The notes under the pieces were generated by a model. The model had not been told where the DNA came from. It worked only from the letters and a program-made list of their open reading frames with translations, and did no database searches. The position numbers and the translations under genes were made by a program. A DNA stretch of 64,000 nt from Parcubacteria group bacterium (lineage in GTDB: Bacteria; Patescibacteriota; Minisyncoccia; Moranbacterales; UBA9337): positions 11,454 to 75,453 of the forward strand of contig JBAZSW010000004.1 in the NCBI GenBank assembly GCA_041662245.1. The letters run 5' to 3'. Numbering within the stretch: the first letter of the stretch is position 1; each line of letters starts with the position of its first letter. Shown here in pieces: positions 1-64,000 of this stretch.

Positions 1-1388
1 AAAAAGATTATAAGAAAGAAGTCGATTATCTAGCTATTCATCATTATCTTACTTATCAATATTGCCCTACTCCACTGACTGGATTTAAGGATATAAAAAA
101 ATTAGAACCGGCTCACTTTCTATTTATTGATTTAAAAAATAAAAAGGTTGAGAAAGAAAAATATTGGAAATTGGATTATTCCAAAAAATTGAATCTTTCC
201 CAAAAAGAATGGAAAAAGAGAATTATGCTAAAATTGGATGAGTCTGTGCGTTTACGCATGATTTCCGATGTGCCTATTGGCGCTTTTCTCTCGGGAGGTA
301 TTGATTCCAGCGCGATAGTGGCGCTGATGAGCCAGCATAGTGATAAACCCATTAAAACTTTTTCTATTGGCTTTGGCGAAAAAAAATATAATGAACTCCG
401 CTATGCTAAAATTGTTGCAAGGAAGTTTAAAACTGATCACAAAGAATTCATCGTTAAACCCAATGCTATCGAGCTCCTTCCAATGCTTGTAAGACAGTAT
501 GAGGAGCCTTATGCTGACTCGAGTGCCCTACCTACCTATTATGTTAGTAAATTGACTAGAGAATATGTGACTGTCGCTTTAAATGGTGATGGAGGTGATG
601 AAAACTTTGGTGGCTATGGTCGCTACAGCGTTCAAAAATTTGGACTTTGGTATGATAAAATTATGCCTCTTCATAAATTTATTGTCTTACCCATCAGTAA
701 GTTTTTAGCTAAAAATATTAAAAATACTTTTTTCGATAGAGCTTATGTTTTTGCCGAAACACTTTCTCAAAAATATAACTATCGGTATATTAATTATATC
801 CGCTATTTTTCCAATGAATTAAAAGAAAAAATGTACACCGATAGCTTTAAAGAAAAAACTAAAAATATTGATTCGTACGACATAGTGGCTAGTAAATTCA
901 ACGAAGCTGGAACTAAAGATAAGATGGACCAATGCCTTTACGCTGATTTTAATACTTATTTACATGATGACCTAATGGCTAAAGTCGATATTGATTCTAT
1001 GACTGTGGCGCTAGAAGGTCGTTCCCCTTTTCTCGATCATGAGCTCCTCGAGCTCACAGCTCAAATTCCCTTTGATCTAAAACTTAAGGGATATAATAAT
1101 AAAAAATATATTTTAAAAGAAGCTTTGCAAGGGCTAGTGCCAGATGAAGTGATGTTTCGACCGAAAATGGGATTTGGAATTCCGATTGATATTTGGTTTC
1201 GCGGAGAGCTTAAGAATTACGCCTATGACCTCCTTTTATCTGAGCAATCACTTTCTAGGGGTATTTTTAAAAAAGAAGCCGTTTTGAGCCTCCTAGATGA
1301 ACACACTAAAACAAAAATAAGTCATGCCTACAGAATTTGGGCGCTTATCACCTTAGAGCTTTGGTTTAGAGAATATTTCCCCTCGTAA
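1..1388 (+). CDS. asnB: Asparagine synthetase (glutamine-hydrolysing)-like amidotransferase, 5'-truncated by the window edge. The reading frame is open from position 3; the listed ATG at 171 is internal.
   Basis: PP-loop SGGIDSS motif and a conserved AsnB C-terminal region (EPYADSS, GGDE). Such amidotransferases commonly open polysaccharide loci. Confidence 0.8.
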   Translation, partial: KDYKKEVDYLAIHHYLTYQYCPTPLTGFKDIKKLEPAHFLFIDLKNKKVEKEKYWKLDYSKKLNLSQKEWKKRIMLKLDESVRLRMISDVPIGAFLSGGIDSSAIVALMSQHSDKPIKTFSIGFGEKKYNELRYAKIVARKFKTDHKEFIVKPNAIELLPMLVRQYEEPYADSSALPTYYVSKLTREYVTVALNGDGGDENFGGYGRYSVQKFGLWYDKIMPLHKFIVLPISKFLAKNIKNTFFDRAYVFAETLSQKYNYRYINYIRYFSNELKEKMYTDSFKEKTKNIDSYDIVASKFNEAGTKDKMDQCLYADFNTYLHDDLMAKVDIDSMTVALEGRSPFLDHELLELTAQIPFDLKLKGYNNKKYILKEALQGLVPDEVMFRPKMGFGIPIDIWFRGELKNYAYDLLLSEQSLSRGIFKKEAVLSLLDEHTKTKISHAYRIWALITLELWFREYFPS

Positions 1389-1410
1389 AATTTAACCCCC
1401 ATTTCTGTCC

Positions 1411-2310
1411 TTGCGAGTCGGTACTCCAACGTGGCAATCCAGAAATATGTTTATAATAAGTCACAGCAATATGCTCTACAAAAAAATTATTATTATCTCT
1501 TTTGTTTTTGGAATAATTCTTTTGTCATTGAATATTTATGGGCTTTTTATTTCTTTAAGAAGTCCTTTGATTTATAATCCGGAACTTTTCTCTCATAAAA
1601 CAAGCGACATAATCACCATGTCAGAAACTGAAGTTTTTTCAAAAATATCCCAGAGAAAAGGACACACCAATGAAGAATTCTTGGAAATTACAACGGATTC
1701 TATTCATAATGGCATGCTTCACTATTGGGACGATGAACTAAAGAATGAGTTTAATCTAAGGATTCCTATTTATGAAAATTACATACTCTTTACACTCAGC
1801 TATATCCATCCTGGAATATTTCAGAAGTATGAAATAAGTGGCTTATGGGAAAAAGGTGTTGAGCGAGGTGTTGGTTGGTGTTCTCAGTCTTCCTGTATTC
1901 TAGCCTCAGCTCTAAGATCAAATGGCTTAAAATCAAAGGTTTATGTTATGCAAAATCATACTGTTGCATTAATTGAAGTTGATGCCAAAGAAAAAAAGGA
2001 ATGGATTGCTGATCCTGATTATGGGGTAGTCATCCGTCATAGTATTGATGAAGTTGAGAGCAATCCTAAATTAATTAAATTATTTTACGAAGAAAAGGGT
2101 TACGATCAAAATACGATTAATAACTTAGTTGCAATTTTCGATAAAAATAACGAGATTGAGCGTAAGAGTAATTTCATACGCCACACAAATTATTGCTCTC
2201 TGAAACATCGAGTATTTGAATATTTTACATATGTCATAAAATGGATACTGCCATTTATATTAATTTTTCCGCTAGTCTACGCGAAGAGTATTAAGAGACG
2301 TCAACATTAA
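1411..2310 (+). CDS. Hypothetical membrane-anchored protein with a possible transglutaminase-like (papain-fold) Cys-His-Asp core.
   Basis: N-terminal TM helix. GWCSQSSC..LRSNGLKSKVYV, then H in NHTVALIEVD, then ADPDYG fits the transglutaminase-like C/H/D spacing. Start codon uncertain. Confidence 0.4.
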   Translation: MRVGTPTWQSRNMFIISHSNMLYKKIIIISFVFGIILLSLNIYGLFISLRSPLIYNPELFSHKTSDIITMSETEVFSKISQRKGHTNEEFLEITTDSIHNGMLHYWDDELKNEFNLRIPIYENYILFTLSYIHPGIFQKYEISGLWEKGVERGVGWCSQSSCILASALRSNGLKSKVYVMQNHTVALIEVDAKEKKEWIADPDYGVVIRHSIDEVESNPKLIKLFYEEKGYDQNTINNLVAIFDKNNEIERKSNFIRHTNYCSLKHRVFEYFTYVIKWILPFILIFPLVYAKSIKRRQH

Positions 2311-2320
2311 TAAAATAATT

Positions 2321-3421
2321 ATGAAAAGAAAAAGGATATTACACCTCATCACAGGTCTTGAAATTGGGGGTGCTGAGATGATGCTCCTTAAAACCTTACC
2401 AAAAATGCAAGATGATTTTGATAATCGTGTTTGCTGCATCATGGGTCATGGACCAATGGGTAAAAAATTGGAAGAAGCTGGCATACCCGTTTATTATCTA
2501 AATTTAAAAAATATTTTTGAGTTAGGTTTGATTCTCAGGTTTAGAAAAGTAACTAAAGAATTGAAACCCAATATCCTAGTAACCTACTTAATTCATGCTG
2601 ATTTATTTGGTCGTGTTTTTGGCAGATTATTTGGCATAAAAAAAATAATTTGCAACCAACGAGGGTCACTGCTACAATGGGAATTTCTGAGGGTTATTGA
2701 TAGGCTAACAAAATGCTTAGTTACCCATTATATTGTCCAAACCAAAGTCACTAAAAGAGAACTTGCGCAGAAACTTCATTTGCCTTTAGAAAAATTTACA
2801 GTTATCCCTAACTCCATTGATGTTTCAGAATATAAATTCGAACTAGACAAAGATGCAAAGAAAAAAGAATTAGGAATAAATCCTACTAATCAAAATATCG
2901 TTTGCGTCAGTAATTTGCGTCGTAGCAAGGGTCATGAATATCTATTGGAAGCTTTTGAAGAAATTTACGCCAAAAATAACAATATAAATCTGCTAATTGT
3001 CGGCGATGGTGAGCGAGAAGTTGAGTTAAGAGAAAAAACAGAAAACTACTCTTCAAAAAATAATATTTATTTTCTTGGAAAAAGAAGTGATGTAAAAGAG
3101 ATTCTTAGGATAAGTGATGTCTTTATACTCCCTACTCTTGCCGAAGGAATGAGTAATGCAATTATGGAAGCTATGGCAACGGGACTTGCGATTATCACTA
3201 CAGCTATTGAAGTAAATAAAGAACTTATCCAAGATAATTATTCGGGACTGTTGGTACCTACACAAAATAGCATAGCGATTAGTCAATCCATAGATAAAAT
3301 CACTTATAATCTAAAACTCAAAAATCAGCTCAGATTCAATGCAAAAGAAAAAATAATAAACAACTTTTCAGTAAAGGCCTGTGTCGAAAAAACTAAGAAT
3401 CTTTACAATACTATCTTATAA
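2321..3421 (+). CDS. Glycosyltransferase family 4 (GT-B, retaining).
   Basis: C-terminal EX7E-type motif LPTLAEGMSNAIMEAMATGLAIITT and an N-terminal GlycTransf_4-like region. Confidence 0.85.
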   Translation: MKRKRILHLITGLEIGGAEMMLLKTLPKMQDDFDNRVCCIMGHGPMGKKLEEAGIPVYYLNLKNIFELGLILRFRKVTKELKPNILVTYLIHADLFGRVFGRLFGIKKIICNQRGSLLQWEFLRVIDRLTKCLVTHYIVQTKVTKRELAQKLHLPLEKFTVIPNSIDVSEYKFELDKDAKKKELGINPTNQNIVCVSNLRRSKGHEYLLEAFEEIYAKNNNINLLIVGDGEREVELREKTENYSSKNNIYFLGKRSDVKEILRISDVFILPTLAEGMSNAIMEAMATGLAIITTAIEVNKELIQDNYSGLLVPTQNSIAISQSIDKITYNLKLKNQLRFNAKEKIINNFSVKACVEKTKNLYNTIL

Positions 3422-4252
3422 TTTTTTCAAAAGAAATTCATTACAACCTATACTTCTGACTCCCGTGTATTTTTCGCAGATCATATTATACTTTTTAAAA
3501 TAAACAATAATTTCTTTCACTGAAGCATACTCATAGGGATAACCACCTAACCAATCTTTTATATCAGTAAAAAAATTCATACCTCTTAAGGTTGAATAAT
3601 TTTTAATATACGAAAATGGATTTTTTAGATTAGCTACTAGACCAATAACAAAATAAGTTACATATACACATTCCATTATTTTCTTGATAGCAACATTTGA
3701 GGAATTATAAAATCTTTTTAAATTTACCCATAATTTAGAAGTACCCTCTAGTATACATTTTGTGTTTTTATTATAAATAGCCAAATAAAAAACTCCCTCA
3801 GTTTTCATTAATTGAATAACATTTTCAAAGGCTCGATACATTTCACCAGTGTGATGCAAAACTCCCCAAGAATATACTATATCAAATTGACCTAGGGTTT
3901 TAATAAAATTCTCATCTAGGGCTGAACCTTTTGTAATTTTCCAGTTTTCAGGATTGCCATTTTTTTCTTTTAGATATTTAGCACAAGCAATAGAGAAATC
4001 ATCCACATCTACACTGACGACTTCTTTTGCTCCGAGCAGATAAGCAGCTAGAGAAAATAATCCGCTTCCAGATCCAATATCCACAAAAGTTTTATCTTTA
4101 ATCTTATCTTCACCTCCTAAAAATTCTACCAATGATTTTTTAGCTTCCTGTATTTTTTCATCTGTTAGCGTTTTTAAGAAATTCTGCCAATTTTTACCAA
4201 AACTAAAATGTTTCTTATTTTTATATGTATCTTCGTATATTTCATTTTTCAT
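3416..4252 (-). CDS. Class I SAM-dependent methyltransferase.
   Basis: Motif I VDIGSGSGLFSLAA and post-I acidic residue (VVSVD). Confidence 0.8.
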   Translation of the reverse strand: MKNEIYEDTYKNKKHFSFGKNWQNFLKTLTDEKIQEAKKSLVEFLGGEDKIKDKTFVDIGSGSGLFSLAAYLLGAKEVVSVDVDDFSIACAKYLKEKNGNPENWKITKGSALDENFIKTLGQFDIVYSWGVLHHTGEMYRAFENVIQLMKTEGVFYLAIYNKNTKCILEGTSKLWVNLKRFYNSSNVAIKKIMECVYVTYFVIGLVANLKNPFSYIKNYSTLRGMNFFTDIKDWLGGYPYEYASVKEIIVYFKKYNMICEKYTGVRSIGCNEFLLKKL

Positions 4253-4266
4253 ACTTTTTATTTTAA

Positions 4267-5622
4267 TTATTTACAATATTCGCACAAGATGTTGGCTATT
4301 TTTTCTCCTGAATTTCCACGAAGAGAATGGGCTAATTCTTTTGCTGTATCAGTTTTAACATATTTATGGTTAATACAAAAATTAATTTTTTTAACTAAGT
4401 CGCTCAATGAATGAGCAATATGAGATCCATCTCTCCGTAATAAATATTCTGCATGATTAAATTTATAAAATCTTTTGACTGAACTATAAAAATCTAGTTT
4501 GTCTTCATCGAAAGCTATTCCTATAGCTGGAGTTCGCATAACTAAGGCCTCCAGAAGAACAGTTGAAACAACATTCAAAATTACATCTGAATTTTTTAAG
4601 ATATTGCCATAATGGACGAGATCTTCCATTTGAAATCCCATGCCATCATTAAGTTGAATATTTTTAGAATTTGTAGTTTCTATTTTGACATTATTATATT
4701 TTTTAAGATTTTTGTAATATTTGATATCATCTCTGGGATGTAGCCTAACCAGCAAAAACCATTTAAACACTATGGATTTTTCAAACTCTTTTATTATTTT
4801 TTCAATTATTATATTTTCATTAGGAATCATTGGATGAGTCCCTGTTGTATATGTTATAATTTTGCGATCATTTGTAATACCCAAGTATTCGCATAAATTC
4901 TCTTTACTTAATAAATTTTTGTTTTTTAGATAAAAATCTAATTGTGGTATACCAACTTTATGTACACTCCCTTTATAATCTGAGAAAAAAGATAAGATTT
5001 CCTCTTCTTGAAATTTATTCCAAATTAATATTTTCTCAAAATTAATATTTATTGGCCCCTTAGAACTTAAATTATCCCAGCTATGAACCATTCCCACTAT
5101 CGGGATGCACCTGTCCAGAGCCTCCTTTATGACGCTAAAATCAAATCTAAATGAAGGAGCTGTCACAAAAATAACATCTGGTTTTATTTTAGAAATTAAT
5201 AACTTTGTTTTTTCATCTTTAGAAAATAAAAATTTAAAATAATCAAAAAATAAATACTGTTTTTTCCAAGATAAAAAAAATCTTAGAAATAAACACAAGC
5301 CTAAGATTAGGCGCTGAGAAAAAATTAAACTTTGATCTTTAGTTTTTACATCAAAAGTAGATGAGTTAATATATTTATTAAAAGAAATAATAGTGGCTTG
5401 AGAAAAAACCATTTGAAAAAATTTAAATTTTTCTGGAATAAAATGAAGTGAAATTGAAGGATATTGTTCATAATTAAATATCTTCTTAACATCTTTTAAT
5501 GGAATTGGCGTAAAAATATGTATTTCATTATATTTTTTTAATAATAATTCCAAAAAAATAACATTTAAAAAAAGATTTTTAAATGTTGAACCAAATGGAG
5601 CAGTAATAATTATTTTATTCAT
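4267..5622 (-). CDS. Putative CMP-sugar-dependent glycosyltransferase (HP-motif; sialyl/Kdo-transferase-like or capsule-synthesis-like).
   Basis: 451 aa with a GT-B-like architecture. It carries an RLHPRDD (HP) motif and HSWDN. It sits immediately downstream of neuA/neuC/neuB. Family assignment is tentative. Confidence 0.4.
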   Translation of the reverse strand: MNKIIITAPFGSTFKNLFLNVIFLELLLKKYNEIHIFTPIPLKDVKKIFNYEQYPSISLHFIPEKFKFFQMVFSQATIISFNKYINSSTFDVKTKDQSLIFSQRLILGLCLFLRFFLSWKKQYLFFDYFKFLFSKDEKTKLLISKIKPDVIFVTAPSFRFDFSVIKEALDRCIPIVGMVHSWDNLSSKGPININFEKILIWNKFQEEEILSFFSDYKGSVHKVGIPQLDFYLKNKNLLSKENLCEYLGITNDRKIITYTTGTHPMIPNENIIIEKIIKEFEKSIVFKWFLLVRLHPRDDIKYYKNLKKYNNVKIETTNSKNIQLNDGMGFQMEDLVHYGNILKNSDVILNVVSTVLLEALVMRTPAIGIAFDEDKLDFYSSVKRFYKFNHAEYLLRRDGSHIAHSLSDLVKKINFCINHKYVKTDTAKELAHSLRGNSGEKIANILCEYCK

Positions 5623-5634
5623 ATCAATCCAGTT

Positions 5635-6369
5635 TTATTTTAGTTTTATTTTATTATTTATTTTTTTCATCATGTATTCAGCCTTTAGCCAATCAAATTC
5701 ATTATCTATATCAATTGATCTTTCTTTCGGCACAATATGTCCAACAATATTATTCCCAAAAATCTTATTTTTCTTCATCAATAGATCCCTGGTCATTACA
5801 TAAACTGCACCGCTTCTTTTGTAAGCAGTTGGCAAATCCTGACGTCTAAAAACATTCTCCTTAATGCAATACGGAAATACCCTGTCTCCAATAATTTTTT
5901 TTATTTTAATTGGATGATTGCAATCAATCTCAACAAGGCTAACTGCTGAATCTGCCTGTTTATTATTTATAATCTTTTTCAGAGTTTCATCAATATCTTT
6001 TGCCTCACGTAATGGAGAAGTTGGCTGGAGAATAACAACGTAATCAAAAATGATGCCTAACTTTTTCTCCATAAAATCATTGGCATGTTTCATGACATCG
6101 ATATGACTAGCTGTATCAGATGCTAATGCGGCTGGACGCAAAAAAGGAACCTGAACTTTTAATTTTTTTGATATATCAGCTATCTTTTTATCATCTGTAG
6201 AAACAATCAGATGGGAAATCAATTTACTTTTCTTTGCCACTTGGATTGTATAAACAACAAGAGGCTTCTTTCTTAATTTTTTTAGATTTTTTCCCGGAAT
6301 TCCCTTTGAACCGCTTCTGGCAGTGATAACCGCTAATATCTTATATTTTTTTTTCATAAATCTAATCAA
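5635..6369 (-). CDS. neuA: Acylneuraminate (nonulosonate) cytidylyltransferase, CMP-NeuAc synthetase family.
   Basis: N-terminal ILAVITARSGSKGIPGKNLKKL signature of the CTP_transf_3 family. Confidence 0.85.
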   Translation of the reverse strand: MIRFMKKKYKILAVITARSGSKGIPGKNLKKLRKKPLVVYTIQVAKKSKLISHLIVSTDDKKIADISKKLKVQVPFLRPAALASDTASHIDVMKHANDFMEKKLGIIFDYVVILQPTSPLREAKDIDETLKKIINNKQADSAVSLVEIDCNHPIKIKKIIGDRVFPYCIKENVFRRQDLPTAYKRSGAVYVMTRDLLMKKNKIFGNNIVGHIVPKERSIDIDNEFDWLKAEYMMKKINNKIKLK

Positions 6370-7525
6370 TAAATTCTTTTTGAGTGTAAAGTTTTATCTT
6401 GGCTAAAACTCTAGCGATTTCTTTACTTGTATCATTTGAATGATATAGACAAGATTGTTCATATCTACCTACCTTTAATTGACGCCTGATTGCTTTTTCA
6501 ATCTCTTTATTTGAATTATTGCAACGAATAACATTTTGCGCCCTTAAACGATTATCTTGCCTTTGCCCAATATCCACAACTGGGATTCCTAAATATGAAC
6601 ATTCCTTAATACCAGCTGAAGAATTTCCAACTAAACATCTTGCGTTGGATAGTAGTCTCAGAAATTTTTTAGGATGCAAGTATCTCAGAAATTTTATTTT
6701 ATGATCGACTTCTTGATCATTAAACAATCTCAATTCATGAGATATTTTTTCTGCACCTGCATCAAAATTAGGCCAAAACCACAAAATCTGAATATCGAAT
6801 TTATTCACTGCCTTTAGAATCTCTCTTGTATAAATAGATAAATTATCAATTTGACTTGTAACAGGATGAAACATTACCATAATATACTCTTTAGTAAAGT
6901 CAAAATTCGCACCACTACCCACATTTTTTAAATTTATATTCCCATTTTCTTTTAAAACTTTTTTTGCAACTTCAATATCCGGACTTCCAAAATTAAATAC
7001 ATATTTTTTTCTTTCTCCCATTCTTAAAATTCTTTCATATGCATCTTCGTTTGTTGCAAAATGTACATGTGAAAGTTTAGTTATGGCATGTCTTACTGAT
7101 TCATCTAACGTTCCACTTTTATCCCCTCCTTCTATATGAGCAACTGGAATATTCATATACGAAGCGGCTATAGTAGCAGCAAGTACTTCAAATCTATCTG
7201 CTCTTACAACAACTACATCTGGATTTATTTCATTAAAAACAGATGAGAATTCAACTATTCCCAACCCTACCGTCTTAGATTTTGTAATAACATTGTCGCC
7301 CTCCAAATTGAAATGAACTTCGTAAACAAATTTGTAATTCTCTTTTTCTAATATATTTTTTATATTGAAATCATGTGAAACATGTTTACTCAAAAGCACA
7401 GAACCACCTAAAACAATATGTAATTCAACATCTTCTCTTTTTTTTAATTCATTGAGAATTAAAAAATTCCGACTATAATGAATTGGACTAGTAATTACAA
7501 AACAAATCTTTCTTTTGTGAATCAT
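6362..7525 (-). CDS. neuC: UDP-N-acetylglucosamine 2-epimerase (NeuC-type hydrolysing epimerase inferred from context).
   Basis: Epimerase_2 motifs RADRFEVLAATIAA, PVAHIEGGD, DESVRHAITKLSHVHF. Flanked by neuA and neuB. Confidence 0.8.
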   Translation of the reverse strand: MIHKRKICFVITSPIHYSRNFLILNELKKREDVELHIVLGGSVLLSKHVSHDFNIKNILEKENYKFVYEVHFNLEGDNVITKSKTVGLGIVEFSSVFNEINPDVVVVRADRFEVLAATIAASYMNIPVAHIEGGDKSGTLDESVRHAITKLSHVHFATNEDAYERILRMGERKKYVFNFGSPDIEVAKKVLKENGNINLKNVGSGANFDFTKEYIMVMFHPVTSQIDNLSIYTREILKAVNKFDIQILWFWPNFDAGAEKISHELRLFNDQEVDHKIKFLRYLHPKKFLRLLSNARCLVGNSSAGIKECSYLGIPVVDIGQRQDNRLRAQNVIRCNNSNKEIEKAIRRQLKVGRYEQSCLYHSNDTSKEIARVLAKIKLYTQKEFID

Positions 7526-7531
7526 AAATAT

Positions 7532-8392
7532 TTAATAATTTTTACCTAATCTTCCTGTATATCTTTCTCTTGTGAGTTTTTCTTCGGGAAGCAAATCTAA
7601 ATTACCCGTACCCATCAATACATCATATTTATTTCTCCATTCACAAAGATCGATAAAGACATCAGGCTCATCTGCAATCATATGTGTTGTAATGGGTTTC
7701 AGCCCTTTTCCGACACTGTGAGATATTTGTGGCGTGTTTTTATCTATCGTAAAATGTTTTTCAATATAGTCGACCCCAATTCCCATTGAAAAAACTGCCG
7801 CTTCTAACCCCAAAACATGATCAGAATAACCGACAGAGTTGGCCACAGTCTTTAGCCAACAGAGTTTTTTTAAATTAGCTTTTTCCATTGGACAAGGATA
7901 AACCGATACACAATGCATAATTGTATATTTTCCTGATTTTAATATATCAATAGCTTTTAAAATCTCATCTTGGGTTGACATACCAGAAGAAACAATAACC
8001 TCTTCGAAATTATCCCTAATTTTCTTTAAAAAATCAAAATGCTTAAGATCTGTACTTGCTATTTTTATCGATTTTAACCCTAATTCTTTTAAAAATTCAA
8101 TTCGACCAAAATCATAGCATGTTGTCATAAAATCAACATTATTTTTTTCACATTCTTCCTTCAATATATAATGTGCCTCATCAGAAAGCTCAAGTGAAGC
8201 ATATCTTTTTTTATCTGGATCTATATCGCTTACATTTTTACTTTGCCAAGACTGAAATTTTACAATATCCACCCCAGTTTCTGCTGCAGATTTTATCATT
8301 TTTTTTGCCAAATCAATATTACCATTGTGACAAGAAGCAATTTCCGCAATTATTTTTGGTTTGTTACTCATATTTTTTTCCATTACATTCAA
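7532..8392 (-). CDS. neuB: N-acetylneuraminate/nonulosonate synthase (NeuB family), short form. The real start is probably the internal M of MSNKPKIIAEI.
   Basis: IIAEIASCHNGN...VDIVKFQSW NeuB N-terminal signature. 286 aa suggests a missing or shortened SAF domain. Confidence 0.8.
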   Translation of the reverse strand: MNVMEKNMSNKPKIIAEIASCHNGNIDLAKKMIKSAAETGVDIVKFQSWQSKNVSDIDPDKKRYASLELSDEAHYILKEECEKNNVDFMTTCYDFGRIEFLKELGLKSIKIASTDLKHFDFLKKIRDNFEEVIVSSGMSTQDEILKAIDILKSGKYTIMHCVSVYPCPMEKANLKKLCWLKTVANSVGYSDHVLGLEAAVFSMGIGVDYIEKHFTIDKNTPQISHSVGKGLKPITTHMIADEPDVFIDLCEWRNKYDVLMGTGNLDLLPEEKLTRERYTGRLGKNY

Positions 8393-9209
8393 AAATTAAA
8401 TAAATACTGTCTTTTGAATCCTCTTCTTCATATAAAGAATGCACCTTAATATCATTAAAAAAATTACTAAGAAAAATCTCTAGACTAATTTTACTGAAAT
8501 AGTTTCGATGATCAAACCAATGCCACCTAGCTCTACCCATTTTTTCATATTTTTTATTCGGGAAACGATTTGGAACACTTATGAAAAATTTTCCATCTTT
8601 TTTAATAAATTTATACAAGTTTTGAAATGCTGGAAGCATGTCCTGAGGAGCCATATGCTCGAAAACCTCATAGGCACAAACGGAATCAAATTTTCCGAAT
8701 CTCAATGGAAAGTTTTCAATAGTAAAATTCTCTAGTTTTATTTTTTTAGCTACACCATAATTAATTATTCCTTGTTTCAATAAATCTTTAATTAATCTTT
8801 TCCCATCTTTAATGGCAGATTTTCTTATATCTATGCCAACTACCTTTGAAACATTTGGAATTTGAGCAATCTTGATACTCACACTCCCATCGCTACATCC
8901 GACTTCCAAAACTTTCTTTCCATAATTAAAACTCTCAATTAGCTCGATTCTTCTCAGGTCGTCCTGCAACATATTTTTTACATTTTTTTCAACTTTATCA
9001 GGATAAAAAACTCTTTTAATTTGATCTTTATACTTTTCAGCACTATTATTTTGATCTTTCTCGTTCCACAAATATGATTCGATTACAACTGGCAACACGC
9101 AAGAAGAATCCGTGGATATAGTTTCTTTTTTTGCGAAAGAATTAAGCATTTTGCCTTCTTTGTCCAATAAAACAATTTTTTTAATATTCTTTATCATATT
9201 TAAATTCAA
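8364..9209 (-). CDS. Class I SAM-dependent methyltransferase.
   Basis: Motif I LEVGCSDGSVS and a Methyltransf_11/23-like layout. It overlaps the neuB start by 29 nt, so operonic. Confidence 0.75.
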   Translation of the reverse strand: MNLNMIKNIKKIVLLDKEGKMLNSFAKKETISTDSSCVLPVVIESYLWNEKDQNNSAEKYKDQIKRVFYPDKVEKNVKNMLQDDLRRIELIESFNYGKKVLEVGCSDGSVSIKIAQIPNVSKVVGIDIRKSAIKDGKRLIKDLLKQGIINYGVAKKIKLENFTIENFPLRFGKFDSVCAYEVFEHMAPQDMLPAFQNLYKFIKKDGKFFISVPNRFPNKKYEKMGRARWHWFDHRNYFSKISLEIFLSNFFNDIKVHSLYEEEDSKDSIYLIFECNGKKYE

Positions 9210-9256
9210 TAATCAATTATCATTCTATGCTCATAAAACACATTATACAACTTTTT

Positions 9257-10549
9257 CTATTGAAATGCAAAATACTTCTTTCTAATTGCCAAACTTACAA
9301 CATAAGCCATTACCCATACAAAAAAACTTAAATTGAAAGCTACCACCGCACCAAAAAGGCCATATTTAAAAATTAAAGTAAATGACAAAATAATTTTGGT
9401 AATATAATAAACGGTATCTGAGAAAACAATAACTGCATTCATTTTCTTTGCATATACATATCTTACAATCATATTCTGAGGAATATATAAAATAATAAAC
9501 AAGACAAAATATTTTGAATACGAATAATATTCTGTATAGTTAGTGCCAAACAATAGCAAACAAAGTTTTACGATAAAAAAATAATAAAATACTGATAATA
9601 TTAAAATCACTATACCAAAAAATAATACAATTGCTCGTTTATTTTTTAGTAACTGCCATAAGTCTTCATTCGTAATTATAAATTTAGGAAAAAGTATACT
9701 TAAAAGTGGCTTCACACTTTCTCTTAACTTGATTGGAATCAATGAAACAATTGAATACGCAGCTAGTGTCACGGGGGACAAAAAAGTTGCTAGTATAATT
9801 TTATCTACATTATCAGCCACTATTCCAAGTGCACTAATTTTTGTTAAAAAAAATCCATATTTATCAACATCTGGATCTTTATTATTATTATTTATATATT
9901 TTAAACTTTTTTGATAAAATAAAACATTAAATAAAGCAAAAATTCCTAGATATATGGTCGCTATTACTAACAAATTATCCTTATAAAACAAAATAGCCAA
10001 AACAGAAAATAAGGTATTTACAATTGATTGAATGGAAAAATATTTAGCTGAAATGTCAAAAAGTGCCTTTCCTTGCAAAAAACTATCCCATGTATTGAAA
10101 GCATAAAAGAATGGAAAAATTATTGAAGTTACCAGTAAAGATATTCCTAATGGAAAACTTTCCTTTATGTAATAAAATCCAATAATCCAAAGGATGGGAA
10201 TCCCTATAATACTCCATAAAAAACTTTTTTTAACGACACTCTGATAATTCCCATCACTTCCATTGGCAACTGCCGCAGAAATTGATGTATTTAAACCTGA
10301 AATAGAACAAATTGAAACTATGGACCAAATAGAAATTATCAATTGATATTGACCAAATACTTCTTTGCTTAAAAATCTAGCGAAAGAAATATATAGAATC
10401 AAGCCAGCAATAATAGTTATAATTTGTCTTAAGCTAACCCAAAAACCATTCTTAATAAAATATGGCAAGTCGAGGCCTATTTTTTTGCCCAATTTTTTAG
10501 ATAAACTATAGACTTTTTCTTGTATTTTATTTATTATTTTCATATTCAA
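9257..10549 (-). CDS. Polysaccharide biosynthesis protein / Wzx-like flippase (MOP superfamily).
   Basis: 430 aa and ~12 predicted TM helices. Typical Wzx length and placement at the end of a glycan locus. Confidence 0.7.
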   Translation of the reverse strand: MNMKIINKIQEKVYSLSKKLGKKIGLDLPYFIKNGFWVSLRQIITIIAGLILYISFARFLSKEVFGQYQLIISIWSIVSICSISGLNTSISAAVANGSDGNYQSVVKKSFLWSIIGIPILWIIGFYYIKESFPLGISLLVTSIIFPFFYAFNTWDSFLQGKALFDISAKYFSIQSIVNTLFSVLAILFYKDNLLVIATIYLGIFALFNVLFYQKSLKYINNNNKDPDVDKYGFFLTKISALGIVADNVDKIILATFLSPVTLAAYSIVSLIPIKLRESVKPLLSILFPKFIITNEDLWQLLKNKRAIVLFFGIVILILSVFYYFFIVKLCLLLFGTNYTEYYSYSKYFVLFIILYIPQNMIVRYVYAKKMNAVIVFSDTVYYITKIILSFTLIFKYGLFGAVVAFNLSFFVWVMAYVVSLAIRKKYFAFQ

Positions 10550-10553
10550 ATAA

Positions 10554-10667
10554 TTTTTTTGAGGAATTTTCGCATTTCATCACTCATTTCATGCCCAAAA
10601 ACCCTTACGTGTACAGCTTCAGTCAAAGTTATCAATTGTAATTTCAAATTCTCAATCATTTTTTTCT
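10554..10667. repeat. R1 repeat copy A (~100 nt family). Core: gcccaaaaaccc...acagcttcagtcaaagttatcaattgtaatttcaaattctcaatcattttttt.
   Basis: Near-identical to copies at 12441-12550, 13745-13815 and 14207-14295, all in the same orientation. Confidence 0.9.
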
Positions 10668-10687
10668 TTCAATTATTTCATTCTCTA

Positions 10688-10762
10688 AAATGTATCAACA
10701 TACCACCTGCCCGCTAGTTGCTACAGCGTTGCAGGCGGGCGGCCGTGCCAACTCGACACATT
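10688..10762. repeat. R2 palindromic repeat (tgtatcaacataccac|ggccg|tgccaactcgacaca). A 35-nt GC-rich hairpin element H is inserted at 10706-10741.
   Basis: Compare insert-free copies at 14655-14694 and 15299-15337. An identical H-bearing copy sits at 14334-14405. Confidence 0.9.
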
Positions 10763-10842
10763 GTATTCATATTATCCCAAAGCTCGACGACCACATTATT
10801 TTAACACAATCCCAAATACTAGCCCAATTCAAATACCTATCA

Positions 10843-12279
10843 TCAAACAAGTAAAAAATATTTCAGCGGTATTTGCACAATGTTCTCCTTTTCAAAAATA
10901 TTCAATTCGTTTTTTGATATAACCAGTCCATATTTTGCTTTTACTTTAGACGCTGTTTGAATTACTTGAGATATACCTTTATTTCCCATCCCAACCTCTA
11001 TTATAATTTTCTCCCTTGCAAAACCCAAGATAAAATCCGCTCCACCCTGGGCATTATCATACGTGAGTGAAGTATTTATTTTTTTGAAAAGAAATCTACT
11101 TAAGTACATTCCAATCGTATCCTCCAGTAGTTTTCCTGAATAATTTTCTTTTGAAATTACATTACCAATAAAGTTATAATACATTGATCGGAAAGCTGGC
11201 GAAGCAAATAGGTATTTGGAAGGCTTTTTTACCTGATTCAAATGAGAGCCGTGAGGATACACTCTAATTAATGTTTCAGTTTTCTCTAGCGCATTAAAAA
11301 TTTCCATAATTTTAGGACGACTAATGTTGAAAATTTCCGATAATTTTACATAACTTAGTTGTTCTATATCTGCAGTCGCATAAAGAATTGAAGGAATTTT
11401 TGAAATTGTTTCCGAATTAAATTGACCAGTCCTGGCGACATCACTGTTGATTATCCTATCTAACGTTTTATTTATTTGATCATAAACCAAGGCCTCATTG
11501 TTTAACATAACCATAAAAGGAAGCGAGCCATATCTCATATATCTTTCCATCTCCATTCTTTCGATATCAATCCAATATTCATTTATTCTATTTTCGATTC
11601 TGCGCATACCTGCATAGACATCTACCGCAGAGACTGAATTAAAAATTACTCTTCGAACTTCTTTTCGAAGACCTGCTGTTTCACTTTTTCCTGTCTTAAT
11701 TTTCATATATTCCACAAAACTGAGTGGGAACAATTTTTCAAATATAGCCCTTCTTGCGATATCGGGGTTCGTATTAAGATTTAGCGCCGAAGATCCAGTA
11801 GCAAAAATAAAAACATTTTTTGACCTATCATACAGACTTTTTAATGTGATAGCCCATTTTTCATCATATTGGATCTCATCAAGAAATAGATAAAGAGGTT
11901 TATCAAGTCTTTCCATTGCGACTCCAATTAAATCTTCATATGCTTCCAAAACATCATTCAATCCGACGCCAAGAATTTGAACTATATGATCAACTGATAA
12001 ATATAACCGGCGAACATCTCTGTTTTTTTCCACATAATACAACTGTGACATAATTGTAGTCTTTCCGGCGCCCCGAAGGCCGGTCAAAATAAGCCACCTG
12101 GCAGTGGATTTGTGTTCAAAAAAATCCGTAAAATATTTATGTAATTTTATATAAATATTTCTCTTGGGTCGTAGCTTTTTATTTTCATCGAAAATATAAG
12201 CTTCAGCTCGAAAATCCGCCTGCGAAATTTGATCTTGCAAAAACTTTATTATCTTTTCTCTTTTTTCATTATTAGCCAT
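10843..12279 (-). CDS. AAA+ ATPase (AAA_14-like) with a C-terminal DUF4143-like domain.
   Basis: Walker A GLRGAGKTT and Walker B LFLDEIQ. 478 aa architecture typical of archaeal-type ATPase/DUF4143 proteins. Confidence 0.8.
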   Translation of the reverse strand: MANNEKREKIIKFLQDQISQADFRAEAYIFDENKKLRPKRNIYIKLHKYFTDFFEHKSTARWLILTGLRGAGKTTIMSQLYYVEKNRDVRRLYLSVDHIVQILGVGLNDVLEAYEDLIGVAMERLDKPLYLFLDEIQYDEKWAITLKSLYDRSKNVFIFATGSSALNLNTNPDIARRAIFEKLFPLSFVEYMKIKTGKSETAGLRKEVRRVIFNSVSAVDVYAGMRRIENRINEYWIDIERMEMERYMRYGSLPFMVMLNNEALVYDQINKTLDRIINSDVARTGQFNSETISKIPSILYATADIEQLSYVKLSEIFNISRPKIMEIFNALEKTETLIRVYPHGSHLNQVKKPSKYLFASPAFRSMYYNFIGNVISKENYSGKLLEDTIGMYLSRFLFKKINTSLTYDNAQGGADFILGFAREKIIIEVGMGNKGISQVIQTASKVKAKYGLVISKNELNIFEKENIVQIPLKYFLLV

Positions 12280-12440
12280 ACCATTTTAAAATTATTTTAA
12301 TGCTAAATATAGTTTACATTAAAACTATAAATCTTGTCAATATTTATTTACAAGTGTATAGAGACTCCCTATTTACGGCTAATTTAAACAACTTTTTGCT
12401 ATTTTTCTTGTTTGCTTTCTTAAGTTAAAACGGAAGGGGG

Positions 12441-12550
12441 TTTTGAGGAATTTTCGCATTTCATCACTCCGGCCCTGCCCAAAAACCCGCCGATGCACAG
12501 CTTCAGTCAAAGTTATCAATTGTAATTTCAAATTCTCAATCATTTTTTTG
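12441..12550. repeat. R1 repeat copy B.
   Basis: ttttgaggaattttcgcatttcatcact...gcccaaaaaccc...acagcttcagtcaaagttatcaattgtaatttcaaattctcaatcattttttt. It lies immediately 5' of the ATPase gene on the minus strand. Confidence 0.9.
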
Positions 12551-12629
12551 TTTCAATAATTTTTATTTTTTTATCCATTTCTAATATCTAGTTATTATTG
12601 TTTTTGTACATTAGTAATGTATATTATTT

Positions 12630-13676
12630 TCAGTCTTTTATATATGTTATTTTCATCTTATAGTAAGTCGCCCTTCCTTTGCCAAACTTTTCAATTATCC
12701 CTAGGGATATTAATTTCCTAAAATCAAGATTTCTCGTCGGTTTTGCTCGTGTAGTTAGCTTAGCATAATCTCGATCGCTAACATATCCATTATTCTCTAT
12801 GTATTTGATAATTTTCTTGTGATAATTCTTAATTGCCGTATCGGGAGAGATGACCACCTTTTCAAGCTCTTTACTGACGCGTAATAGTTCATCAATAATT
12901 CCGTCTGTAAAATATTCCAGCCACGACGTAAAATCGAATTGATCTTTAATATCATAATAATTTCCCATTACACCAACTTCTTGAAAATATTTACTGACAT
13001 TATTATTGTAATAATTTTCAAAACTAAAAAGATTAAAAGTATTTAGTCCCATTTTGGCTAATAATACCTTAGTGGCTAGACGAGCTGTTCTGCCATTGCC
13101 ATCAATAAAGGGATGGATGATTACAAATTGCTTATGAAATAATCCAGCCAAAATCAACGGGTCAATGATATCTTTATTTATATTTATATAACTCAATAAG
13201 TCATTCATCAGCTCTAATACGTCTAATTGCTCTGGTGGCAGATAAACGACCTGGCGAGCTCTTGGATCATTTACAAAAACTGCTTCTTGCCTTAATCGTC
13301 CGCATCGATGCTTTTCAATTAAATCTTGTGTTATGTTTTTTTGAATCTCCAATATCAAATCTAAATCAAAAGAATGCTCTTTATCTTTTGACAAAGAGCT
13401 CAGAGTAATTAACGCCTTATTGTAATTTAAAACTTCCCTCTCGCTATCACGAACATGTTTGGGGGCATTTTTTATAATTCTTTTAACGTCAGTCAAGGGT
13501 AATGGGTTTCCTTCAATGCTCGTAGAAGAAAAGGCGGAAATTTCCCGCGCCCGCCTCTCAAATTCTGCCAAAACAACATCCGAAAAATTCCGATTATTCA
13601 AATCAGTAATAATTTCAGTTATTTTTTTAATGTTAGCTAATAGTTGGCTAGAAATAGTATATTTTGGCTCAAACAT
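12630..13676 (-). CDS. Fic family protein (class II, with an N-terminal autoinhibitory helix).
   Basis: Fic active-site motif HPFIDGNGRTARL. Inhibitory (S/T)xxxE(G/N) motif STSIEGN in the N-terminal Fic_N region. C-terminal wHTH-like tail. Confidence 0.9.
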   Translation of the reverse strand: MFEPKYTISSQLLANIKKITEIITDLNNRNFSDVVLAEFERRAREISAFSSTSIEGNPLPLTDVKRIIKNAPKHVRDSEREVLNYNKALITLSSLSKDKEHSFDLDLILEIQKNITQDLIEKHRCGRLRQEAVFVNDPRARQVVYLPPEQLDVLELMNDLLSYININKDIIDPLILAGLFHKQFVIIHPFIDGNGRTARLATKVLLAKMGLNTFNLFSFENYYNNNVSKYFQEVGVMGNYYDIKDQFDFTSWLEYFTDGIIDELLRVSKELEKVVISPDTAIKNYHKKIIKYIENNGYVSDRDYAKLTTRAKPTRNLDFRKLISLGIIEKFGKGRATYYKMKITYIKD

Positions 13677-13744
13677 AGATAATGATAGTTACTTATATAG
13701 ACTAATTATAGACGATTATTAGACGATTGTCAACCTCTTACTCA

Positions 13745-13815
13745 GCCCAAAAACCCTCAGGTGCACAGCTTCAGTCAAAACAATTAACCTTAATTTCAAT
13801 ATTCTCAATCATTTC
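13745..13815. repeat. R1 repeat copy C, in the divergent region between Fic and the 80-aa gene.
   Basis: gcccaaaaaccctcaggtgcacagcttcagtcaaaacaattaaccttaatttcaatattctcaatcattt. Confidence 0.85.
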
Positions 13816-13911
13816 TATATTATGCATTATTTTACAATATTTTACAATTTAGCTATAATCTAGCCATAAGACTCGTTTGACACTCCCGAAGTAAGGTTTT
13901 ATAATTAAACT

Positions 13912-14154
13912 ATGAAAAATAACAACAAAACAAAAAAAGAAATGACTATTGATGATTTAGCGCTAATGGTAGCTAAAGGCTTTAATGATGCAAATGAAAG
14001 GATGAATAAACGTTTTGATCAAGTAGATAAGAGATTTGAGAAAATTGAATCACGCCTTAAAAATATTGAAGCTGATCTTAATAAAAAGTTAGACAAAATT
14101 GAACATAACACTCTTATTTATCGAGTTGAAAAATTAGAGAAGAAATTTGCTTAA
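13912..14154 (+). CDS. Small coiled-coil hypothetical protein (80 aa).
   Basis: Heptad-rich K/E sequence (MNKRFDQVDKRFEKIESRLKNIEADLNKKLDKIE). A hairpin terminator follows at 14184-14212. Confidence 0.5.
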   Translation: MKNNNKTKKEMTIDDLALMVAKGFNDANERMNKRFDQVDKRFEKIESRLKNIEADLNKKLDKIEHNTLIYRVEKLEKKFA

Positions 14155-14183
14155 TATAAAATTTTAGAATTATTCAAAATATA

Positions 14184-14212
14184 AACAGGTCCACAACCTG
14201 TTTTTTTATCAC
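14184..14212 (+). terminator. Rho-independent terminator (aacaggtccacaacctgtttttttat).
   Basis: 7-bp stem aacaggt/acctgtt with a 4-nt loop and a T7 tract, directly after the 80-aa ORF. Confidence 0.7.
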
Positions 14213-14295
14213 TCATCTCATGCCCAAAAACCCTCAGGTGCACAGCTTCAGTCAAGGTTATCAATTGTAATTTCAAATTCTCAATCATTTTTTTC
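14207..14295. repeat. R1 repeat copy D.
   Basis: atcactcatctcatgcccaaaaaccctcaggtgcacagcttcagtcaaggttatcaattgtaatttcaaattctcaatcattttttt. Confidence 0.9.
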
Positions 14296-14333
14296 TTTTT
14301 TTAAAATATTTCACCTTTCTTACCTATTCCCCA

Positions 14334-14405
14334 AAATGTATCAACATACCACCTGCCCGCTAGTTGCTACAGCGTTGCAGGCGGGCGGCCGTGCCAACTC
14401 GACAC
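14334..14405. repeat. R2 palindromic repeat copy with the H hairpin insert (14353-14388).
   Basis: Identical to 10688-10762 over ~72 nt (aaaatgtatcaacataccacctgcccgctagttgctacagcgttgcaggcgggcggccgtgccaactcgacac). Confidence 0.9.
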
Positions 14406-14654
14406 CTACCTATATCGCCCCAATTATAAATCCCGAACCCATCCATTTCTCTATTATGCATTATTTTTCCGCTCCCGCCCATACTTGAAAATTTTATTAT
14501 TTAGGTGCACAATCTAAATGCAATGACATCTCGAAAGAGAAGCTCTGAGATTCCAACTAGACGGGGTCGTTTTTTTATTCCAAATCTCGGACAGAAGTTC
14601 ACACAATTCACATTGTTAGGTGGAGATTTTTTTATTTTATTTTTCTTTTTTTTA

Positions 14655-14694
14655 AAATGTATCAACATACCACGGCCGTGTTAAGTTGACACAT
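14655..14694. promoter_or_regulatory. R2 palindrome without insert (tgtatcaacataccac ggccg tgttaagttgacaca), 25 nt downstream of the PaaX-like gene.
   Basis: Imperfect inverted arms (13/16) around a GGCCG centre. Candidate dimeric-regulator binding site. Confidence 0.5.
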
Positions 14695-14717
14695 TATATT
14701 GACATTGCAAACAAATG

Positions 14718-15290
14718 CTAGATTTCTAAATTAAAAAGTTTTGCAAAATGTCTTTTAATCTTATCTTCATTATCAATTTTTAAGGCTGTAATAACTCTGA
14801 CATATTTTTGAGCAGAATACAAATCAATCACTTCCAGCATGGCTTCTTCCAAAGGATAAGGAGAAACAAATACGCTATGTTGAAGTTTAAAAAATTTAAG
14901 CTCTCGCAAATGATCTCGTAAAATATCGCGAAAAGCTCGGTCTTTCTCTGGAATGTCAAAAAGAACAATTCTCCATCTATTATCCCACTTTCTTGGCTTC
15001 TTAAAATTTATTGATTTTCCAATCAGACTAAGCATTCTTGCCTGCTTTATCCCCTCTGCAGTAAGCAGTAATTTAAAGGAACCATTGGGAGATATTTTTT
15101 CTTCAATTAATTTTTCTTTCGAAAGTTTACTGATGGAGCGATTAAAATTACGCTGGTCTATCCTTTCCCAATCTTTTTTTAATGTTCGAAGTGTCCTAAA
15201 ATACTGTCTAGAAGAATTCGATACTCCTAAAGCCACACCGCCCAAAAGCACTAGCATAATCTTTTTTTGTGTTGTTCCAAATTTATGCAT
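14718..15290 (-). CDS. PaaX_C-like domain protein (putative transcriptional regulator; Cas2/VapD-like fold family).
   Basis: C-terminal WDNRWRIVLFDIPEKDRAFRDILRDHLRELKFFKLQHSVFVSPYP matches the PaaX C-terminal domain consensus pattern. Recognised from memory and not searched. Confidence 0.5.
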   Translation of the reverse strand: MHKFGTTQKKIMLVLLGGVALGVSNSSRQYFRTLRTLKKDWERIDQRNFNRSISKLSKEKLIEEKISPNGSFKLLLTAEGIKQARMLSLIGKSINFKKPRKWDNRWRIVLFDIPEKDRAFRDILRDHLRELKFFKLQHSVFVSPYPLEEAMLEVIDLYSAQKYVRVITALKIDNEDKIKRHFAKLFNLEI

Positions 15291-15298
15291 ACATTATT

Positions 15299-15337
15299 TG
15301 TATCAACATACCACGGCCGTGTTAAGTCGACACATTT
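15299..15337. promoter_or_regulatory. R2 palindrome without insert, immediately upstream (-9 to -47) of the PaaX-like gene start.
   Basis: tgtatcaacataccacggccgtgttaagtcgacacat. Its position relative to the start codon suggests an operator/promoter. Confidence 0.5.
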
Positions 15338-15625
15338 ATTATATTACTTTTTTGGCATACACTGTAACAATAGGTATATCTAAATATACATTAAAACATG
15401 ATTTTTACTGATAGTCTTTACCCCATTAAATAAAAACTTATCGGACGAAAAAAATACAACTATAATTTCAAAGACTCCTTGGAAAGATTGCGTTTTATTT
15501 ATTATATTTTACCACTTTTCAAATATTAGTTCAAAGCAAGATTCCTGAAGCTAGTCCTGATTGCAAAAAGAAATTATTGTCGTGCCATGGACTTTTCAGA
15601 CATGCTTCATTATAATTAAGTTACT

Positions 15626-17104
15626 ATGAAAAAAAGCATTCATCATATATTAATTCAACCCTATTTAGGTATAAGTCTATTGCTTTTAGTATTTCTGCTA
15701 AAAGGGTTTTTATTTGTAACTATCTTACCTATTTTTCAAGGTCCCGATGAACCTATTCATTATGCCACTATCCAATATTTTGCAGAACCTAAGGAAAAAA
15801 ATTGGGATATCCAAAAAATCGACAAGGAAGATTTCTTCCCTGATGGAGATAATACGAATACTTATCATTATTCTCAAGAAATCAAAAAAACAGCTGAAAT
15901 TTCCCAATTTGATGAAATAAAATTTCATGGTACGAATACTTCACTTTTCTTATCTGGATCTGATGGAGCAATTGAGCAAACCCTCCCTCAAGCTTCTTGG
16001 AAAAAATATATTGATTCTTATCCTCCCTCCATAGTTGGCGGCCCATCTTTATATTATTTAGTTACTTCCCAAATTGAAAAGTTTTTTTCATCCTCTGACA
16101 TTTTGGTTCGTTTTTTTTCCATTCGCATATTCTCTGTTTTTTTAGGAATATTAACTGTCCTTTTGGCTTATTTAACTACGTTAAAAGCTGGCTTCACCCA
16201 AAAACAGGCCTTGGTAATCTCTACCATTATCGCCTTTCAACCCATGTTTACCCAGACAGCAGCTATAATAAATTATGACATCCCTTTAATATTTGCCTTT
16301 TCACTTTTTACTTATGCGACAGTTGCTCTTCTGAGACATGGCTTTCAATGGAAATATTTTTGTTTTCTTTTTTTGGGAGCATTGGTAGGAATATTAGTCA
16401 AAGGAACGGGTCTTATTTTGCCCGTTTTGATTTTTCCGATTTTAATTTATCTTATTTATCAAAAAACAGATTTTGGTTTAGGCAAAAAAAAGTTTTTCTT
16501 TTATCTATCCGCTCTTTTTGTCATAGCTATTGCGTTTTTTATTATTTTCGGACCAAAAGGAACTACCGAAATTTTTACCGATTTTTCGGCAACTTCGAAT
16601 TTTTCCTCCCCGCTTGAATCATTACAGAAATACATTGTCATCACTGCAGAACGCTGGGACTTTTTTGAGCTTACTTATTGGGGGAGCTTTGGCTGGCTAG
16701 ACGCACAGGTTTCTGATTATGTATTAATTTTTATTTGGCTAACAGAAATAGTTGCCCTAGCAGGAATAGTTTATGCATTTTTCTTTAAAAAAATCCCATC
16801 TTCTTTTTTACCCGAAAAAAAATATATAATTTTTATGATTTTAATGCTAGTTGCCCTTCAAGGCTTAATTCGTTTTTATGATTGGAAAATTTTTTACAGT
16901 GATGGTTCTATTATAATCGGAACTCCAGGGAGATACTTTTTGCCTAATATTATTTCACATTTTTTGGTTTTATTTTTTGGCCTAGGATCCTTTTTCTCAA
17001 AAAAGAAACATTTTGATATATTGCTAATAACTTCCTTAATTTTAATGATTGGATTTTTCTTCTATTCTCTTTTTAATATTATTATCCCTCGCTATTATTT
17101 ATGA
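15626..17104 (+). CDS. Polytopic membrane protein, GT-C-fold glycosyltransferase-like (DUF2142/ArnT/PMT-like).
   Basis: ~12 TM helices. The first periplasmic loop carries the GPDEPIHY (DE) motif typical of GT-C enzymes. Confidence 0.45.
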   Translation: MKKSIHHILIQPYLGISLLLLVFLLKGFLFVTILPIFQGPDEPIHYATIQYFAEPKEKNWDIQKIDKEDFFPDGDNTNTYHYSQEIKKTAEISQFDEIKFHGTNTSLFLSGSDGAIEQTLPQASWKKYIDSYPPSIVGGPSLYYLVTSQIEKFFSSSDILVRFFSIRIFSVFLGILTVLLAYLTTLKAGFTQKQALVISTIIAFQPMFTQTAAIINYDIPLIFAFSLFTYATVALLRHGFQWKYFCFLFLGALVGILVKGTGLILPVLIFPILIYLIYQKTDFGLGKKKFFFYLSALFVIAIAFFIIFGPKGTTEIFTDFSATSNFSSPLESLQKYIVITAERWDFFELTYWGSFGWLDAQVSDYVLIFIWLTEIVALAGIVYAFFFKKIPSSFLPEKKYIIFMILMLVALQGLIRFYDWKIFYSDGSIIIGTPGRYFLPNIISHFLVLFFGLGSFFSKKKHFDILLITSLILMIGFFFYSLFNIIIPRYYL

Positions 17105-17814
17105 TTAAAAAAATTCCAAAAAAATATTATAAATTTTTTTATTTTGGATTTTTGTGTCTGATTATTTTTGTAATTGGTTACCGATTCGTCTCGATGCTTA
17201 CGATTCCAGACTCTTCTTTTAATTTTGAAAAAAAAGATACCTCTAGAATTTATCCATTTTTTCCAATTACTCAAAAATTTAGCGCTTCCGAAAATAATCT
17301 TAATCAAATAAAAATAATCTTAAAAAATATTAATTTACAAGTCTCTGACAAGATTACCCTTGAACTTAATAATGAATCCTGTAATGAAACAATTGCAAAA
17401 ATGGATATAACTAATACTTCTTGGCGATTTCCTATCTTTGACCGTTTTTCTTTTCCGGCAATAAGTGACTCTCGAGGGAAAACATATTGTCTTAAAATAA
17501 CCTATTTTACAAAAAATGCTGACATTAAAAAAAGCGATTATCCTGAAGTTTCATTAGATTCTCAAATGCTTTTTATCCAACCATTTGAAAACACTCGTCC
17601 CAATTTCAATAAAAAAGCGAGCTCGCTGGTGATGCGTCCCGCTTACACAAATGGAGGTATCTTGGCCAATTTAACTACCCTAAAAAATAGAATTTCTCAA
17701 GACAAACCATTATTTCTTAAAAACAATTATCTTGTGACTTTATTTATTTCTTTTCTCACTCTTACCTTTTTGTTGCTTCTCTTTATTATATCTCACCATT
17801 CAAACAAAAAATAA
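17101..17814 (+). CDS. Hypothetical protein with N- and C-terminal TM anchors.
   Basis: Its start overlaps the upstream gene's stop (ATGA), suggesting translational coupling. No recognisable motifs. Confidence 0.45.
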   Translation: MIKKIPKKYYKFFYFGFLCLIIFVIGYRFVSMLTIPDSSFNFEKKDTSRIYPFFPITQKFSASENNLNQIKIILKNINLQVSDKITLELNNESCNETIAKMDITNTSWRFPIFDRFSFPAISDSRGKTYCLKITYFTKNADIKKSDYPEVSLDSQMLFIQPFENTRPNFNKKASSLVMRPAYTNGGILANLTTLKNRISQDKPLFLKNNYLVTLFISFLTLTFLLLLFIISHHSNKK

Positions 17815-17826
17815 TTAACAACAATC

Positions 17827-18612
17827 TTATTTTCTATCCCATTTGTACATATAGGGTATGCGCTTCCATATTCCCACAAGCCCATGTTTTTTAAATTCCC
17901 TAAATGTATTTAAAAATAGTTCCTTTGCTCTTTTAATTTTCAAAATCTTTAAAAGTGATTTATTCTCCTTTTCTTTTATTTTCCTAAATTCTTTTATTTT
18001 TGAGTTTATAACTTTATCTTTTTCCAAATCTCTTTTTTCTTTTTTTATAACAATAGTAAAACCATTTCCTACTTTATCGTCCACGTCTTGAAAGTCAATT
18101 ACTTTCCAGTTTAAATCAATCACTTCAATTAAATCCAGTAAACTCTCGGTTACCCAAAAAGAATAATGATTAGATTTTGGGACAGGAAAGATTCCTGTTT
18201 TATGCCTTTTTATAAGTTCCTCCGTGGTAGTTATAGGATTTTTTCTATCGAAAGTCCTTTCCTTATGAGGCACAATAATAAAAATATATCCACCCTCTCT
18301 CACTACTCGATACCATTCCTTCAGCGCTTTTATAGGATCAGAAAAATGTTCTAACACATGAGAATTAATCACAAAATCCTGCGAGTTATCTTCGATGGGC
18401 AAGTCATCTCCTTGTGCTACTATGTCCACTTTTAAAAAGTCTCCTCGCATCTCCAATTCTTCTCTTTTAAATACTGTTTCTTCTTCAGTATAATCAATAT
18501 TCTGCGTGTTAAGACCAAAAGGATTATGTGCAGATCCTCCAATCTCAAGTCCCTTTAGCCCATCTAAATATTTGTGAGCAAGTGCACTTTCGGGAAATTT
18601 TTTTTCTTTCAT
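17827..18612 (-). CDS. Class I SAM-dependent methyltransferase (Methyltransf_11-like).
   Basis: LEIGGSAHNPF motif I and DFVINSHVLEHFSDP...GGYIFIIVP. Confidence 0.75.
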   Translation of the reverse strand: MKEKKFPESALAHKYLDGLKGLEIGGSAHNPFGLNTQNIDYTEEETVFKREELEMRGDFLKVDIVAQGDDLPIEDNSQDFVINSHVLEHFSDPIKALKEWYRVVREGGYIFIIVPHKERTFDRKNPITTTEELIKRHKTGIFPVPKSNHYSFWVTESLLDLIEVIDLNWKVIDFQDVDDKVGNGFTIVIKKEKRDLEKDKVINSKIKEFRKIKEKENKSLLKILKIKRAKELFLNTFREFKKHGLVGIWKRIPYMYKWDRK

Positions 18613-18913
18613 TATCTTTTTTTATTAGTTATTTAGAGTATATTTAGTTTGTTTATTTTTTCTCTTGTACAAATTAAGCAACTTTGATTTAACTAAAATA
18701 AAATTAATTTTTTCTATAATTTATATTTTAAATCACCAAAGCTATCCTTTTTATTAAGTTTATCAAATTCTCGTTAACTTCACAAACATTATTGTTTGGA
18801 CAAGCACCTGTGCAATATTTGACCAAAAGTGTATCCTGCTATAATTTTTAAAGAATAATACCTTTAAAATACTAACACTTTATACTTTCTCTTAAATAAT
18901 CTATACTAGAAGT

Positions 18914-21067
18914 ATGTTAAATTTAGAGACAAAAATTAAGGAAACTTTTCATATCAAGCCATCTCAAGCAGAAAAGTTAAAGAAACTCGGTATTATTACG
19001 GTAGGTGATTTTCTATTTCATTTTCCAGCTCGTTATGATGATCTTTCGAAGCTAGTTAATATCGCAGATATAATTCCAGAGCAAAGCGCGACTGTAAACG
19101 GAGAAATAATAAAATTTAACCTAAAAAGAAGTTGGCATAAAAAAATTAGCATCATTGAAATTCAACTTCAAGATGAAACGGGAATTGTCCGCGCCACTTG
19201 GTTTAATCAAAAATATTTAATTGATGTTTTTAGTAAAAATAAATATATCCGCCTCAGCGGTAAGGCCAAGCTAGATAAAAATGGTTTTAACTTCTCCAAT
19301 CCAATCTGGGAAATATCCGACAAAAGCCCCAATCATACAGGACGAATTGTCCCAATTTATCCAGAAACCAAGGGCATTACTTCCAAATGGCTACGCTGGC
19401 AAATCGAAACTATTTTTAAAAATGATTTTGAGATTATCGATCCCCTTCCCAGTGAGATATTAAAAAAATATCATCTCCCTACTCTCAAGAAATCTCTTTT
19501 TGATATTCATTTTCCCAAATCAGAAGATTCTTATTTGGTAGCGCAAAAAAGATTTGCCTTTTTTGATATGTTTCTAATCCAACTGCATTCTTTACAAATC
19601 AAAAAACAACTCAAAAAAGAAAGTGCTCAAAAATTAGAATTTCCTGACTTGGAAATCAAAAAATTTCTCGATTCCCTACCCTTTGAATTAACTAATGACC
19701 AAAAAAAAGCTTTTAAAGAAATAAAAAAAGATTTAGAAAAATCCCATCCCATGAATCGCCTCTTAAATGGAGATGTGGGCTCCGGCAAAACCATCATTGC
19801 TCTTTTGGCAGCTCTTCAAACATCCATTAATGGCTTTCAGGTCGCCGTTATGGCGCCAACGGAAGTTTTAGCCTACCAACATTTCGAAAATTTTTCTAAA
19901 ATACTCTCTGCTTTTAATATTTCTGTGGGACTTCTTACCAATTCTTATAAGTTAGTCAACGGTTCGGAGTCAACAGTTCAGAGTAAAGAAAAATTGTTAT
20001 TAAAAAATTCGAAATTAGAAATTCAAAATTATTCCAATAATATTAAAAAGATTTCACGTGAAACAATGCTGGAGAAAATTAAAAATGGTGCTATTGATAT
20101 TGTTATCGGTACCCATGCCATCATTCAAAAAGATATTCGTTTTAAAAATTTGGCTCTTATTATTATCGATGAACAGCACCGATTTGGCGTTGCTCAAAGA
20201 AGTCATTTGCAACAAAAAATTACTGAAATAAATGATGGCTTAGCTAATAAAATTCCTCATTTTTTAACCATGACCGCCACTCCCATTCCTCGCACTATCT
20301 CGATGACCCTTTTGGGAAGTTTGGATGTCTCCTTAATAACCCAAATGCCTAAAAATAGAAAACCTATTATTACTCAAATGGTATTACCCAATAAACAGAA
20401 TGAAGTTTATAATTTTATTCGCAGTGAAATTAAAAAAGGCCATCAAGTCTTTGTTATCTTACCCCTAGTTGAAGAATCTGAAAAAATTACTGAAGTAAAA
20501 GCAGCTATCAGCGAACATGAGCGCCTTCTGCGAGATGTTTTTCCCGATCTAAGATTAGGCCTTTTGCATGGTCGAATGAAAAGCAAAGAGAAAGAAAAAA
20601 TAATGTTGGATTTTAAAAATAAAAAAACTGATATTCTTGTGTCCACTTCAGTTATCGAAGTAGGAATTGATATTCCCAATGCGACAGTAATGATAATCGA
20701 AGAAGCCTATCGATTTGGACTTTCTCAGCTTCATCAATTTCGTGGAAGAGTCGGACGTGGCGAAAATCAATCCTATTGTTTTTTGTTTTCTAAAAATTCC
20801 ACTGCTCGCCTAAAGACTCTAGAAAAATATACAGATGGATTTAAAGTTGCCCAAAAAGATTTAGAATTACGAGGTCCTGGAGATTTCCTCGGCACTCGCC
20901 AATCAGGACTAGCTGACTCTACGATGCAAAATATAACCAATATTAAAATGATAAAATTCGCCCTAGAGGAAGCTCAAACTATAATTAAAAAGGATATCTA
21001 TTTAAAAAAATATCCCCTCCTCAAAAAATCATTAGATAAAATGAGCCAAAATATTCATTTGGAGTAA
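18914..21067 (+). CDS. recG: ATP-dependent DNA helicase RecG.
   Basis: Wedge/OB N-terminal region. Helicase motifs GDVGSGKT, DEQHRFGV and QLHQFRGRVGRG. 717 aa. Confidence 0.9.
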   Translation: MLNLETKIKETFHIKPSQAEKLKKLGIITVGDFLFHFPARYDDLSKLVNIADIIPEQSATVNGEIIKFNLKRSWHKKISIIEIQLQDETGIVRATWFNQKYLIDVFSKNKYIRLSGKAKLDKNGFNFSNPIWEISDKSPNHTGRIVPIYPETKGITSKWLRWQIETIFKNDFEIIDPLPSEILKKYHLPTLKKSLFDIHFPKSEDSYLVAQKRFAFFDMFLIQLHSLQIKKQLKKESAQKLEFPDLEIKKFLDSLPFELTNDQKKAFKEIKKDLEKSHPMNRLLNGDVGSGKTIIALLAALQTSINGFQVAVMAPTEVLAYQHFENFSKILSAFNISVGLLTNSYKLVNGSESTVQSKEKLLLKNSKLEIQNYSNNIKKISRETMLEKIKNGAIDIVIGTHAIIQKDIRFKNLALIIIDEQHRFGVAQRSHLQQKITEINDGLANKIPHFLTMTATPIPRTISMTLLGSLDVSLITQMPKNRKPIITQMVLPNKQNEVYNFIRSEIKKGHQVFVILPLVEESEKITEVKAAISEHERLLRDVFPDLRLGLLHGRMKSKEKEKIMLDFKNKKTDILVSTSVIEVGIDIPNATVMIIEEAYRFGLSQLHQFRGRVGRGENQSYCFLFSKNSTARLKTLEKYTDGFKVAQKDLELRGPGDFLGTRQSGLADSTMQNITNIKMIKFALEEAQTIIKKDIYLKKYPLLKKSLDKMSQNIHLE

Positions 21068-21086
21068 CAATGTGGTAAATTTTTAA

Positions 21087-21126
21087 AGGGGTGGCATTCT
21101 GCTAAATGCTACCCCTTCTTTTTTAG
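21087..21126. terminator. Bidirectional rho-independent terminator (aggggtggcattctgctaaatgctacccct + T-tract).
   Basis: GC-rich imperfect hairpin followed by tctttttt. Lies between convergent recG and the 109-aa ORF. Confidence 0.65.
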
Positions 21127-21452
21127 AAAAAACTCCTTTCATCTGACAATTTAATGTCAGTCGGAACTATAATTGTTTTATCTTTATGGACTTTCCCTCT
21201 CTGGTGAGGAATGTGAAATTTGATAATCACATCACCAGTTTTGGGCAGATAATTGTCTACCCTTAGATGAACTTCATTTTGAAAAATTTCCATTCCTCCG
21301 AAATGATTATACAATCCATCTGGATCTTCAAGTTCAAAATTATGAGAAGCTACCATCTCTTTCTCTTCAAAAAGACTTATAAGAAAAATGTTTTGGTCTT
21401 TTACTGCCATAGCTATCATGCCATAATTTTTTTTACCAAATTCAAATTTCAT
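21123..21452 (-). CDS. Hypothetical protein (109 aa).
   Basis: ORF only; no recognisable motif. Confidence 0.35.
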   Translation of the reverse strand: MKFEFGKKNYGMIAMAVKDQNIFLISLFEEKEMVASHNFELEDPDGLYNHFGGMEIFQNEVHLRVDNYLPKTGDVIIKFHIPHQRGKVHKDKTIIVPTDIKLSDERSFF

Positions 21453-22015
21453 CCGTTCTCTCCATTCTCATACTTTTTAATAAAAAATGAACAAGTCCCC
21501 TTCTGACTATAACCCATTTATTGTAATATAATATCTGAAGTTAATCAAATTCGGTATAATTAACAGTACCGCCCAATGGCTTATTGGTACATTGCCCTAT
21601 CCTCTTGTCAGTTTATCACTAACAATGTATAATATCATATAGATACAATTTAATCAAGTATTGATGTGGTCTCACCAACCATGGAGCTTGTGTTTTTAGG
21701 GATTTAGCAAGATAAATCCCAAAAAGTCGCCCAAATAAAATCGGGAAGCTAAGTGGAACCGTCCAAGCTTTGGACCTTAGCAATTCATAATTTTGTTTTG
21801 GCGTTTTTTTATTTTTTATTAAAGGCAAAGCCGAAGGCGGGTTTCACAAATTAAACAATCAGCTATATCTAAATAAATACTAGGTTTTGTTGCGGGAGAT
21901 TTATCCACAAGGTCGAAATGACAAACTCGAATGATTCATTGAAAAATTAAGCCTCTCTCGGCACTTTTTCAATTACCAAAAAATAACTAAATAATAATTT
22001 TAACACATAAATAAT

Positions 22016-23758
22016 ATGAATAAAGAAAACAAAAATGAAATTTTAAAACATTCTACAGCTCACATTTTGGCTGCAGCTGTTTTGGATATGTTTCCCGAGG
22101 CTAAATTTGGAATCGGACCAGCCATTGAGGAAGGCTTTTATTACGATTTTGAATTGCCTCGAACTCTCATTCCTGAAGATTTAGAAATTCTCGAAGAAAA
22201 AATGCAAAATATTATCAAGGAAAATCATCTTTTTGAAAGAAGGGAGATTTCTATTGAAGAAGCCTTGGAGCATTTTACGAAACTTAACCAAACTTACAAA
22301 ATTGAATTAATCAATGATTTAAAAAACGCAGGCGAAACCACTGTGTCCGTTTACAAATCTGGACATTTTACTGATCTTTGCCGAGGACCGCATGTTGAGT
22401 CTACTAAAGAAATAAATTCACAAGCTTTCAAATTAACCAAGATTTCTGGCGCTTATTGGAAAGCAGACGAAAAGAACACTCAATTGCAAAGAATCTACGG
22501 AGTAGTTTTTAGCGATAAAAAAGAATTGAAAGAATATTTACATCAACAAGAGCAGGCTAAGCTAAGAGACCATAGAAAAATTGGAAAAGAATTGGATTTA
22601 TTTTCTTTTCATGAAGTGGCTCCAGGCATGCCGTTTTTTCATCCTCGTGGAACTATCATTTATAATGAGTTAAAAAATTTCTGGATTGAAACTCAAAAAG
22701 AATTTAGTTATGAAACAATTCTCTGTCCTTCTATGTTGGACGTCTCTATTTGGAAAAAATCAGGACATTGGGATCATTACAAGGATGATATGTATTTCGT
22801 AAGTGCTGGAGAAAATGAAAAGCAGTTTGCATTACGTCCAATGGATTGCCCAGGAGCAATCTTGGTTTATAATAATTCTCTGAAGTCATATCGAGACTTG
22901 CCCCTACGCTACGCTGAGCCAGGCTTAATTACTCGTAAGGAAAAATCCGGACAACTCGGAGGATTACTTCGCGTTCAACAATTTACTCAAGATGATGCTC
23001 ATATTTTCATTAGCACAGATCAAATCAAAGAGGAAATTAAGAACGTAATCCAACTAATAGACAAAATCTACAAACCATTTGGCTTAGAATACAAAGCCTA
23101 TCTCTCTACTCGCCCAGAAGACTTTATGGGTAAAATAGAAGATTGGGACAAGGCTGAAGAATCTTTAAAAAAAATACTCGAAGAATTATATGACGGCAAT
23201 TACGGCCTTAAAGAAAAAGATGGAGCGTTTTATGGTCCAAAAATTGATTTTCAATTAAAAGATGCTATTGGAAGAACGTGGCAATGTGCCACGATTCAAC
23301 TAGACTTTCAAATGCCTCTCAAATTCGATTGCAAATACATAGACAAAGATGGGAAAGAAAAGACACCTGTTTTGATTCATCGAACCATAATGGGCTCTTT
23401 TGAGCGCTTTATGGGAATTCTAATTGAGCACTACGCCGGAGCTTTCCCAACTTGGCTTTCCCCCATTCAAGTAGCTATCGTACCTGTGAGTGAAAAATTC
23501 AATGACTACGCCAATGACGTAAAAAATAAACTTATAACCAGTGGGATTCGAATACACTTAAACATAAAAGATGAAAGCCTAGGTAAAAGAATCCGCGAAG
23601 AGGAAAAATTAAAAGTTCCTCATATCCTCATAATTGGAGAAAAGGAAGTTGCTGACAGCACTGTGACTGTGCGCTCACGTGGAGTGAAAAAACAAAAAAC
23701 TTTAGGAGTGGAAGAATTTGTGAGTCAAATTATGAAAGAAGTGGCTAACAAAAAATAA
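22016..23758 (+). CDS. thrS: Threonine--tRNA ligase (short form lacking the N-terminal TGS domain).
   Basis: HSTAHILAAAV editing-domain start. Class II motifs FRVQQFTQDDAHIF, HRTIMGSFERFMGILIEHYAG, and the anticodon-binding C-terminus. Confidence 0.92.
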   Translation: MNKENKNEILKHSTAHILAAAVLDMFPEAKFGIGPAIEEGFYYDFELPRTLIPEDLEILEEKMQNIIKENHLFERREISIEEALEHFTKLNQTYKIELINDLKNAGETTVSVYKSGHFTDLCRGPHVESTKEINSQAFKLTKISGAYWKADEKNTQLQRIYGVVFSDKKELKEYLHQQEQAKLRDHRKIGKELDLFSFHEVAPGMPFFHPRGTIIYNELKNFWIETQKEFSYETILCPSMLDVSIWKKSGHWDHYKDDMYFVSAGENEKQFALRPMDCPGAILVYNNSLKSYRDLPLRYAEPGLITRKEKSGQLGGLLRVQQFTQDDAHIFISTDQIKEEIKNVIQLIDKIYKPFGLEYKAYLSTRPEDFMGKIEDWDKAEESLKKILEELYDGNYGLKEKDGAFYGPKIDFQLKDAIGRTWQCATIQLDFQMPLKFDCKYIDKDGKEKTPVLIHRTIMGSFERFMGILIEHYAGAFPTWLSPIQVAIVPVSEKFNDYANDVKNKLITSGIRIHLNIKDESLGKRIREEEKLKVPHILIIGEKEVADSTVTVRSRGVKKQKTLGVEEFVSQIMKEVANKK

Positions 23759-23791
23759 AAAAGTCCTTAAAATATAAAGCTCTCTCGCTCC

Positions 23792-24224
23792 TGTCATCCT
23801 CGCGAATGCGGGGATCTCCTGTAAGTTAAATAAATAAAATAATATGAAACATTATTACGTTTATATTTTAACAAATAAAAAGGATGGCGTTCTATATATT
23901 GGAATTACTAATAATCTAGAGCGAAGGGTTTGTGAGCACAAAAATAAAAAAATAAAAGGATTCACAGAAAAATATAATTTAGATAAATTAATTTTTTATG
24001 AAGAGACTAACGACGTGGCATTTGCTATCCAAAGAGAAAAGCAGTTGAAAAAATGGAATAGAAAATGGAAAATAGATTTAATAGAAAAAGATAATCCAAA
24101 TTGGACAGACTTGGCAAGTAGCTGGTATGGAGATTAAATGTAGAGATCCCCGATAAATTAATTTCTGAAGTTCTCCGCCGGCTGGCGGATCGCTAAGAAA
24201 TTATATTTTCGAGGATGACACACT
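23792..24224 (+). mobile_element. Mini-element carrying a GIY-YIG nuclease gene. Bounded by inverted termini tgtcatcctcg..cggggatctc (left 23792-23819; right 24141-24224 as reverse complement).
   Basis: Exact 11-bp terminal inverted repeat tgtcatcctcg/cgaggatgaca plus an inner cggggatctc/gagatccccg. Related solo copies of the right-end region (R3) occur at 27530-27597, 53359-53450 and 54645-54716. Confidence 0.55.
23844..24137 (+). CDS. GIY-YIG nuclease family protein (YhbQ/UPF0213-like, 97 aa).
   Basis: N-terminal YYVYILTNKKDGVLYIGITNNLERRVCEHK GIY-YIG signature. Confidence 0.85.
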   Translation: MKHYYVYILTNKKDGVLYIGITNNLERRVCEHKNKKIKGFTEKYNLDKLIFYEETNDVAFAIQREKQLKKWNRKWKIDLIEKDNPNWTDLASSWYGD

Positions 24225-24341
24225 GAAAAACAATTTTTATTCTTAAAAAGTATATGCCTAGGTATATACTTTTTAATTTGAATTTTATTTTTTATTTCAA
24301 TACCCAAAAAACTACTGCCTACAAGCTACCTACACTGAATT

Positions 24342-26072
24342 CTACCATCCTCCGCCACCGCCTCCACCACCGCCACCTCCAGCTCCACCGCCACCTCCTG
24401 AACCCGAAGGAGCAGAAGTATTGGCAGAAATACTCTCCGATAAACTCGTCATTGCAGAAGAAAAGTTATTAGCATCAAACGTTCCTAAGCTGCTACCTAC
24501 ATACCAAGCTGGCACATGTGTAGCAAAATATTCTTCCCCGTAAATTTCTTTTATTTTTTTTATCCAAATATCCGTAATTTCAAATAAAATCGCGTAAGGA
24601 AGAAACTTCTCAAAAATATTTTCTTCTTCATAAAACTTCGCCCTATCTTTATCCACTGTTTCCATAAAAAGTTTAAAACCATCAATTTGCCACTTCATTT
24701 GGGCTCCCTCTGTAGTCCGTTTGGGCATAATAAAACTAAAAATCAAAAAAATTATACTAGCAGAAATCGTTGCTAAGGCCAAACCTACAGAAACACTAAA
24801 TAACATCATTCCTCCAAAGATAGTCAAAAAACAAAGAATCTGAAAAGCTGTCGCAAAAGAAAGTCCTGATTTTACAATTAAATTTTTGTTAATTAATATT
24901 TCAGTCCCTTTTTTCTTAACATCGGCCAAAACTTTATAAAAACTATTTTTTAATGAAGACAAAGTTACAATATTACCCGCACTAAATACTTCATCTAAAA
25001 TAGCTTTCTGAGCTTCATTTAAGCCCTTTTCAGCCTCGGCATTATTAGTTCGAGTAAACTCATAATCTTTGGAATGAAAAAATAATATTTTATTATCCAC
25101 TTCCCTTATAGTTAAAATTTTCTGAGTGGCAAAATTGATTATCTCGGCTGTAATAAAATTATTTTTAAAAGTTCCATTACTAAGCAACAACCCCATCTCT
25201 AGAGGAGACATTCCCTTGGGTGCTTCATACTCGGCAATGACAGTTTTATCCAGCTTGGGATCTTTGCCATATTTCTGCCAAAGCCTAAAGCAAATAGAAA
25301 AAATAATAACAGGAATCAGGAGAGAAAAATATTTTCCATATTTTTCCCAAAAACTAGGAATGTAAGGAGTGAAAATATTTTTAGGAAAAGTTACTGCAGC
25401 GGTAATTCCCTGTCCTACCGCTAACGTCCCTATTGAGTTAACTTCCAACATATTACTATTCATCCATTTAAAATCAGCCAAAATATTCCCTTTTTCACCC
25501 AAAAAACCAGAATATATATCCACAGTACTATTTTCTTTTTTTACTTCTTCAGGAAAAATTATTTCAATGCGTGCACTATCAATTTCCAAATCCCAAAAAT
25601 TTCCTGTTAAATTCCAGTAGAATTCATCAAAATTATTATTATAAAAACGAATAGCATTTTTTACTCTATATTTAATTACATAAATGTGTGTGCCTTGGAC
25701 AGTTGTGCTGGCATCTCCAATTTTCCAAGTTACAGTATTATCACTACTGTTTTTAGACTCGGTAAATTTATAGTCATTACCATTTTCGTCTTTAATACTA
25801 ATAAGATCAATGGGAGTTTTCACAGTCCCCTTGCCATCAATATTTATTTTTTCAGGCAATATTCGAAATATTCCATGTTTACCAATAGCTTCACCACAAT
25901 CAGCCACAATCTTTTCAGTGATATTCAAACTAGAATCTCGATTAATAACTATTTGAGAATCTAATCTTTTTACATACCAATCAGTAACGTTTTCGCGAGC
26001 CAGAGAATCTCCAACAAATAAAAATTGTGTGGCAAATAAGGCTAAAATTAGTTTGAAATAAATGTTTTTCAT
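24342..26072 (-). CDS. DUF2207-domain membrane protein with a C-terminal poly-Gly tail.
   Basis: Signal/TM at the N-terminus and a central TM pair. Long extracytoplasmic N-domain. C-terminal SGSGGGGGAGGGGGGGGGGGW typical of DUF2207 proteins. Confidence 0.7.
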   Translation of the reverse strand: MKNIYFKLILALFATQFLFVGDSLARENVTDWYVKRLDSQIVINRDSSLNITEKIVADCGEAIGKHGIFRILPEKINIDGKGTVKTPIDLISIKDENGNDYKFTESKNSSDNTVTWKIGDASTTVQGTHIYVIKYRVKNAIRFYNNNFDEFYWNLTGNFWDLEIDSARIEIIFPEEVKKENSTVDIYSGFLGEKGNILADFKWMNSNMLEVNSIGTLAVGQGITAAVTFPKNIFTPYIPSFWEKYGKYFSLLIPVIIFSICFRLWQKYGKDPKLDKTVIAEYEAPKGMSPLEMGLLLSNGTFKNNFITAEIINFATQKILTIREVDNKILFFHSKDYEFTRTNNAEAEKGLNEAQKAILDEVFSAGNIVTLSSLKNSFYKVLADVKKKGTEILINKNLIVKSGLSFATAFQILCFLTIFGGMMLFSVSVGLALATISASIIFLIFSFIMPKRTTEGAQMKWQIDGFKLFMETVDKDRAKFYEEENIFEKFLPYAILFEITDIWIKKIKEIYGEEYFATHVPAWYVGSSLGTFDANNFSSAMTSLSESISANTSAPSGSGGGGGAGGGGGGGGGGGW

Positions 26073-26172
26073 AATTTATTATAATGTATTAAGTATCATG
26101 TATTAAGTATAAATAATAATATTTGTCTTATCTTTTCTATTTTACCTTACAAACATTAAGAACTTTAAAACT

Positions 26173-26790
26173 TTATAAACTTTTAATTTTTGGTTTTCTG
26201 ATTATAAAAAACAATCCAACTGCTACAATTGCACCCAATGTATCCGCCAGCATGTCTTTTTGTGCATCCCAAATATCTCCTTGGCTTCCCAAATAGGCTG
26301 CTCCAGCCACTGGATCAGATAAAGATGCATAAATCCATTCAATCAACTCATAACTCATCGCGATGGTCGCAATCACAAAAATTGGATAAGTAAATAATAA
26401 AAATTTGTTACCTACTAATCTTTTATTCCAAATCCACTCTGCTATTGCAAAGGCATAAAATCCCACTGAAAAATGAGCTATCCTATCAAAATGATTTCTC
26501 GAAAAGCCAAAAAAATCCGTCACCCAATCAAAAGGTACCCGCTCGAAAGTCCAATGTCCACCAATAGTGTGGAGATAAATAAGTACAAACATTAGCGCAT
26601 ACGCCATTTTGGAAAAACGAATTCCACCCCAATATATTCCCAAAATTAAAGCTAAAATAATCCATACCGTTAAATTTTCCACAAACCAAGTTGCTCTGTC
26701 CAATGGGTTAAAAGCTAAAACTAAGAACAAAACTGCATAACCTATCATTAAATACTTTAAAAAAAATTCTGATTCTTTTTTCTTTTGCAT
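26173..26790 (-). CDS. Hypothetical polytopic membrane protein (possibly YjdF/DUF2238-like).
   Basis: 205 aa with ~6 TM helices. Family call is from memory only. Confidence 0.4.
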   Translation of the reverse strand: MQKKKESEFFLKYLMIGYAVLFLVLAFNPLDRATWFVENLTVWIILALILGIYWGGIRFSKMAYALMFVLIYLHTIGGHWTFERVPFDWVTDFFGFSRNHFDRIAHFSVGFYAFAIAEWIWNKRLVGNKFLLFTYPIFVIATIAMSYELIEWIYASLSDPVAGAAYLGSQGDIWDAQKDMLADTLGAIVAVGLFFIIRKPKIKSL

Positions 26791-27001
26791 AATATTTTTT
26801 AAATTTTATTTTCTCCTTTATATTCTATCACAATTGACTAACAAAACAACAAAAATACTATTTTATCTGTATTTTTTTGGATATTTTAAAACATAGAATT
26901 CTACCTATTTTATATCGAAGACTATTGATTTTATAAGAAATTTTCAATAAAAAATCTTCACCAATTCAATCGATGAAGATTTTATGCGTCCTACCTTCTT
27001 T

Positions 27002-27352
27002 TCAGGAAAAACATGTATTAGCCATATCCATTTTTATTTCTTGCACAATTTTTTTAATCTGAAATATATCTTTCTCATCACAAACTGATTCTCGAGCGGC
27101 CGCTATCCTCTTTGACAAATTGTCCAATTTTTCTCTATCAGTACACTTAAGGTCTTCTGCTAAAAAAATCGTGACACGCTCTGCCAAATGTTTTAATTCC
27201 GGCAAAGCCCACCAACCAACTGCTATGTGAGTTGCCTCGTCACGTTCTTTTTTAATCCGCCTAATTTTTAATATTCCGTAAACTATAGGAAAAATTATCA
27301 AAAAAAATATCAAAAAAAATCCGAAAAATACAGGGAAGGAAAATGTATGCAT
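27002..27352 (-). CDS. Hypothetical membrane-anchored protein (116 aa).
   Basis: N-terminal TM helix followed by a charged helical domain. Confidence 0.4.
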   Translation of the reverse strand: MHTFSFPVFFGFFLIFFLIIFPIVYGILKIRRIKKERDEATHIAVGWWALPELKHLAERVTIFLAEDLKCTDREKLDNLSKRIAAARESVCDEKDIFQIKKIVQEIKMDMANTCFS

Positions 27353-27484
27353 GGCTTACTCCTTATAAATAAGGTTTAAAAAAAGAACAACTGAATATAA
27401 TAATCCCCCTAATTAAAATCCATGTTTTTATTATACTATTTTTTACCATTTTTAACTAACTTTTTAATAATGGAAAAATTAAAA

Positions 27485-27514
27485 GCAAAAACACGGTTTC
27501 ATCCGTGTCTTTTG
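27485..27514. terminator. Hairpin terminator (acacgg tttcat ccgtgt, then cttttg / on the minus strand tttttgctttt).
   Basis: 6-bp GC-containing stem with T-tracts on both strands, ~135 nt downstream of efp. Confidence 0.5.
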
Positions 27515-27529
27515 AAATATTGTTTTTAA

Positions 27530-27597
27530 TGTCAGAGATTCCTCCACTTCTAAATTTTTGACTACAAAAATTTATTCGGTCGGAATGACAATACCAA
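27530..27597 (+). repeat. R3 repeat (solo copy of the right-terminal region of the GIY-YIG element).
   Basis: tcagagattcctccacttctaaatttttgactacaaaaatttattcggtcggaatgacaatacc. ~80% identical to 54645-54716 and to the reverse complement of 53359-53450. Confidence 0.7.
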
Positions 27598-27648
27598 AAC
27601 ATTTACACCGACTCTAGCATTTTCAATATCTAGAATATTTAAAACATC

Positions 27649-28206
27649 CTATGCTCTAGAAACATATTCACCCTTATCTGTATTTACAATAATTTTATCC
27701 CCTTCATTTACAAATAAAGGAGTAGTAATCTTAGCTCCAGTTTCTACTGTTACGAGCTTATCTCCACTGGACGCGGTATCACCTTTAATCCCTGGGGGAG
27801 CATAAGTCACAGTTAAAGTTACCTTAACAGGAAGTTCGATATTGATTGGGTTACCATTAAAATTGATAATAGCCACCTCTACTCCTTCAACTAAATACAA
27901 GGCTAAATCTCCAATAACTTTTTTAGGCAGAGAAAATTGATCATAGGTTTTACTGTCCATAAAAGCAAAACCATCTCCATCTTGATAGAGATACTGGGCA
28001 TAAGTTTTTTCTATATCAGCCTCATTTACTTTGTCAGCTCCTTGAAAAGTTTTTTCTAGAACTGCTCCTGTCATCAAATTTTTCAATTTGGTGCGAAGCA
28101 CTGCTCCTGCTCTTCCCATTTTAGAATGTTCATCCCAAAGTACCTTGTAAGGCTCCCCTTCCAAAACAATATTTTTTCCTGATTTTATTTTTGAGATATT
28201 TAACAT
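27649..28206 (-). CDS. efp: Elongation factor P.
   Basis: EF-P N-terminal KOW region (MGRAGAVLRTKLKNLMTGAVLEKTF) and two OB domains. 185 aa. Confidence 0.9.
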   Translation of the reverse strand: MLNISKIKSGKNIVLEGEPYKVLWDEHSKMGRAGAVLRTKLKNLMTGAVLEKTFQGADKVNEADIEKTYAQYLYQDGDGFAFMDSKTYDQFSLPKKVIGDLALYLVEGVEVAIINFNGNPINIELPVKVTLTVTYAPPGIKGDTASSGDKLVTVETGAKITTPLFVNEGDKIIVNTDKGEYVSRA

Positions 28207-28310
28207 TTAAAGTTAATTTCAAATTTTAAATTTCAAATTTTAAATGAAATCCTAATTGATAAATTAATAAATTCAAATTTGATTCGAAATTATAAATTCG
28301 AAATTCGAAA

Positions 28311-28520
28311 TTATTTAATAACTATTGGTGTTAATGCCATTATCCTAGATTGCTTGATAGCTCTAGTTAAAGTTCTTTGATGACGAGCGCAAGTCCCAAA
28401 TCTTCTAGGCGGATAAATTTTTCCTTGAGAGTTAACGAATCTTCTTAGCAACTCTGCATTTTTATAGTCAATTTTATCTATTTTATCTTGACAAAACTGG
28501 CAGGTCTTTTTTTCTAACAT
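28311..28520 (-). CDS. rpsR: 30S ribosomal protein S18.
   Basis: [49 protein letters not shown]18 signature. rpsF-ssb-rpsR order. Confidence 0.9.
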
Positions 28521-28589
28521 TGGATTTGAAGCTTAAAATTATATTAAATTTGATTTAATACAATGAGCTAATAATTCTATTTAAATTAA

Positions 28590-29114
28590 TTAAAATGGAA
28601 CATCTTCAATCTTTATTTCTTCTTGTTCTTCATCTAGATTAATAGTGGGAATTTCCTCTTCCATTGCGGATACAGGAGTATTTTGAGCTGGAGCGGCAGT
28701 CGCTGGCGATACGTTACTTCTGGGTGATTGGGATTGATTCATTGGATTGCTAGCCGTTCTAGGGGCTCCATAACCACTTTGTCCTTGAGGTTTTGCACCA
28801 AATTGCATTTCGGTAGCCACTACCTCGGTTACTCTTCTCTCGACATTGTCTTTCCCTGTATAGCTTCTAGTTTGCAATCTTCCTTCAAAGAAAGCTTCTT
28901 GTCCTTTTACTAAATATTGTCCAGCAATCTCGGCTACTTTTCCGAAAAGAACAATATTATGAAATTCTGTAGTTTCTTGCTTTTGACCATTCTTATCAGT
29001 CCAATAGCTATTGGTAGCAAGACTAATGCTGGCTACGGTAGATCCCGTATTAGTAGTTCTAATTTCAGGATCACGAGTCAATCTTCCTACTAACGTCACT
29101 TTATTAATATTCAT
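28590..29114 (-). CDS. ssb: Single-stranded DNA-binding protein.
   Basis: OB-fold N-terminus (VTLVGRLTRDPEIRTT...TEFHNIVLFGKVAEIA), Gly/Gln/Pro-rich linker and acidic tail ending DVPF. Confidence 0.9.
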   Translation of the reverse strand: MNINKVTLVGRLTRDPEIRTTNTGSTVASISLATNSYWTDKNGQKQETTEFHNIVLFGKVAEIAGQYLVKGQEAFFEGRLQTRSYTGKDNVERRVTEVVATEMQFGAKPQGQSGYGAPRTASNPMNQSQSPRSNVSPATAAPAQNTPVSAMEEEIPTINLDEEQEEIKIEDVPF

Positions 29115-29173
29115 AATTTTGTTTTAAAAATAAATTGCATAATTATTTTTGCAATTTATTTTTATTTAAGAAA

Positions 29174-29815
29174 TTAGATGTTTAGAATTTCGTCTAATTT
29201 TTCATCAATATCATCTCCTAAAATTTCATCCTCTTCTTTTTTCTTAGCTTTTTTCTTTGGTTTTTCTGTTATTTCCTTTTTAGTTTCTTTAGCAACCTCC
29301 TCTTTATTTTCTTTGACTTTAACTACTTCAGTCTTTGTCTCTTCTTTCTTTTCTTCCTTGGCCTCAGTTACAACTTTTTCTACAGGAATAACTTCTTTTT
29401 TAGGAGCTTCCACCTTTTTCTCCTCTCTTCTTGTACCGGCTGTCATCGAAAACTGACCTTTGTTTTTCTCATCAGCAATTTCTAAATCTTTCAATGGTGG
29501 CAAATTATCAGTCTTAACCAACATAAATCTTAAAATATCTTGGTTGAATCTCAACTCTTTATTCATTTCTCCCATTATATCATAATCTAAAGACATTTCT
29601 TCTCTCTCATCCCTAGTGGGAACAGTAAATCTTCTAGCTACATAAGTCCCTCTGCTTTCTCCTTTGATAATATAACTCAATCTTCTTTTTCTTACAAATT
29701 CTCCTTCTGTAAAAGTTCCCTTGTGCTTTTCAATTATTTGCTCTACAATTGGTCTTATTTTATCCAAATTGGCCTCTTTAGATTCTCCAATTAGATAACA
29801 GATTTCATATTCCAT
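29174..29815 (-). CDS. rpsF: 30S ribosomal protein S6 with a long K/E-rich C-terminal extension.
   Basis: MEYEICYLIGESKEANL...HKGTFTEGEFVRKRRLSY S6 core. ~110-aa charged tail. Confidence 0.85.
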   Translation of the reverse strand: MEYEICYLIGESKEANLDKIRPIVEQIIEKHKGTFTEGEFVRKRRLSYIIKGESRGTYVARRFTVPTRDEREEMSLDYDIMGEMNKELRFNQDILRFMLVKTDNLPPLKDLEIADEKNKGQFSMTAGTRREEKKVEAPKKEVIPVEKVVTEAKEEKKEETKTEVVKVKENKEEVAKETKKEITEKPKKKAKKKEEDEILGDDIDEKLDEILNI

Positions 29816-29908
29816 ATTTTTCTACTTTTATACTAAATTAAACCAATTATTCCCATTCTCACAAAAACAGGATATGCTATAAATTTAATTAATTTAGTAT
29901 TAATTATT

Positions 29909-29957
29909 ATTTAAAAAATAAACTTACCAAAAGAAAGTCCCCTATTTGGTAAGTTTA
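29909..29957 (-). terminator. Rho-independent terminator downstream of rpoC (aaacttaccaaa..tttggtaagttt + T-tract on the minus strand).
   Basis: 11-bp stem aacttaccaaa/tttggtaagtt. On the coding (minus) strand it is followed by tattttttaaat. Confidence 0.6.
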
Positions 29958-30065
29958 TTAAACATCTTATCCTTTTTTAAAAAAGGCGAGATATTCTTAG
30001 GACTTTCTTAAATTGTAATAGACTAACACTATCAGTTATTCCAACGCTTGTCAACAAAAAGCTCT

Positions 30066-33000
30066 CTAACTTTCTCGAAAACCACTTCCTGCAGGGATAA
30101 GTCTTCCGATGATAACATTTTCCTTAAGACCTTTGAGCGTATCTTCCTTGCTTTCAATGGAGGCGTTAATTAATACTCTGGCAGTTTCAATAAATGAAGC
30201 AGCACTCAAGAATGATTCGGTGGATAAAGCCACTTTGGTAATTCCGAGAATCACAGGACTGCCTTGTGCTTTCTTTTTACTGTTCTTTTTGGCTTTTTCG
30301 TTTACTATTTCGTATCTTTCACGACTAACCACATCTCCCACTAACAGTTCAGTTTCTCCAGAATTTTCAATCTTAATTCTACTTAACATCTGCCTGATAA
30401 TAACCTCAATATGTTTATCGTTGATTCCTTCACCCTGAGAAGCGTAAATTTCCTGAATTTCTTTAACGATATAGCGATGCACTGCTTCATAGCCCATAAC
30501 CTTATAAAGTTTTTTAAGATCAATGTGTCCCTCAGACAAAATTGTACCTTGAGCAATTAATTCACCATTGGAAACTTTAACACTAGCATTAGCAGGAATT
30601 TGATATTCTTTTACATCACTCTTATCAGAAGTGGATTCAATTTTGATAATAGTATATTTTCCTCTTGCATCAGTTTCGATACTCCTAACTTTTCCATCTA
30701 CTTCGGAAATAAGAGCTTCTCCTTTAGGAGGACGTACTTCAAAAATTTCTTCAACACGAGGAAGACCTTGAGTAATATCTGAGCCGGCAACTCCTCCAAT
30801 ATGAAAGGTACGCATAGTAAGCTGAGTTCCTGGCTCTCCAATTGCTTGAGCGGCAACAATACCTACTGCTTCTCCCTTCTTTACCAATCCACCTCTTCCC
30901 AAATCCAATCCATAACATTTCTGACAAACACCCACTCTTGTTTTACAAGCCACAATACTTCTTATTTTAATCTTAGCAATGTTAGCTTTTTCAATTTCTT
31001 TAGCTTGTTCTCTAGTGGCCAATTCTCCTTTAGAGGCTAACTTCTTTTTAGTCTTTGGATCTAAAACATCCTCCAATAGAACTCTGCCTACTACTCGATC
31101 AGCAAAACTTTGTCCAATTCTATCAGAATCCTCTTTGTATAAATAAGTTCCTTCGCTATCGCCACAATCTTCTTCTCTAACTACAATATCTTGACTAACA
31201 TCTACTAAACGACGAGTCAAATAACCAGCGGTAGCAGTCCTAAGAGCTGTATCAGCCATACCTTTCCTTGCTCCATGAGTGGACATGAAATATTCCAATA
31301 CGTTAAGGCCTTCTTTAAAAGAACTCTTAACTGGAAGTTCCATAGTTTCTCCACTAGCATCTGCCATCAAACCTTTCATACCAGTCATCTGAACTACTAC
31401 TGATTCACTACCTCTAGCCTTAGAATAAACCATTGCATAAACTGGACCTTCTTTATCTAAAGATTCTCTAACTTTATCGGTGATTTTATTTTTGGCTTCA
31501 TTCCAAATTTCAATAGATTTATTTCTTTTTTCTTCAGCAGTCAAAAGTCCATCGTTATATTGGTCTAAAACAATTCCAATCTTATCTTCTGATTCTTGCA
31601 TGATAGCTCCTTTTTCTTTTGGCACTACAAGATCATCCATTCCCCAACTAATTCCAGATTTTCCAGCTGCTTTAAATCCTAAGTTTTTTACATTATCAAC
31701 AAATTCAGCTGTTTTTTCTTGTCCAACAGCTACTATCATTTTAGAAACTATTTTTTTTAATTCAGCCTTAGTCATCTCTGCATTTACAAATCTTAATTCC
31801 TCGGGCAAAAGTTCATTGAACATAATTCTACCAATAGAAGTTTCCAGCAATTCTCCATTAAAAATAACTTTCATTCTTGAATTAACCTTGGCGTAACCTA
31901 ATTGATATGACATCAAAGCTTCTTCAGGAGAAGAAAATGATTTAATTTCTGCCTTTTTATTTTCTTTGATATGAGTTAAATAATAAATACCTAAAACAAT
32001 ATCCAAAGTCGGAATAGTTATCGGATCACCACTGGCTGGTTTAAGAAGATTTTTTGAAGAAAGCATCATATTAGCACTCTCTTCTCGAGCTTTGTCAGTA
32101 AGAGGTACATGAACCGCCATTTGGTCTCCATCAAAATCAGCATTAAAAGCACTACATACCATTGGATGAAGTTGAATTGCTTTTCCCTCGATAAGCACCG
32201 GTTGAAAAGCTTGAATGGAAAGTCGATGTAAGGTGGGGGCACGATTTAGAAGTACATAATGTTTTCGAATAATATTATCCAAAATTTCATAAGCTACTTC
32301 TGTGTCGGTATCCACCATTCGACCAGCCATTCTAACATTATGCGCATATTCTTTTTCAATTAAATCATGAATAATGAAAGGCTTAAATAACTCCAAAGCC
32401 ATTTTCTTTGGTAAACCAACTTGGTGAAGTTTAAGTTGTGGTCCTACCACGATAACACTTCGTCCTGAATAATCAACTCTTTTTCCAAGTAAATTTTGTC
32501 TAAAACGACCTTGTTTTCCTTTTAATGAATCAGCTAAAGATCGAAGAGGTCTTTTTTGTCCTGTAGAAGCCGCTACTGAAGCATGCGAACGACGCATACT
32601 ATTGTCAAACAAAGAATCTACCGCCTCTTGAAGCATTCTTTTTTCATTTCTGGTAATAACTTCTGGCGCTCCTAGACTAATCAATTTCTTAAGACGATTA
32701 TTTCTATTAATAATTCTTCGATACAAATCATTTAAATCGCTAGTGGCGTATCTTCCACCATTAAGAGCCACCATCGGACGAAGATCTGGCGGAATAACTG
32801 GAATCACTGTTGGAAACATCCAATTTAATTCAAGAGTAGATTCCTTAAAACCTTGCAATAGTTTTATTCTTCTAAGAATTTTTTGATCTGTTGCTTTTCC
32901 GGCTTGAGCCAATTCTTTTTTAAGATAAATAATTGTGCTACCAATATCTAAATTTGACAAAAGTGTTCGAATCGCCTCAGCCCCGATTCCCGCTGTAAAA

Positions 33001-33650
33001 ACTTGTCCTGCCTGAGAAGAAAGATTAAAATAATCAATTTCTGACAAAACTTGAAACAATTTAAGATTTTTTACTTCATTGACGATATAATCGCATTGCC
33101 CTTTTAAATCTTCCAATGTAGCATTTAATTCAGCGCTATCCTTTCCTTCTTGCTTAGCTTTTTTGAATTTATTTTTGTATTCTCTTTTAGCTTGCTCAAT
33201 AAATTCTCTTCTTCTTTCTTCATCAATAGAAGTAACAATGTAAGCTGAAAAATAAACTACTCTTTCTAAATTTTGATAAGATAATCCCAAAGCTAAACCA
33301 ACTCGGGAAGGAACACTTCTGAGAAACCAAATATGAGAAACCGGAACAGCTAATTTAATATGTCCCATTCGTTCTCTTCTAACGTTTGATTTAGTAACTT
33401 CCACTCCGCATTTATCACACACTATTCCTTTATATCGAATTCTCTTGTATTTTCCGCAATAACATTCCCAATCCTTAGCAGGACCAAAAATTTTCTCACA
33501 GAAAAGACCGTCTTTTTCATAACGTTGAGTTCGATAATTAATAGTTTCTGGTTTAGTTACCTCTCCCCTAGACCAACCCATTATTTTATCTGGGCTAGCA
33601 AGACTTAGGCGAACACTTTTGAAATCGCTTACACCTGTATTGTTTTCCAT
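30066..33650 (-). CDS. rpoC: DNA-directed RNA polymerase subunit beta'.
   Basis: NADFDGDQM catalytic motif, zinc-binding CxxC pairs near the N-terminus, 1194 aa. Confidence 0.97.
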   Translation of the reverse strand: MENNTGVSDFKSVRLSLASPDKIMGWSRGEVTKPETINYRTQRYEKDGLFCEKIFGPAKDWECYCGKYKRIRYKGIVCDKCGVEVTKSNVRRERMGHIKLAVPVSHIWFLRSVPSRVGLALGLSYQNLERVVYFSAYIVTSIDEERRREFIEQAKREYKNKFKKAKQEGKDSAELNATLEDLKGQCDYIVNEVKNLKLFQVLSEIDYFNLSSQAGQVFTAGIGAEAIRTLLSNLDIGSTIIYLKKELAQAGKATDQKILRRIKLLQGFKESTLELNWMFPTVIPVIPPDLRPMVALNGGRYATSDLNDLYRRIINRNNRLKKLISLGAPEVITRNEKRMLQEAVDSLFDNSMRRSHASVAASTGQKRPLRSLADSLKGKQGRFRQNLLGKRVDYSGRSVIVVGPQLKLHQVGLPKKMALELFKPFIIHDLIEKEYAHNVRMAGRMVDTDTEVAYEILDNIIRKHYVLLNRAPTLHRLSIQAFQPVLIEGKAIQLHPMVCSAFNADFDGDQMAVHVPLTDKAREESANMMLSSKNLLKPASGDPITIPTLDIVLGIYYLTHIKENKKAEIKSFSSPEEALMSYQLGYAKVNSRMKVIFNGELLETSIGRIMFNELLPEELRFVNAEMTKAELKKIVSKMIVAVGQEKTAEFVDNVKNLGFKAAGKSGISWGMDDLVVPKEKGAIMQESEDKIGIVLDQYNDGLLTAEEKRNKSIEIWNEAKNKITDKVRESLDKEGPVYAMVYSKARGSESVVVQMTGMKGLMADASGETMELPVKSSFKEGLNVLEYFMSTHGARKGMADTALRTATAGYLTRRLVDVSQDIVVREEDCGDSEGTYLYKEDSDRIGQSFADRVVGRVLLEDVLDPKTKKKLASKGELATREQAKEIEKANIAKIKIRSIVACKTRVGVCQKCYGLDLGRGGLVKKGEAVGIVAAQAIGEPGTQLTMRTFHIGGVAGSDITQGLPRVEEIFEVRPPKGEALISEVDGKVRSIETDARGKYTIIKIESTSDKSDVKEYQIPANASVKVSNGELIAQGTILSEGHIDLKKLYKVMGYEAVHRYIVKEIQEIYASQGEGINDKHIEVIIRQMLSRIKIENSGETELLVGDVVSRERYEIVNEKAKKNSKKKAQGSPVILGITKVALSTESFLSAASFIETARVLINASIESKEDTLKGLKENVIIGRLIPAGSGFRES

Positions 33651-33737
33651 ACTTTTTTTGGAAAAGGTTAGTCAAAACCCAAATGGGTCAATTGAGCTAA
33701 CTTAAAATATTATGAGGTTATTTAAAATAAAGTTCTA

Positions 33738-36700
33738 TTATTTTATGTATTCTTCTGTCTCATTACTTTTTTTGATTCCAGTTAATTCCACATCCATACA
33801 AAGTCCTTTTAATTCATTTACCAAAACGTGGAATGAAGCTGGGATGCTTGGACTACTAATTCTTTCTCCTTTGATGATCGATTCATAAGCACTAGAACGA
33901 CCTCGAACATCATCTGATTTTATAGTCAACATTTCTTGTAATGAATAAGCAGCTCCATAACCTTCAAGCGCCCAAACTTCCATTTCTCCAAAACGCTGTC
34001 CACCAAATTGAGCTTTTCCTCCTAACGGTTGTTGGGTAATCAATGAGTAAGGTCCAATTGATCTCATGTGCATCTTATCATCGATAAGATGGTTGAGTTT
34101 CATTATATACATCATTCCCACAGTCGATTCGTTATCAAAATATTCTCCTGATTTTCCATCAATTAATCGAACTTTTCCATTTTCAGGAAGACCCGCTTTT
34201 TTTAATTCTCCTTTAATATCATCTTCACTTACTCCGTCTAATGCAGGTGTAGCTACTTTATAGCCCAATTTAGAAGCGGCCCAACCCATATGAATTTCCA
34301 AAATCTGACCAATGTTCATACGACTAGCTACTCCCAATGGATTTAAAATAACATCCATTGGAGTTCCGTCTGGAAGGTGTGGCATATCTTCGACAGGAGC
34401 AATTCTTGAAATAACACCTTTATTTCCATGACGACCAGCTAGTTTATCTCCCACAGCTACTCTTCGTAATTGAGCTACTGAAATTTGAATTTTCTTAATT
34501 ACTCCCGTAGATAATTTATCCCCTTGTTCACGAGAAAATATTCTTACATCCACAACTTTTCCATGTTTACCATGGGAAAGATATAAAGATGAGTCTTTTA
34601 CGTCTCGAGATTTTTCTCCGAAGATAGCACGTAACAACCTTTCTTCCGCAGTTAAATCTCCCTCTCCTTTGGGTGTAATTTTTCCCACAAGAATATCTCC
34701 CGAAACTACTTCTGCACCTACTCTAATAATTCCTTCTTGATCCAAATTTTTTAATCTATCTTCTCCGATATTTGGAATATCCCTAGTTACTACCTCTGGT
34801 CCTAACTTTGTGTCTCGCACATCAATTGCAAAATCTTCTATATGAATAGAGCTGTATCTATCATCATGCAATAATCTTTCTGAAAGAATAATTGCATCTT
34901 CAAAGTTGTAACCTTCCCAAGGAATAAAAGCAGTTAATACATTTTGACCCAAAGCAATTTCTCCATTATCAGTAGAAGCTCCATCAGCTAATAATTGACC
35001 TTTCTCTACTACGTCTCCCACAGTCACTCGAGGGATTTGATTCATACTGGTAAAAGCGTTGGATTTAGCAAAACTTTGCAAAACATATTCTCTTTTGTAA
35101 TATTTATTTTTTGCGCCAGCTGGATTTTCTTCTTTTACAATCACTCTACTTGCATCAGCTACAATAACTTCTCCATCACGAATCGCCAAAACAACTTGTC
35201 CACTATCAGCAGCAGCCTTATCTTCGATTCCTGTTCCTACGATTGGAGCTTCCGGTTTAACACAAGACACCGCTTGACGTTGCATATTTGATCCCATCAA
35301 TGCACGGTTGGCATCATCATGCTCCAAAAAAGGAATCATGGAAGTAGCCACAGAAATACATTGTTTAGCAGACACATCTACAAAATCTAAATTTTCGGCG
35401 TCAATCATTGAAGGATGTCCTTTAACACGAGCTTCAACATTTTTGGTCAAAATGTTTCCATGATCATCAGTCTTAATTCCGGCATGAGCAATACTTTTTC
35501 TGTCTTCTACTGTTGCATCAATAAATTCAATTTTTTCTGTAATAAAAGGAACAACCTTAATAGATTCTTTTTTAGTTTTAACGATTTCCTTGGCAAGTTT
35601 AGTATCAATTTTATCACCCTTTTTTCCTACGCCGGAAATATTTTCATCTAAAATTCTATTTTCAAGTAATTCAATTTCATTTTTTGAATATTTTTCCACT
35701 TTTAGATAAGGGGTTTCTAAAAATCCGTATTTATTTATTCTAGCATAAGTCGCCATTTGCCCCACCAAACCAATATTTGGACCTTCTGGAGTTTGCACAG
35801 GGCAAATTCTTCCATAATGAGAATGATGCACATCTCGCACTTCAAACCCAGCTCTTTCTCGAGTTAAACCCCCAGGACCCATGGCACTTAATCTTCTTTT
35901 GTGCTCCAGCTCTGCAAGTGGATTAACCTGATCCATAAATTGAGACAACTGTGAACTAGAAAAAAATTCCTTAATTGCAGCTGCTACGGGTCGAGAATTT
36001 ACAATTTGTCCTGGGACAACTGTTTCGATATCACAAGTACTCATTCTATCTTTAGCATTCCTCGCCATTCTCGCCATTCCTACTCTTAATTTGTTTTGAA
36101 TTAGTTCTCCTACTCCTCTTACTCTTCTATTTCCTAAATGATCAATATCATCAGCTTGAGCTAGAGGGTCATTATTAAGTCTAATAATTTCCTTAATTAT
36201 TAAAATCAAATCTTCCACCATCAAAACCCTATTCTCTTTTTCATCAGAAAGACTAACTTCCAAACGTTGATTAAGTCGATATCTTCCCACGCTACCAAAA
36301 TCATATTTATCAAAATCAAAAAACATCGAATCAATCATCTGCTTCGCATTTTCCTCTGTAGCAAAATCTCCTGGTCGCACTCTTTTATAAATTTCTTTAT
36401 AACTCTCCCCTGCAGTTTTGGAGATATCTTTTCTTAAAGTTGTTTCAATATAATCAATATCACCTTTGTTAATATCAGCAAAAACTTTTCTCATTACACT
36501 ATCACTTTGTCCGAAAGCGCGTAAAAGAGAAGTTATTGGCAATTTCCTTTTTCTGTCTATTTTAACAGAGATTACCCCATCATAATCTGTATCGATTTCC
36601 AACCATGCTCCCCTATTGGGGATAATTTTCGCTCCAAAAGTTTTCTTTCCCTTTTGATAATCCATTGTAAAAAACACACCGGGGCTTCGAATAAGTTGGT

Positions 36701-37178
36701 GAACTACTACTCTTTCAACACCATTGATTATAAAAGTTCCTCTGTCAGTCATGATTGGGAAGTCTCCCAAATAAATTTCTTGATCTCTAATTTCTCCTGT
36801 CTTTTTTATAAGTAGCGATGCTCTTGCCTTTAGCGGAGCTTCAAAAGAAATATTCTTTTCTTTTGAAACTGATTCCACATATTTCGGTTCGTCTAAATAA
36901 AAACCTGAAATGTTAACCTCCAAATTTCCAGAATTATCTTTGACTGGATTAATTTCGTCTATTAGGTCTTGAAAACCTTTCTCCAAAAACCAATCATAAG
37001 AATCTGTTTGAGATTCAATTAGGTTCGGAAGAGAAACCATAAAATTCTTTTTAAAGAATTTTCTCTTGGATAGAGATGATGATGAACCTATCCTTTTTTT
37101 CACCTTTAGTTCCTTCTTACTTTTAGACATAAAAACAATTCCCATAACAACTCTTTGCGCATTAACAAAAAGAGTCAT
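33738..37178 (-). CDS. rpoB: DNA-directed RNA polymerase subunit beta. The start is probably an internal Met (MSKSKK.. or MVSLPNL..) rather than 37178.
   Basis: Conserved rpoB blocks (GEMEVWALEGYGAA, RMNIGQILE, GGQRFGEME). 1146-aa ORF. Confidence 0.97.
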   Translation of the reverse strand: MTLFVNAQRVVMGIVFMSKSKKELKVKKRIGSSSSLSKRKFFKKNFMVSLPNLIESQTDSYDWFLEKGFQDLIDEINPVKDNSGNLEVNISGFYLDEPKYVESVSKEKNISFEAPLKARASLLIKKTGEIRDQEIYLGDFPIMTDRGTFIINGVERVVVHQLIRSPGVFFTMDYQKGKKTFGAKIIPNRGAWLEIDTDYDGVISVKIDRKRKLPITSLLRAFGQSDSVMRKVFADINKGDIDYIETTLRKDISKTAGESYKEIYKRVRPGDFATEENAKQMIDSMFFDFDKYDFGSVGRYRLNQRLEVSLSDEKENRVLMVEDLILIIKEIIRLNNDPLAQADDIDHLGNRRVRGVGELIQNKLRVGMARMARNAKDRMSTCDIETVVPGQIVNSRPVAAAIKEFFSSSQLSQFMDQVNPLAELEHKRRLSAMGPGGLTRERAGFEVRDVHHSHYGRICPVQTPEGPNIGLVGQMATYARINKYGFLETPYLKVEKYSKNEIELLENRILDENISGVGKKGDKIDTKLAKEIVKTKKESIKVVPFITEKIEFIDATVEDRKSIAHAGIKTDDHGNILTKNVEARVKGHPSMIDAENLDFVDVSAKQCISVATSMIPFLEHDDANRALMGSNMQRQAVSCVKPEAPIVGTGIEDKAAADSGQVVLAIRDGEVIVADASRVIVKEENPAGAKNKYYKREYVLQSFAKSNAFTSMNQIPRVTVGDVVEKGQLLADGASTDNGEIALGQNVLTAFIPWEGYNFEDAIILSERLLHDDRYSSIHIEDFAIDVRDTKLGPEVVTRDIPNIGEDRLKNLDQEGIIRVGAEVVSGDILVGKITPKGEGDLTAEERLLRAIFGEKSRDVKDSSLYLSHGKHGKVVDVRIFSREQGDKLSTGVIKKIQISVAQLRRVAVGDKLAGRHGNKGVISRIAPVEDMPHLPDGTPMDVILNPLGVASRMNIGQILEIHMGWAASKLGYKVATPALDGVSEDDIKGELKKAGLPENGKVRLIDGKSGEYFDNESTVGMMYIMKLNHLIDDKMHMRSIGPYSLITQQPLGGKAQFGGQRFGEMEVWALEGYGAAYSLQEMLTIKSDDVRGRSSAYESIIKGERISSPSIPASFHVLVNELKGLCMDVELTGIKKSNETEEYIK

Positions 37179-37408
37179 CTAATGAGTTTTAAAATAAGTT
37201 ATTTAATTGTCTTTTCGATATATATAATTCATTGGATATCTACAGAGTTAAGTATACATTATTTATATATGGTGTCAACTCTAAATATCTTTACAAAATA
37301 ATAATCATAATAAATTATAAATAGAACAACCTCGAAGATCACAAAAAATAGTTTTTATTCACTTAATTCGATGTTTAGCAAGAATGAGCCCTTAATTTTA
37401 AATTAGTC

Positions 37409-38482
37409 CTATTTTTCAACAAGAACTTCCACCCCTGGCATTGGTTCACCACTTAAAAATTCCAGCATCGCACCACCTCCAGTAGAAACAAAAGAAAGCT
37501 CATGTTCCAATCCGCTTTCATTAACTGCCTGCACAGACTCTCCTCCTCCGATTACTGAAAAAGCGCCACTAGCAGAAATAGCTTCGAGAATTTTTCGCGT
37601 GCCATTGTCATAAGGCTTTTTTTCAAACAGCCCCATTGGTCCATTCCAAACAATAGTTTCAGCATGAGAAATAATTTCGCAAAATTTTTCAATAGTTTTT
37701 TCTCCAATATCTAATCTTCCCTCATTGGCAAAATCAAAAGGTAAAACAACTTTAGAATCAAATTGCATACCCCCATCAATCGCTTCATTAGCAATTTTTC
37801 CTCCCACCAGAATAAAATCATAATTTTTGACAAATGAACTTATCAGGGGAAGTTTGGTTTCAATTTTTGCTCCTCCAATAATAGCTACCGCAGGATGTTC
37901 GGGATGATCTTTTACTTTAGATAAATTTTCTACTTCTTTTTGGAATTGAAATCCTGCGTAAGAAGGCAACTTTTGGGCCACCCCCACAGTTGAAACATAA
38001 CCTCGATGTGAATCGCTAAAAGATTCATTGACAAAAATATCAAAATTTTCTGCTAATCTAGTAGAAAAATTTTCATCATTTTCACTTTCTTCTTTATAAA
38101 ATTTTATATTTTCCAACAAAAAAACATCATATTCACCAGCAAATTGCATTCGGTGCTTTTTAATCACATTAGAATCACAACTAGGAATCAGCTTTATTTT
38201 TAGACTCAATATTTTTCCAATTTCTTTAATTATATTGTTAAAAGAAAACATTGTCATCCATTCTAATCCGTGATGCTCTTTTTGATATTCTTCTGGGCGA
38301 CCAAGATTTGACATCATGGTTACCTTTCCTCCCTGAGCAATAATATAATTTATAGTTTCTTTAACTGTTTCAATTTTATATGGCTCCTTAATAACATTTC
38401 CTTCGTAAGGAACATTAAAACTCACTCGCACTAAAACTTCCTTTCCTTTTAAATTAGCATCTTGTATTTTTCTAATTTTCAT
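37409..38482 (-). CDS. pgk: Phosphoglycerate kinase (compact form).
   Basis: N-terminal LKGKEVLVRVSFNVP and the C-terminal nucleotide-binding GGGA motif region. 357 aa. Confidence 0.88.
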   Translation of the reverse strand: MKIRKIQDANLKGKEVLVRVSFNVPYEGNVIKEPYKIETVKETINYIIAQGGKVTMMSNLGRPEEYQKEHHGLEWMTMFSFNNIIKEIGKILSLKIKLIPSCDSNVIKKHRMQFAGEYDVFLLENIKFYKEESENDENFSTRLAENFDIFVNESFSDSHRGYVSTVGVAQKLPSYAGFQFQKEVENLSKVKDHPEHPAVAIIGGAKIETKLPLISSFVKNYDFILVGGKIANEAIDGGMQFDSKVVLPFDFANEGRLDIGEKTIEKFCEIISHAETIVWNGPMGLFEKKPYDNGTRKILEAISASGAFSVIGGGESVQAVNESGLEHELSFVSTGGGAMLEFLSGEPMPGVEVLVEK

Positions 38483-38506
38483 GGTGTTGTTTTTATTTTT
38501 TATTAT

Positions 38507-38660
38507 TCAGTTAACGAGTTAACGGATTAACGAGTTATTTTGTAATTTTTTTATTAGTTAATTTTATATAAAACTTTTTAATATTTAGCACTTAGCAATA
38601 AAATTGTATATTAATTTTTGGATTTTCATAATTCGTTAACTCGTTAATGCGTTAACTCCA
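38507..38660. repeat. Inverted repeats gttaacgagttaacgg / cgttaactcgttaa bracketing the ~95-nt AT-rich pgk upstream region.
   Basis: cagttaacgagttaacggattaacgagtta (38507-38536) versus aattcgttaactcgttaatgcgttaactc (38631-38660), imperfect reverse complements. Confidence 0.6.
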
Positions 38661-38678
38661 TAATCATAAATTTAAATA

Positions 38679-39776
38679 TTAATCCATCCCCAATATCCCC
38701 ACAATCACCCCAATTACTGCACAAACAATAGCAAAAATCCACGCTCGCATCACTACCTTTGGTTCAGGCCAACCTTTAGCTTCAAAATGATGATGAATAG
38801 GCGCTGCTAAAAAAACTTTCCGACCAAAAAACTTCTTGCTTGTTAGTTGAATCACGACGCTACCACTTTCCAAAACATAAATAAAAACAATAATCAAAAG
38901 GGGAATGATTGAATTATTAAGCATCGCCACTACTCCCAATGTCGTTCCCAGTGCCATCGCCCCCGTGTCCCCCATAAAAAAACGAGCAGGATAAATATTA
39001 AACCAAAGAAAAGCCAAAAGCGCTCCTGAAATCGCCGCACAAAAAGCTGCCAAATCAATTTTATTTTGAGCAAAAGAAATAATAGCAAAAGATGAGAAAG
39101 CCATAAAAAGCACTCCTCCATTTAGTCCATCTAACCCATCTGTTTCATTAGAAGAAATAGCGGTAAATAAAATTATAAAAATAAAAACCAAAATATACCA
39201 CCATCCAATATGAAAATCTCCAATAGCACTTAAATGTATCTTACTCATATTAAGTTTGTAAAAAAACCACCACGCTCCTAAAAAAGCAATTGATAAAAGC
39301 CACCAAAATCTCATCGCAAATCTCATTCCTCCACCCTTATTTGAGCCGATACCCTTAACACTCATAAAATCATCAAATAATCCCAATATGCCAGCAGTCA
39401 CCAAAACAAAAAGAGGAACCCAAGTTTGAGCACGACTCAAAAAATCAAGTCGAGCAACAAAATTGATATTTGTCCATTTGGCGAGAGTTGGAAAAAAATA
39501 TTCAGAAATAATTATTAAAATAAAAACTGTCACCCATACTATTAACCCTCCCATCGTAGGGGTCCCAGACTTACAAGCATGCATTTTATTGACAAAAGTT
39601 AGTTTTTTTCCATCAACAGAATTTTCTTTAATCTTTATTCCTATTTTATATTTGTATAAAATATTGGTCCAAATCGGAGTAATTAAAAAAGCCAGCACGA
39701 AAGCCAGCATCCCTGTGAAAAGAATTTTTATTACGTTAACCACTTCTGGAATAGTTTGAATTTGAGCGATAACCAT
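38679..39776 (-). CDS. mraY: Phospho-N-acetylmuramoyl-pentapeptide-transferase.
   Basis: KSGTPTMGG, NETDGLDGL and MGDTGAMALG motifs. 10 TM helices. Confidence 0.93.
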   Translation of the reverse strand: MVIAQIQTIPEVVNVIKILFTGMLAFVLAFLITPIWTNILYKYKIGIKIKENSVDGKKLTFVNKMHACKSGTPTMGGLIVWVTVFILIIISEYFFPTLAKWTNINFVARLDFLSRAQTWVPLFVLVTAGILGLFDDFMSVKGIGSNKGGGMRFAMRFWWLLSIAFLGAWWFFYKLNMSKIHLSAIGDFHIGWWYILVFIFIILFTAISSNETDGLDGLNGGVLFMAFSSFAIISFAQNKIDLAAFCAAISGALLAFLWFNIYPARFFMGDTGAMALGTTLGVVAMLNNSIIPLLIIVFIYVLESGSVVIQLTSKKFFGRKVFLAAPIHHHFEAKGWPEPKVVMRAWIFAIVCAVIGVIVGILGMD

Positions 39777-39869
39777 AATTTAGGTGTTAGCTTTTTAGTT
39801 TTTAGCTTCTTAGGTAATTAAAATTATTCGAAAAACTACTAACTACTTTCCTAATAAGCTAATAGCTGT

Positions 39870-40979
39870 TTATATTTTACTCTGCTTTGATATATTGAGC
39901 AATATTCCCATCGCTACCATAATAAAAATAAAAGAAGTTCCTCCATAACTGATAAAAGGAAGGGGAATACCCGTAAGAGGAATAATAGCTAAAATAGCAG
40001 AAATATTTACAAACGCCTGAAAAATAACCCAACTTACAATTCCAATTGCTACAATTTTGCCAAAATCATCAGGCGCATTTCTGGCAATTCTTATTCCTCT
40101 AAAAGCAAAAGCGATAAACAACAAAACTACTACTGTCGCTCCTATCATTCCCAATTCTTCCCCTATAATCGCAAAAATTGAATCTCCTACGGGCTCTGGT
40201 AAATAATTGAATTTTTGGCGACTATGTCCTAGTCCCACTCCCAAAATTCCTCCTGAACCAACAGCTAACAAGGCCTGAGTGATTTGATAGCCCACTCCAC
40301 GCGGATCATGTTCTGGATTTAAAAAAACTAACATTCTATTCAGTCGATAGGGCTCCATAACGATTAAGCCCGCCAAAGCCACTATACCACTGAAAAAAAT
40401 TCCCCACATATGAGAAAGATTTGCCCCTGAAACAAAAAACATAGCTATAGAAATTAAAATGACCACACCCAATGTCCCTACGTCTGGTTGTTTAATAATC
40501 AAAAACCCCATAATAGCCAAAATTCCCAAAAAAGGAATCATCCCTTCATAAATATCCCTAATGCGATCTTTTCCTCGACTAGCTAGCCATGCTGCTAAAT
40601 ACAACACCATAGAAAGCTTAGCCATTTCTGAAGGTTGAAAAGAAATAGGTCCTAAATTTATCCAACGACTAGCTCCATAAATATTTTTTCCGACTCCTGG
40701 AATAAAAACTAAAATCAAAGCAACTATCGTAACAATAAAAAATGGTACGGCAAATTTTTTCCATACATGATAATCTATCCGACTAAAAAAATATAATGCT
40801 AAAAATCCAGGCAAAAATCCATAGAGAAATTGATGAGAAATAAAGTAGTTTTGATCACCAAATCTAGTCTTGGAATATAAAACACTAGCACTAGCAATCA
40901 TCATCAATCCAAAAACAGACAAGGTAAAAATTATTGTCAGCAAGGGCTTATCCATTTGTCTAGTTTCTTTTTTTTCCAA
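39870..40979 (-). CDS. ftsW: FtsW/RodA/SpoVE (SEDS) family peptidoglycan polymerase.
   Basis: SEDS-family polytopic profile with the PLPFISYGGTS C-terminal motif. Confidence 0.88.
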   Translation of the reverse strand: MEKKETRQMDKPLLTIIFTLSVFGLMMIASASVLYSKTRFGDQNYFISHQFLYGFLPGFLALYFFSRIDYHVWKKFAVPFFIVTIVALILVFIPGVGKNIYGASRWINLGPISFQPSEMAKLSMVLYLAAWLASRGKDRIRDIYEGMIPFLGILAIMGFLIIKQPDVGTLGVVILISIAMFFVSGANLSHMWGIFFSGIVALAGLIVMEPYRLNRMLVFLNPEHDPRGVGYQITQALLAVGSGGILGVGLGHSRQKFNYLPEPVGDSIFAIIGEELGMIGATVVVLLFIAFAFRGIRIARNAPDDFGKIVAIGIVSWVIFQAFVNISAILAIIPLTGIPLPFISYGGTSFIFIMVAMGILLNISKQSKI

Positions 40980-41018
40980 TTTTTTATATTTATTTAACTT
41001 TAACTTAAACTCTAATGT

Positions 41019-41807
41019 TTATATACCGCTATTTTCTTTTTTCCACTTCTCAATTTCCTTATGATTTCCACTGAGTAAAACGTCAGGAACTTTCCAGCCG
41101 TTGAATTCTTCAGGTTTAGTGTAATGAGGATACTCGAGACTAAATTTTGAATTTTTAATTTTGAATTTTGAATTCTCATCTTCCATTTGTGAACTATTTT
41201 TAGCTTCCTTTGTCTGTGAACTGTTGACTGCAAACTGCAAACTACTGCCAAAGCTTTCTTCCATTAAAGACTCCTTATTTCCCAAAACTTCCGGCAAAAG
41301 TCGACTAACTGAATCCACTACAATCATAGCAGGAATCTCACCACCAGTTAAAACATATTCTCCAATAGAAAACTCTTCATCAATAATATTTTGAGCTACT
41401 CGTTCATCCACTCCTTCATAACGTCCACAAATTAAAATTAAATTTTTATATTGAGCCAACCTCTTGGCATCCGCTTGGGTATATTTTTTTCCCTTAGCTG
41501 AAAAAAGAATCACCCGAACGTTTTTAGAATTTGATATTTGGAATTTCGAATTTGTTTGTAATTTGGAAATTGGAACTTGAGATTTTAAAAATTGAACACA
41601 CCTCCAGATGGGTTCAATTTTCAATACCATTCCCGCTCCACCTCCATAAGGAGTATCATCTACTGTTTGATGTTTATCTGTAGCATAATCGCGAAGATTG
41701 TGAATTTTAATTTCAATCAAATTTTTCTTTTGCGCCCGCGCTAAAATAGACTCAGCAAAATATGAATCAAAAATCTTGGGAAAAATTGTAATAATATCAA
41801 ATTTCAT
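41019..41807 (-). CDS. trmD: tRNA (guanine37-N1)-methyltransferase TrmD, with low-complexity insertions.
   Basis: MKFDIITIFPKIF..YGGGAGMVLKIEPI SPOUT knot signature. Inserted NSKF/KIKNSKF repeats are encoded by AAATTCGAAATT-type simple DNA repeats. Confidence 0.88.
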   Translation of the reverse strand: MKFDIITIFPKIFDSYFAESILARAQKKNLIEIKIHNLRDYATDKHQTVDDTPYGGGAGMVLKIEPIWRCVQFLKSQVPISKLQTNSKFQISNSKNVRVILFSAKGKKYTQADAKRLAQYKNLILICGRYEGVDERVAQNIIDEEFSIGEYVLTGGEIPAMIVVDSVSRLLPEVLGNKESLMEESFGSSLQFAVNSSQTKEAKNSSQMEDENSKFKIKNSKFSLEYPHYTKPEEFNGWKVPDVLLSGNHKEIEKWKKENSGI

Positions 41808-42087
41808 GGTTTAGCTTATTAGGTATTAGGTTATAGCTTATTAGTTTTTAAAATAAAATTATATAGACATGTCATTTCGATCAAATAAATTTATACGTGG
41901 AGAAATCTTAATTAAAAAATTAAAACAATTCAACAATATAACAATTCCAACACTTAGAACATTAATCATCTTACCATTTTTTATTAAAATTAAAAAGCTA
42001 TATCAATCCCCCATATATTAAATAAAACCTCTTGCAAGGTATCGACCTCACAAGAGATTGGCAAAATTTTTATATTATCGTTTTCTT

Positions 42088-42399
42088 TCATTTTCTTTCA
42101 AAAATGTAGTCAACTATAGCGTTCACCGTTTCCAGTGTGGTAGCATCCCTTTGAGAAATTTCCAGACCAAATTTTTCTTCCGCATCCATTATCATTTGAG
42201 TCAAATTCAGAGAACTCAAACCCAAATCATCCACTAGAGAGCTACTTGGATTCATTTCTCTCTCCTCAATACCTGTTTGCTCCACAATTGCCTTAGTTAC
42301 TATTTTCATTATTTCTTGCCTAGTCATAATAATGCCTCCTTTGACATATAGAAATTTTTCTAAAAAAAATAATAAGATTGCTAAAATTAAATATACCAA
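42088..42399 (-). CDS. Acyl-carrier-protein-like small protein. The real start is probably the internal Met (MTRQEIMK, ~42324).
   Basis: Phosphopantetheine-attachment-like DDLGLSSLNLTQMIMDAEEKFGLEI. Confidence 0.55.
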   Translation of the reverse strand: MVYLILAILLFFLEKFLYVKGGIIMTRQEIMKIVTKAIVEQTGIEEREMNPSSSLVDDLGLSSLNLTQMIMDAEEKFGLEISQRDATTLETVNAIVDYIFERK

Positions 42400-42453
42400 A
42401 AAATATACATAATATCAAAGGGTGTCTGCATAAATCATACCGACACCCTTTTT

Positions 42454-42753
42454 TTAATTTGACAACCCTTTGCCATATAAGGTACTGATGGCATCTTCAA
42501 CAATCAAATTATTTCCACTCACCACTTGCACATTTTTTTCTTTTTTTAAATGAACAGTGATGATTTCCTGACCGCTTCTGACGACAACTACCCCAGTTGC
42601 CCTGGCAAATTGAAAGATGCGTTCAATTGATGGAGGTTCCTCCTCGTCAATGATAATTATTTTCTCGCCAGGTTCTCTGTCGCCAGTTTTATTAATACCA
42701 ACTCTGTCCACCTCCCCTTTCCTAAAAATTTCCGCTTTCATATCGTGCCTCAT
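42454..42753 (-). CDS. Hypothetical protein (99 aa).
   Basis: ORF with locally elevated GC. Overlaps the upstream ORF by 4 nt (coupled). Confidence 0.45.
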   Translation of the reverse strand: MRHDMKAEIFRKGEVDRVGINKTGDREPGEKIIIIDEEEPPSIERIFQFARATGVVVVRSGQEIITVHLKKEKNVQVVSGNNLIVEDAISTLYGKGLSN

Positions 42754-42974
42754 AATCTTCTGACATAATCGTCAAGATGCTCAGCCACATTGAAATCCGA
42801 ATACTGCTCACAAACATAGGCTGCCACACGGGTTGGTCGTTCATTGTGCATCAAAAAATTATAAAGATTCGTAAATTCGAAAATAACTTTCCCTCCAAGT
42901 CCCTCTGGCAGTCTGCTTCTCTTCTTTGATCTCTCTACAAACTTTTCCCAATCATTCAAAGGATGCTCGTTCAT
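42750..42974 (-). CDS. Hypothetical protein (74 aa).
   Basis: ORF with locally elevated GC (~42% vs ~30% background). First gene of a three-gene mini-operon with the ACP-like gene. Confidence 0.45.
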   Translation of the reverse strand: MNEHPLNDWEKFVERSKKRSRLPEGLGGKVIFEFTNLYNFLMHNERPTRVAAYVCEQYSDFNVAEHLDDYVRRL

Positions 42975-43142
42975 TCTTATTCACCTGTGGTTTAAAATTT
43001 ATCGGATAAGGTTTAATAAAAAACCAGTTAGACGGACTTACCAAGTTAGCACATTACACCAGTTTAGTCAAATAAATAACTTAATCCATCTTGCCTTAAT
43101 TCAATTTTACTGATATTATTTCCATTGTATTTAAAAAAATAT

Positions 43143-43232
43143 GGAGAGATGGCTGAGCGGTCGAAAGCGACAGTCTTGAAAACTGTTGTGCCTTTACGGG
43201 TACCGGGGGTTCGAATCCCTCTCTCTCCGCCA
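43143..43232 (+). tRNA. tRNA-Ser (anticodon TGA), CCA encoded.
   Basis: ggagagatggctgagcggtcgaaagcg..cttgaaaactg..long variable arm..gggttcgaatccctctctctccgcca. Cloverleaf folds by hand. Confidence 0.85.
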
Positions 43233-43380
43233 AGTTAAATCCTTAACCTAAGGATTTTTTATTTAGTAAATAATTTTATAGATAATTATTTGCTAACGTA
43301 TTAAAATAAAATACTAAAATATTTTATGTTATTGAGTTATTGTGCTATAATCCAAATATAAAATTATTACTTCAAATAAA

Positions 43381-43944
43381 ATGGACTTGCACAAAAATAT
43401 TCCTCCCCAAAAAAATGTTCACATCAATCATGAAGGCGAATATCTCGAAAATCCCCATGATTTTATGCTAGAGCAAAACAATCATAATATTCTATTGCAT
43501 TGGCAGGGACCGGAGTATGAACATTATCCCAAAGAGAAAATTTGGTACAGTGTTGCAGCTCTAATTTTATCGGCTATTATAATTTATGCCCTTGTTATCA
43601 ATAGTCCTATCATGGCAATTACCTTTGTTTTGATTGGCGCGGTAGGTTACATTCAACTAGAAAAATTTCCTCGAGTTTTGGATTTTAAAGTAACCAATGA
43701 CGGCGTAATGGCAGGAGGAGAACTTTATGAATTTGATAACATAAAATCATTTTGGATATTTTATGAACCGCCTCATACTAAAATTCTCAGTCTCCACACC
43801 GATGCAATGCTCACTCCTTTTATTCATATTCCTGTTCACCAGATAGACCCCGTTAAACTGAGAGAAATACTTATGGAGTTTGTACCTGAAGAAAAACAAA
43901 AACCCACGCTTGTTGACACGATCGAAAGACTTCTGCATATATAA
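43381..43944 (+). CDS. Hypothetical membrane protein (two TM helices).
   Basis: ORF with a TM hairpin at residues ~55-95. Confidence 0.45.
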   Translation: MDLHKNIPPQKNVHINHEGEYLENPHDFMLEQNNHNILLHWQGPEYEHYPKEKIWYSVAALILSAIIIYALVINSPIMAITFVLIGAVGYIQLEKFPRVLDFKVTNDGVMAGGELYEFDNIKSFWIFYEPPHTKILSLHTDAMLTPFIHIPVHQIDPVKLREILMEFVPEEKQKPTLVDTIERLLHI

Positions 43945-44039
43945 AAAACGCCAATGCTCCGAAAGTCTGCTAGGACTCTCGGAGTCTTTTCATCCATAAG
44001 TTTATATGATAGGATACGCTAGTATTTGAACACAAAATT

Positions 44040-44113
44040 GCTCTCGTAGTTCAACGGATACCTGTCCGCAGTGCTACAGCGTTGCAGGCGGGGAACGCGA
44101 GTTTGGCAAACTC
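44040..44113 (+). pseudogene. tRNA 5'-half fragment (positions 1-43 of the downstream tRNA-Arg) interrupted by a 33-nt GC-rich H hairpin element at 44061-44093.
   Basis: gctctcgtagttcaacggata [cctgtccgcagtgctacagcgttgcaggcggg] gaacgcgagtttggcaaactcg. No T-arm follows. Confidence 0.7.
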
Positions 44114-44158
44114 GGCAATGTAAGTTAGAGGCAACATTTATAAAGACAAGCAAAATGA

Positions 44159-44230
44159 GCTCTCGTAGTTCAACGGATAGAACGCGAGTTTGCGGAACTC
44201 GTAATTGAAGTTCGATTCTTCACGAGAGCA
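44159..44230 (+). tRNA. tRNA-Arg (anticodon GCG, an unusual choice), no encoded CCA.
   Basis: Hand-folded: acceptor gctctcg/cgagagc, D gttc/gaac, anticodon stem cgagt/actcg with loop ttGCGga, T tgaag/cttca with ttcgatt loop. Confidence 0.75.
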
Positions 44231-44263
44231 CATCTATTTTAAAAAACGCCCGTTTGGCGTTTT

Positions 44264-45565
44264 TTAACTTTCTATAAATTCTTTTTTTCTCCAAGCTTTA
44301 GATTGGCGACAAAGTATTTTTTGGGCTTCTTGCGGATTTAACATTATTTGTTCAATTACTTTCTCCATCCGCATGCCTTGCGAACCTTTTACTAAAATTA
44401 AATCTCCCTCACTGATTATATTTTTTACAATTCTTCCCGCCTCGACTGGATTATCGAAAAACAAAACACTCTTTATATAATTATCACTTCCCAATAAATT
44501 TTGAACTGCCTCACGCATCTTTTTGCCTACTAAAATTAACTTGTCAAATTTTCCTTCCAAAACAGTTTTTATCACATCCGCATGTCCTTTAGCAGAGTCT
44601 TCTCCTAATTCAAACATATCACCTAAAATAACAAATTTTCTATTAGCCTTTATTTGATCCAATGTCGCAATGGCTGCCAAAGCTGAAACGGGGGAAGAAT
44701 TGTAAGTGTCGTCAATTATCAAACTTCCACTCACTCCTAAAATTAAGTTCATCCTCCCGCGAGGTGATTGGAAATTTTCCAGAGAAGCTAGCGCATTAAT
44801 TAAATTAACCTTAAAATACTCACCTACTGCCACGGCAGCCAAAGCTGCATAAAGTTGATGCTTGGCAATAATTCGAGGTAGTCGCAAAGGAATGATTTTT
44901 CCTTTAAAATTTAACTTAAAACTCAATCCCCTAGAATTTCCTTTCTCGTCATAATTAAAGCGAACGTCCGTCACCTTGATATCAGCTTCCTCAGTAAAAC
45001 CGTAAGAAATTATTTTTGCCTTTATTGTTTCTAATTCTTCTTTGATAAACAGATTATCCGTATTTAAAATAGCCACGCCACTGCCAGAAATTGATTTTAC
45101 TAAAATGCTTTTTTCCTTAGCAATCGCCTTTATGTTTTTGAAAAACTCCAAGTGACTTGAGGAAATATTGGTTAAAATACCCACCTCCAATGGAATAAAA
45201 TCCATAAGATATTTCATATCCCCCGGTCTATCAACAGCCATCTCTAAAACTAAAATTTCAGGATATCCCCAAGGAGTAATCAACCAAAAAATCCATTTTA
45301 AAAAAACTACCAGCCATTTAAATAAATTTTTTCCACCAGTTTTAGCGCCAATAATAGTAAGAGGAATTCCAATTTCATTATTATAATTTTCTTCATTCTT
45401 CCTTACCTTAAAATTATTTTTTAAAACCAAAAAAACCGCCTCTTTGGTGAGAGTTTTACCCACAGAGCCTGTTATTCCCACTACTTTAGGCTTATGTCTC
45501 TTCAAAATAATCACTGCCATAAACCGCAGCACTTTCTCTAGATAAATTATTTTTTTCGATTTCAT
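44264..45565 (-). CDS. murF: UDP-N-acetylmuramoyl-tripeptide--D-alanyl-D-alanine ligase.
   Basis: Mur ligase P-loop GITGSVGKT and central/C-terminal Mur ligase domains. Follows ddl as in dcw clusters. Confidence 0.85.
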   Translation of the reverse strand: MKSKKIIYLEKVLRFMAVIILKRHKPKVVGITGSVGKTLTKEAVFLVLKNNFKVRKNEENYNNEIGIPLTIIGAKTGGKNLFKWLVVFLKWIFWLITPWGYPEILVLEMAVDRPGDMKYLMDFIPLEVGILTNISSSHLEFFKNIKAIAKEKSILVKSISGSGVAILNTDNLFIKEELETIKAKIISYGFTEEADIKVTDVRFNYDEKGNSRGLSFKLNFKGKIIPLRLPRIIAKHQLYAALAAVAVGEYFKVNLINALASLENFQSPRGRMNLILGVSGSLIIDDTYNSSPVSALAAIATLDQIKANRKFVILGDMFELGEDSAKGHADVIKTVLEGKFDKLILVGKKMREAVQNLLGSDNYIKSVLFFDNPVEAGRIVKNIISEGDLILVKGSQGMRMEKVIEQIMLNPQEAQKILCRQSKAWRKKEFIES

Positions 45566-45594
45566 GAAATTAAATGATACTTTTTTAAAAAATA

Positions 45595-46797
45595 TTATTC
45601 TTTTTCCTCTTTTTTTATTTGTAGCTTTATCGAATTAGCAAAATTAAGAATATCTGACTTAAAAGTAGATGTTATTTTATTTTTTTCTCGATGTTGCTCT
45701 ATGGCTAAACTGATTAATTTTTCAATAAGCCCGCCCAATTCTAGTCCGCTCGCTTTCCAAAGATGATGGTAAAGAGTTCCCGGCATAGCATTAATTTCAT
45801 TAGCATACACTTTTCTGTTTAGCTTATCATAAAGAAAATCCACTCGAGCCGTTCCAGTACAATTAAACAATTTATAAATCCTCACCGCCATATTCTGCAC
45901 TTCCTTGGTAGTTTTTTCATCAATTCTTGCTGGAATTATAATGCCCCCTTTTGCATTTCCCAATTGAGCACCACCGTCTTTGAGATATTTATCTTCATAA
46001 TTAAAATGTTCCCCTTCAAAAACAGCTTCTTGTACCAGAGAGGCTACGGGCTCAGAATTTCCCAAAACAGCACAAGTGATATCCATTAAATTTTCTACAC
46101 TTTCTTCAACAATAATCCGATTATCATAATGAAGCGCTATTTCACAAGCATTTTCTAATTCTTCTCGATTGCTAACCTTGGCAATACCGATAGAAGAACC
46201 TAGTCTAGCTGGTTTTATAAATACTGGCCAATTTAATTTTTCAATTTTTTCTATTATTGAGTTTTTATTATTATCCCAAGTAATCTTTGTAAAATAAGTA
46301 AATTCTGTCGTAGGCATGCCACAGCTCTTATAAATTTGTTTAGTAATAATTTTATCCATAGTTATCGCCGAAGAAGCTACTTCGCAACCACTATAGGGAA
46401 CATTGCTAAGTTCAAATAATCCTTGAATTGTGCCATCTTCCCCATTGGCTCCATGAAAAGCAGGAAAAGCTAAGTCAATAGATATTTCTTTGGCCAATAG
46501 TCCTTTATTCTTCAAAACCAATTTATTGTTTGAAGCTTCTAGAGACACCCAGCAAGACTCCATCTTTTCTAAATTTTCTTCCAAATTTTTATCAGTAAAA
46601 AATTTCAGAGCCCCTAAACTTTCGGAAAAAAACCAGCGCCCTTTTTTATCAATATAAACAGGAACAACCTTATAGCCAAGTTTTTTTAGTTCAGCTATAA
46701 TCATTTGTCCGGTTATAATAGAAACCTCATGCTCCGGATTCCGGCTTCCAAAAAAAACACCTATATTTATTTTATTCTTATTCATATCTATATTCAT
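45595..46797 (-). CDS. ddl: D-alanine--D-alanine ligase.
   Basis: ATP-grasp fold, N-terminal IGVFFGSRNPEHEVS, C-terminal ARVDFLYD...NEINAMPG. Confidence 0.88.
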   Translation of the reverse strand: MNIDMNKNKINIGVFFGSRNPEHEVSIITGQMIIAELKKLGYKVVPVYIDKKGRWFFSESLGALKFFTDKNLEENLEKMESCWVSLEASNNKLVLKNKGLLAKEISIDLAFPAFHGANGEDGTIQGLFELSNVPYSGCEVASSAITMDKIITKQIYKSCGMPTTEFTYFTKITWDNNKNSIIEKIEKLNWPVFIKPARLGSSIGIAKVSNREELENACEIALHYDNRIIVEESVENLMDITCAVLGNSEPVASLVQEAVFEGEHFNYEDKYLKDGGAQLGNAKGGIIIPARIDEKTTKEVQNMAVRIYKLFNCTGTARVDFLYDKLNRKVYANEINAMPGTLYHHLWKASGLELGGLIEKLISLAIEQHREKNKITSTFKSDILNFANSIKLQIKKEEKE

Positions 46798-46924
46798 AAT
46801 ATTTATAAATTAATTTTAATGCTTAAGCTACTACAACCTTAGTTTCTAAAAAATAATATTTTTTAGAACTGCCGATGCGGATGCGAAAAACGAGAAAAAA
46901 TATTTGAAAGCGTAATTTATAGGT

Positions 46925-48289
46925 TTAAAAATAATTATCCGTTAAATCATTTTGAAAAATTATTGTATCTCCTTTTTGGAGAATATTGCTTAAATCATTA
47001 TGAGCCTCTTGGGTATTTTTGTAAACCTTATAATTAATAAACCCGCTCTTTTTCATTCCCATAATTATAAAGTTAACCATTTTACTCTTTATTAGCATCA
47101 CCAAATCAACATTTTTTGCATAAAGCTCTCCAATTTCTTCATGTATTTCCTGCGCTCGAGAACCTAATTCCACAAGTCCGGGGGTAAGTACCACTTTCCG
47201 ACCTGTTGCTTGTTTTAAAACCCAAATACCGCTTTTAATGCCATTTAAGTTTCCATTATAACTGTCATCAATAACCATAATATCTGTATGGGTATTATAA
47301 ATCGGTTCCAAGCGATGCTTCACGGGACACACAGCTGCCACCCCTTTAGAAATATCATCTAACGAAAAAAGAAATTCTTGGGCAATTTTTGCGCAAAGCA
47401 TAATCAAAGCAATATTGTGCTGAGCTAACAAACTAGTTTCAAAATTGTTACCCTCCCATCTGAATTTTAATCCTTTAAAATTTTCTCTAACTAAAATATC
47501 TTGAGCATCCTGCTTAGAAATTCCTATACTTTTTTTAAAAGCAAAACGAGAGTAATTTTTTTTGAGGTTTTCATCATCAAAGTTAAATAACGCCAACTCC
47601 TGAGTATTTTGAGAAATTTCAAATTTTGCTTCAATAATATTTTCCAAACTTCCAAAACGTTCCAAATGAGATTCATTAATACCTGTTAAAATTGAATAAA
47701 GTGGTTTCACCATCTCACAAATTTTTTTTATTTCTCCTTTTTGATAAGCTCCCATTTCCACCACGAAAATAGTCCCTTCTTTAAATTTGTCTTTATTTTT
47801 TATAATAAAATCGGCAATACCAATATCCGTATTGATATTTTCTGGAGTTTTTATGACCTCAAATTTTTGGGATAGAATAGTTGCCAAAATTTCTTTGACA
47901 CTAGTTTTGCCATAACTTCCTGCAATTCCAATAACTTTTACTTTACTAGTCAAAATGATTTTTCTAGCATTATTAATTTTTTTCTGCTTCAATATCATAT
48001 CCAATGGTTTAATAATCAAGAAAGCTAGACCCACGAGAAAAGGAAGTATTATGATCAAAATTGGAATTATACAAAATCCAATTATTCCCAATTGAATAAA
48101 AAATATCCCCACAATGATCCAAAAAAGAAGTTCTGTCACTAACCATAAAAGACGAGCTTTGGCAGTCCAGACTATTTTTTGTCTATTTTCTAAATTCCAC
48201 CACGCCAAATGAACGTAAACAAATCTAAAAAACCGACTAAAATAATAGTTTTCACTTTGAAAAATATAAATAAGATTTTTAAGTATCAT
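46925..48289 (-). CDS. Mur ligase family protein (MurE-like by dcw position) with an N-terminal membrane anchor of ~2-3 TM helices.
   Basis: P-loop GIAGSYGKTSVKE and Mur ligase middle/C domains. The first ~95 aa are hydrophobic helices, which is atypical. Confidence 0.7.
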   Translation of the reverse strand: MILKNLIYIFQSENYYFSRFFRFVYVHLAWWNLENRQKIVWTAKARLLWLVTELLFWIIVGIFFIQLGIIGFCIIPILIIILPFLVGLAFLIIKPLDMILKQKKINNARKIILTSKVKVIGIAGSYGKTSVKEILATILSQKFEVIKTPENINTDIGIADFIIKNKDKFKEGTIFVVEMGAYQKGEIKKICEMVKPLYSILTGINESHLERFGSLENIIEAKFEISQNTQELALFNFDDENLKKNYSRFAFKKSIGISKQDAQDILVRENFKGLKFRWEGNNFETSLLAQHNIALIMLCAKIAQEFLFSLDDISKGVAAVCPVKHRLEPIYNTHTDIMVIDDSYNGNLNGIKSGIWVLKQATGRKVVLTPGLVELGSRAQEIHEEIGELYAKNVDLVMLIKSKMVNFIIMGMKKSGFINYKVYKNTQEAHNDLSNILQKGDTIIFQNDLTDNYF

Positions 48290-49047
48290 CTAATTTGAGC
48301 TAAAAATATTTCATTAAAATCTTTTTCATTATCCAAAAAAACATAGTGTCCCGCCTTGGGAATGATATATAATTGCGAATTTTTAATTAATTGGTGCATT
48401 AATTTTCCATTATTTGAAGGGGTGTCTGTATCGTTTTGCCCCCAAATCAGAACAGTTGGCATAATGATTTTAACTAAATCATCGGTTAAATCTTCGCTGA
48501 TAACATTTAAATACGTATCTTTTAAAGCGCCCGAATTTATATAATCTTCAGAATCAATAATTTTGTAAAACCACTTTCTAGCTATAATTCTTACCTTTTG
48601 AATTCCTGGCAAAGAAAAAAATAATTTAAAAAATTTAGCAATAATGAAATAAATATATTTTTTGATGTTTTTCTTTCGAATACCTGCGCTCCCAATCAAA
48701 ATTAATTTTTTTATTTGATTACCCTCGGCACAATATTTAATCCCAATAGCACCTCCAAAAGAATGACCAGCGAGAATGGGATTTCTGATTTCTAATTTTT
48801 CCAGAAAATCTTTAACAAAATTTGCATAATCATCCAATGACCATGGGGTCTGAGGCATTTCACTGTCACCAAATCCAGGTAGATCAATCGCTATAAAGTT
48901 TTCACATTTAGCTAAAGTTTTTTGAAAATGACTAGCCTGCGATCCCCAACCATGTAGAAAAATTAAAATATTATTTTTATCAATAACCCTACTTTGATAA
49001 TATTTGATATGAAGATTTTGAATAATAATATCTTTTCCTTGTAGCAT
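48286..49047 (-). CDS. Alpha/beta hydrolase fold protein.
   Basis: Nucleophile elbow GHSFGG and an HGWGS-type oxyanion region. Embedded in the dcw cluster. Confidence 0.75.
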   Translation of the reverse strand: MLQGKDIIIQNLHIKYYQSRVIDKNNILIFLHGWGSQASHFQKTLAKCENFIAIDLPGFGDSEMPQTPWSLDDYANFVKDFLEKLEIRNPILAGHSFGGAIGIKYCAEGNQIKKLILIGSAGIRKKNIKKYIYFIIAKFFKLFFSLPGIQKVRIIARKWFYKIIDSEDYINSGALKDTYLNVISEDLTDDLVKIIMPTVLIWGQNDTDTPSNNGKLMHQLIKNSQLYIIPKAGHYVFLDNEKDFNEIFLAQIR

Positions 49048-49106
49048 AAATATTTCTTAAAAGCATAAAGCTAAAAACAATGATCATAAAATATAATCCC
49101 GCCAAC

Positions 49107-50885
49107 TTATTTCATAATTTTCTCTTCTTTTTGTATTGGTTCAGTCGGCTCCACATTATAATAATTTAACAAAAATTTCATCACTTCTCCAAAGGCAGGA
49201 GCAGCACTAGATTCCGCCCATTCCACATCTTTTGGGTTATCTATTTTAACTATAACAGTAAACCTAGGGTTATCCAATGGCGCAATTCCCGCAAAAGATC
49301 CTACGTTAATCCCTTCCTCATAACCCCCTCCCCCCTTTTTGGCCACTTGAGCTGTTCCTGTTTTTCCACCTACCCTGTAACCACTTACAGCCGCTCTTTT
49401 CCCATGACCATTTACTACTACATCATGAAGCATCTCTCTTACTTGATTAGCGGTGTCTTCAGTTATCACCCTTCTTATAATTTCTGGTTCCTCTATTTCC
49501 TCGGATCCATCAGCATAAATTTTTTTATCTACTATTAAAGGACGCATTAGCTTTCCACCATTGGCAATAACTGAATAAGCATTTAAAATTTGTAATGGCG
49601 TTACCGTTATCCCCTGTCCAAAAGCAACTGTAAAAAATTGAATATTACTTTTTAGGTTATTTAAATTGCGAATATCTCCCGAAGCTTCATTGGGCAAAGC
49701 AATTCCCGTTTTTTCACCAAAACCAAAATTACGAACATAATCCGCAAATCTTTTATTGCCCATCAATTTTTCTGCAAAAATAACTCCTGTATTTAAAGAT
49801 TTATTTAAAACATCCGTCATTGTCTGCTGTCCATTAGCCTTTTCATCTGAGTTCTTTATAGTATAACCTGCCTCCACAATCGCTCCCGTATCCACATAAG
49901 TAGTATTGGGAGATATAACACCTGCATCAATCGCACTAGCTAGGGTCATAGTTTTAAAAACAGATCCAGATTCATAAGAATTTGATACTGACGAGTTAAT
50001 GTAAACGTTCATATCCTCAACTTTTCCGAATTCATTGGGATTAAAATTGGGATAATTAGCCATAGCTATAATTTTCCCAGTACTTGGTTCTTGAACCAAG
50101 ATGCTTCCTGCATCCGCTTGATGTTTTTCCATCGTAGCTTTAAGAATTTTTTCTATCTCATATTGCACAGCTTGATCAATAGTCAAAACTAAATTTACTC
50201 CATCTTGAGCAGGAATTTTATCCCTATCAGTAATAGATATCCATCTGCCGGCACTATCTCTTTCTTGAGAAACGCTTCCATTTTTCCCACGAAGCTCTTC
50301 TTCCCAATAAGATTCTATTCCATATCTACCCACTTCTTTTTCTCCGTTTGAACCTACAAAACCTACTACTTGCGAAGCCAATTCTTTTCCAGGATAATAA
50401 CGATAATTTTCGCCTATTAATTCAACTCCTTTAAGTTTTAAATTGTTTATTTTATCAGCTTCTTCTTGGGAAAGTTTTCTTTTTACTATTTCAAACATAT
50501 CATTAGGATCAGCTAACTTTCTTTCAATTTCCCCCCTATCAACTCCCAAAATGTAACTTAATTCACTAATAACTTTATCTCTGTCATCCACTAACTTGGG
50601 CTCCAAAAAAACCATCTTGTATTCTCTATTGGCTGCTAGAGGATATCTGTTTTCTCCATTTTTTAAATAAATTTCTCCTCTTCCGGCAGAAAGTTCGCTA
50701 AAGGCTTGATGCTGATCTTCGGCTATAGCCCGAAACTTAGCATAATCATGCACTTGCAATATAAAAAGGCGAATAATGATTATTATTCCCATTAAAAAAA
50801 TAATAGCAGCTAAAAAATAAATTCTTTGGCTGCTTACCAACTTGTCCCTCTTATTCTTTCCTTTAGATAAAATCATTTTCTGCAT
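49107..50885 (-). CDS. ftsI: Penicillin-binding protein 2 / FtsI transpeptidase.
   Basis: N-terminal TM, SGSVFK (SxxK), SLNT (SxN) and KTGTA (KTG) motifs. Confidence 0.9.
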   Translation of the reverse strand: MQKMILSKGKNKRDKLVSSQRIYFLAAIIFLMGIIIIIRLFILQVHDYAKFRAIAEDQHQAFSELSAGRGEIYLKNGENRYPLAANREYKMVFLEPKLVDDRDKVISELSYILGVDRGEIERKLADPNDMFEIVKRKLSQEEADKINNLKLKGVELIGENYRYYPGKELASQVVGFVGSNGEKEVGRYGIESYWEEELRGKNGSVSQERDSAGRWISITDRDKIPAQDGVNLVLTIDQAVQYEIEKILKATMEKHQADAGSILVQEPSTGKIIAMANYPNFNPNEFGKVEDMNVYINSSVSNSYESGSVFKTMTLASAIDAGVISPNTTYVDTGAIVEAGYTIKNSDEKANGQQTMTDVLNKSLNTGVIFAEKLMGNKRFADYVRNFGFGEKTGIALPNEASGDIRNLNNLKSNIQFFTVAFGQGITVTPLQILNAYSVIANGGKLMRPLIVDKKIYADGSEEIEEPEIIRRVITEDTANQVREMLHDVVVNGHGKRAAVSGYRVGGKTGTAQVAKKGGGGYEEGINVGSFAGIAPLDNPRFTVIVKIDNPKDVEWAESSAAPAFGEVMKFLLNYYNVEPTEPIQKEEKIMK

Positions 50886-51075
50886 ATATTCATTTTCTTA
50901 AAAATATCTCTTCCCCATTATATCCCATCTCAATTTTTTAAGAAATCTATCCCTTAAAAGGAATGATCTAACTGATTGACATGCATATTCATTAATAAAG
51001 TTTAATTCTTAAAAAAATCTTCTCTGAGAATTAACCAGCTGCTACAAATAAATCATGTCCCATAAAATTAGACAT

Positions 51076-51384
51076 CTATTTCCCCAATGCCATCGCATCC
51101 TCATTGTCATCAATATAAGTCACATCTTTTACTTCCACCATATTTAAATTTCCAATATTATCTTTTATATTATAAAAAGAATTTAACTCTGCCTCTTGGA
51201 TTTTCAATTGTTCATTTTCTTTTTTGAGATCTTCTATTCTTTGCTCAACTTTTCTAACCTCATATCCCTTTACTGCTGTGGTATTAATAATACCTAAATA
51301 CGCTCCACAAACCAGCAGACACAAAGAAACTGCCAATATTTTCGCCTTAGCAAAACTACGCTGATGATTATTTATATTTTCCAT
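51076..51384 (-). CDS. ftsL: FtsL/DivIC-like cell-division protein (septum formation initiator).
   Basis: Single TM followed by a coiled-coil (EDLKKENEQLKIQEAELNS). Sits between rsmH and ftsI. Confidence 0.6.
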   Translation of the reverse strand: MENINNHQRSFAKAKILAVSLCLLVCGAYLGIINTTAVKGYEVRKVEQRIEDLKKENEQLKIQEAELNSFYNIKDNIGNLNMVEVKDVTYIDDNEDAMALGK

Positions 51385-51511
51385 TTATTTGTTTACCCCA
51401 TTAAATTATTTTGACTTAATCGGGATTGTTAATTTTTTGTTTTTATTTTATTTGAAACCCTATTTATTAAATTAATTTCATTTAAACAAAGGTTTTCTTA
51501 AGACAAAATAT

Positions 51512-52459
51512 CTAAATTCTTTCTATTATTCTTAATTTAGCGCTTCTGGACCTTGGATTGATTTCTATTTCTTTCTTTGATGCTACTGTTGGTTTCTTGG
51601 TAATTGCTTTTATCTTAGCTCTTACTTTGCAACGGCATACAGGGAATTCTACGGGACAGATACAATTCACTCGAGCTTCTTTAAAAATATTTTTTACCAG
51701 TCTATCCTCTCCCGAATGAAATGAAATTACCGCTAACCTTCCACCTACTATTAGTCCGCTAATAGCTTCCCCGAGGAATTTATTAATATTTTCCAATTCC
51801 TGATTAACTTCCATTCGAATAGCTTGAAATGTTTTGGTGGCAAAATGTATTTTCTTCCGCTTATCTCTTTCGGGAATCGCTTGAGAAATAATTTTTACCA
51901 GTTCATCCGTTCTCTCAATTTCTTTTTCCTTTCTAGCTTGAACTATTTTTTCCACAATCCTAAAGGCAAATTTTTCTTCTCCCAAATCTCTGATAATTTT
52001 AATCAAACTTTCTTGAGAATATCTATTTACTATATCCTGAGCGGTAATTTCTTGTCTTTTATCCATTCGCATATCCAGCACGGATTTGGAATTAAAACTG
52101 AAACCTCGCTCTTTATTATCCAGCTGATCAGAAGATAATCCAAAATCTGCCAAGATTGCATCTACTTTTTCAATCGCGTTATCTCTCAAAATTTGGTTTA
52201 ACTGAGAAAAATTGTTCTGCACTAAAATTAAATTCTGGGGCTTTATTTTTATTTTTAATTCTTTTATTTTATTTTTAAATCTTTTAATCGCTTCCGCATC
52301 TCTATCAATTGCTATCAATCTTCCTTCTGGTAAAATTATCTTTAAAATTTCAATTGAATGTCCTCCTCCCCCCAGTGTCGCATCCACTACTGTCATTCCT
52401 TCTTTTAAATTCAATCCACTAATTGCCTCTTCTAGTAATACTGATTTATGAATTGTCAT
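51512..52459 (-). CDS. rsmH: 16S rRNA (cytosine1402-N4)-methyltransferase RsmH.
   Basis: VDATLGGGGHS SAM motif. Downstream of mraZ. Confidence 0.9.
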   Translation of the reverse strand: MTIHKSVLLEEAISGLNLKEGMTVVDATLGGGGHSIEILKIILPEGRLIAIDRDAEAIKRFKNKIKELKIKIKPQNLILVQNNFSQLNQILRDNAIEKVDAILADFGLSSDQLDNKERGFSFNSKSVLDMRMDKRQEITAQDIVNRYSQESLIKIIRDLGEEKFAFRIVEKIVQARKEKEIERTDELVKIISQAIPERDKRKKIHFATKTFQAIRMEVNQELENINKFLGEAISGLIVGGRLAVISFHSGEDRLVKNIFKEARVNCICPVEFPVCRCKVRAKIKAITKKPTVASKKEIEINPRSRSAKLRIIERI

Positions 52460-52574
52460 ACTTTAGGTTGTAGGTTGTAGCTTTTTAGCCATTAGCTTTT
52501 TAGACTTTTAAAATTCCAACGTCATAAAATCTCAAATTCCTAATCACCCAATAGCTACTGCGCTACTCGCTAAA

Positions 52575-53024
52575 TTAATATACTCCCAACTTACCCAACT
52601 GCTCAGCTATCTCGTCACTACTCTTTTCTGCTTTTGTTTTATAATTATTCCATTTTGATTTATCCCAAACCTCTAATCTATCAAAAAGTCCAGCCACAGT
52701 TACATCTTTTTTTAGTCCGGCATATTCCTTGAGATAATCAGGAATTAAAATTCTTCCTTGTTTATCTAATTCTACATCCAATGCTCCGGCTAACATTAGA
52801 CGAATAAAACTTCTCGTACCTGATTCGCCCACTGGTAAACTTCCCAATTTTTCGGCTAACTTTTCCCAAGTTTTCATCGGATAAATAAACAAACATTTAT
52901 CCATCCCACGAGTTATCACTACTTTTTTTCCAAGTTCAACTCGACACTTTGCTGGCATCGCTACTCTTTTTTTGGGATCAATTGTATGCTGATATTCTCC
53001 GATAAACATGCCATTTTTATCCAT
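52575..53024 (-). CDS. mraZ: Transcriptional regulator MraZ. The start is probably the second Met (MFIGEY.., 53010).
   Basis: Duplicated MraZ/SpoVT-AbrB halves with DxxxR-like motifs (DPKKRVAMP, DKQGRILIP). Confidence 0.88.
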   Translation of the reverse strand: MDKNGMFIGEYQHTIDPKKRVAMPAKCRVELGKKVVITRGMDKCLFIYPMKTWEKLAEKLGSLPVGESGTRSFIRLMLAGALDVELDKQGRILIPDYLKEYAGLKKDVTVAGLFDRLEVWDKSKWNNYKTKAEKSSDEIAEQLGKLGVY

Positions 53025-53358
53025 GAGTGGAGCGAATGGTCATAAAAATGAGCACCCCGCACCAATTTATGGACAAATTAAAATTCTTTAGATAACTAAG
53101 CCGTTAGGCACTTTACAATAATAAAATATAATTCTTAAAGTAATACTCTTGGAATTGGTTGCTAGGGTTTTTATCTTACATTCACAAATTCTAATTCCCT
53201 AAATTCTCATCTTCCTAAATTCCTATCAAAACCCCACTCTTCCCCACTCAACTACATTACACTACCATTTTACCCCACTTGCCTATATCTTGTCAACACT
53301 TTTTAATAAGTTTATAAGGTTTTTAAAGTTCCTAAAGTTTATAAAGTAAAACCCCAGA

Positions 53359-53450
53359 ATTATCATCTCGACTCGCCTCGCTAAAGCTACTGCAAAGCGG
53401 ACTAGATAATTTTTTGTACTCAAAAAATTAGAAATGGAGAGATCTTTTAA
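53359..53450 (-). repeat. R3 repeat (reverse orientation) carrying a diverged 33-nt GC hairpin insert (tcgcctcgctaaagctactgcaaagcggactag, 53373-53405).
   Basis: tcatctcgac[insert]ataattttttgtactcaaaaaattagaaatggagagatctt matches the reverse complement of 54645-54716. Confidence 0.7.
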
Positions 53451-54253
53451 AAAGCATTATCCCATAAGCGTGCGATAGTATATCTCATAAAACAATGAAC
53501 AATTTAAAAAGCCTTTTGCGTCAATCCGCAATCGGCTTTTTGTTTTTTCTCTTTTTGTCTTTTCTAATTTTTTGGGAGTGTAGTTCCATTTACGAGAACC
53601 TCAGCCAGACCACCACGACAGATTTTCTGTCGGCAGGATTTCTAAGCAGCTATGAGCAAAAAAATAATAACAGTAATGGCATACGCTTCAGTTTTGGTTA
53701 TTTCTCTCTTTAGGGGTATCACCTCATTGATGAAATCTCTAATGTAACTTTCTGCAATCCCCAAAACAATTACTATAAACAAAATAATAGCAGCACCAAT
53801 ACTGATAATTTTAATATATTCCATTGTTTTTTCTCCTCGTTATCGTACGTTTTCAAATATATCATCTCCATCATCCAATATTTATCCCAAATTAGACGAC
53901 TAACTAAGGATAAAGATTGGGTGATTGAAATCTTGTTAAATTGTCAAAAATCTAACTAACCCAAAATTATAGCATAAATATAATAAAAAGTCAAATTTTC
54001 AGATACCGCAATTTATAAAGTTTATAAGGTTTGTAAAGCTAAGTGAAATAAATAATAAAAAACCCCGATGTTAAATCGAGGTTAATTTGTGGACCGAAAC
54101 AGTCTCGGTCATAGATATTTTTTCTGACGAAAAAATTCCACGACCCTGTCTCGCGGTGTTCGCCTTTTTCTCCTGAAGTCGAAAAAACTCACACAACGCT
54201 CCGACTTTCGAGTCCTGACGAAAGCAAAACTCTTTACTTTCTTTCGATCACAA

Positions 54254-54282
54254 AAACCCCGATATTAATCGGGGATTATTTG
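54254..54282 (-). terminator. Rho-independent terminator of tRNA-Ala (ccccgattaatatcgggg + ttttt on the minus strand).
   Basis: Perfect 7-bp stem ccccgat/atcgggg. A partial second copy together with 11 nt of the tRNA 3' end lies at 54059-54098. Confidence 0.7.
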
Positions 54283-54355
54283 TGGACCGAACAGGACTCG
54301 AACCCGCCACCTCCTCAGTGCAAATGAGGCGCTCTACCAGATGAGCTATCGGCCC
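54283..54355 (-). tRNA. tRNA-Ala (anticodon TGC), CCA encoded.
   Basis: Reverse complement: gggccgatagctcatctggtagagcgcctcatttgcactgaggaggtggcgggttcgagtcctgttcggtcca. G3:U70 pair present. Confidence 0.85.
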
Positions 54356-54560
54356 ATTTATTTGAAATGGTAAACTATTAAATTGTAGATGCCTTCTCTG
54401 TGCAAGAGATTGAGAATGAGTGAGCAATCTCCGCTCAGACAATCTACTTGGCCCATTTATTTGAAATGGTAAACTATTAAATTGTAGATGCCTTCTCTGT
54501 GCAAGAGATTGAGAATGAGTGAGCAATCTCCGCTCAGACAATCTACTCGGCCCATTTATT
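54351..54560. repeat. Tandem direct repeat, 2 x ~105 bp, starting at the tRNA-Ala 5' end. Duplicates the tRNA-Ala upstream/promoter region.
   Basis: ggcccatttatttgaaatggtaaactattaaattgtagatgccttctctgtgcaagagattgagaatgagtgagcaatctccgctcagacaatctact repeated with 1-2 mismatches. Confidence 0.9.
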
Positions 54561-54644
54561 TATATTTCAAAACTAAAATAAATTATATAGTATATCTAAA
54601 AATTTGTCTAGCAAACAATCGGGCAATTTGACAATGCAGAGAGG

Positions 54645-54716
54645 AAAAGAAATCTTCTCAAGATCTCTCCACTTATAATTTCTTGAGTACAAAAAATTAT
54701 TCGGTCGAGATGACAC
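54645..54716 (+). repeat. R3 repeat copy, inverted relative to 53359-53450.
   Basis: aagatctctccacttataatttcttgagtacaaaaaattattcggtcgagatgacacac. Confidence 0.7.
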
Positions 54717-54787
54717 ACAAAAATTTTCATATATATTTTTCGCTGAAACAATATTGTGTTATTATGCTAACATGTTGAACTGATAAC

Positions 54788-55864
54788 ATGATTTATTTAA
54801 ACGCTCTTAATAGAATAAATGGCATTGGTCCTCAAAAAATAAAAATTTTAATGAGTCACTTTGGCAGTGGCGAAGAAATTTGGAAAAGTAATTTAAGCGA
54901 ATTAATAAAAAGTGGCATAAATGAAAAATTAGCCCAAATTATACTTAGCGAAAGAATCAAAATTAATCCCGAAGAGGAATGGGAAAAATTAGAAAAAGAA
55001 AATATTCGAGTTATTTCTTTTTTCGACGATACTTACCCTACTCTTTTAAAAGAAATTCCTTCCGCTCCTCAGATCCTTTATGTCAAAGGTGATTATGATT
55101 TTAATTCTGCTCCCATGATTGCTATCGTCGGTTCGAGAAAGTTTTCTAATTATGGTCAGCGTGTTGCTGCTTCAATTGCCTATGATTTAGCTAAAGCAGG
55201 AATAACAGTGGTTTCAGGGATGGCTCTTGGCATTGATGCTTTTGCTCACAGAGGCGCGCTAGATGGTGGCGGAAAAACTTTAGCAGTACTTGGCAGTAGC
55301 TTGGAAGATAAAAATGTTGGACCACGCGCTAACTTTAATCTTTCTCGCCACATTATCAATAGTGGCGCATTAATAAGCGACTATTCACTGGGAACGCAAG
55401 CTATCCCAGGCACATTTCCTGCTCGCAATCGTCTGATGGCAGGATTAACTTTAGGCACCCTAGTCATCGAAGCCGCTCCTGCCAGCGGGACATTAATTAC
55501 AGCCAGCATGGCTCTAGATTTCAACCGTGAAGTTTTTGCTGTTCCGGGAGATATTTTTTCTCCTAGCTCCCAAGGAACCAATCAGTTAATCAAGTCTGGC
55601 GCTAAAATTGTTAGCAGTGTGACAGATATTTTGGAAGAATTAAATATTGAAAAATTTCAACAAGAAAAAATTATAAAAAAGTTTATTCCTGCCTCAATTG
55701 AAGAAGAAAAAATTATAAAAATAATTTCTCACGAACCCGTTCACATTGACAGAATTATAAAACTCTCTAAAATAAAAACCAGTGGCGTTTCTTCTATTTT
55801 GATTATTTTAGAAATGAAAGGAATAATAAAAGATATCGGGGGACAAAATTATATAAGGCTATAA
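54788..55864 (+). CDS. dprA: DNA-processing protein DprA (Smf).
   Basis: Rossmann-like core IAIVGSRKFSNYGQRVAASIAYDLAKAGITVVSGMALGIDAFAHRGAL and a C-terminal DML1-like domain. Confidence 0.88.
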   Translation: MIYLNALNRINGIGPQKIKILMSHFGSGEEIWKSNLSELIKSGINEKLAQIILSERIKINPEEEWEKLEKENIRVISFFDDTYPTLLKEIPSAPQILYVKGDYDFNSAPMIAIVGSRKFSNYGQRVAASIAYDLAKAGITVVSGMALGIDAFAHRGALDGGGKTLAVLGSSLEDKNVGPRANFNLSRHIINSGALISDYSLGTQAIPGTFPARNRLMAGLTLGTLVIEAAPASGTLITASMALDFNREVFAVPGDIFSPSSQGTNQLIKSGAKIVSSVTDILEELNIEKFQQEKIIKKFIPASIEEEKIIKIISHEPVHIDRIIKLSKIKTSGVSSILIILEMKGIIKDIGGQNYIRL

Positions 55865-55978
55865 CAATTTCGAATTTTAAATTTTTAATTTTGAATCAAT
55901 TTTAAATCGCTAAATTAATAAATTTCAAAAACAATCACTTTTGTCAGATTTTCTTTTTTGAGAAAAAATATTTCCTGA

Positions 55979-58213
55979 TTGATATTTTTAAATTTAGATT
56001 TTAAAATTTTTGACACTATGCAACTTGTCATCGTTGAGTCTCCATCCAAATCAAAAACTATCAAAAAATATTTGGGCAGTGGTTATGAAGTAAAATCTTC
56101 TATTGGGCACATTCGTGATCTTCCCAAAAGCAATAAAAAGGCGATTGAAATTGAAAATAATTTTTTACCTCATTATGAAATTCTTGAAGGTAAAGAAGAT
56201 GTAATCGCTGATTTAAAAAAAAGTGCCAAAAAAGCTACTGAGGTACTTCTAGCAACTGACCCCGATCGTGAAGGAGAATCTATCGCTTGGCATCTTGCTG
56301 AAACTCTGGGCCTAAAAAAAGCCAAAAGAATTGTCTTTAATGAAATAACGGAACAAGCCGTCACAGAAGCAATTAAACATCCGCGGGCTATTGATTTAAA
56401 TTTAAAAAATGCTCAAGAGGCTCGCCGAGTATTGGACAGGCTTTTTGGCTATGATTTAAGTGGGCTGATTTGGAAAAAGGTTCGTTATGGACTAAGTGCT
56501 GGTCGAGTACAGTCTCCTGCACTTCGAATTATTGTCGAAAGAGAAAAAGAAATCCAAGCCTTTAATGCTGAAAAATATTGGAGCATCTTTTCTCAAGTAG
56601 CCAACAAAACTAAAAATAAATTTGAATTAACTTGCGCGCAAGAACCTCGTGACAAAAAAGATGTAAATGCAATAATTAAAGCGGGAGAAAAAGAGAACTG
56701 GATAGTCTCTGAAATTTCTGAAAAAGAAATTCATCGCATGCCCTATCCTCCTTTTATTACTTCCACGTTACAACAGGTAGCTAGCTCTAGACTGGGAATG
56801 GCTCCCTCCAAGACGATGTTTCTTGCTCAAAGACTTTACGAAGCGGGATTAATAACTTATATGAGAACCGACAGTACTATATTGAGCACATTGGCTCAAA
56901 AACAAATTGCGCAAATTATTACCAAAAAATTTGGAAAAGAGAACTTGAAACCACGAACTTTTAAAACTAAAAGTAAAGTAGCTCAAGAAGCCCACGAAGC
57001 GATCCGCCCTACTGACTTCAATAAATTTTCTGCCGGAGCCAATCCCGAACAAACAAAATTATATAATTTAATTTGGATGCGCGCCGTCGCTTCTCAGATG
57101 ACAGAAGCTCATTTGCTTAGTATGAAATTGATTGTCACGGTAGGAAAAGGCAAAAAAATTCCTGTTTTTGTCACCAAGGGTTCACGCGTTCTCTCTCAAG
57201 GCTGGTACAGTGCTGACACTCACGCCATCAGAGAAGATGTGGAATTACCTAAAGTTTCAGTTGGGGAAAAATTAAAATTTATTAGCATTGAAGCTAAAGA
57301 AAAAGAAACCTTGCCACCTCCTCGCTACACTGAGGCGGGACTAATTAAAGAGCTAGAAAAAAGAGGAATTGGTCGTCCTTCAACTTATGCCTCAATTATA
57401 AAAACTCTTAAAGATAGACAATATGCCGATAAAGAAGGTCGCACCCTAAAGCCTACCGACACTGGGGAAATAGTAAGTGATTTTCTTAGTGCGAATTTTG
57501 ATAAATATATTAGCGACTCTTTTACTGCCCAAATGGAAGATAATTTAGATGCAATTGCTAATGGAAAAAAAGAATACGCCAAAATTTTAAAATCTTTTTA
57601 TGGACCCTTCACTAAAGATATTAAATCCAAGGAAAATATTGAAAAAGTTACCAATCTAGGCAAGGCTGATAAAAAATTCAAATGTCCTCTATGCAAAGGT
57701 TCTATGATCATCAAATTGGGAAAAACTGGAAAATTTCTCAGTTGTGAAAAATTTCCCGACTGCACAGGTGGACGCACTATTGATGGAAATATTTTAGAAG
57801 GACCTAAAGAAACGGGAGAAAAATGTCCTAAATGCGAAACAGGAAAGTTAGTTACTCGCGAAGGAAAATTTGGAAAGTTTATTTCTTGCGATCAATTTCC
57901 TAAATGCAAATATATCAAAGAAGATCCAATTGAAAGTGCTAAAAGAAAAACAGGAGTTAACTGTCCTAAATGTAAGGATGGAGAAATGACCGAAAGGAAA
58001 GGACGCTTTGGAATTTTTTATGCCTGTTCTAATTACCCCGCTTGTCGCCATGCTATCAAATCTAAACCTACTGGGAAAGTTTGTTCTTATAAAAGACCCG
58101 AGCGAGTAGGTGGAAAATGTGGAGAATTAATGATGGAGGGAACCAAAACTATTCCCGAAAGATGTTCCGATAAAACTTGCCCCAATCATCGACCAGATAA
58201 ATTGGAAAAATAG
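55979..58213 (+). CDS. topA: DNA topoisomerase I with C-terminal zinc-ribbon repeats. The probable start is Met at 56018 (MQLVIVESP).
   Basis: TOPRIM LVIVESPSKSKTI, active-site GLITYMRTDS, and four CxxC..CxxC zinc ribbons at the C-terminus. Confidence 0.93.
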   Translation: MIFLNLDFKIFDTMQLVIVESPSKSKTIKKYLGSGYEVKSSIGHIRDLPKSNKKAIEIENNFLPHYEILEGKEDVIADLKKSAKKATEVLLATDPDREGESIAWHLAETLGLKKAKRIVFNEITEQAVTEAIKHPRAIDLNLKNAQEARRVLDRLFGYDLSGLIWKKVRYGLSAGRVQSPALRIIVEREKEIQAFNAEKYWSIFSQVANKTKNKFELTCAQEPRDKKDVNAIIKAGEKENWIVSEISEKEIHRMPYPPFITSTLQQVASSRLGMAPSKTMFLAQRLYEAGLITYMRTDSTILSTLAQKQIAQIITKKFGKENLKPRTFKTKSKVAQEAHEAIRPTDFNKFSAGANPEQTKLYNLIWMRAVASQMTEAHLLSMKLIVTVGKGKKIPVFVTKGSRVLSQGWYSADTHAIREDVELPKVSVGEKLKFISIEAKEKETLPPPRYTEAGLIKELEKRGIGRPSTYASIIKTLKDRQYADKEGRTLKPTDTGEIVSDFLSANFDKYISDSFTAQMEDNLDAIANGKKEYAKILKSFYGPFTKDIKSKENIEKVTNLGKADKKFKCPLCKGSMIIKLGKTGKFLSCEKFPDCTGGRTIDGNILEGPKETGEKCPKCETGKLVTREGKFGKFISCDQFPKCKYIKEDPIESAKRKTGVNCPKCKDGEMTERKGRFGIFYACSNYPACRHAIKSKPTGKVCSYKRPERVGGKCGELMMEGTKTIPERCSDKTCPNHRPDKLEK

Positions 58214-58241
58214 TTTTTAAAGTCAAAAAGTAAAAAAAGAA

Positions 58242-58280
58242 AACAGCCTAGAGAAATTTATTTTCTTGGGCTGTTTTTAT
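58242..58280. terminator. Putative bidirectional terminator (aaacagcc..ggctgttt + T-tract).
   Basis: 7-bp stem with a long loop, between convergent topA and the 169-aa ORF. Weak. Confidence 0.35.
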
Positions 58281-58291
58281 TTCTATAGTTT

Positions 58292-58801
58292 TTATTCGGA
58301 AAGCAGACAATGTACCACTTCTACAAACTCGACATGAAATGTTTTTTTCATCCTAACAATTTTTTTCACAGCTTGGACTTCCCGATAAACAGGAAGTTCG
58401 CACATTGACATTAACCTTTTGATCTCCCTGTCAACTTCACTATACGGCAAAATACTTTGTTTTTTTATCAATCGAACAATGTCCAGTGACAGTTCCTCTA
58501 AATAAACCATCACCATCGAACAAGGCATCCCACTCTCAAATCCATCAGCAAAATCATCAGTAATTCTTTTAAACTTTTGCTCAGATTTAGCAATCAGAAT
58601 ACCTTCTGAAAAAATATCCCCACATAAACTCATTAATTGAGTAAGGATATGATGACTATCACCATCGTCTTGCCCTGCAATTTCAAACCTCATATCATTC
58701 CTCCACAATATTAGTTTAATAATTTTGGCGATATTTAGCGTATCTTCTTTCCGCCGTGCCTCCAACTTGCCAAAAAAATAAGCACCCAAATGAGAACGCA
58801 T
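58292..58801 (-). CDS. Hypothetical protein. The real start is likely an internal Met (MRFEIAG.., ~58693).
   Basis: ORF only. The 5' portion overlaps the upstream ORF by 67 nt. Confidence 0.4.
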   Translation of the reverse strand: MRSHLGAYFFGKLEARRKEDTLNIAKIIKLILWRNDMRFEIAGQDDGDSHHILTQLMSLCGDIFSEGILIAKSEQKFKRITDDFADGFESGMPCSMVMVYLEELSLDIVRLIKKQSILPYSEVDREIKRLMSMCELPVYREVQAVKKIVRMKKTFHVEFVEVVHCLLSE

Positions 58802-59082
58802 ACGCTATAATAAGCATAAAAATATGTCTCTCTAGAGAGAGGAAAAAATAAACTGATTTCTAAATCATACAGTTTGTTTATCAACAACAAAGGCACTATT
58901 AACGTCGTAATGATTCCAAAAAATAAAAAAATAATTTTTTTCCAGATCTCTCCCAAAAGGTTGCGATGGATACTTTTATTTTTTTGAAAAATTTCTTCAA
59001 TCAGACACGTTCCTGCCCCAAAAATCATTACTAGGCAGAAAGACACTACTAATAAAATTAAAAAACTAGAATAATTTTCCAT
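58735..59082 (-). CDS. Hypothetical small membrane protein (3 TM).
   Basis: Hydrophobic helices; no motif. Confidence 0.4.
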   Translation of the reverse strand: MENYSSFLILLVVSFCLVMIFGAGTCLIEEIFQKNKSIHRNLLGEIWKKIIFLFFGIITTLIVPLLLINKLYDLEISLFFPLSRETYFYAYYSVCVLIWVLIFLASWRHGGKKIR

Positions 59083-59350
59083 AAATCCTCCTCTAAGATG
59101 AACGTTTATTTCTTTTGACTCTATTTAAATTGCTAATAAAGACTATAGCATAAAGGATGTAACTTGTTAAGAGCTAGCCAGATTTAGTAGTTTCAAAATC
59201 AAAATATCCAGAATTTAATAAAATTCTAAGTTTAAGTATTATGTCTTCACGTTATCAGATGAGTTTAATTTTTAACTAAGTACCACCTTGCTTATTACCT
59301 TTAAATTATTTATACTAAGAAAGTAAAAAATATTATTTTTTATTTTCATT

Positions 59351-60844
59351 ATGATATTGCTAAAATCTGAATTAAAAAATCTCCTCAGTGCTGTAAAGGT
59401 TCCCTTAACTCCTCCAAGGAGGGCTCTTATTGTTAAGGCTTTTGATTTTGCCGAAAAGGCTCATCAGGGACAAAAAAGAAGATCTGGGGAGGATTATTTT
59501 ATTCATTGCTTAGCTACCGCCAAAATATTGGCCGGCATTGGAATGGGCTCAAAAACTATTGCTGCTGGATTATTACATGATGTCCCCGAAGACACCCCCG
59601 TTACTTTAGCAGAAATAAAAAAAGAATTTGGCGAGGATGTCCATAATTTAGTAGAAGGAATTACTAAACTAGGAAAAATTAGGCTAAAAGAAACTAAAGA
59701 AGAATATCTTTTAGAAAATCTTCGCAAAATGTTTTTAGCGATGGCGGCTGATATTCGAGTAGTGATTATAAAATTAGCTGACCGCTTACACAACATGCGT
59801 ACATTAGAGTTTAATCCTCCAGAAAAAAGACCTAAAATTGCTAGGGAAACTATGGAAATTTATGTTCCTCTTGCTGATAGATTGGGAATCGGAGAAATTA
59901 AAGCTGAACTAGAAGACTTATCTTTTAAATTTACCGATCCGGAAAATTTTAAACTTGTTAAAAAAATACGTGATGACTATTATAAAGAGGGAGAGAAATT
60001 TAACAATCAAGCCATCCGAGAATTGGAAAAAGAAATTAAGAATCGAAAAATTAAAATAGCTAAAATTTATGGTCGCGCGAAAAATCTTCGTAGCTTGTTT
60101 CTAAAATTAAAAAAGAGAGAGATGGATATCGGGAGGATTTATGACTTGATTGCTATTCGTATTATTGTCCCGACAGTTTCAGATTGTTATGAAGCATTGG
60201 GAATAGTGCATAAAGTTTATCGACCAATGGTAGGAAGGATAAAAGATTATATTTCTCTTCCTAAACCCAATGGATACCAATCCATTCACACGACTATCTT
60301 TGGACCTGAAGGACGAATTATGGAAGTTCAAATCCGAACTCAAAAAATGCATGATGAAGCAGAATTTGGAATTGCTTCTCATTGGATTTACAACGAAAAC
60401 AAAAGGAGGGATTGGAAAAATTATTTCAGAGAAAAAGAAACCTATTCTGAAAATGAATTAGTTTGGATTAAACAATTGCGTGAATGGCAAAATGAAATAG
60501 GAAGAGATAATAAAGCCTTCTTAGAAGGATTAAAGATAGATTTTTTTAAAAATAGAATTTTTGCTATCACTCCCAAAGGTGATGTAATTGATTTACCTGA
60601 AGATGCTACTCCTATAGATTTTGCTTATGAAATTCACAGCGAAATTGGAGATGCTGTTACAGGAGCTAGAGCTGATGGAAAAATGGTTACATTAGATTAT
60701 AAAATCAAAAATGGTCAAATGATAGAAGTAATAACCACTAAAGATAAAAAAATTCCCAATAGAAAATGGCTGGAATTTGTGAAAACTTCCAATGCTAAAT
60801 CTCATATTCGCAGACAACTAAAAAGAAGCGATGAAATAATTTAA
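59351..60844 (+). CDS. RelA/SpoT-family (p)ppGpp synthetase/hydrolase, short form lacking the C-terminal TGS/ACT regulatory domains.
   Basis: HD hydrolase motif GLLHDVPEDT. Synthetase block RAKNLRSLFLKLKK...DLIAIRIIVPTVSDCY and QIRTQKMH. Ends at 497 aa. Confidence 0.88.
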   Translation: MILLKSELKNLLSAVKVPLTPPRRALIVKAFDFAEKAHQGQKRRSGEDYFIHCLATAKILAGIGMGSKTIAAGLLHDVPEDTPVTLAEIKKEFGEDVHNLVEGITKLGKIRLKETKEEYLLENLRKMFLAMAADIRVVIIKLADRLHNMRTLEFNPPEKRPKIARETMEIYVPLADRLGIGEIKAELEDLSFKFTDPENFKLVKKIRDDYYKEGEKFNNQAIRELEKEIKNRKIKIAKIYGRAKNLRSLFLKLKKREMDIGRIYDLIAIRIIVPTVSDCYEALGIVHKVYRPMVGRIKDYISLPKPNGYQSIHTTIFGPEGRIMEVQIRTQKMHDEAEFGIASHWIYNENKRRDWKNYFREKETYSENELVWIKQLREWQNEIGRDNKAFLEGLKIDFFKNRIFAITPKGDVIDLPEDATPIDFAYEIHSEIGDAVTGARADGKMVTLDYKIKNGQMIEVITTKDKKIPNRKWLEFVKTSNAKSHIRRQLKRSDEII

Positions 60845-60909
60845 TATTTTAAAAATACAAAATAAATAAGCATTTTAAATTATTTCTCAAATCACCTTTT
60901 CTATAATAA

Positions 60910-60939
60910 AAAACATCTTCCCTAGAAAGATGTTTTTTA
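60910..60939. terminator. Bidirectional rho-independent terminator (aaaaaacatctt ccctag aaagatgtttttt).
   Basis: 7-bp stem acatctt/aagatgt flanked by A- and T-tracts, between convergent relA/spoT and parB. Confidence 0.6.
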
Positions 60940-61015
60940 GATTTCATAATGCCAAACTGACAAATTAGCTAGTCTTAATATCTACCAGTTAAAAAATACA
61001 ATTATAATTCCAACA

Positions 61016-62119
61016 TTATATATCCCATAATTCCTCTGCCGTCTTTGGCTCTGACGCAACTTCTGGATCTATTGATTTTACGGATTCCACCGATTCTATC
61101 AGTTCCTCTATCGGTTCCATTGGCTCATCATTTGACTCCAAAGATTTTATTTCTTTTTCTGCTGTTTCTCTTTTCTCCACTGATAAATTATTAATGATTT
61201 TATTCAATTCATCATTGGAATAATAATCAATTATCACTCTTCCGCCATTTCCTCCCGATTTTGTCACCCTAACTTTCGTTCCCATCATCATACTAAGTCT
61301 GTCTTCTAAATCTTTTATCTCAGGATCAATATTTATTAATCTTTTGTGCGATTTTATAGAAATTTCTCTAGTTTTATTTTCCGTTTGACGAACAGTCCAA
61401 TTATTTTTTATTATTAAATCCAATAGAGCTCTTTGTTTTTCTATATTTTCAAGAGCTAAAATTGCTTTGGCGTGACCTTCACTAATAGTACCCTCTTTTA
61501 AAGCCTTGAGCGCTTCCATAGGCAACTTTAAAAGCCTAACTTTATTTGCCACCACGCTTCTACTCTTTCCCATTTTTTTAGCTACCTCTTCTTGATTCAT
61601 TTGAAATTCATCCATTAATTGTTGAAAAGACTTAGCTTCTTCGATAGGATTAAGATTGTGTCTTTGAATATTCTCTACAATGGCTAACTCTAGTTTTTGC
61701 TTATCTTTTATATCTCTTACGATAACTGGCACTTTGGTGAGCAATGCCAATTTTGACGCCTGCAACCTTCTCTCTCCTGCGATAAGTTCGTAACCATCAT
61801 CACTTTTAGTTACTACCAAAGGCTGCAATACCCCGTGCTCCTTAATTGAATCTGAAAGCTCTTTTAATTTTTCTTCGTCAAAATGAATTCTTGGTTGATA
61901 GGGATTGGCTGTAATTTTATTAATATCCACCTCTAAAACTCCTTGATTAAAATCGGAATTAGTTGCTTTTTTATCAACAGTCGTTTCTAGAGAGATACTT
62001 TCGTCCACTTTTTTACTATAAAGATCAAAAGCAGTATCCCGACTATTTTCATCCCTGTTTATTTTTTTTTGCGGAATAAGGGACGACAGTCCTCTTCCTA
62101 AACCATAATTTTGACCCAT
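61016..62119 (-). CDS. parB: Chromosome partitioning protein ParB/Spo0J with a C-terminal acidic extension.
   Basis: ParB box LIAGERRLQASKLA, HTH region, and a C-terminal dimerisation domain followed by an E/D-rich tail. Confidence 0.88.
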   Translation of the reverse strand: MGQNYGLGRGLSSLIPQKKINRDENSRDTAFDLYSKKVDESISLETTVDKKATNSDFNQGVLEVDINKITANPYQPRIHFDEEKLKELSDSIKEHGVLQPLVVTKSDDGYELIAGERRLQASKLALLTKVPVIVRDIKDKQKLELAIVENIQRHNLNPIEEAKSFQQLMDEFQMNQEEVAKKMGKSRSVVANKVRLLKLPMEALKALKEGTISEGHAKAILALENIEKQRALLDLIIKNNWTVRQTENKTREISIKSHKRLINIDPEIKDLEDRLSMMMGTKVRVTKSGGNGGRVIIDYYSNDELNKIINNLSVEKRETAEKEIKSLESNDEPMEPIEELIESVESVKSIDPEVASEPKTAEELWDI

Positions 62120-62205
62120 AATTATCTTAAAATTAAAATTCTAAAAAATAATTTAAATTTAGATTGATAATTTATTTATTATTTATTTTTTGTTTTTTAA
62201 AAAAT

Positions 62206-62991
62206 CTAATTATTAATTCCCCTTGAGCGCTCATCCATTTCTATAATTTCTCTTGCGATACCTTTATAAGCTCTAGCCCCCTTTGAAAAAGAATCAAAAT
62301 TCAAAATTGATTTTCCAAAACTGGGAGCCTCAGCTAAGCGAACACTTCGAGGAATAACATTTTCAAAAACGTGCCCCGGGAAATGTTCTCTTACTTCTTT
62401 TACTACCTGACGGGAAAGTCGATTTCGTCTATCAAACATAGTCAACATCACTCCTTTTATTTTTAAATCTGGTTGAATATTTTCTTTTACTAAGCTTATC
62501 GTTTCCAATAATTGACTTAATCCTTCCAAAGCATAATATTCTGTTTGAACGGGAATGATTATTTCATCACTGGAAACCAAACCATTAATAGTCAAGAGTC
62601 CCAAACTAGGCGGACTATCAATGATAATGTAGTCATATTCCGCTCTAATTTGTCTTAGGGAGTTATATAATTTAAATTCACGATTTTCCATATGAATCAT
62701 CTCGATTTCTGATCCAGCCAAATCCTGAGATGATGGTAAAATATCAAAACCTAATGATTTCTTCCGTACAATAATTTCTCGCGGATGCTTACCTAAAATC
62801 ATCGCTTGATAAAGATTATTTTCTAATTCTCTAACATTTATCCCTAACCCAGATGAAGCATTTCCTTGGGGATCCAGATCAACTAAAAGAACCTTCTTAC
62901 CAGCACTTGCTAAATAAGTAGTTAAATTAACAGCTGAAGTGGTTTTACCCACTCCTCCTTTTTGGTTGACTAAAGATATTATTTTTGCCAT
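62206..62991 (-). CDS. parA: Chromosome partitioning ATPase ParA/Soj.
   Basis: Deviant Walker A KGGVGKTT. 261 aa. Immediately upstream of parB. Confidence 0.9.
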   Translation of the reverse strand: MAKIISLVNQKGGVGKTTSAVNLTTYLASAGKKVLLVDLDPQGNASSGLGINVRELENNLYQAMILGKHPREIIVRKKSLGFDILPSSQDLAGSEIEMIHMENREFKLYNSLRQIRAEYDYIIIDSPPSLGLLTINGLVSSDEIIIPVQTEYYALEGLSQLLETISLVKENIQPDLKIKGVMLTMFDRRNRLSRQVVKEVREHFPGHVFENVIPRSVRLAEAPSFGKSILNFDSFSKGARAYKGIAREIIEMDERSRGINN

Positions 62992-63051
62992 AATTAATTA
63001 TAGTATAGCGTTTTTTAATAACTTTGAAAAGAGGGTGTTCTCTACGAAATA

Positions 63052-63083
63052 CCTGCCCGCAGTGCTACAGCGTTGCAGGCGGG
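63052..63083. repeat. H hairpin element copy (cctgcccgcagtgctacagcgttgcaggcggg), upstream of parA and next to tRNA-Leu.
   Basis: Same 32-nt GC-rich element as in 10706-10741, 14353-14388 and 44061-44093. Confidence 0.85.
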
Positions 63084-63160
63084 AAAACTTATACGAAATT
63101 ACGAATTTAGGAAAAATGAGAACATTGAATAATTGAGTATTTTTAAAATTCACAACAATT

Positions 63161-63242
63161 GCCCGGATGGCGAAATTGGTAGACGCGCACGACTCAAAAT
63201 CGTGTGGATTTATTCATGAGAGTTCGAGTCTCTCTCCGGGCA
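63161..63242 (+). tRNA. tRNA-Leu (anticodon CAA).
   Basis: gcccggatggcgaaattggtagacgcgcacgactCAAaatcgtg..long variable arm..gagttcgagtctctctccgggca. Hand-folded. Confidence 0.8.
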
Positions 63243-63447
63243 CAACATTAAAACAATAAATATAGCTTTCTAAAATCTCTCCCAAGAGAATTCGCCTCGT
63301 GAGGGTAACGAGGCTCTCTGAGCACAACACAAGAACGGTAAAATAAAAATTCAACCTTCTTTTTTCGGGTTGTTTTTTATTTTGATAAAAGTTAAAAAAA
63401 TTATTAAATTCTAAAAGGAGCTGAGGAAAATATCCCAAAGCTCCTTC

Positions 63448-63621
63448 TTATTTAGTTTTTTTTCTTTTCTTAGAAAAAGTTAATACTTGCACGAGTCTGA
63501 TGAAAATAAGAGCATTCGTCACCAACGCCGAAATAAAATATCCCAAAAAAATAATAGCAACTCCTGCCGATACAAACATCCAGTCAAAAAATTCAGGTAC
63601 ACTTCTCTTATTTTTTTTCAC
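63448..63621 (-). CDS. Small single-TM protein (57 aa, GTG start) with a perfect Shine-Dalgarno AAAGGAGGA 7 nt upstream. Not in the supplied ORF track.
   Basis: On the minus strand: aaaggaggatgctaac GTG aaa aaa aat aag..., giving VKKNKRSVPEFFDWMFVSAGVAIIFLGYFISALVTNALIFIRLVQVLTFSKKRKKTK. The SD is notable because almost all other genes lack one. Confidence 0.35.
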   Translation of the reverse strand: MKKNKRSVPEFFDWMFVSAGVAIIFLGYFISALVTNALIFIRLVQVLTFSKKRKKTK

Positions 63622-63651
63622 GTTAGCATCCTCCTTTTTTAAAATAACTAA

Positions 63652-64000
63652 TTATGGATTTTTAACTTCCGTTTTATCGCCCTTATCAAGAACGGCATTC
63701 TCAATATTACAATTTTTACCACTACTATGCTTATACCACTTTGAATTATTGTAATTATATGCTACACCGTTATTGTTTCCCTCTGAAGACAGAGAAAAAT
63801 TAGCGCACAATTCAAACTCTCCTTCGGTAATATTTCCATTTTTAATTGTTTTGTTTGTAATTTTATAACTATAAGGATTGCCAGTTTCGGGATCTTTTTT
63901 ATTACTACAATAAGAATAGGAAGAATCTTTAGCTAATACATTTAAAGATTCAGGAAGAGATTTATGTTCATTGGCATAATTATCTATACAAGTAGCCAAA
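63652..64000 (-). CDS. Hypothetical secreted/pilin-like protein, 5'-truncated by the window end.
   Basis: The ORF runs to the window edge. C-terminal Cys pair (C...NC) and an N/G/S/Y-rich composition resemble type IV pilin-like C-domains. Weak. Confidence 0.3.
   Translation of the reverse strand, partial: LATCIDNYANEHKSLPESLNVLAKDSSYSYCSNKKDPETGNPYSYKITNKTIKNGNITEGEFELCANFSLSSEGNNNGVAYNYNNSKWYKHSSGKNCNIENAVLDKGDKTEVKNP

Follow-up and report, generated by a model that had tools for sequence, protein, structure and literature searches.

A SAF-less NeuB-like synthase in a putative nonulosonic acid operon of a Parcubacteria bacterium

The CMP-Neu5Ac pathway of Escherichia coli K1, Neisseria meningitidis (SiaA/SiaC/SiaB) and group B Streptococcus converts UDP-GlcNAc to ManNAc, condenses it with PEP and activates the resulting acid with CTP, and it needs no extra precursor enzymes. 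The legionaminic acid cluster of Campylobacter jejuni (PtmG, PtmH, LegI, LegG, PtmE, PtmF, LegF, PtmA) also has its synthase, hydrolysing epimerase and cytidylyltransferase adjacent to each other, with amidotransferase and methyltransferase accessory genes in the same island. In N. meningitidis NeuB, the SAF domain provides Arg314, which is required for the binding of ManNAc, and SAF-less NeuBs are reported to be environmental and uncharacterised (PMC8208679). For the transfer step, the BFO_1060 family of Tannerella forsythia has been genetically implicated as a Pse/Leg transferase (PMC5420450). The window analysed here, a 64-kb stretch of DNA, carries the same three enzyme families as the CMP-Neu5Ac pathway in a seven-gene operon. 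With moderate confidence, this operon is read as making a CMP-activated, probably methylated nonulosonic acid of the neuraminic type and attaching it to a glycan on the cell surface of a Parcubacteria bacterium. An earlier note on this DNA had supposed a CPR-like organism from gene content, which is borne out by the NCBI label 'Parcubacteria group bacterium' on three proteins of the locus.

The operon (window positions 3416-10543, minus strand) runs from a Wzx-like flippase through MT-B, the NeuB-like synthase, NeuC, NeuA and a 451-aa TagB/F-like GT-B transferase to MT-A, and every named gene is an intact ORF with family support (Table 1). Packing is tight: the spacing between genes is 4-14 nt, and the end of MT-B covers the first 20 nt of neuB. 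All genes that the earlier note had named (neuC, neuA, neuB, an HP-motif transferase, methyltransferases, Wzx, GT4 and an AsnB-like gene) are present and intact. Its single minus-strand cluster holds for the seven genes above, but the GT4 and AsnB-like genes belong to a convergent plus-strand glycan operon (AsnB-like amidotransferase, membrane protein, GT4), and the ends of the GT4 and MT-A genes overlap by 6 nt. An overlap of neuC and neuA exists only if TTG at 6369 is taken as the start, whereas with ATG at 6357, the start chosen by the gene caller, the two genes are 4 nt apart.

Table 1 Coordinates of genes in and near the locus, with the family evidence for each.
Feature	Window position	Strand	Support
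AsnB-like glutamine amidotransferase, C-terminal 462 codons	1..1388	+	Pfam Asn_synthase 332 bits
279-aa protein, hydrophobic N- and C-terminal segments (membrane-spanning, by eye)	1471..2310	+	no match in Pfam or NCBIfam
GT4 glycosyltransferase, 366 aa, last plus-strand operon gene	2321..3421	+	Pfam Glycos_transf_1 136.5 bits
MT-A, class I SAM methyltransferase, 278 aa, last operon gene	3416..4252	-	Pfam Methyltransf_31/12/11, PrmA-like matches
TagB/TagF-like GT-B transferase, 451 aa	4267..5622	-	Pfam Glyphos_transf 26 bits, cutoff 22.1
NeuA-like CMP-nonulosonate synthetase, 240 aa	5635..6357	-	Pfam CTP_transf_3 93 bits
NeuC, hydrolysing UDP-N-acetylhexosamine 2-epimerase, 387 aa	6362..7525	-	TIGR03568 341.5 bits, cutoff 235.9
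NeuB-like PEP-condensing nonulosonate synthase, 283 aa	7532..8383	-	Pfam NeuB 180 bits
MT-B, class I SAM methyltransferase, 277 aa, CMAS/Methyltransf_23-like	8364..9197	-	Pfam matches
Wzx-like MOP-family flippase, 428 aa, first operon gene	9257..10543	-	Pfam Polysacc_synt 46.9 bits, cutoff 28.2
PMT/PMT_2-like GT-C membrane glycosyltransferase, 492 aa	15626..17104	+	Pfam PMT 49.5, PMT_2 45.3 bits
Third SAM methyltransferase, 261 aa	17827..18612	-	Pfam Methyltransf_11 52.3 bits

The plus-strand operon starts about 4.9 kb to the left of the window. Its AsnB-like gene, whose reading frame extends without a stop up to the window edge, begins 505 nt before window position 1 and encodes 630 aa in full; the partial protein scores 356 bits on TIGR03108. 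A 20-kb Logan contig from an independent assembly has DNA identical over 400 aligned bases, encodes the same gene products, carries the full AsnB-like gene with glutaminase (GATase) domains as well as four additional glycan genes to the left of it, and supplied the gene call for the start of the Wzx-like gene. Read by eye, the putative 279-aa membrane protein has a Cys...His...Asp pattern (GWCSQSS...NHTVALIEV...ADPDYG) that may correspond to a transglutaminase-like core.

The earlier note had expected such a pathway to be unusual in CPR bacteria; instead it is a recurrent module, common to more than 100 CPR protein clusters in which the core proteins are 45-81% identical and their catalytic residues invariant. 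Each of the seven distinct CPR loci compared (the window's included) has the core of MT-B, NeuB, NeuC and cytidylyltransferase, and accessory genes vary between them. Such variation, the slightly lower GC content across 4-10 kb (0.27-0.32, against most of the window) and the AAA_14/DUF4143, Fic and PaaX-like genes that adjoin the locus between operon and GT-C gene would fit a passenger that is non-functional or recently acquired and serves no purpose in this organism, for instance an island gained by horizontal transfer or a chimera of the assembly. This is highly improbable in view of the intact ORFs, the agreement of the independent Logan assembly and the conservation of the core across CPR clusters, and one related locus (L083) shares the chromosomal setting of a glycan locus followed by PaaX_M and then RecG. 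For AsnB, MT-A and the membrane proteins without a family, strain-variable decoration or assembly functions are proposed.

NeuC is of the hydrolysing type and scores only 70 bits on the WecB model, which speaks against a WecB-only role. Of the solved structures, LegG (5xvs, 179 bits) and the human GNE epimerase (4zht, 177 bits) match it best, and N. meningitidis SiaA is distant (35 bits). NeuA is closest among solved structures to CMP-Neu5Ac synthetases in the PDB (104-116 bits, against about 28 bits for KdsB), so that a CMP-Kdo synthetase, the other doubt raised in the earlier note, does not fit. On TIGR03584 it reaches 164.6 bits, below the cutoff, as does the verified C. jejuni LegF with 142 bits. 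That NeuA, NeuB and the 451-aa protein all fall below equivalog or family cutoffs counts against the favoured reading.

The 283-aa synthase is, judged by sequence, a non-canonical NeuB from a separate SAF-less clade. It is a TIM barrel in which a conserved 60-aa helical C-terminal tail takes the place of the SAF domain, and its match to TIGR03569 (195.5 bits, cutoff 399.65) spans model positions 3-231 of 329. For the metal ligands and the PEP residues, the alignment with N. meningitidis NeuB pairs E25/K53/Q55/K129/S132/S154/H215/E234/H236 with E14/K42/Q44/K107/S110/S132/H189/E208/H210. The sugar pocket is partly altered, with PQxxH instead of PGxDH, a D247-equivalent position that is not conserved and a variable E134 equivalent. 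Without the SAF domain there is no equivalent of Arg314, and this loss together with the changes at D247 and E134 means that the aldose substrate may not be plain ManNAc. The AF2 model (pLDDT 94.9) has its best fold match in 6ncs (TM 0.86). In an NJ tree the CPR proteins form a clade apart from the Neu5Ac, legionaminic and pseudaminic references, so none of the three placements considered in the earlier note fits.

A legionaminic-type or other 5,7-diamino nonulosonate would be the product if NeuC acted as a LegG on UDP- or GDP-diNAcBac, made by a dehydratase, aminotransferase and acetyltransferase encoded elsewhere in the genome. NeuC is equally near LegG and the GNE epimerase, the synthase scores higher on the NeuB/LegI model TIGR03569, which also names the verified C. 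jejuni LegI, than on the PseI model, and JGI annotates some members of its family as N,N'-diacetyllegionaminate synthase. In two related loci (L089 and L090), genes for DegT and a dehydratase also lie 8-10 kb away from the core, with a PtmE-like nucleotidyltransferase in L090. Against this, the synthase clade is apart from that of C. jejuni LegI and Legionella NeuB, and a DegT gene within 10 kb is lacking in five of the seven CPR-type loci but present in 41 of 60 canonical NeuB loci. Neither the 64-kb window nor the 7.7 kb to its left holds a homologue of the DegT aminotransferase, the 4,6-dehydratase or PtmE/PtmF, and the search for a legionaminic or pseudaminic precursor dehydratase, aminotransferase or acetyltransferase found none in the roughly 72 kb examined of the 164-kb contig. 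A legionaminic-type product, as entertained in the earlier note, is therefore unlikely, and because these precursor genes are absent from the 72 kb, a ManNAc-derived, neuraminic-type backbone is the best guess.

All three methyltransferases of the earlier note are present, and a link to the pathway can be made for MT-B, through conservation and gene fusion, but not for the other two. MT-B orthologues (45-67% identity) occur in the six further CPR loci, in five of them immediately upstream of neuB. All named proteins among 63 MT-B homologues are from the Patescibacteria group, and at least 34 of the 63 lie on contigs of the same size as those with NeuB matches. Methylation is tied to the nonulosonate pathway by the fusion in L090, where a single 438-aa ORF without interruption encodes both the cytidylyltransferase and MT-B. 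MT-B, which resembles even its closest solved relatives (Hen1, CFA synthase, UbiG) only distantly, is accordingly proposed as a nonulosonate methyltransferase, with the sugar as its putative methyl acceptor. MT-A appears to be a locus-specific accessory, as the other CPR loci hold no orthologue and give only weak cross-matches to MT domains. A link of the third methyltransferase to the locus is unproven.

For the 451-aa protein we propose a transferase that depends on CMP-nonulosonate, the only cytidylyl-activated donor encoded by the locus. Its AF2 model (pLDDT 94.4) has a GT-B fold, and the motifs SWDN, RLHP (residues 293-296, near-invariant in the family) and ST are invariant or near-invariant among 44 homologues. 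One to three paralogues each are found in five of the seven CPR loci. Residues 139-269 match the BFO_1060 family of NCBIfam at 45.7 bits (cutoff 200). Alternatively, the locus could make another ulosonic acid (Kdn-like, eight-carbon or derived from a modified aldose) or a teichoic-acid-like polymer, in which ManNAc from NeuC would be one of the glycan residues and the CDP-polyol used by the TagB/F-like enzyme would be made elsewhere. The lost or variable SAF, D247 and E134 equivalents of the synthase are compatible with the former, and the NCBI label CDP-glycerol glycerophosphotransferase, the passed Glyphos_transf cutoff and the tandem TagF-like paralogues and ABC exporters of related CPR loci, which resemble wall teichoic acid systems, with the latter. 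Such products are nevertheless quite improbable: the window has no TagD-type glycerol-3-phosphate cytidylyltransferase or other CDP-polyol source, the cytidylyltransferase is of the CMP-sialate type, and in each of the seven loci NeuC, NeuB and NeuA lie side by side or close together, the signature of nonulosonate synthesis.

Under the favoured neuraminic-type reading, NeuC would hydrolyse and epimerise UDP-GlcNAc to ManNAc, which the SAF-less TIM-barrel enzyme would condense with PEP to a nine-carbon 2-keto-3-deoxy acid for CTP activation by NeuA. MT-B may add a methyl group to the sugar during activation or close to that step. The 451-aa enzyme would then use the CMP donor to attach it to an acceptor, either lipid-linked or a polymer, presumably built by the neighbouring GT4/GT2 enzymes, and the Wzx-like protein, which has a homologue in L090, would flip the product outward. 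The complete CMP-nonulosonate route with transferase and flippase of the earlier note is thus found as NeuC, NeuB-like and NeuA genes beside candidates for both; an initiating phosphoglycosyltransferase was not found in the locus. The membrane enzyme that the note had considered as an oligosaccharyltransferase is PMT/ArnT-like and not of the STT3/PglB or PglL type. It possibly belongs to the same variable glycan island, and a polyprenyl-phosphate-sugar synthase-like GT2 (PpgS model 143 bits) with DUF2304 to the left of the window could supply its donor. An LPS-like product is unlikely for this CPR organism, which shows no outer-membrane genes in the DNA examined.

In comparison to described systems, this tiny CPR genome appears to hold an intact gene set to make, probably methylate, activate and export a nine-carbon, sialic-acid-like sugar, using a synthase from a SAF-less branch that lacks the usual substrate-binding domain. 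Unlike the CMP-Neu5Ac pathway, the locus couples a dedicated methyltransferase and has no NeuD or NeuS. The synthase keeps the metal and PEP residues of N. meningitidis NeuB, but differs in the Arg314 region and the PGxDH motif and is only about 23% identical. It is closer to the Leptospira borgpetersenii 'sialic acid synthetase' 6ncs, a TIM barrel of about 285 aa with a short helical tail and no SAF domain, which is its best match in sequence (117-167 bits) as well as in fold. However, 6ncs has the canonical G-x-D motif (QGIDW) where the CPR family shows PQxxH and then an inserted KPITTH, identity is 29%, and the two fall into different clades of the NJ tree. The C. jejuni cluster is similar in the adjacency of its three core genes and in its types of accessory genes, but its PtmE/PtmF, its WbuX-type amidotransferase and its 334-aa SAF-containing LegI have no counterpart in the window, where the amidotransferase is of the AsnB type with a glutaminase domain and the synthase is only 35% identical to LegI and in a different clade. 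Finally, the 451-aa enzyme differs from the BFO_1060 family in its length (against a 365-position model), its own SWDN motif and its weak, partial match, while it shares with the T. forsythia transferases (Tanf_01245, TFUB4_00887, BFO_1060 family) and TagB/TagF the GT-B fold, the HP motif, the place in a nonulosonate locus and, as predicted, a CMP-releasing donor.

All genes named in the earlier note were recovered by the ORF listing and family scans, with gene starts taken from an independent Logan assembly (SRR18595301; 20,248 bp) that was identical over 400 aligned bases and gave identical locus products. The single minus-strand cluster proposed there holds for seven genes, which form a tightly packed operon with gaps of 4-14 nt from neuB to MT-A and a 20-nt overlap of MT-B with the start of neuB, but not for the AsnB-like amidotransferase and GT4, which belong to a convergent plus-strand operon of which the last three genes alone lie inside the window. 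The AsnB frame is open up to window position 1 and the full-length protein has 630 aa with glutaminase domains on the Logan contig; a truncated or pseudogene copy was therefore ruled out, as the gene crosses the window edge and is complete on that contig. Upstream of it lie a GT2 resembling polyprenyl-phosphate-sugar synthases (PpgS model, 143 bits), a DUF2304 gene, a second GT4 and a 682-aa polytopic protein, so that the glycan locus reaches ~4.9 kb past the left window edge.

Features of the glycan locus and its surroundings (window coordinates unless a related CPR locus is named)
Feature	Position	Strand	Location
AsnB-like amidotransferase, C-terminal 462 codons	..1388	+	plus-strand operon
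279-aa hypothetical protein, apparently membrane-anchored	1471-2310	+	plus-strand operon
GT4	2321-3421	+	plus-strand operon
Methyltransferase MT-A	3416-4252	-	minus-strand operon
451-aa predicted transferase	4267-5622	-	minus-strand operon
NeuA-like cytidylyltransferase	5635-6357	-	minus-strand operon
NeuC	6362-7525	-	minus-strand operon
NeuB-like synthase	7532-8383	-	minus-strand operon
Methyltransferase MT-B	8364-9197	-	minus-strand operon
Wzx-like flippase	9257-10543	-	minus-strand operon
PMT/PMT_2-like GT-C	15626-17104		beyond AAA_14/DUF4143, Fic and PaaX-like genes
Third methyltransferase	17827-18612		beyond AAA_14/DUF4143, Fic and PaaX-like genes
D-2-hydroxyacid dehydrogenase	L085 8073-9053		directly 5' of MT-B
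D-2-hydroxyacid dehydrogenase	L087 4366-5349		directly 5' of MT-B
D-2-hydroxyacid dehydrogenase	L088 8232-9191		directly 5' of MT-B
D-2-hydroxyacid dehydrogenase	L090 7695-8675		directly 5' of MT-B

The 682-aa protein, which has a soluble C-terminal part, is encoded between the second GT4 and AsnB (locus L002, 5081-7129; ~0.55-2.6 kb left of window position 1); it has neither a family match nor a homologue in other CPR loci and could represent a new polymerase, ligase or GT-C-like enzyme. In the 279-aa protein, both the N- and the C-terminus have hydrophobic segments that look membrane-spanning by eye, and its pattern GWCSQSS...NHTVALIEV...ADPDYG is reminiscent, again by eye, of a transglutaminase-like Cys-His-Asp core. 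A transglutaminase-like identity was rejected as unsupported, since no Pfam or NCBIfam model matched, and an exact-sequence look-up of this protein gave no match. Scanning for promoters and terminators was uninformative in such AT-rich DNA (114 promoter-like sites versus ~96 expected).

NeuC scored 341.5 bits on the hydrolysing UDP-GlcNAc 2-epimerase equivalog TIGR03568 (cutoff 235.9) versus 70.3 bits on the WecB model, by which a WecB-only role was rejected and the earlier reading of NeuC as a nonulosonate enzyme stands. The NeuA-like protein matched PF02348 (CTP_transf_3) with 93 bits, and its nearest solved relatives are CMP-Neu5Ac synthetases at 104-116 bits (6ifd 116, 1eyr 104) versus 25-28 bits for KdsB, so that the alternative of a CMP-Kdo synthetase was likewise discarded and a CMP-nonulosonate synthetase retained. 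NeuC scored 179 bits on LegG versus 177 on human GNE and cannot discriminate between them, and the 164.6 bits of the NeuA-like protein on the PseF equivalog fall below the cutoff of 205.7, as do the 142 bits of a verified LegF, so that this score is no indication of pseudaminic acid.

The NeuB-like synthase is unusual. With 283 aa, it carries an N-terminal NeuB TIM barrel (PF03102, 180 bits; cutoff 22.1) and covers only positions 3-231 of the 329 in TIGR03569 (NeuB_NnaB), scoring 195.5 bits under an equivalog cutoff of 399.65, as compared to 514 bits for verified C. jejuni LegI. Pfam and NCBIfam scans found no SAF domain, and the chain stops at residue 283. Alignment places the metal and PEP ligands E25/K53/Q55/K129/S132/S154/H215/E234/H236 of N. 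meningitidis NeuB at E14/K42/Q44/K107/S110/S132/H189/E208/H210, all of which are invariant across 77 family members save S132 (≥90%). The sugar pocket, in contrast, is partly altered: the equivalent of E134 (D112) varies within the family, and the canonical PGxDH following HFT has become PQxxH, with invariant Q219 and H222 and without the Asp (D247 in the numbering of the N. meningitidis NeuB literature), a change directly visible in the alignment with SpsE and the SAF-less Leptospira protein 6ncs. SAF and its Arg314 are swapped for a conserved tail of ~60 aa (KPITTH..A.EP ... E268, R272, Y275, R278-L-G). An AlphaFold2 model built with 77 homologues (pLDDT 94.9) shows the TIM barrel followed by two C-terminal helices, with TM 0.82-0.86 to 1xuu and 6ncs. 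The altered pocket may admit a non-standard aldose.

Placement of this NeuB among the sialic, legionaminic and pseudaminic clades, as the earlier note had proposed, assigned it to none of the three. In a neighbour-joining tree of the barrel region (no bootstrap support) with N. meningitidis NeuB, PseI, SpsE, 6ncs, Legionella NeuB and a C. jejuni LegI whose cluster was verified gene by gene, the CPR family grouped with the SAF-less MAG sequences L003 and L004 in a clade of its own. Members of the CPR family share at least 47% identity, whereas no other sequence among the matches listed exceeds 40%, and it is mainly on these levels that a separate CPR clade rests. The contig scan with the NeuB alignment, which acted as a generic NeuB motif and supplied the canonical references and control loci, listed only relatives at ≤40% identity and no close CPR genomes among its matches. 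When the 72-residue tail by itself was searched with phmmer in 1.84 billion representatives, only 4 matches were returned; this gives no measure of how large the family is, since clustering at 50% collapses it and so short a query was used.

Some members or sisters of the SAF-less NeuB family (proteins P0070 and P0116, loci L003 and L004) carry other names: Omnitrophica at 68% identity, Nanoarchaeum at 50% and, more distantly at 35-37%, MAGs of Desulfarculaceae and 'Bifidobacteriaceae'. Such occurrences may stem from horizontal exchange between ultra-small lineages or from faulty binning. Candidatus Uhrbacteria (L014, MGDU01000021.1, 10007-11008) encodes a canonical SAF-containing, LegI-like NeuB of 333 aa, and both synthase types therefore exist in CPR.

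As to the sugar itself, NeuC, NeuB and NeuA alone suffice to make a ManNAc-derived neuraminic-type acid, and such a backbone is favoured as the somewhat probable product. The upstream precursor genes that the earlier note had suggested looking for were not found: the 64-kb window and the 7.7 kb to its left contain no 4,6-dehydratase, DegT-type aminotransferase or PtmE/PtmF homologue, and none of the legionaminic precursor genes LegB/PglF, LegC/PglE and LegH/PglD. As a control, DegT and PtmE-like genes were tallied in 60 canonical NeuB loci, each 15 kb or longer and most of them LegI-like; DegT occurred within 10 kb in 41 of the 60 versus two of seven CPR-type loci, and a PtmE-like gene in 43 versus one. 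Alternatively, the product could be of legionaminic type with its precursor genes elsewhere in the genome, which we regard as unlikely. A pseudaminic pathway was rejected, as it uses no NeuC-type epimerase, PseB, PseC, PseH and PseG were not found, and the synthase scored 136.8 bits on the PseI model versus 195.5 on NeuB_NnaB.

Seven distinct loci were compared, namely the window and the related CPR loci L083, L085, L087, L088, L089 and L090, and the core of MT-B, NeuB, NeuC and cytidylyltransferase is present in all of them. NeuB orthologues are 55-74% identical and those of MT-B 45-67%, apart from a fused L090 copy with 34% over the methyltransferase domain. In six loci MT-B is the immediate 5' neighbour of neuB, while in L087 the two are separated by neuC and three further genes; NeuC and the CTP_transf_3 gene adjoin neuB or lie within a few kb. 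In L090 (GCA_964488085.1, CAZATK010000001.1, 8659-9975), cytidylyltransferase and MT-B form one uninterrupted ORF of 438 aa, the CTP_transf_3 part being 48% identical to residues 1-127 of the window NeuA and the methyltransferase part 34%, and no separate neuA is present; methylation is thereby linked to the activation step of the pathway. A search with MT-B returned 63 homologues, all those named by source bearing Patescibacteria-group names, and for at least 34 of the 63 the longest contig equals, to the base, that of a NeuB match. Of the three methyltransferases that the earlier note counted in the locus, MT-B alone is linked to the pathway, by its conservation and the L090 fusion; MT-A has no orthologue in the other loci and the link of the third is unproven.

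Around this core the gene content varies. AsnB, the 279-aa and the 682-aa protein, like MT-A, lack orthologues in the other six loci. Four loci, the window not among them, carry a 2-hydroxyacid dehydrogenase 5' of MT-B that may add a further modification step to the nonulosonate. At the same position L083 (7389-9193) and L089 (8247-9179) encode a polysaccharide deacetylase, to which L083 adds a Formyl_trans_N protein, and this suggests that N-acyl swapping on the sugar (e.g. N-formyl) varies between strains. The 451-aa enzyme has one to three tandem paralogues in five loci, in place of which L089 has a KpsC/S-like Capsule_synth gene. Some loci encode Wzx and others ABC exporters, and two encode a Wzy_C-TPR protein. 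In L089 (13856-18376), a sulfotransferase, a fused ATP-sulfurylase/APS-kinase (also with a pyruvate-kinase domain match) and an inositol-monophosphatase-family gene lie beside the core, which hints at a sulfated glycan in that genome.

For transfer of the activated sugar, the 451-aa enzyme is the candidate. It scores just over the cutoff on Glyphos_transf (PF04464; 26.0 bits, cutoff 22.1) and matches NCBIfam BFO_1060 weakly (45.7 bits, under the cutoff of 200). The BFO_1060 family of T. forsythia is TagB-like with HP and D/E-D/E-G motifs, and genetics show that it adds a pseudaminic or legionaminic derivative to a protein O-glycan (PMC5420450). The 451-aa enzyme itself has a conserved HP motif. 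Across its 44 homologues, S181-W-D183, G224 and R293 are invariant, and conservation reaches 90% or more at N184, D229, H295, S353-T354, H390, D435-G436 and R441. Its AF2 model (pLDDT 94.4) has a GT-B fold with two Rossmann-like domains, and the solved matches are generic (2-epimerases, MshA, TagF 3l7l). As no CDP-polyol source is encoded in the locus and CMP-nonulosonate is its sole cytidylyl-linked donor, we lean towards a CMP-nonulosonate transferase.

The Wzx-like protein is polytopic and matches Polysacc_synt (PF01943, 46.9 bits; cutoff 28.2). Together with the GT4/GT2 enzymes and the lack of outer-membrane genes, it points to a surface glycan, perhaps a polymer of capsule-like or wall-linked kind, perhaps a glycan on protein. 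No initiating phosphoglycosyltransferase was found in the locus, the sole Glycos_transf_4 protein of the window being MraY in the dcw cluster. The GT-C and the third methyltransferase may draw on what the polyprenyl-phosphate-sugar synthase left of the window makes, a connection that is unproven. Between the operon and the GT-C lie an AAA_14/DUF4143 ATPase, a Fic-domain protein and a PaaX_M (Cas2-like) protein (10843-15290); opposite the PaaX_M gene, on the plus strand, a 152-aa ORF (14953-15411) is probably spurious. L083 has the same arrangement of nonulosonate locus, PaaX_M and then RecG, which suggests that a variable glycan island occupies a conserved place in the chromosome.

The CPR-like nature of the organism, surmised earlier from gene content, is borne out by NCBI proteins 100% identical to three products (P0002, P0121 and P0187; 163,808-bp contig) and named 'Parcubacteria group bacterium', a lineage within the Patescibacteria group, i.e. 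CPR. The remaining window is housekeeping (RecG, ThrRS, PGK, RsmH, MraZ, DprA, TopA, RelA, ParAB), with a dcw cluster of MraY, FtsW, Mur ligases, Ddl and a PBP, and two large ORFs that by eye look like rpoB and rpoC. GC skew is negative over most of positions 1-64000 (cumulative -5.45), most genes are on the minus strand, and ParA and ParB are encoded at 61-63 kb, features that agree with an origin-proximal location and genes co-oriented with replication.

CPR bacteria are host-dependent and have minimal genomes, and to our knowledge almost nothing is known of their surface chemistry. That a metabolically costly pathway to a nine-carbon acidic sugar is conserved would mean that a sialic-acid-like coat matters to them, possibly in attachment, charge, phage defence or mimicry. 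Perhaps, and we offer this tentatively, CPR bacteria share with a few organisms that databases name as Omnitrophota or Nanoarchaeota a lineage-specific nonulosonate module, in which a SAF-less synthase with a remodelled pocket and a dedicated methyltransferase, fused to the cytidylyltransferase in some genomes, would yield a previously undescribed methylated sialic-acid-like sugar. TagF-like CMP-donor enzymes would then polymerise this sugar, or cap glycans with it, at the surface of these ultra-small episymbionts, possibly for host attachment or evasion of phages and predators. The four small genes MT-B, NeuB, NeuC and NeuA bear on the product of SAF-less NeuBs and on the coat of CPR cells, and the identity of that product would offer a chemical handle for CPR cells that are uncultured, be it a lectin, an antibody or a metabolic label. 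We know of no SAF-less NeuB with an established substrate.

A literature search on sialic or nonulosonic acids in CPR, Patescibacteria or Parcubacteria found nothing relevant. The enzyme families, the pathway logic and SAF-less NeuBs as such are already known; about 30% of NeuB-domain proteins lack SAF, and these are environmental and functionally unexamined (PMC8208679). What appears new is a separate clade of SAF-less NeuBs that has a conserved tail in place of SAF and a changed sugar-binding motif, its coupling and occasional fusion to a dedicated methyltransferase, and its recurrence over Parcubacteria and the wider Patescibacteria. Among known structures, the closest fold to this synthase is that of the SAF-less Leptospira protein 6ncs (TM 0.86, 29% identity), followed by N. 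meningitidis NeuB and C. jejuni PseI.

What the first reader, a model, noticed from the sequence alone, without database searches (positions are those of the whole stretch)
10550..15420. Repeat-bracketed accessory island: AAA+/DUF4143 ATPase, class-II Fic protein, coiled-coil protein and a PaaX_C-like regulator
A 5-kb segment sits between the glycan locus and housekeeping genes. It encodes a Fic AMPylator-type protein (HPFIDGNGRTARL with an intact inhibitory STSIEGN helix). It also encodes a DUF4143 ATPase (DUF4143 is PD-(D/E)xK-like), a tiny coiled-coil protein and a PaaX_C-like (Cas2/VapD-fold) regulator. Every gene is separated from the next by the same ~100-nt R1 repeat and/or the R2 palindrome. 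This unit-per-gene bracketing resembles a cassette array (integron-like or defence-island-like), but I see no integrase. It is an unusual organisation and may be a Fic-centred toxin/immunity or regulatory module that has not been described.
Basis: partly seen in the sequence, partly recalled or inferred. Interest (0 to 1): 0.72.

Follow-up and report, generated by a model that had tools for sequence, protein, structure and literature searches.

The report
Repeated wzx stubs and regulator palindromes
The repeats between these four genes are leftover front ends of a sugar-exporter (wzx) gene, plus the signature palindrome of a conserved small regulator; so the segment is a recombination-scarred junction in a cell-surface sugar locus of an ultra-small (Moranbacteria-type) bacterium, not a new Fic-centred gene module.

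Summary
Four genes at 10.55-15.42 kb are separated by two repeat families found nowhere else in the window. The repeats are not cassette sites.

- **R1 (4 copies)** is the first ~100 nt (leader plus codons 1-33) of a Wzx flippase gene. Its minus-strand frame matches the N-termini of ~435-aa Polysacc_synt proteins. It also aligns at DNA level with an intact wzx in a similarly organised locus.
- **R2** is the palindrome (centre ACGG|CCGT) that brackets the PaaX_M/Cas2-like gene in about 85% of more than 80 related loci. Its centre lies 26 nt before the ATG and ~19 nt after the stop. 'Long R2' is this palindrome split by a separate 34-nt GC hairpin.
- **Co-occurrence:** the four genes never co-occur in relatives.
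- **Fic** recurs in glycan loci. In two other lineages it is likewise preceded by stubs of the downstream exporter gene (wzx, wzt).

Best reading: this is an accretion zone at the PMT|wzx junction of a glycan operon. It was probably built by serial insertions and one operon swap, each leaving a wzx head. I found no integrase in the window. The regulator-palindrome association appears undescribed.

The parts
9257..10549 (-). Intact wzx flippase. It heads a nonulosonic-acid-type glycan operon (wzx, MT, NeuB, 2-epimerase, cytidylyltransferase, Glyphos_transf-like, MT) that runs down to 3416. The likely true start is the ATG at 10543.
   Evidence: Pfam Polysacc_synt 3.2e-12; operon genes. It is only 25% identical to the R1-type Wzx P0244 and 46% identical to the L011 Wzx.
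10546..10678 (-). R1 copy 1: stub of an older wzx (leader plus codons 1-34, ORF 10659->10546). Its stop codon lies 2 nt before the new wzx ATG.
   Evidence: A profile of the R1 ORFs hits N-termini of ~430-444-aa Polysacc_synt proteins. DNA alignment to the P0244 wzx 5' end.
10688..10759 (.). Long R2 copy 1: a PaaX-type palindrome, split at its centre by a 34-nt GC-rich hairpin (10707-10740).
   Evidence: With the hairpin removed it equals short R2, apart from 4 changes in the right arm.
10843..12279 (-). AAA_14 + DUF4143-like ATPase (COG1373 type), with its own promoter at 12311-12340 (-).
   Evidence: Pfam AAA_14 3.9e-23, DUF4143 5.9e-5; PADLOC PDC-S01 1.4e-29. Promoter TTGACA-18-TAAACT. No viral relatives.
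12441..12562 (-). R1 copy 2: wzx stub (codons 1-34), truncated at the same base as copy 1.
12630..13735 (-). Fic unit: class II Fic gene (12630-13676) plus its ~36-nt conserved promoter/operator (13700-13735). The promoter is a perfect TTGACA-17-TATAAT overlapped by three 11-nt TAGACnAnTnT repeats.
   Evidence: Pfam Fic 8e-20; PADLOC SoFic 5.3e-47. The promoter is 92-97% identical upstream of all Fic orthologs, and conservation starts at the -35 box and ends at the stop codon.
13745..13815 (-). R1 copy 3: the shortest and most diverged wzx stub (frame broken after 13 codons). It abuts the Fic -35 box.
   Evidence: 83-86% identity to the other copies.
13877..14203 (+). Small coiled-coil gene (13912-14154). 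It has a perfect promoter (13877-13905) ending 6 nt before the ATG, so the mRNA is probably leaderless. A bidirectional terminator follows (14183-14203).
   Evidence: No family above threshold. No homolog in any fetched locus.
14204..14307 (-). R1 copy 4: wzx stub truncated after codon 27 by the terminator.
14334..14405 (.). Long R2 copy 2 (hairpin insert at 14353-14386). A 24-nt box at 14444-14467 follows; the same box also follows R1 copy 3 (13810-13833).
   Evidence: (24-nt box, z = 5.2).
14406..14654 (.). ~250-nt non-coding spacer with weak promoter-like (14485-14513, +) and terminator-like (14549-14568, +) signals. Function unknown.
   Evidence: No Rfam match.
14655..14697 (.). Short R2, downstream copy. 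Palindrome centre lies 42 nt after the PaaX-like stop codon.
   Evidence: PWM 31.6 bits.
14718..15290 (-). PaaX_M-like protein: an N-terminal winged helix followed by a Cas2-fold domain. It is conserved across Moranbacteria-type genomes.
   Evidence: PF20803 1.3e-22; TIGR01573 cas2 23.9 bits against a cutoff of 24.5. 437 homologs. AF2 model plus Foldseek: E. coli PaaX 8a39, then Cas2 structures.
15296..15338 (.). Short R2, upstream copy. Its centre lies exactly 26 nt before the ATG. Its gene-proximal arm (the left arm on the + strand, i.e. the right arm in gene orientation) supplies a TGnTACAAA extended -10, 6 nt before the ATG, so the mRNA is probably leaderless.
   Evidence: PWM 28.3 bits.
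15626..17104 (+). PMT-type glycosyltransferase: the right-hand conserved neighbour of the junction.
   Evidence: Pfam PMT 5.5e-13. 36-38% identical to the PMT genes next to wzx or Fic in L096 and L015.

Best explanation
The segment is the promoter-proximal junction (PMT <- | -> wzx) of a cell-surface glycan operon in a Moranbacteria-type (Patescibacteria) genome. Unrelated, independently transcribed single-gene units have accumulated there.

**R1 (shown).** R1 is the head of an ancestral wzx flippase gene: about 20 nt of leader plus codons 1-33, present as four truncated copies.

**Origin of the R1 copies (inferred).**
- Each stub is a scar of an event at the head of the operon. These events are the insertion of the AAA gene, the Fic unit and the small coiled-coil gene.
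- A final event swapped the central part of the operon. It brought in a different-lineage wzx, whose ATG now sits 2 nt after the last stub.
- The simplest mechanism is RecA-type recombination. Circular or linear DNA carrying a wzx-head homology segment integrates there and so duplicates that segment.
- As direct repeats, the stubs could also loop the intervening genes out again.

**R2 (shown).** R2 is unrelated to R1. It is the cognate palindrome of the PaaX_M/Cas2-fold winged-helix protein (consensus TATCATnATnnnACGG|CCGTnnnATnATGATA). Throughout the lineage it brackets that gene.

**Role of R2 (inferred).**
- R2 most likely acts as the protein's double-stranded operator. It overlaps the extended -10 of a leaderless promoter.
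- The two long R2 copies are extra copies that lay upstream of the ancestral wzx head. They were later split by a separate 34-nt GC hairpin element and duplicated together with R1.

**No joint function.** The four genes do not work together. Fic is a self-contained unit (promoter to stop codon) that habitually resides in glycan loci. The AAA ATPase and the coiled-coil gene are local additions of unknown role.
For: **R1 is a wzx head**
- A profile of the three R1 minus-strand ORFs gave 21 hits at E<=1e-3 among 1.84e9 proteins (2 are the R1 ORFs themselves). The 10 I scanned with Pfam were all Polysacc_synt (8 full-length, 430-444 aa; 2 truncated), matched over roughly their first 30-45 residues (best 7e-8).
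- R1 aligns at DNA level with the P0244 wzx 5' end, at ~90% over the last 41 nt. The homology stops at codon 33, where the real gene continues into TM1.
- The P0244 locus is organised like this one: PMT <- | -> wzx, MT, GT1, MT.

**The central part of the operon was swapped**
- The distal genes MT_3416 and GT1_2321 are 67% and 64% identical to the P0244 locus.
- The R1 peptide is 67% identical to the P0244 N-terminus.
- The intact Wzx is only 25% identical.

**More than one event**
- The stubs are truncated at three different points: codon 34 in c1 and c2, codon 27 in c4, and about codon 22 in c3.
- They differ from each other by 6-17%.
- The cargo between them is unrelated.

**The pattern recurs elsewhere**
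- L011 has 3 stubs of its own, different wzx. They lie around Fic and three other genes.
- L013 has a wzt stub abutting the Fic -35 box.

**R2 belongs to the PaaX-like gene**
- A CGRYCG centre lies upstream in 70/83 loci (mode exactly 26 nt before the ATG, 36 loci). It lies downstream in 72/86 loci (mode 18-21 nt after the stop). The background rate is 0.76 per kb.
- Arms are 75% identical within a locus and 47% between loci (0 of 5000 permutations reach this).
- G.U-type and A.C-type mismatches are symmetric, which fits a double-stranded site.
- The protein resembles PaaX and Cas2 by Pfam and by fold.

**There is no four-gene module**.

**Other support**
- Each gene has its own promoter.
- No integrase was found among the scanned ORFs of the window. 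DprA, the transformation recombination mediator, is present.
Against: - The mechanism that duplicates the wzx head is inferred, not shown. I have no circular intermediates, no empty site and no strain variants.
- No close relative of this genome could be fetched. The R1 pattern gave 0 hits in both large DNA collections. The PMT-based synteny search found only a 22%-identical Aminicenantes gene. So I could not test whether R1 occurs elsewhere in the source genome.
- Copies c1 and c2 share the same truncation point. At least one stub was therefore copied after truncation, rather than made by an independent insertion.
- L010 and L015 show no exporter stub next to Fic.
- Assigning long R2 to the ancestral wzx promoter rests only on its position. 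No palindrome was found upstream of the intact P0244-type wzx.
- The extra palindromes in relatives sit like REP elements. Many lie 19-35 nt after a stop codon, 4 lie between convergent genes, and none shows a fixed distance to a gene start. A pure operator model does not explain this placement.
- The order of the array depends on a single MAG assembly across repeats.
Confidence: 0.68

Rival explanations
1. This is a true site-specific cassette system. The head of the glycan-exporter gene (wzx or wzt) is an attachment site. Single-gene cassettes such as the Fic unit are inserted there by a recombinase encoded elsewhere. Each insertion carries or recreates a copy of the exporter head, as tandem islands do at tRNA genes.
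For: - The same layout is found in three lineages with different exporter genes: the window, L011 and L013.
- The Fic unit has sharp, conserved ends, running from the -35 box to the stop codon. It is 75-80% identical across classes, and its promoter is 92-97% identical. This suggests it moves horizontally as a unit.
- In L013 and in the window, the stub ends directly at the Fic -35 box.
Against: - No integrase, transposase or recombinase was found among the ORFs of at least 110 aa scanned across the 64 kb, or in the fetched Fic loci.
- The stubs have different lengths and end points (22-34 codons; 37-87 nt in L011; an internal 74 nt in L013). There is no common core or crossover sequence.
- R1 has no inverted-repeat structure.
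- L010 and L015 have Fic without stubs.
Confidence: 0.12
2. The four genes form one Fic-centred toxin/immunity, defence or regulatory module, and the repeats are its cassette or regulatory sites.
For: - The Fic protein matches the PADLOC SoFic model (5e-47) and the ATPase matches PDC-S01 (1e-29).
- The genes are adjacent and are bracketed by shared repeats.
Against: - None of 75 non-redundant PaaX-like loci and none of 5 distinct Fic loci shows the gene set.
- Each gene has its own promoter, and one gene is on the opposite strand.
- The repeats are wzx stubs and the PaaX-like gene's own palindrome.
- Fic scores 64.5 bits against a cutoff of 550 for the SoFic equivalog.
Confidence: 0.03
3. The R2 palindromes are not (only) operators. 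They are a REP-like dispersed repeat family. The Cas2-fold/winged-helix protein is their dedicated partner, analogous to a RAYT, and binds, cuts or moves them. The palindrome-gene-palindrome unit is itself mobile.
For: - A short gene is flanked on both sides by its cognate palindrome. Two diverged paralogs on one contig have different palindromes (L063/L093).
- There are 85 extra sites in 760 kb. All 38 classifiable distal sites are intergenic. Many lie 19-35 nt after a stop codon and 4 lie between convergent genes. Some form tandem arrays.
- The gene occupies non-orthologous positions. In L007 it lies inside the TrmD-FtsW-MraY-PGK...RpoB-RpoC block. That block is intact in the window without the gene.
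- The Cas2 motif FDIPE...QxSVF is invariant, and the cas2 model scores 23.9 bits against a cutoff of 24.5.
- These are the defining traits of RAYT/REPIN systems as described in PMC3337134.
Against: - The protein has no HUH/Y1 motifs. It is homologous to the repressor PaaX over both domains.
- The upstream copy lies at a fixed 26 nt from the ATG and overlaps an extended -10, as an autoregulatory operator would.
- Mismatch symmetry argues against a single-strand hairpin substrate.
- Copy number is low, roughly one distal site per 30 kb.
Confidence: 0.2
4. The tandem array is an assembly artefact. Different strains in the sample carry different single genes at the same wzx-head site, and the assembler threaded these alternatives in series through the shared repeat.
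For: - The Logan assembly of the same sample breaks at the repeats.
- The exact Fic protein was not on record for that assembly.
- Glycan loci are typically strain-variable (general knowledge).
Against: - The copies differ by 6-17% and have different truncation points and flanks. They are distinct sequences, not one collapsed repeat.
- The Logan contigs confirm copy-specific junctions: R1c2 with the AAA gene's upstream region, and R2L copy 2 with the spacer and the PaaX-like gene.
- An independent MAG (L011) shows the same kind of array.
Confidence: 0.07
5. The R1 copies are kept because they are functional. They could be 5' leader modules or small ORFs (37-54 aa, MIENLKLQLITLTEAVH...) that regulate the downstream genes.
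For: - Three copies keep the ATG and an open frame.
- Some differences between copies are synonymous in that frame (sequence inspection).
- The last 41 nt are unusually conserved, at ~90% against a wzx whose protein is ~65% identical elsewhere.
Against: - ORF lengths and C-termini differ in every copy, and copy 3 is frameshifted.
- There is no significant secondary structure and no covariation.
- There is no Rfam hit.
- Copy 4 is followed by a terminator and a convergent gene, not by a gene it could lead.
Confidence: 0.07

Closest known systems
Cassette replacement in O-antigen/capsule loci, and 'minimal mobile elements' exchanged by transformation and homologous recombination between conserved flanking genes (from my own knowledge; not tested against a paper here)
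   Same: - The locus has a variable centre and conserved flanks: distal genes are 64-67% identical but wzx only 25%.
- A gene remnant sits at the junction.
- There are no mobility genes.
- DprA is present in the window.
   Different: - Here the same gene head is left behind four times, with one unrelated gene between each pair of stubs.
- The pattern recurs in other lineages next to Fic.
Tandem accretion of integrative islands at a tRNA or gene end, with the duplicated target segment between islands
   Same: - Direct repeats of a gene end separate successive insertions.
- The intact gene copy sits at one end of the array.
   Different: - The units are single genes of 0.3-1.7 kb without an integrase.
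- The repeat end points vary.
- The target is the 5' end of a protein-coding exporter gene.
Integron cassette array (attC sites; CALIN when the integrase is absent)
   Same: There is one gene per unit, a repeat of ~100 nt between genes, and no integrase nearby.
   Different: - R1 is not an imperfect palindrome and does not fold.
- R1 is coding sequence of wzx.
- The genes carry their own promoters, and one is inverted.
PaaX, the phenylacetate-pathway repressor of E. coli (PDB 8a39), and its palindromic operator
   Same: - The winged-helix plus Cas2-like middle domain match: PF20803 1.3e-22, TIGR02277 over residues 45-188, best Foldseek hit 8a39.
- A palindrome overlaps the gene's own promoter.
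   Different: - There is no PaaX_C domain and there are no paa genes nearby.
- The Cas2-type Asp (FDIPE) is retained.
- A second palindrome lies after the stop codon, and there are dispersed and tandem extra copies.
REP/REPIN-RAYT systems (PMC3337134)
   Same: - A short gene is flanked by its cognate palindromes, with specific pairing between gene variant and repeat variant.
- The gene is usually single-copy (two paralogs were seen on two contigs).
- Extra copies are intergenic.
   Different: - The protein has a Cas2/PaaX fold and is not an HUH-Y1 transposase.
- There are tens of copies rather than hundreds.
- Mismatches show no strand bias.

Membership tests
Integron / attC cassette array | IntI-type tyrosine recombinase with attI next to the array | tested here: not met
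   No integrase or recombinase domain was found in any scanned ORF of at least 110 aa across the 64-kb window. RpoB/RpoC were identified only by synteny and length, and two ORFs overlapping larger genes were not scanned.
Integron / attC cassette array | attC: an imperfect inverted repeat that folds as a single-strand hairpin | tested here: not met
   R1 folded as ssDNA on both strands gives z-scores of +0.26 to +0.87 against shuffles.
Wzx flippase gene (for R1) | Homology to the N-terminus of Polysacc_synt proteins, at protein and DNA level | tested here: met
   All 10 profile hits that I scanned with Pfam are Polysacc_synt proteins, matched within about their first 45 residues, best E = 7e-8 in 1.84e9 sequences. 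67% amino-acid identity to P0244. DNA alignment.
Wzx flippase gene (for R1) | Full-length gene with 10-14 transmembrane segments | tested here: not met
   All four copies stop at codon 22-34, before TM1. They are pseudogene stubs.
MITE / IS-derived repeat (for R1) | Terminal inverted repeats and target-site duplication | tested here: not met
   There is no terminal inverted repeat structure. Flanks are unrelated and no short duplication is present.
PaaX-family repressor | N-terminal winged helix plus PaaX_M (Cas2-like) domain | tested here: met
   PF20803 1.3e-22. TIGR02277 aligns residues 45-188 (32 bits, below the cutoff of 264). The AF2 model shows H-H-H-b-b followed by b-a-b-b-a-b. Foldseek best hit is 8a39.
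PaaX-family repressor | PaaX_C domain and association with paa (phenylacetate) genes | tested here: not met
   The protein has 190 aa and no PaaX_C hit. No paa genes appear in any of the annotated contexts.
PaaX-family repressor | Binds a palindromic operator at its target promoters | not testable with these tools
   Position supports this: the centre lies 26 nt before the ATG and overlaps an extended -10. Mismatches are symmetric. Binding itself needs EMSA or DAP-seq.
REP/REPIN-RAYT | HUH and Y1 motifs of an IS200/IS605-like transposase | tested here: not met
   Pfam gives only PaaX_M and weak Cas2. There is no PHROG or transposase hit.
REP/REPIN-RAYT | Gene flanked by cognate palindromes that are also dispersed in intergenic DNA | tested here: met
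   Palindrome present upstream in 70/83 loci and downstream in 72/86. 85 extra sites; of the 38 distal sites that could be classified, none lies inside an ORF. Within-locus arm identity is 0.75 against 0.47 between loci.
CRISPR array (for the palindrome arrays in relatives) | Near-identical repeats separated by unique spacers | tested here: not met
   In the one array read in detail (L057), the repeats differ by several nt and the 'spacers' resemble each other, so this is a tandem duplication of a ~65-nt unit.
Class II Fic AMP-transferase | Fic motif HxFx(D/E)GNGRxxR, plus an N-terminal inhibitory (S/T)xxxE(G/N) in the same chain | tested here: met
   HPFIDGNGRTARL and STSIEG are present in the translation. 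Pfam Fic 8e-20. PDB relatives are FICD and SoFic.
SoFic defence protein | Score at equivalog level, and a defence-island context | tested here: not met
   NCBIfam SoFic scores 64.5 bits against a cutoff of 550. The PADLOC SoFic HMM does match (5e-47). The contexts are glycan loci, not defence islands. Defence activity is not testable here.
AAA_14/DUF4143 ATPase (COG1373; PADLOC candidate PDC-S01) | AAA_14 domain followed by DUF4143 | tested here: inconclusive
   AAA_14 is clear (82 bits). DUF4143 scores 23.3 bits, below its cutoff of 28.1, but spans the whole model (12-157 of 160). PDC-S01 1.4e-29 over the full length.

The most novel reading that the evidence does not exclude
The PaaX_M/Cas2-fold winged-helix protein and its cognate ACGG|CCGT palindromes form a REP-RAYT-like partnership built on a Cas2-fold protein instead of an HUH transposase. 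The protein would bind, and possibly cut or move, a dispersed palindrome family, and the palindrome-gene-palindrome unit would relocate between genomes. In parallel, the heads of glycan-exporter genes (wzx, wzt) would serve as reusable docking sites where integrase-free single-gene units, such as the Fic unit, are inserted and removed.
Probability: 0.18. Interest if true: 0.8.

Novelty: new variant of a known kind. Interest (0 to 1): 0.5.

Why it matters
- **For the finding itself.** What looked like a new Fic-centred cassette system turns out to be scar tissue at the head of a surface-glycan operon. This is a useful negative result. It warns that 'repeat-bracketed islands' in metagenome-assembled genomes may be gene-fragment duplications.
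- **Exporter-gene stubs.** Serial stubs of the exporter gene head lie between unrelated genes, in three lineages and with different exporters. This suggests that Patescibacteria remodel the promoter-proximal end of glycan operons by a repeatable route that needs no integrase. Surface glycans are probable phage and host-contact determinants in these episymbionts (my inference; not tested here).
- **The regulator and its palindrome.** A lineage-wide, Cas2-fold/winged-helix protein is bracketed by its own co-varying palindrome. I found no description of this in the searchable literature. It gives an easily testable protein-DNA pair in a phylum with almost no characterised regulators. It also bears on how Cas2-like domains are used outside CRISPR.

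Tried and rejected
- **R1 as an attC-like or structured element:** no fold signal on either strand and no Rfam family.
- **R1 as a genome- or lineage-wide repeat:** the core pattern gave 0 hits in the species-representative genomes and in JGI metagenomes. So the source genome is not in those collections, and genome-wide distribution could not be tested.
- **Finding further copies through repeat-encoded small ORFs in the word-indexed protein database:** nothing scored.
- **Empty-site test through the PMT neighbour:** only a 22%-identical Aminicenantes hit.
- **A wzx 5' remnant to the left of R1 copy 2,** which would have meant a larger duplication unit: not supported (z = 0.3).
- **Compensatory changes in the variable 5-nt box of R1:** none by inspection.
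- **CRISPR-like reading of the palindrome arrays next to the Cas2-like gene:** rejected for L057, the one array read in detail, because the spacers are related, so it is a tandem duplication.
- **RNA-hairpin function of R2:** G.U versus A.C mismatches are symmetric.
- **Phage carriage of the Fic or AAA genes:** no relatives in viral contigs.
- **Compositional island:** GC is flat at 0.29-0.35 across both borders.
- **Literature:** no paper links PaaX with Cas2 or Patescibacteria, and nothing useful turned up on DUF4143 and defence.

Full report

Yes. ORF listing and HMM scans confirm four genes:
- An AAA_14 ATPase with a weak, full-length DUF4143 match, at 10843-12279 (-).
- A Fic protein at 12630-13676 (-). 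It has the canonical HPFIDGNGRTARL motif and an N-terminal STSIEG inhibitory motif.
- An 80-aa coiled-coil ORF at 13912-14154 (+), with no family.
- A 190-aa protein at 14718-15290 (-). Its domain is PaaX_M (PF20803, the Cas2-like middle domain), not PaaX_C.

Two repeat families separate the genes.
- R1 has four copies on the + strand: 10557-10678, 12441-12562, 13745-13815 and 14204-14307.
- R2 has two long copies (10680-10759, 14326-14405) and two short copies (14655-14697, 15296-15338).
- Both cores occur only here in the 64 kb, and no shuffle of the window reached four matches for either core.
- A whole-window self-comparison shows they are by far its strongest repeats.

Other checks:
- GC content does not shift at the borders.
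- The left neighbour is a wzx flippase that heads a nonulosonic-acid-type operon: MT, NeuB, 2-epimerase, cytidylyltransferase and further genes. The right neighbour is a PMT-type glycosyltransferase. So the segment lies inside a glycan locus.
- No integrase or transposase was found among the ORFs of at least 110 aa that I scanned across the window. RpoB/RpoC were identified only by synteny and length, and two ORFs that overlap larger genes were not scanned.

**2. Source and relatives**

- The exact PaaX-like and Fic proteins belong to an NCBI MAG, 'Parcubacteria group bacterium', locus tag WC682_, on a 163.8-kb contig. The nearest relatives are Candidatus Moranbacteria.
- A Logan assembly of the same sample breaks exactly inside the repeats. 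It confirms some copy-specific junctions.
- The R1 core is absent from the species-representative genomes and from JGI metagenomes. No close syntenic relative could be fetched.

**3. What R1 is**

- R1 has no hairpin potential on either strand and no Rfam match.
- Its minus strand carries an ATG-initiated frame, MIENLKLQLITLTEAVHxRVFGHEMSDEMRKFLK. This frame is intact in three copies and broken in the fourth.
- A profile of these ORFs, searched against 1.84e9 representative proteins, gave 21 hits at E<=1e-3. Two are the R1 ORFs themselves. The 10 that I scanned with Pfam were all Polysacc_synt/Wzx (8 full-length of 430-444 aa, 2 truncated), matched over roughly their first 30-45 residues.
- One such gene, P0244, lies in a locus organised like this one: 226 aa <- PMT <- | -> epimerase -> wzx -> MT -> GT1 -> MT.
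- R1 aligns with the 5' end of that gene at DNA level, at ~90% over the last 41 nt. The homology ends at codon 33, where the real gene continues into its first membrane segment.

R1 is therefore a truncated wzx head: about 20 nt of leader plus codons 1-33.

**4. How the stubs relate to the locus**

- The window's distal operon genes are 67% (MT_3416) and 64% (GT1_2321) identical to the P0244 locus. The R1 peptide is 67% identical to the P0244 N-terminus. The window's intact Wzx is only 25% identical.
- So the central part of the operon was replaced, leaving the old wzx head. Stub c1 ends 2 nt before the ATG of the new wzx.
- The four stubs are truncated at three different positions: c1 and c2 at codon 34, c4 at codon 27, and c3 at about codon 22. 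They are 83-94% identical in the shared core and have unrelated flanks.
- One exception is a 24-nt box shared to the right of c3 and to the right of the long R2 of c4 (z = 5.2). This makes c4 a c3-type unit with a ~150-nt segment containing R2 between the stub and the box, or c3 a deletion of that segment.
- Read on the minus strand, the layout is:
  PaaX-like | R2S | spacer | box-R2L-stub c4 | terminator / coiled-coil gene (opposite strand) | box-stub c3 | Fic promoter-Fic | stub c2 | AAA promoter-AAA | R2L-stub c1 | new wzx.
- The cargo between stubs is unrelated, so simple tandem duplication does not explain the array. Serial insertion at the wzx head, with duplication of that head, does.

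**5. The pattern recurs**

- *L011, a Pacebacteria MAG.* Its own wzx is of a different type, 46% identical to the window's intact Wzx. The 5' end of that wzx is repeated three times:
  - 27 nt after the Fic stop codon (87 nt, 90% identical);
  - between two small genes (59 nt, 86%);
  - partly upstream of Fic (37 nt, 95%).
  The resulting order is stub | Fic | stub | two genes | stub | one gene | intact wzx.
- *L013.* A 74-nt piece of the wzt ABC-exporter gene (the Walker A region) abuts the Fic -35 box. The intact wzt follows Fic.
- *L010 and L015.* No such stub is present.
- So in 3 of 5 distinct Fic loci, a stub of the downstream exporter gene precedes Fic.

**6. The Fic unit**

- Fic orthologs are 70-80% identical across Moranbacteria, Pacebacteria and other Patescibacteria.
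- In all four long contexts, Fic lies in a glycan locus, next to PMT_2, GT1/GT2, Wzx or Wzm/Wzt genes. It is never next to AAA_14/DUF4143 or PaaX_M.
- Conservation with relatives begins exactly at the -35 box and ends at the stop codon. Within that span, ~36 nt of promoter are 92-97% identical: TTGACAATCGTCTA..AATCGTCTATAAT, containing three 11-nt direct repeats.
- Fic is therefore a compact, self-contained unit that habitually resides in glycan loci. It may move between them.

**7. What R2 is**

- The PaaX_M-like protein has 437 homologs; the listed best 120 are 64-88% identical. Its neighbourhood differs in every relative.
- In every relative the gene is bracketed by a palindrome.
- Over the loci fetched from metagenomes:
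  - A CGRYCG centre lies 15-80 nt upstream of the ATG in 70/83 loci, with the mode at exactly 26 nt (36 loci).
  - It lies within 90 nt after the stop codon in 72/86 loci, with the mode at 18-21 nt.
  - The background rate is 0.76 per kb.
  - The consensus is TATCATnATnnnACGG|CCGTnnnATnATGATA.
- The arm nearest the gene supplies a TGnTAnAAT extended -10, 6-7 nt before the ATG. This implies a leaderless mRNA.
- Arms are 75% identical within a locus and 47% between loci (0 of 5000 permutations). Self-complementarity is 0.65 against 0.27 for controls.
- G.U-type and A.C-type mismatches are symmetric. This favours a double-stranded binding site over an RNA hairpin.
- The AF2 model (pLDDT 65) shows a winged helix followed by a ferredoxin-like b-a-b-b-a-b domain. 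Foldseek finds E. coli PaaX (8a39) first, then Cas2 proteins.
- The window's short R2 copies score 31.6 and 28.3 bits on the family matrix.
- Long R2 is the same palindrome with a 34-nt GC hairpin inserted at its centre. That hairpin is a separate small element, also present at 44060-44092 and 63051-63083.

**8. Operator or REP-like element?**

The family matrix finds 85 further sites in 760 kb of flanks, against none at >=10 bits in 400 kb of shuffled sequence.
- Many form tandem arrays upstream of the gene. In the one array I read in detail (L057), these are duplications of a whole ~65-nt unit and are not CRISPR-like.
- All 38 classifiable distal sites are intergenic. They show no fixed distance to a gene start, 4 lie between convergent genes, and many lie 19-35 nt after a stop codon.
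- The gene also occupies non-orthologous positions. In L007 it sits inside a TrmD-FtsW-MraY-PGK...RpoB-RpoC-S6-SSB block. That block is intact in the window without it.
- These traits resemble REP/REPIN-RAYT systems (PMC3337134), but the protein has no HUH motifs.
- I rate 'autoregulated DNA-binding protein with a small set of cognate sites' as the more likely reading and 'REP-like partnership' as a live alternative.

**9. No four-gene module**

- None of 75 non-redundant PaaX-like loci carries an ortholog of the window's Fic, AAA, coiled-coil gene or wzx.
- None of the Fic loci carries the other three genes.
- Each gene has its own promoter. Fic and the coiled-coil gene have perfect consensus promoters, and the AAA gene has TTGACA-18-TAAACT.
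- The PADLOC matches (SoFic, PDC-S01) show family resemblance only. Fic is far below the SoFic equivalog cutoff.

**10. Verdict**

- It is wrong on the nature of the repeats and on a Fic-centred module.
- Identity of R1 and R2: high confidence.
- Mechanism of stub duplication: inferred. I favour homologous, Campbell-type insertion at the wzx head, followed by one operon swap. DprA in the window shows that the transformation machinery is present.

Main caveats:
- The array order rests on a single MAG assembly across repeats.
- The source genome could not be searched for further copies.
- Only five distinct Fic loci were examined.

Noticed in passing
window 10707-10740, 14353-14386, 44060-44092, 63051-63083: A 32-34-nt GC-rich hairpin, CCTGCCCGC(T)AGT(T)GCTACAGCGTTGCAGGCGGG, occurs four times in a ~30% GC genome. 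Two copies are inserted at the exact centre of R2 palindromes. One lies inside a partial tRNA-Arg duplicate, and one lies ~110 nt upstream of tRNA-Leu. It looks like a tiny insertion element of its own.
   Followed up: partly
window 44040-44110: A partial duplicate of tRNA-Arg(GCG) lies ~120 nt upstream of the real gene (44159-44231). Its first 21 nt are identical to the real gene. Then comes the GC hairpin, then an anticodon-arm-like segment with a changed loop (GGC). There is no T arm, and ARAGORN and Rfam do not call it.
   Followed up: no
window 54351-54561: A ~99-nt unit is tandemly duplicated (99% identical) directly upstream of tRNA-Ala (-). Each unit starts with the first few bases of the tRNA. 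This is another case in this genome of a gene's 5' edge being duplicated together with its upstream region.
   Followed up: no
window 13700-13735; L010-L015 upstream of Fic: The Fic promoter, TTGACAATCGTCTA(AT/TC)AATCGTCTATAAT(T/A)AG(T/A)CTATA, is almost invariant across classes. It contains three 11-nt direct repeats (TAGACnAnTnT on the + strand). It is probably an operator, perhaps for the Fic protein's own C-terminal domain.
   Followed up: partly
L011 2600-6300 (Pacebacteria GCA_031291955.1); L013 6874-6947 / 8841-8914: In other lineages, stubs of the resident exporter gene (wzx in L011, wzt in L013) flank Fic and its neighbouring small genes. L011 also has a 33-nt repeat (2695-2727 / 4086-4118) next to two of the stubs.
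   Followed up: yes
L057 7238-7520; L064 2814-2960; L085 4491-4780; L090 7595-7850; L061; L075; L043: Tandem arrays of 3-5 PaaX-type palindromes with a 55-67-nt period lie upstream (sometimes downstream) of the PaaX_M-like gene. In L057, the array read in detail, whole units including the spacers are duplicated.
   Followed up: partly
L063 and L093 (same contig Ga0209417_1000159); L085 4790-5345 and 8001-8546: Some genomes carry two diverged PaaX_M-like paralogs. On contig Ga0209417_1000159 each paralog is bracketed by a different palindrome variant.
   Followed up: partly
window 41.8-28.6 kb versus L007: The block TrmD-FtsW-MraY-PGK-RpoB-RpoC-S6-SSB is syntenic with a Moranbacteria relative. 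There, the PaaX_M-like gene and four other genes sit between PGK and RpoB. In the window PGK is followed directly by RpoB.
   Followed up: partly
window 13877-14203: The 80-aa coiled-coil gene has a perfect TTGACA-17-TATAAT promoter ending 6 nt before its ATG (so probably leaderless) and a strong bidirectional terminator. This suggests high expression. It has no homolog in any fetched locus and only weak PHROG/NCBIfam hits.
   Followed up: partly
window 14406-14654: A 250-nt non-coding spacer lies between long R2 and short R2. It has a promoter-like site (14485-14513, +) and a terminator-like hairpin (14549-14568, +), so it may encode a small transcript.
   Followed up: no
window 26140/53351, 27542/54667, 28215/55866, 53406/54700, 54058/54252: Several other short (40-60 nt) intergenic repeat pairs at 81-93% identity lie elsewhere in the window. 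The genome carries multiple small repeat families.
   Followed up: no
window 54788-55864: DprA, the recombination mediator of natural transformation, is encoded in the window. This is relevant to the idea that the glycan locus is remodelled by uptake and homologous recombination.
   Followed up: no

Follow-up and report, generated by a model that had tools for sequence, protein, structure and literature searches.

PaaX is a phenylacetyl-CoA-responsive repressor of E. coli and Pseudomonas that senses phenylacetyl-CoA through its C-terminal helical domain, PaaX_C. The PaaX operator has the form TGATTC-N27-GAATCA, and PaaX represses its own (Px) promoter by excluding RNA polymerase (PMC9493321). 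In the 64-kb stretch of DNA analyzed here, referred to at its full length as the window, a 190-aa protein (termed mini-PaaX) resembles PaaX in that an N-terminal winged helix is followed by a Cas2-like dimerisation domain (PaaX_M). Its best fold matches in the PDB are E. coli PaaX (8a39) and Rv0674 (3kfw), followed by Cas2. As with PaaX, the associated DNA element is a pair of widely spaced inverted repeats, here conserved CAT...ATG blocks 20 bp apart within a 34-bp site that overlaps the putative promoter. However, mini-PaaX has neither PaaX_C nor nearby paa genes (paa-pathway families are absent from the 25 most frequent families of 96 immediate neighbours in related loci), the centre of its candidate operator is an invariant CGGCCG, a second site is located after the stop codon, and there are several paralogues per genome with apparently differing specificities.

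Cas2, the REP/RAYT systems and the sites of tyrosine recombinases also share features with this locus. Mini-PaaX has in common with Cas2 a ferredoxin-like fold and the motif FDIPE...R..R...KLQ.SVF, and some databases annotate family members as Cas2. Foldseek aligned it with many Cas2 structures, though weakly (E 0.02-0.3, query TM ~0.3), the profile scores are below the Cas2 cutoffs (PF09827, 19.3 vs 23.8; TIGR01573, 23.9 vs 24.5), and, unlike in Cas2, this domain follows a winged helix in the same protein and the commonest neighbours include no cas genes. Assignment to the Cas2 proteins of CRISPR adaptation was rejected on the basis of these sub-cutoff scores, the absence of Cas families from the 25 most frequent families of these neighbours, and the finding that array-like series of palindromes are duplications.

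The likeness to REP/RAYT systems is that the gene is flanked by genome-specific, imperfect palindromes of ~35 nt accompanied by solitary intergenic copies. In contrast to those systems, there is no HUH/Y1 transposase domain, the copies occur within a few kb of the gene whereas REPs are scattered in hundreds genome-wide, and the centre is an invariant CGGCCG whereas REP has a 5' GTAG. Additionally, the code in the palindrome arms tracks a helix-turn-helix, which suggests recognition of duplex DNA, unlike REP/RAYT. A REP-like dispersed repeat was also rejected, as palindrome density drops ~1000-fold within 10 kb of the gene. Finally, the palindromes resemble the sites of tyrosine recombinases (loxP, FRT, dif) in that a 34-bp site composed of two inverted 14-bp arms and a 6-bp centre flanks a module. 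Here the centre is symmetric and invariant and would thus confer no directionality, unlike tyrosine-recombinase sites. A recombinase is also absent from the unit and from the commonest neighbour families, and polymorphism indicative of excision or integration was not seen.

A truncated PaaX relative bracketed by palindromes

The 190-aa protein is related to the PaaX repressors but shortened to two domains, a winged helix and a Cas2-like dimerisation domain (Table 1). In the AF2 model, residues 6-76 form a winged helix of three helices (6-22, 27-43 and 47-58) and a beta-hairpin wing (strands 62-66 and 72-76), and residues 100-175 match the Cas2-like PaaX_M domain (PF20803; E 1.3e-22, 80.1 bits vs a cutoff of 24). 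Both features are in keeping with membership in the PaaX family. The original prediction had labelled this protein PaaX_C-like, which is incorrect, as PaaX_C had no Pfam match in the protein, which ends ~15 residues after PaaX_M. Absence of this effector domain leaves mini-PaaX with no evident ligand sensor. The score against the PaaX equivalog TIGR02277 is 32.2, far below the cutoff of 264.55. A sequence-profile search of the PDB with mini-PaaX returned marginal winged-helix matches only; the link to PaaX derives from Pfam and fold comparison. The family comprises 2358 clusters (50% identity, E up to 1e-10) with members that are mostly 180-200 aa in length. The start residue M1 is invariant among 25 homologues, and the Asp of the FDIPE motif in the Cas2-like domain is invariant in homologues as well. 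Window neighbours of the gene encode a glycosyltransferase, a Fic protein, an ATPase and a flippase (Pfam), and include the defence-like genes SoFic and PDC-S01.

The repeat termed R2 is present four times in the window, with an exact left arm TGTATCAACATACCAC starting at plus-strand positions 10691, 14337, 14658 and 15299 (0.39 matches expected from shuffles when up to three mismatches are allowed). The right arm GGCCGTGTTAAGTTGACACA occurs at 14674 without a mismatch and at 15315 with one (shuffle expectation 0.00). These four copies had been noted in the original prediction and are real, as is the reported complementarity of the arms, which match at 13/16 positions (three mismatches vs the reverse complement). 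The reported position relative to the gene is likewise correct, with the interval 15299-15337 covering -9..-47 from the ATG of the minus-strand gene and the interval 14655-14693 ending 24 nt beyond the stop. The two further copies that it had listed do exist, but both carry a 34-nt insert. There are two intact R2 copies (34-36 bases), each a 34-bp palindrome with a 14 + CGGCCG + 14 layout, with one located on each side of the 190-aa gene. The hexamer CGGCCG occurs five times in the 64-kb window, vs 1.1-1.6 expected, and 4/5 of these are inside R2 copies. The other 49 kb of the window are free of further palindromes.

Table 1. Coordinates of the mini-PaaX gene, the R2 palindromes and associated features in the window
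Feature	Position	Strand	Basis or remark
Mini-PaaX gene, 190 aa	14718..15290	-	ORF; Pfam PF20803; AF2 topology; PDB fold matches
Recognition-helix codons (predicted; residues 47-58)	15117..15152	-	AF2 helix; mutual information; contingency tables; parsimony co-changes
Upstream palindrome GTGTCGACTTAACA-CGGCCG-TGGTATGTTGATAC (gene sense)	15300..15333	-	Sequence; equal position in related loci
Putative promoter over upstream palindrome	15297..15325	-	Read from sequence; class statistics in relatives
Downstream palindrome GTGTCAACTTAACA-CGGCCG-TGGTATGTTGATAC	14659..14692	-	Sequence; starts 25 nt after stop; downstream copies in relatives
Long R2 copy	14337..14405	-	Between convergent 80-aa gene and mini-PaaX gene
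Second long R2 copy	10691..10759	-	98% identical to 14337-14405 over 80 nt
GC-rich hairpin insert CTGCCCGCTAGTTGCTACAGCGTTGCAGGCGGGC, 34 nt	14353..14386	.	Identical copy at 10707-10740

Palindromes and recognition helices in related loci

We compared the window with 60 related loci from Moranbacteria/Parcubacteria (61 loci in total). A palindrome of the CGGCCG type is present within 130 nt upstream of the gene in 46/61 loci, downstream in 50/61 and on both sides in 37/61. Even in distant relatives, whose proteins are 26-31% identical to that of the window, palindromes with a CGGCCG core occur on both sides of the gene (5/5). Per kb, there are 5.9 palindromes at less than 150 nt from the gene, 0.39 between 150 and 500 nt, ~0.05 between 1 and 5 kb and 0.005 between 5 and 10 kb, with none observed in 43 kb of sequence beyond 10 kb. 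Solitary palindromes between other genes are found in three related loci (L020, L037, L055) and in the window, and palindromes 52-70 nt apart are found in six (L003, L004, L016, L020, L022, L053). The latter were considered as CRISPR-like mini-arrays and rejected, as the linkers in L020 are related to one another and thus represent tandem duplications rather than spacer arrays. A search of metagenome contigs with the 16-mer TGTATCAACATACCAC gave at least 120 single chance matches, and among the matches listed none contained the R2 core.

Arm sequences vary from genome to genome, and among paralogues of one genome, in a manner that tracks the recognition helix. Residues 47, 48 and 51, with which helix 3 of the winged helix begins in the AF2 model, covary with the outer arm bases. 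When half-sites are tabulated, residue 48 predicts the base at -11, with N paired with T (104/110), S with A (61/72) and K with C (11/12). Similarly, R47 pairs with G(-14)T(-13), R51 with C(-10)A(-9), and Y or S at position 51 with T(-10). Among all residue-by-base combinations, the top pairs have mutual information values of 1.23, 0.96, 0.87 and 0.61 vs shuffle maxima of 0.38, 0.54, 0.51 and 0.33. On a tree built without the recognition helix, 11 of 14 changes inferred by parsimony at residue 48 share a branch with a change at -11, vs 1.75 expected. The window protein has R47, N48 and R51, which predicts GT[AG]TCA, and this half-site is present on both arms in 4/4 copies. The code is violated in one hold-out locus (L043), where S48 occurs with G at -11. 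No credible pair was obtained for residues covarying with the inner arm (-7..-2), where the top z-scores are singleton artefacts. The identity of inner arms is 0.71 within a palindrome, 0.64-0.69 across palindromes of one locus and 0.34 between loci, values that are inflated by the shared ancestry of palindromes in one locus. Half-sites are thus equally alike throughout a locus, which fits one protein specificity per locus and not a fold-back constraint. Since palindromes recur beside the gene and the recognition helix co-evolves with the arms, R2 very probably represents the cognate site of mini-PaaX.

Promoter overlap and proposed autoregulation

The core centre of the upstream palindrome is 27 nt before the ATG in the window. 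In 28 of the upstream palindromes that were catalogued from the relatives and the window, this distance is 24-36 nt with a mode of 27, such that the core falls between -35- and -10-like promoter elements, within their 17-nt spacer. Window elements of this kind are a -35-like TTAACA (15325-15320), a 17-nt spacer that contains CGGCCG and a -10-like TACAAA (15302-15297). The latter is 6 nt from the ATG, so that a leaderless or near-leaderless mRNA would result. TACAAA is missed by a consensus scan because its final A replaces the consensus T, and the promoter can be called with less confidence here than for most of the relatives. For the upstream class as a whole, the -10 match is directional, at 3.89/6 vs 2.57 on the mirror side, with a TG extension in 82% of the class. 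The -35 match is 2.96 vs 2.32 on the mirror side, with the inner left arm being -35-like.

The co-location of gene and palindrome, the geometry of the site, the helix-arm co-evolution and the promoter-like context are computational observations. Conserved location, co-evolution and promoter context lend strong comparative support to the original suggestion that R2 is a binding site and that its upstream copy overlaps a promoter, and this copy very probably constitutes a candidate autoregulatory operator. We consider it likely that R2 is the cognate double-stranded DNA site of the 190-aa protein and that the upstream copy serves to repress the gene's own promoter; that the protein binds, that it represses and how its Cas2-like domain takes part are what we infer from sequence. 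In the proposed mechanism, a homodimer would occupy the 34-bp site with one 14-bp half-site per winged helix, outer bases -14..-9 would be read by recognition-helix residues 47, 48 and 51, and the invariant CGGCCG between the half-sites would probably be held by the conserved Cas2-like dimer. As the upstream palindrome overlaps the promoter, its occupancy should block RNA polymerase, resulting in the proposed negative autoregulation, in analogy to PaaX at Px.

Simple autoregulation does not require the site that is conserved at the 3' end of the regulator gene. The downstream copy is best described as a second predicted site that is part of the gene unit. It contains a promoter-like pattern (TTAACA, 17 nt, TG-TACATT; 14684..14656), and promoter or operator function for the next gene was considered and rejected, as same-strand genes are not in excess after downstream copies (40/58, or 69%, vs a 76% baseline). 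The downstream copy is present regardless of the orientation of the next gene. Possible roles include looping with the upstream site, blocking or terminating transcription, and control of downstream sequence. The intact window copies do not resemble an intrinsic terminator composed of a G+C-rich stem and a U tract, as neither is called as one, the stems are A+T-rich and mismatched, and in relatives T-rich tails follow only some half of the downstream copies. Termination may be a secondary function of the downstream copies. The predicted unit would be a self-regulating switch that belongs to a known class in general terms, with the unusual feature being sites that bracket the gene.

Alternative readings and significance

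The original prediction went further in suggesting that the island may form a small regulon with four sites. In its full form, all four window copies would be working operators through which the regulator controls the ATPase, Fic, 80-aa and flippase genes. This proposal is weak and we regard it as unlikely, as one half-site of each remote copy is displaced by the 34-bp insert and there is no conserved neighbour family. The predicted GT[AG]TCA outer half-sites are kept in every copy, each long copy retains one intact half-site plus the core, and some relatives (L020, L005, L055) have extra palindromes with the half-site of the local protein between genes up to ~5 kb away, all of which would fit such a regulon. 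However, the copy at 14337, in gene sense, has an intact GTGTCGAGTTGGCA-CGGCCG followed by the insert and only then by half-site TGGTATGTTGATAC, so the second half-site of the long copies is displaced by 34 bp, and the arms are just 8/14 complementary. The insert CTGCCCGCTAGTTGCTACAGCGTTGCAGGCGGGC, which occurs in two copies only in the window, folds as its own hairpin, and convincing insert-split palindromes were absent from related loci. The near identity of the long copies indicates that they are duplicates of one module (R1+R2) and not independent evidence. Their locations also argue against the regulon, with one copy between convergent genes and the other 84 nt beyond the stop of the ATPase gene. 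The start of the flippase gene is 142-210 nt downstream of the latter copy, with an R1 repeat in the interval. Moreover, the Fic and 80-aa genes have 12/12 consensus promoters of their own without R2, and neighbour families are not conserved across relatives. The two insert-bearing copies are probably duplicated, disrupted derivatives that would bind weakly or not at all.

Somewhat less probable still is that palindrome-gene-palindrome represents a past or present mobile cassette, with loxP-like 14+6+14 sites, crossover in CGGCCG, a protein that acts as an end-binding or nuclease component via its Cas2-like domain, and solitary palindromes as empty or target sites. Several features fit this reading: palindromes flank the gene on either side irrespective of its neighbours, which are heterogeneous (96 immediate neighbour proteins with 100 Pfam families, and no conserved partner gene among them by Pfam counts); neighbourhoods are unconserved below ~90% protein identity; there are 2-3 copies per genome; and the solitary palindromes, the defence-like window neighbours and the invariant FDIPE Asp would all be accommodated. 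However, near-identical copies in differing contexts of one genome were not seen. Paralogues of one genome are instead divergent (L006 and L009 are 79% identical) and have different half-sites, and relatives with at least 92% protein identity are mostly syntenic. A search of 2.9 million viral contigs recovered a single, truncated copy of the family, and a search for alternative contigs with the neighbouring PMT glycosyltransferase gene returned only the identical arrangement. We know of no strand-transfer activity of the Cas2 fold, which also counts against a cassette. The locus does not fit the profile of an insertion sequence or other mobile cassette, given divergent paralogues, no recombinase or transposase among the commonest neighbour families and no alternative arrangement of the locus in the contigs compared. 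The more specific proposal that the bracketed unit is a self-contained element, with a Cas2-like dimer that nicks, excises or recombines at CGGCCG between the flanking sites, appears highly improbable. If true, the solitary palindromes that occur in variable, defence-rich regions would mark where this element has been or what it targets, and a Cas2-fold protein would be mechanistically tied to ~34-bp palindromic repeats outside CRISPR.

It is also very unlikely that the palindromes are primarily single-strand hairpins (RNA stem-loops, terminators, mRNA stabilisers or fold-back DNA) with a symmetry that arises from base pairing. Such a reading would fit the complementarity of arm pairs 1-14, which far exceeds that of shuffles and involves all four pair types at most positions, and the perfect 14/14 symmetry of 13/56 downstream copies. 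It would also fit the folding energy of the downstream window copy (-9.7 kcal/mol, z = -4.6) and the location of downstream copies next to the stop codon, with T-rich sequence after about half of them. However, wobble-type mismatches show no strand bias (94 G-T vs 76 A-C, read in gene sense), half-site similarity is as high between the palindromes of a locus as within one, arm bases covary with protein residues in a way that pure fold-back does not predict, and the window copies are not called as terminators. At the gathering threshold, Rfam gave no match anywhere in the window, a search at E up to 5 across 10300-15700 yielded no relevant match, and Rfam and tRNA scans at the repeats were also without a match. 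An RNA hairpin was rejected as the main explanation on account of the missing G-T vs A-C bias and the equal similarity of half-sites.

To our knowledge, the control of transcription in Patescibacteria (candidate phyla radiation) is almost entirely uncharacterized, as these organisms are mostly uncultured. A mini-PaaX repressor that acts on its own palindromes would provide a large family in which both the protein and its predicted DNA site can be read from genomes, and the analysis corrects the annotation of such proteins as Cas2. Additionally, the simple rule that pairs N, S or K at residue 48 with T, A or C at -11 could be used to predict targets in metagenomes, and the family as a whole is predicted to represent a natural set of mutually insulated repressor-operator pairs.

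The mini-PaaX protein and its palindromes

The gene bracketed by the two intact R2 palindromes encodes a protein, here called mini-PaaX, that matches the Pfam family PaaX_M (E 1.3e-22), which covers the Cas2-like central part of PaaX, while a Pfam search found no PaaX_C domain and the score against the PaaX equivalog model is far under its cutoff. An AF2 model (mean pLDDT 70) contains a winged helix (helices 6-22, 27-43 and 47-58 plus a wing at 62-76) followed by a ferredoxin-like domain, and comparison with PDB folds returned E. coli PaaX (8a39) first, M. tuberculosis Rv0674 second and then many Cas2 structures. On these grounds mini-PaaX is a shortened two-domain PaaX relative, and the "PaaX_C-like" label of the original prediction is wrong. 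The window itself comes from a Parcubacteria/Moranbacteria MAG. Clustering of this large family at 50% identity gives 2358 clusters (E up to 1e-10), mostly of 180-200 aa. Several members carry the public names "CRISPR-associated endonuclease Cas2" or [quoted passage not shown], both of which are misleading for this two-domain family.

Intact R2 is best described as a 34-bp element with CGGCCG between 14-nt arms. The upstream copy reads, in gene sense, GTGTCGACTTAACA-CGGCCG-TGGTATGTTGATAC, and one base separates the downstream copy from it. The earlier R2 coordinates and count of 13/16 arm matches were correct and the observation as a whole is confirmed: copy number and layout are beyond chance, as shuffles give expectations of 0.39 and 0.00 for the arm matches and the 64 kb contain five CGGCCG (1.1-1.6 expected), four of these within R2. 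Two further, long copies retain one half-site and the core, with the other half-site shifted by 34 bp through a hairpin insert that is confined to these two copies in the 64 kb and has nothing similar in related loci. Since the two long copies share 98% identity over 80 nt and each adjoins a second repeat, R1, they are duplicates of one module. R1 has an invariant core of ~60 nt (ATGATTGAGAATTTGAAATTACAATTGATAACTTTGACTGAAGCTGTGCAC...GGGTTTTTGGGC) and, read in gene sense, precedes the flippase, ATPase and Fic genes of the island. It includes a short reading frame (MIENLKLQLITLTEAVH...), which in one copy carries a frameshift; none of 66 related loci has R1, and Rfam gave no match to it. In another, independent assembly of this sequence, Logan contig L001/L188 ends inside a long R2 at ~14376, as would fit an assembly break caused by duplication of the R1+R2 module.

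Coordinates of the repeats, genes and promoter-like elements in the window
Feature	Position	Strand	Description
mini-PaaX ORF	14718..15290	-	190 aa
Downstream intact R2	14658-14693		flanks mini-PaaX ORF, nearly identical to upstream copy; promoter-like reading TTAACA, 17 nt, TG-TACATT
Upstream intact R2	15299-15334		flanks mini-PaaX ORF; promoter-like TTAACA, 17 nt, TACAAA, last base non-consensus
Long R2 copies	10691-10759, 14337-14405		exact left arm in both
34-nt GC-rich hairpin insert CTGCCCGCTAGTTGCTACAGCGTTGCAGGCGGGC	10707-10740, 14353-14386		between R2 core and one arm; two copies identical
R1 repeat	10557-10678, 12441-12562, 13745-13799, 14186-14307	-	four copies
Island genes	10843-12279, 12630-13676	-	
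Promoter toward Fic gene	13733..13705	-	TTGACA, 17 nt, TATAAT (12/12)
Promoter toward 80-aa coiled-coil gene	13877..13905	+	TTGACA, 17 nt, TATAAT (12/12)
Promoter-like and terminator-like pair	14485-14576	+	between long R2 and downstream palindrome; TTGAAA, 17 nt, CACAAT; ~40 nt on, hairpin with T run

Palindromes on both sides of the gene in related loci

Palindromes with a CACGGCCGTG-like centre stand directly before the start and after the stop in all of the first four orthologous contigs (72-88% identity), among which the gene neighbors differ. These contigs and the window were scanned jointly with 61 loci of species-representative genomes for CG[GA][CT]CG cores, a palindrome being called at 8 or more of 14 complementary arm pairs. 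Complementarity at such cores is bimodal, with a background mode at 3-4/14 pairs and a second population reaching 14/14; it spans pairs 1-14 and is at background from pair 15 on. A palindrome lies within 130 nt upstream in 46 of 61 genes, within 130 nt downstream in 50 and on both sides in 37, with many genes that lack a call located at contig ends or having weaker arms. Density falls from 5.9 per kb in the 150 nt next to the gene to 0.39 at 150-500 nt, then to ~0.05 between 1 and 5 kb and to 0.005 between 5 and 10 kb, with none in the 43 kb surveyed beyond 10 kb. Bracketing with an identical core also occurs in five distant relatives that share 26-31% identity with the window protein, some of them titled Saccharibacteria. 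On L062 and L063, two contigs with that title, the distant family gene has a CYTH-domain gene on each side and a palindrome in both gaps (9386-11152). Locus L020 has at least eight tandem units of ~68 nt (36-nt palindrome plus ~32-nt linker; 5880-6450), 3.6-4.1 kb upstream of its family gene; despite a similar period this is not a CRISPR-like array, as the linkers are homologous to one another, indicating tandem duplication. Palindrome pairs spaced 52-70 nt also occur in L003, L004, L016, L022, L028 and L053.

The upstream copies have promoter context. In 28 of those recorded in the window and the related loci, the centre of the core is 24-36 nt upstream of the ATG, with exactly 27 the commonest distance; in this class the right arm continues into TGnTACAAT, which ends 6 nt before the ATG, and the hexamer directly left of the core is -35-like (TTnnCA) with a 17-nt spacer. 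The -10 match is directional (3.89/6 versus 2.57 on the mirror side), and inner-arm symmetry is 0.61 in upstream versus 0.76 in downstream copies, as expected if promoter function limits the inner arms. With such a geometry the mRNA would be leaderless or nearly so, and the predicted repressor site would lie within the spacer. PaaX itself recognizes inverted repeats with a long spacing (TGATTC-N27-GAATCA) and, by sterically excluding RNA polymerase, represses the promoter of its own gene (PMC9493321).

Downstream copies are conserved equally, are often perfect and often abut or contain the stop codon. The stop codon falls inside the left arm (…TCATAA…) in L008, L016, L028, L034, L035, L049, L052 and L054, so that coding sequence and predicted binding site overlap in these eight orthologues. 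The next gene is on the same strand in 40 of 58 cases (76% baseline) and the copy is present whether that gene is co-directional or convergent, which makes it part of the mini-PaaX gene unit and not of the neighbor. Candidate roles are looping, action as a roadblock or terminator, and recombination, and some downstream copies may have a secondary role as terminators. The promoter-like and terminator-like pair near the window's downstream copy could produce a small transcript. The flanking palindromes, the varied genomic contexts and a loxP-like 14+6+14 layout hint that the whole bracketed unit could be a mobile or excisable cassette, but same-genome paralogues are divergent (e.g. L006 versus L009, 79%), no recombinase is apparent, viral contigs hold a single, truncated copy and no polymorphism was found. 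Defining features of REP/RAYT, integron attC, CRISPR and Rfam families are lacking in the R2 unit.

Covariation between the predicted recognition helix and arm bases

Arm sequence differs wholly from genome to genome while symmetry is kept, a pattern that a fold-back structure could produce, as could a dimer with drifting specificity; the comparative results favor the dimer. Among all pairs of residue and arm position (counted outward from the core), mutual information is highest for residue 48 with -11 (1.23; shuffle maximum 0.38), and residue 47 with -13 (0.96) and -14 (0.87) and residue 51 with -9 and -10 are also among the strongest links. These residues form the beginning of the third winged-helix helix in the AF2 model. 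At -11, N48 goes with T in 104 of 110 half-sites, S48 with A in 61/72 and K48 with C in 11/12; R47 goes with GT at -14/-13, and R51 with CA at -10/-9, Y or S at residue 51 going with T at -10. The N/S exchange at residue 48 recurs on many residue-47 backgrounds. On a neighbor-joining tree built with the helix left out of the alignment, 11 of 14 inferred residue-48 changes share a branch with a -11 change (1.75 expected), including six independent N-to-S changes with T-to-A. The R47/N48/R51 of the window protein predicts GT[AG]TCA, which is present on both arms of all four R2 copies. Among the hold-outs, the truncated viral-contig copy obeys the code and one odd locus, L043, breaks it; a residue-by-position search found no single covarying residue that accounts for the inner arm positions.

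Identity of half-sites at inner positions is 0.71 within a palindrome, 0.64-0.69 across palindromes of one locus and 0.34 between loci, and thus each locus has one consensus half-site; half-sites of same-genome paralogues differ. A purely structural hairpin is contradicted by this likeness across palindromes, by the helix-arm covariation and co-change, and by wobble-type mismatches without strand bias (94 G-T versus 76 A-C, gene sense). The Cas2-like domain is the one part of the protein still conserved in those distant relatives whose palindromes retain the core, which suggests that this putative dimerisation domain is placed over CGGCCG.

Proposed autoregulation and the neighboring genes

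Helix-arm covariation, location and promoter context together make the predicted role of R2 as the mini-PaaX site, with autoregulation at the upstream copy, well supported by comparison. The proposed extension to a four-site island regulon was not supported, as the two remote copies are disrupted duplicates of one module. One of them lies between convergent genes (14337-14405) and R1 stands between the other (10691-10759) and the flippase start, while the Fic and 80-aa genes have perfect consensus promoters of their own without R2; these divergent promoters show that consensus sigma-70 promoters are present in this genome. No insert-split R2-type sites were found in related loci. Immediate neighbors vary (100 Pfam families in 96 proteins, AAA_14 and CYTH being commonest with four each) and synteny is gone below ~90% identity. 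Nevertheless, in L020, L005 and L055 additional palindromes that match the half-site of the locus lie between genes close by, so control of neighbors is possible in general. The island genes look anti-phage-defence-like, with the Fic protein matching PADLOC SoFic (5e-47) and the AAA_14/DUF4143 ATPase the candidate system PDC-S01 (1.4e-29); AAA_14 ATPases also recur beside family genes elsewhere (4/96).

As judged from sequence, R2 and mini-PaaX probably belong to the known PaaX-type repressor/operator class. Unlike PaaX, the mini-PaaX unit is without an effector domain, its sites have an invariant CGGCCG centre, and a second site, strictly conserved, follows its stop codon. A further distinctive feature is a readable recognition code by which paralogues would be insulated from one another.
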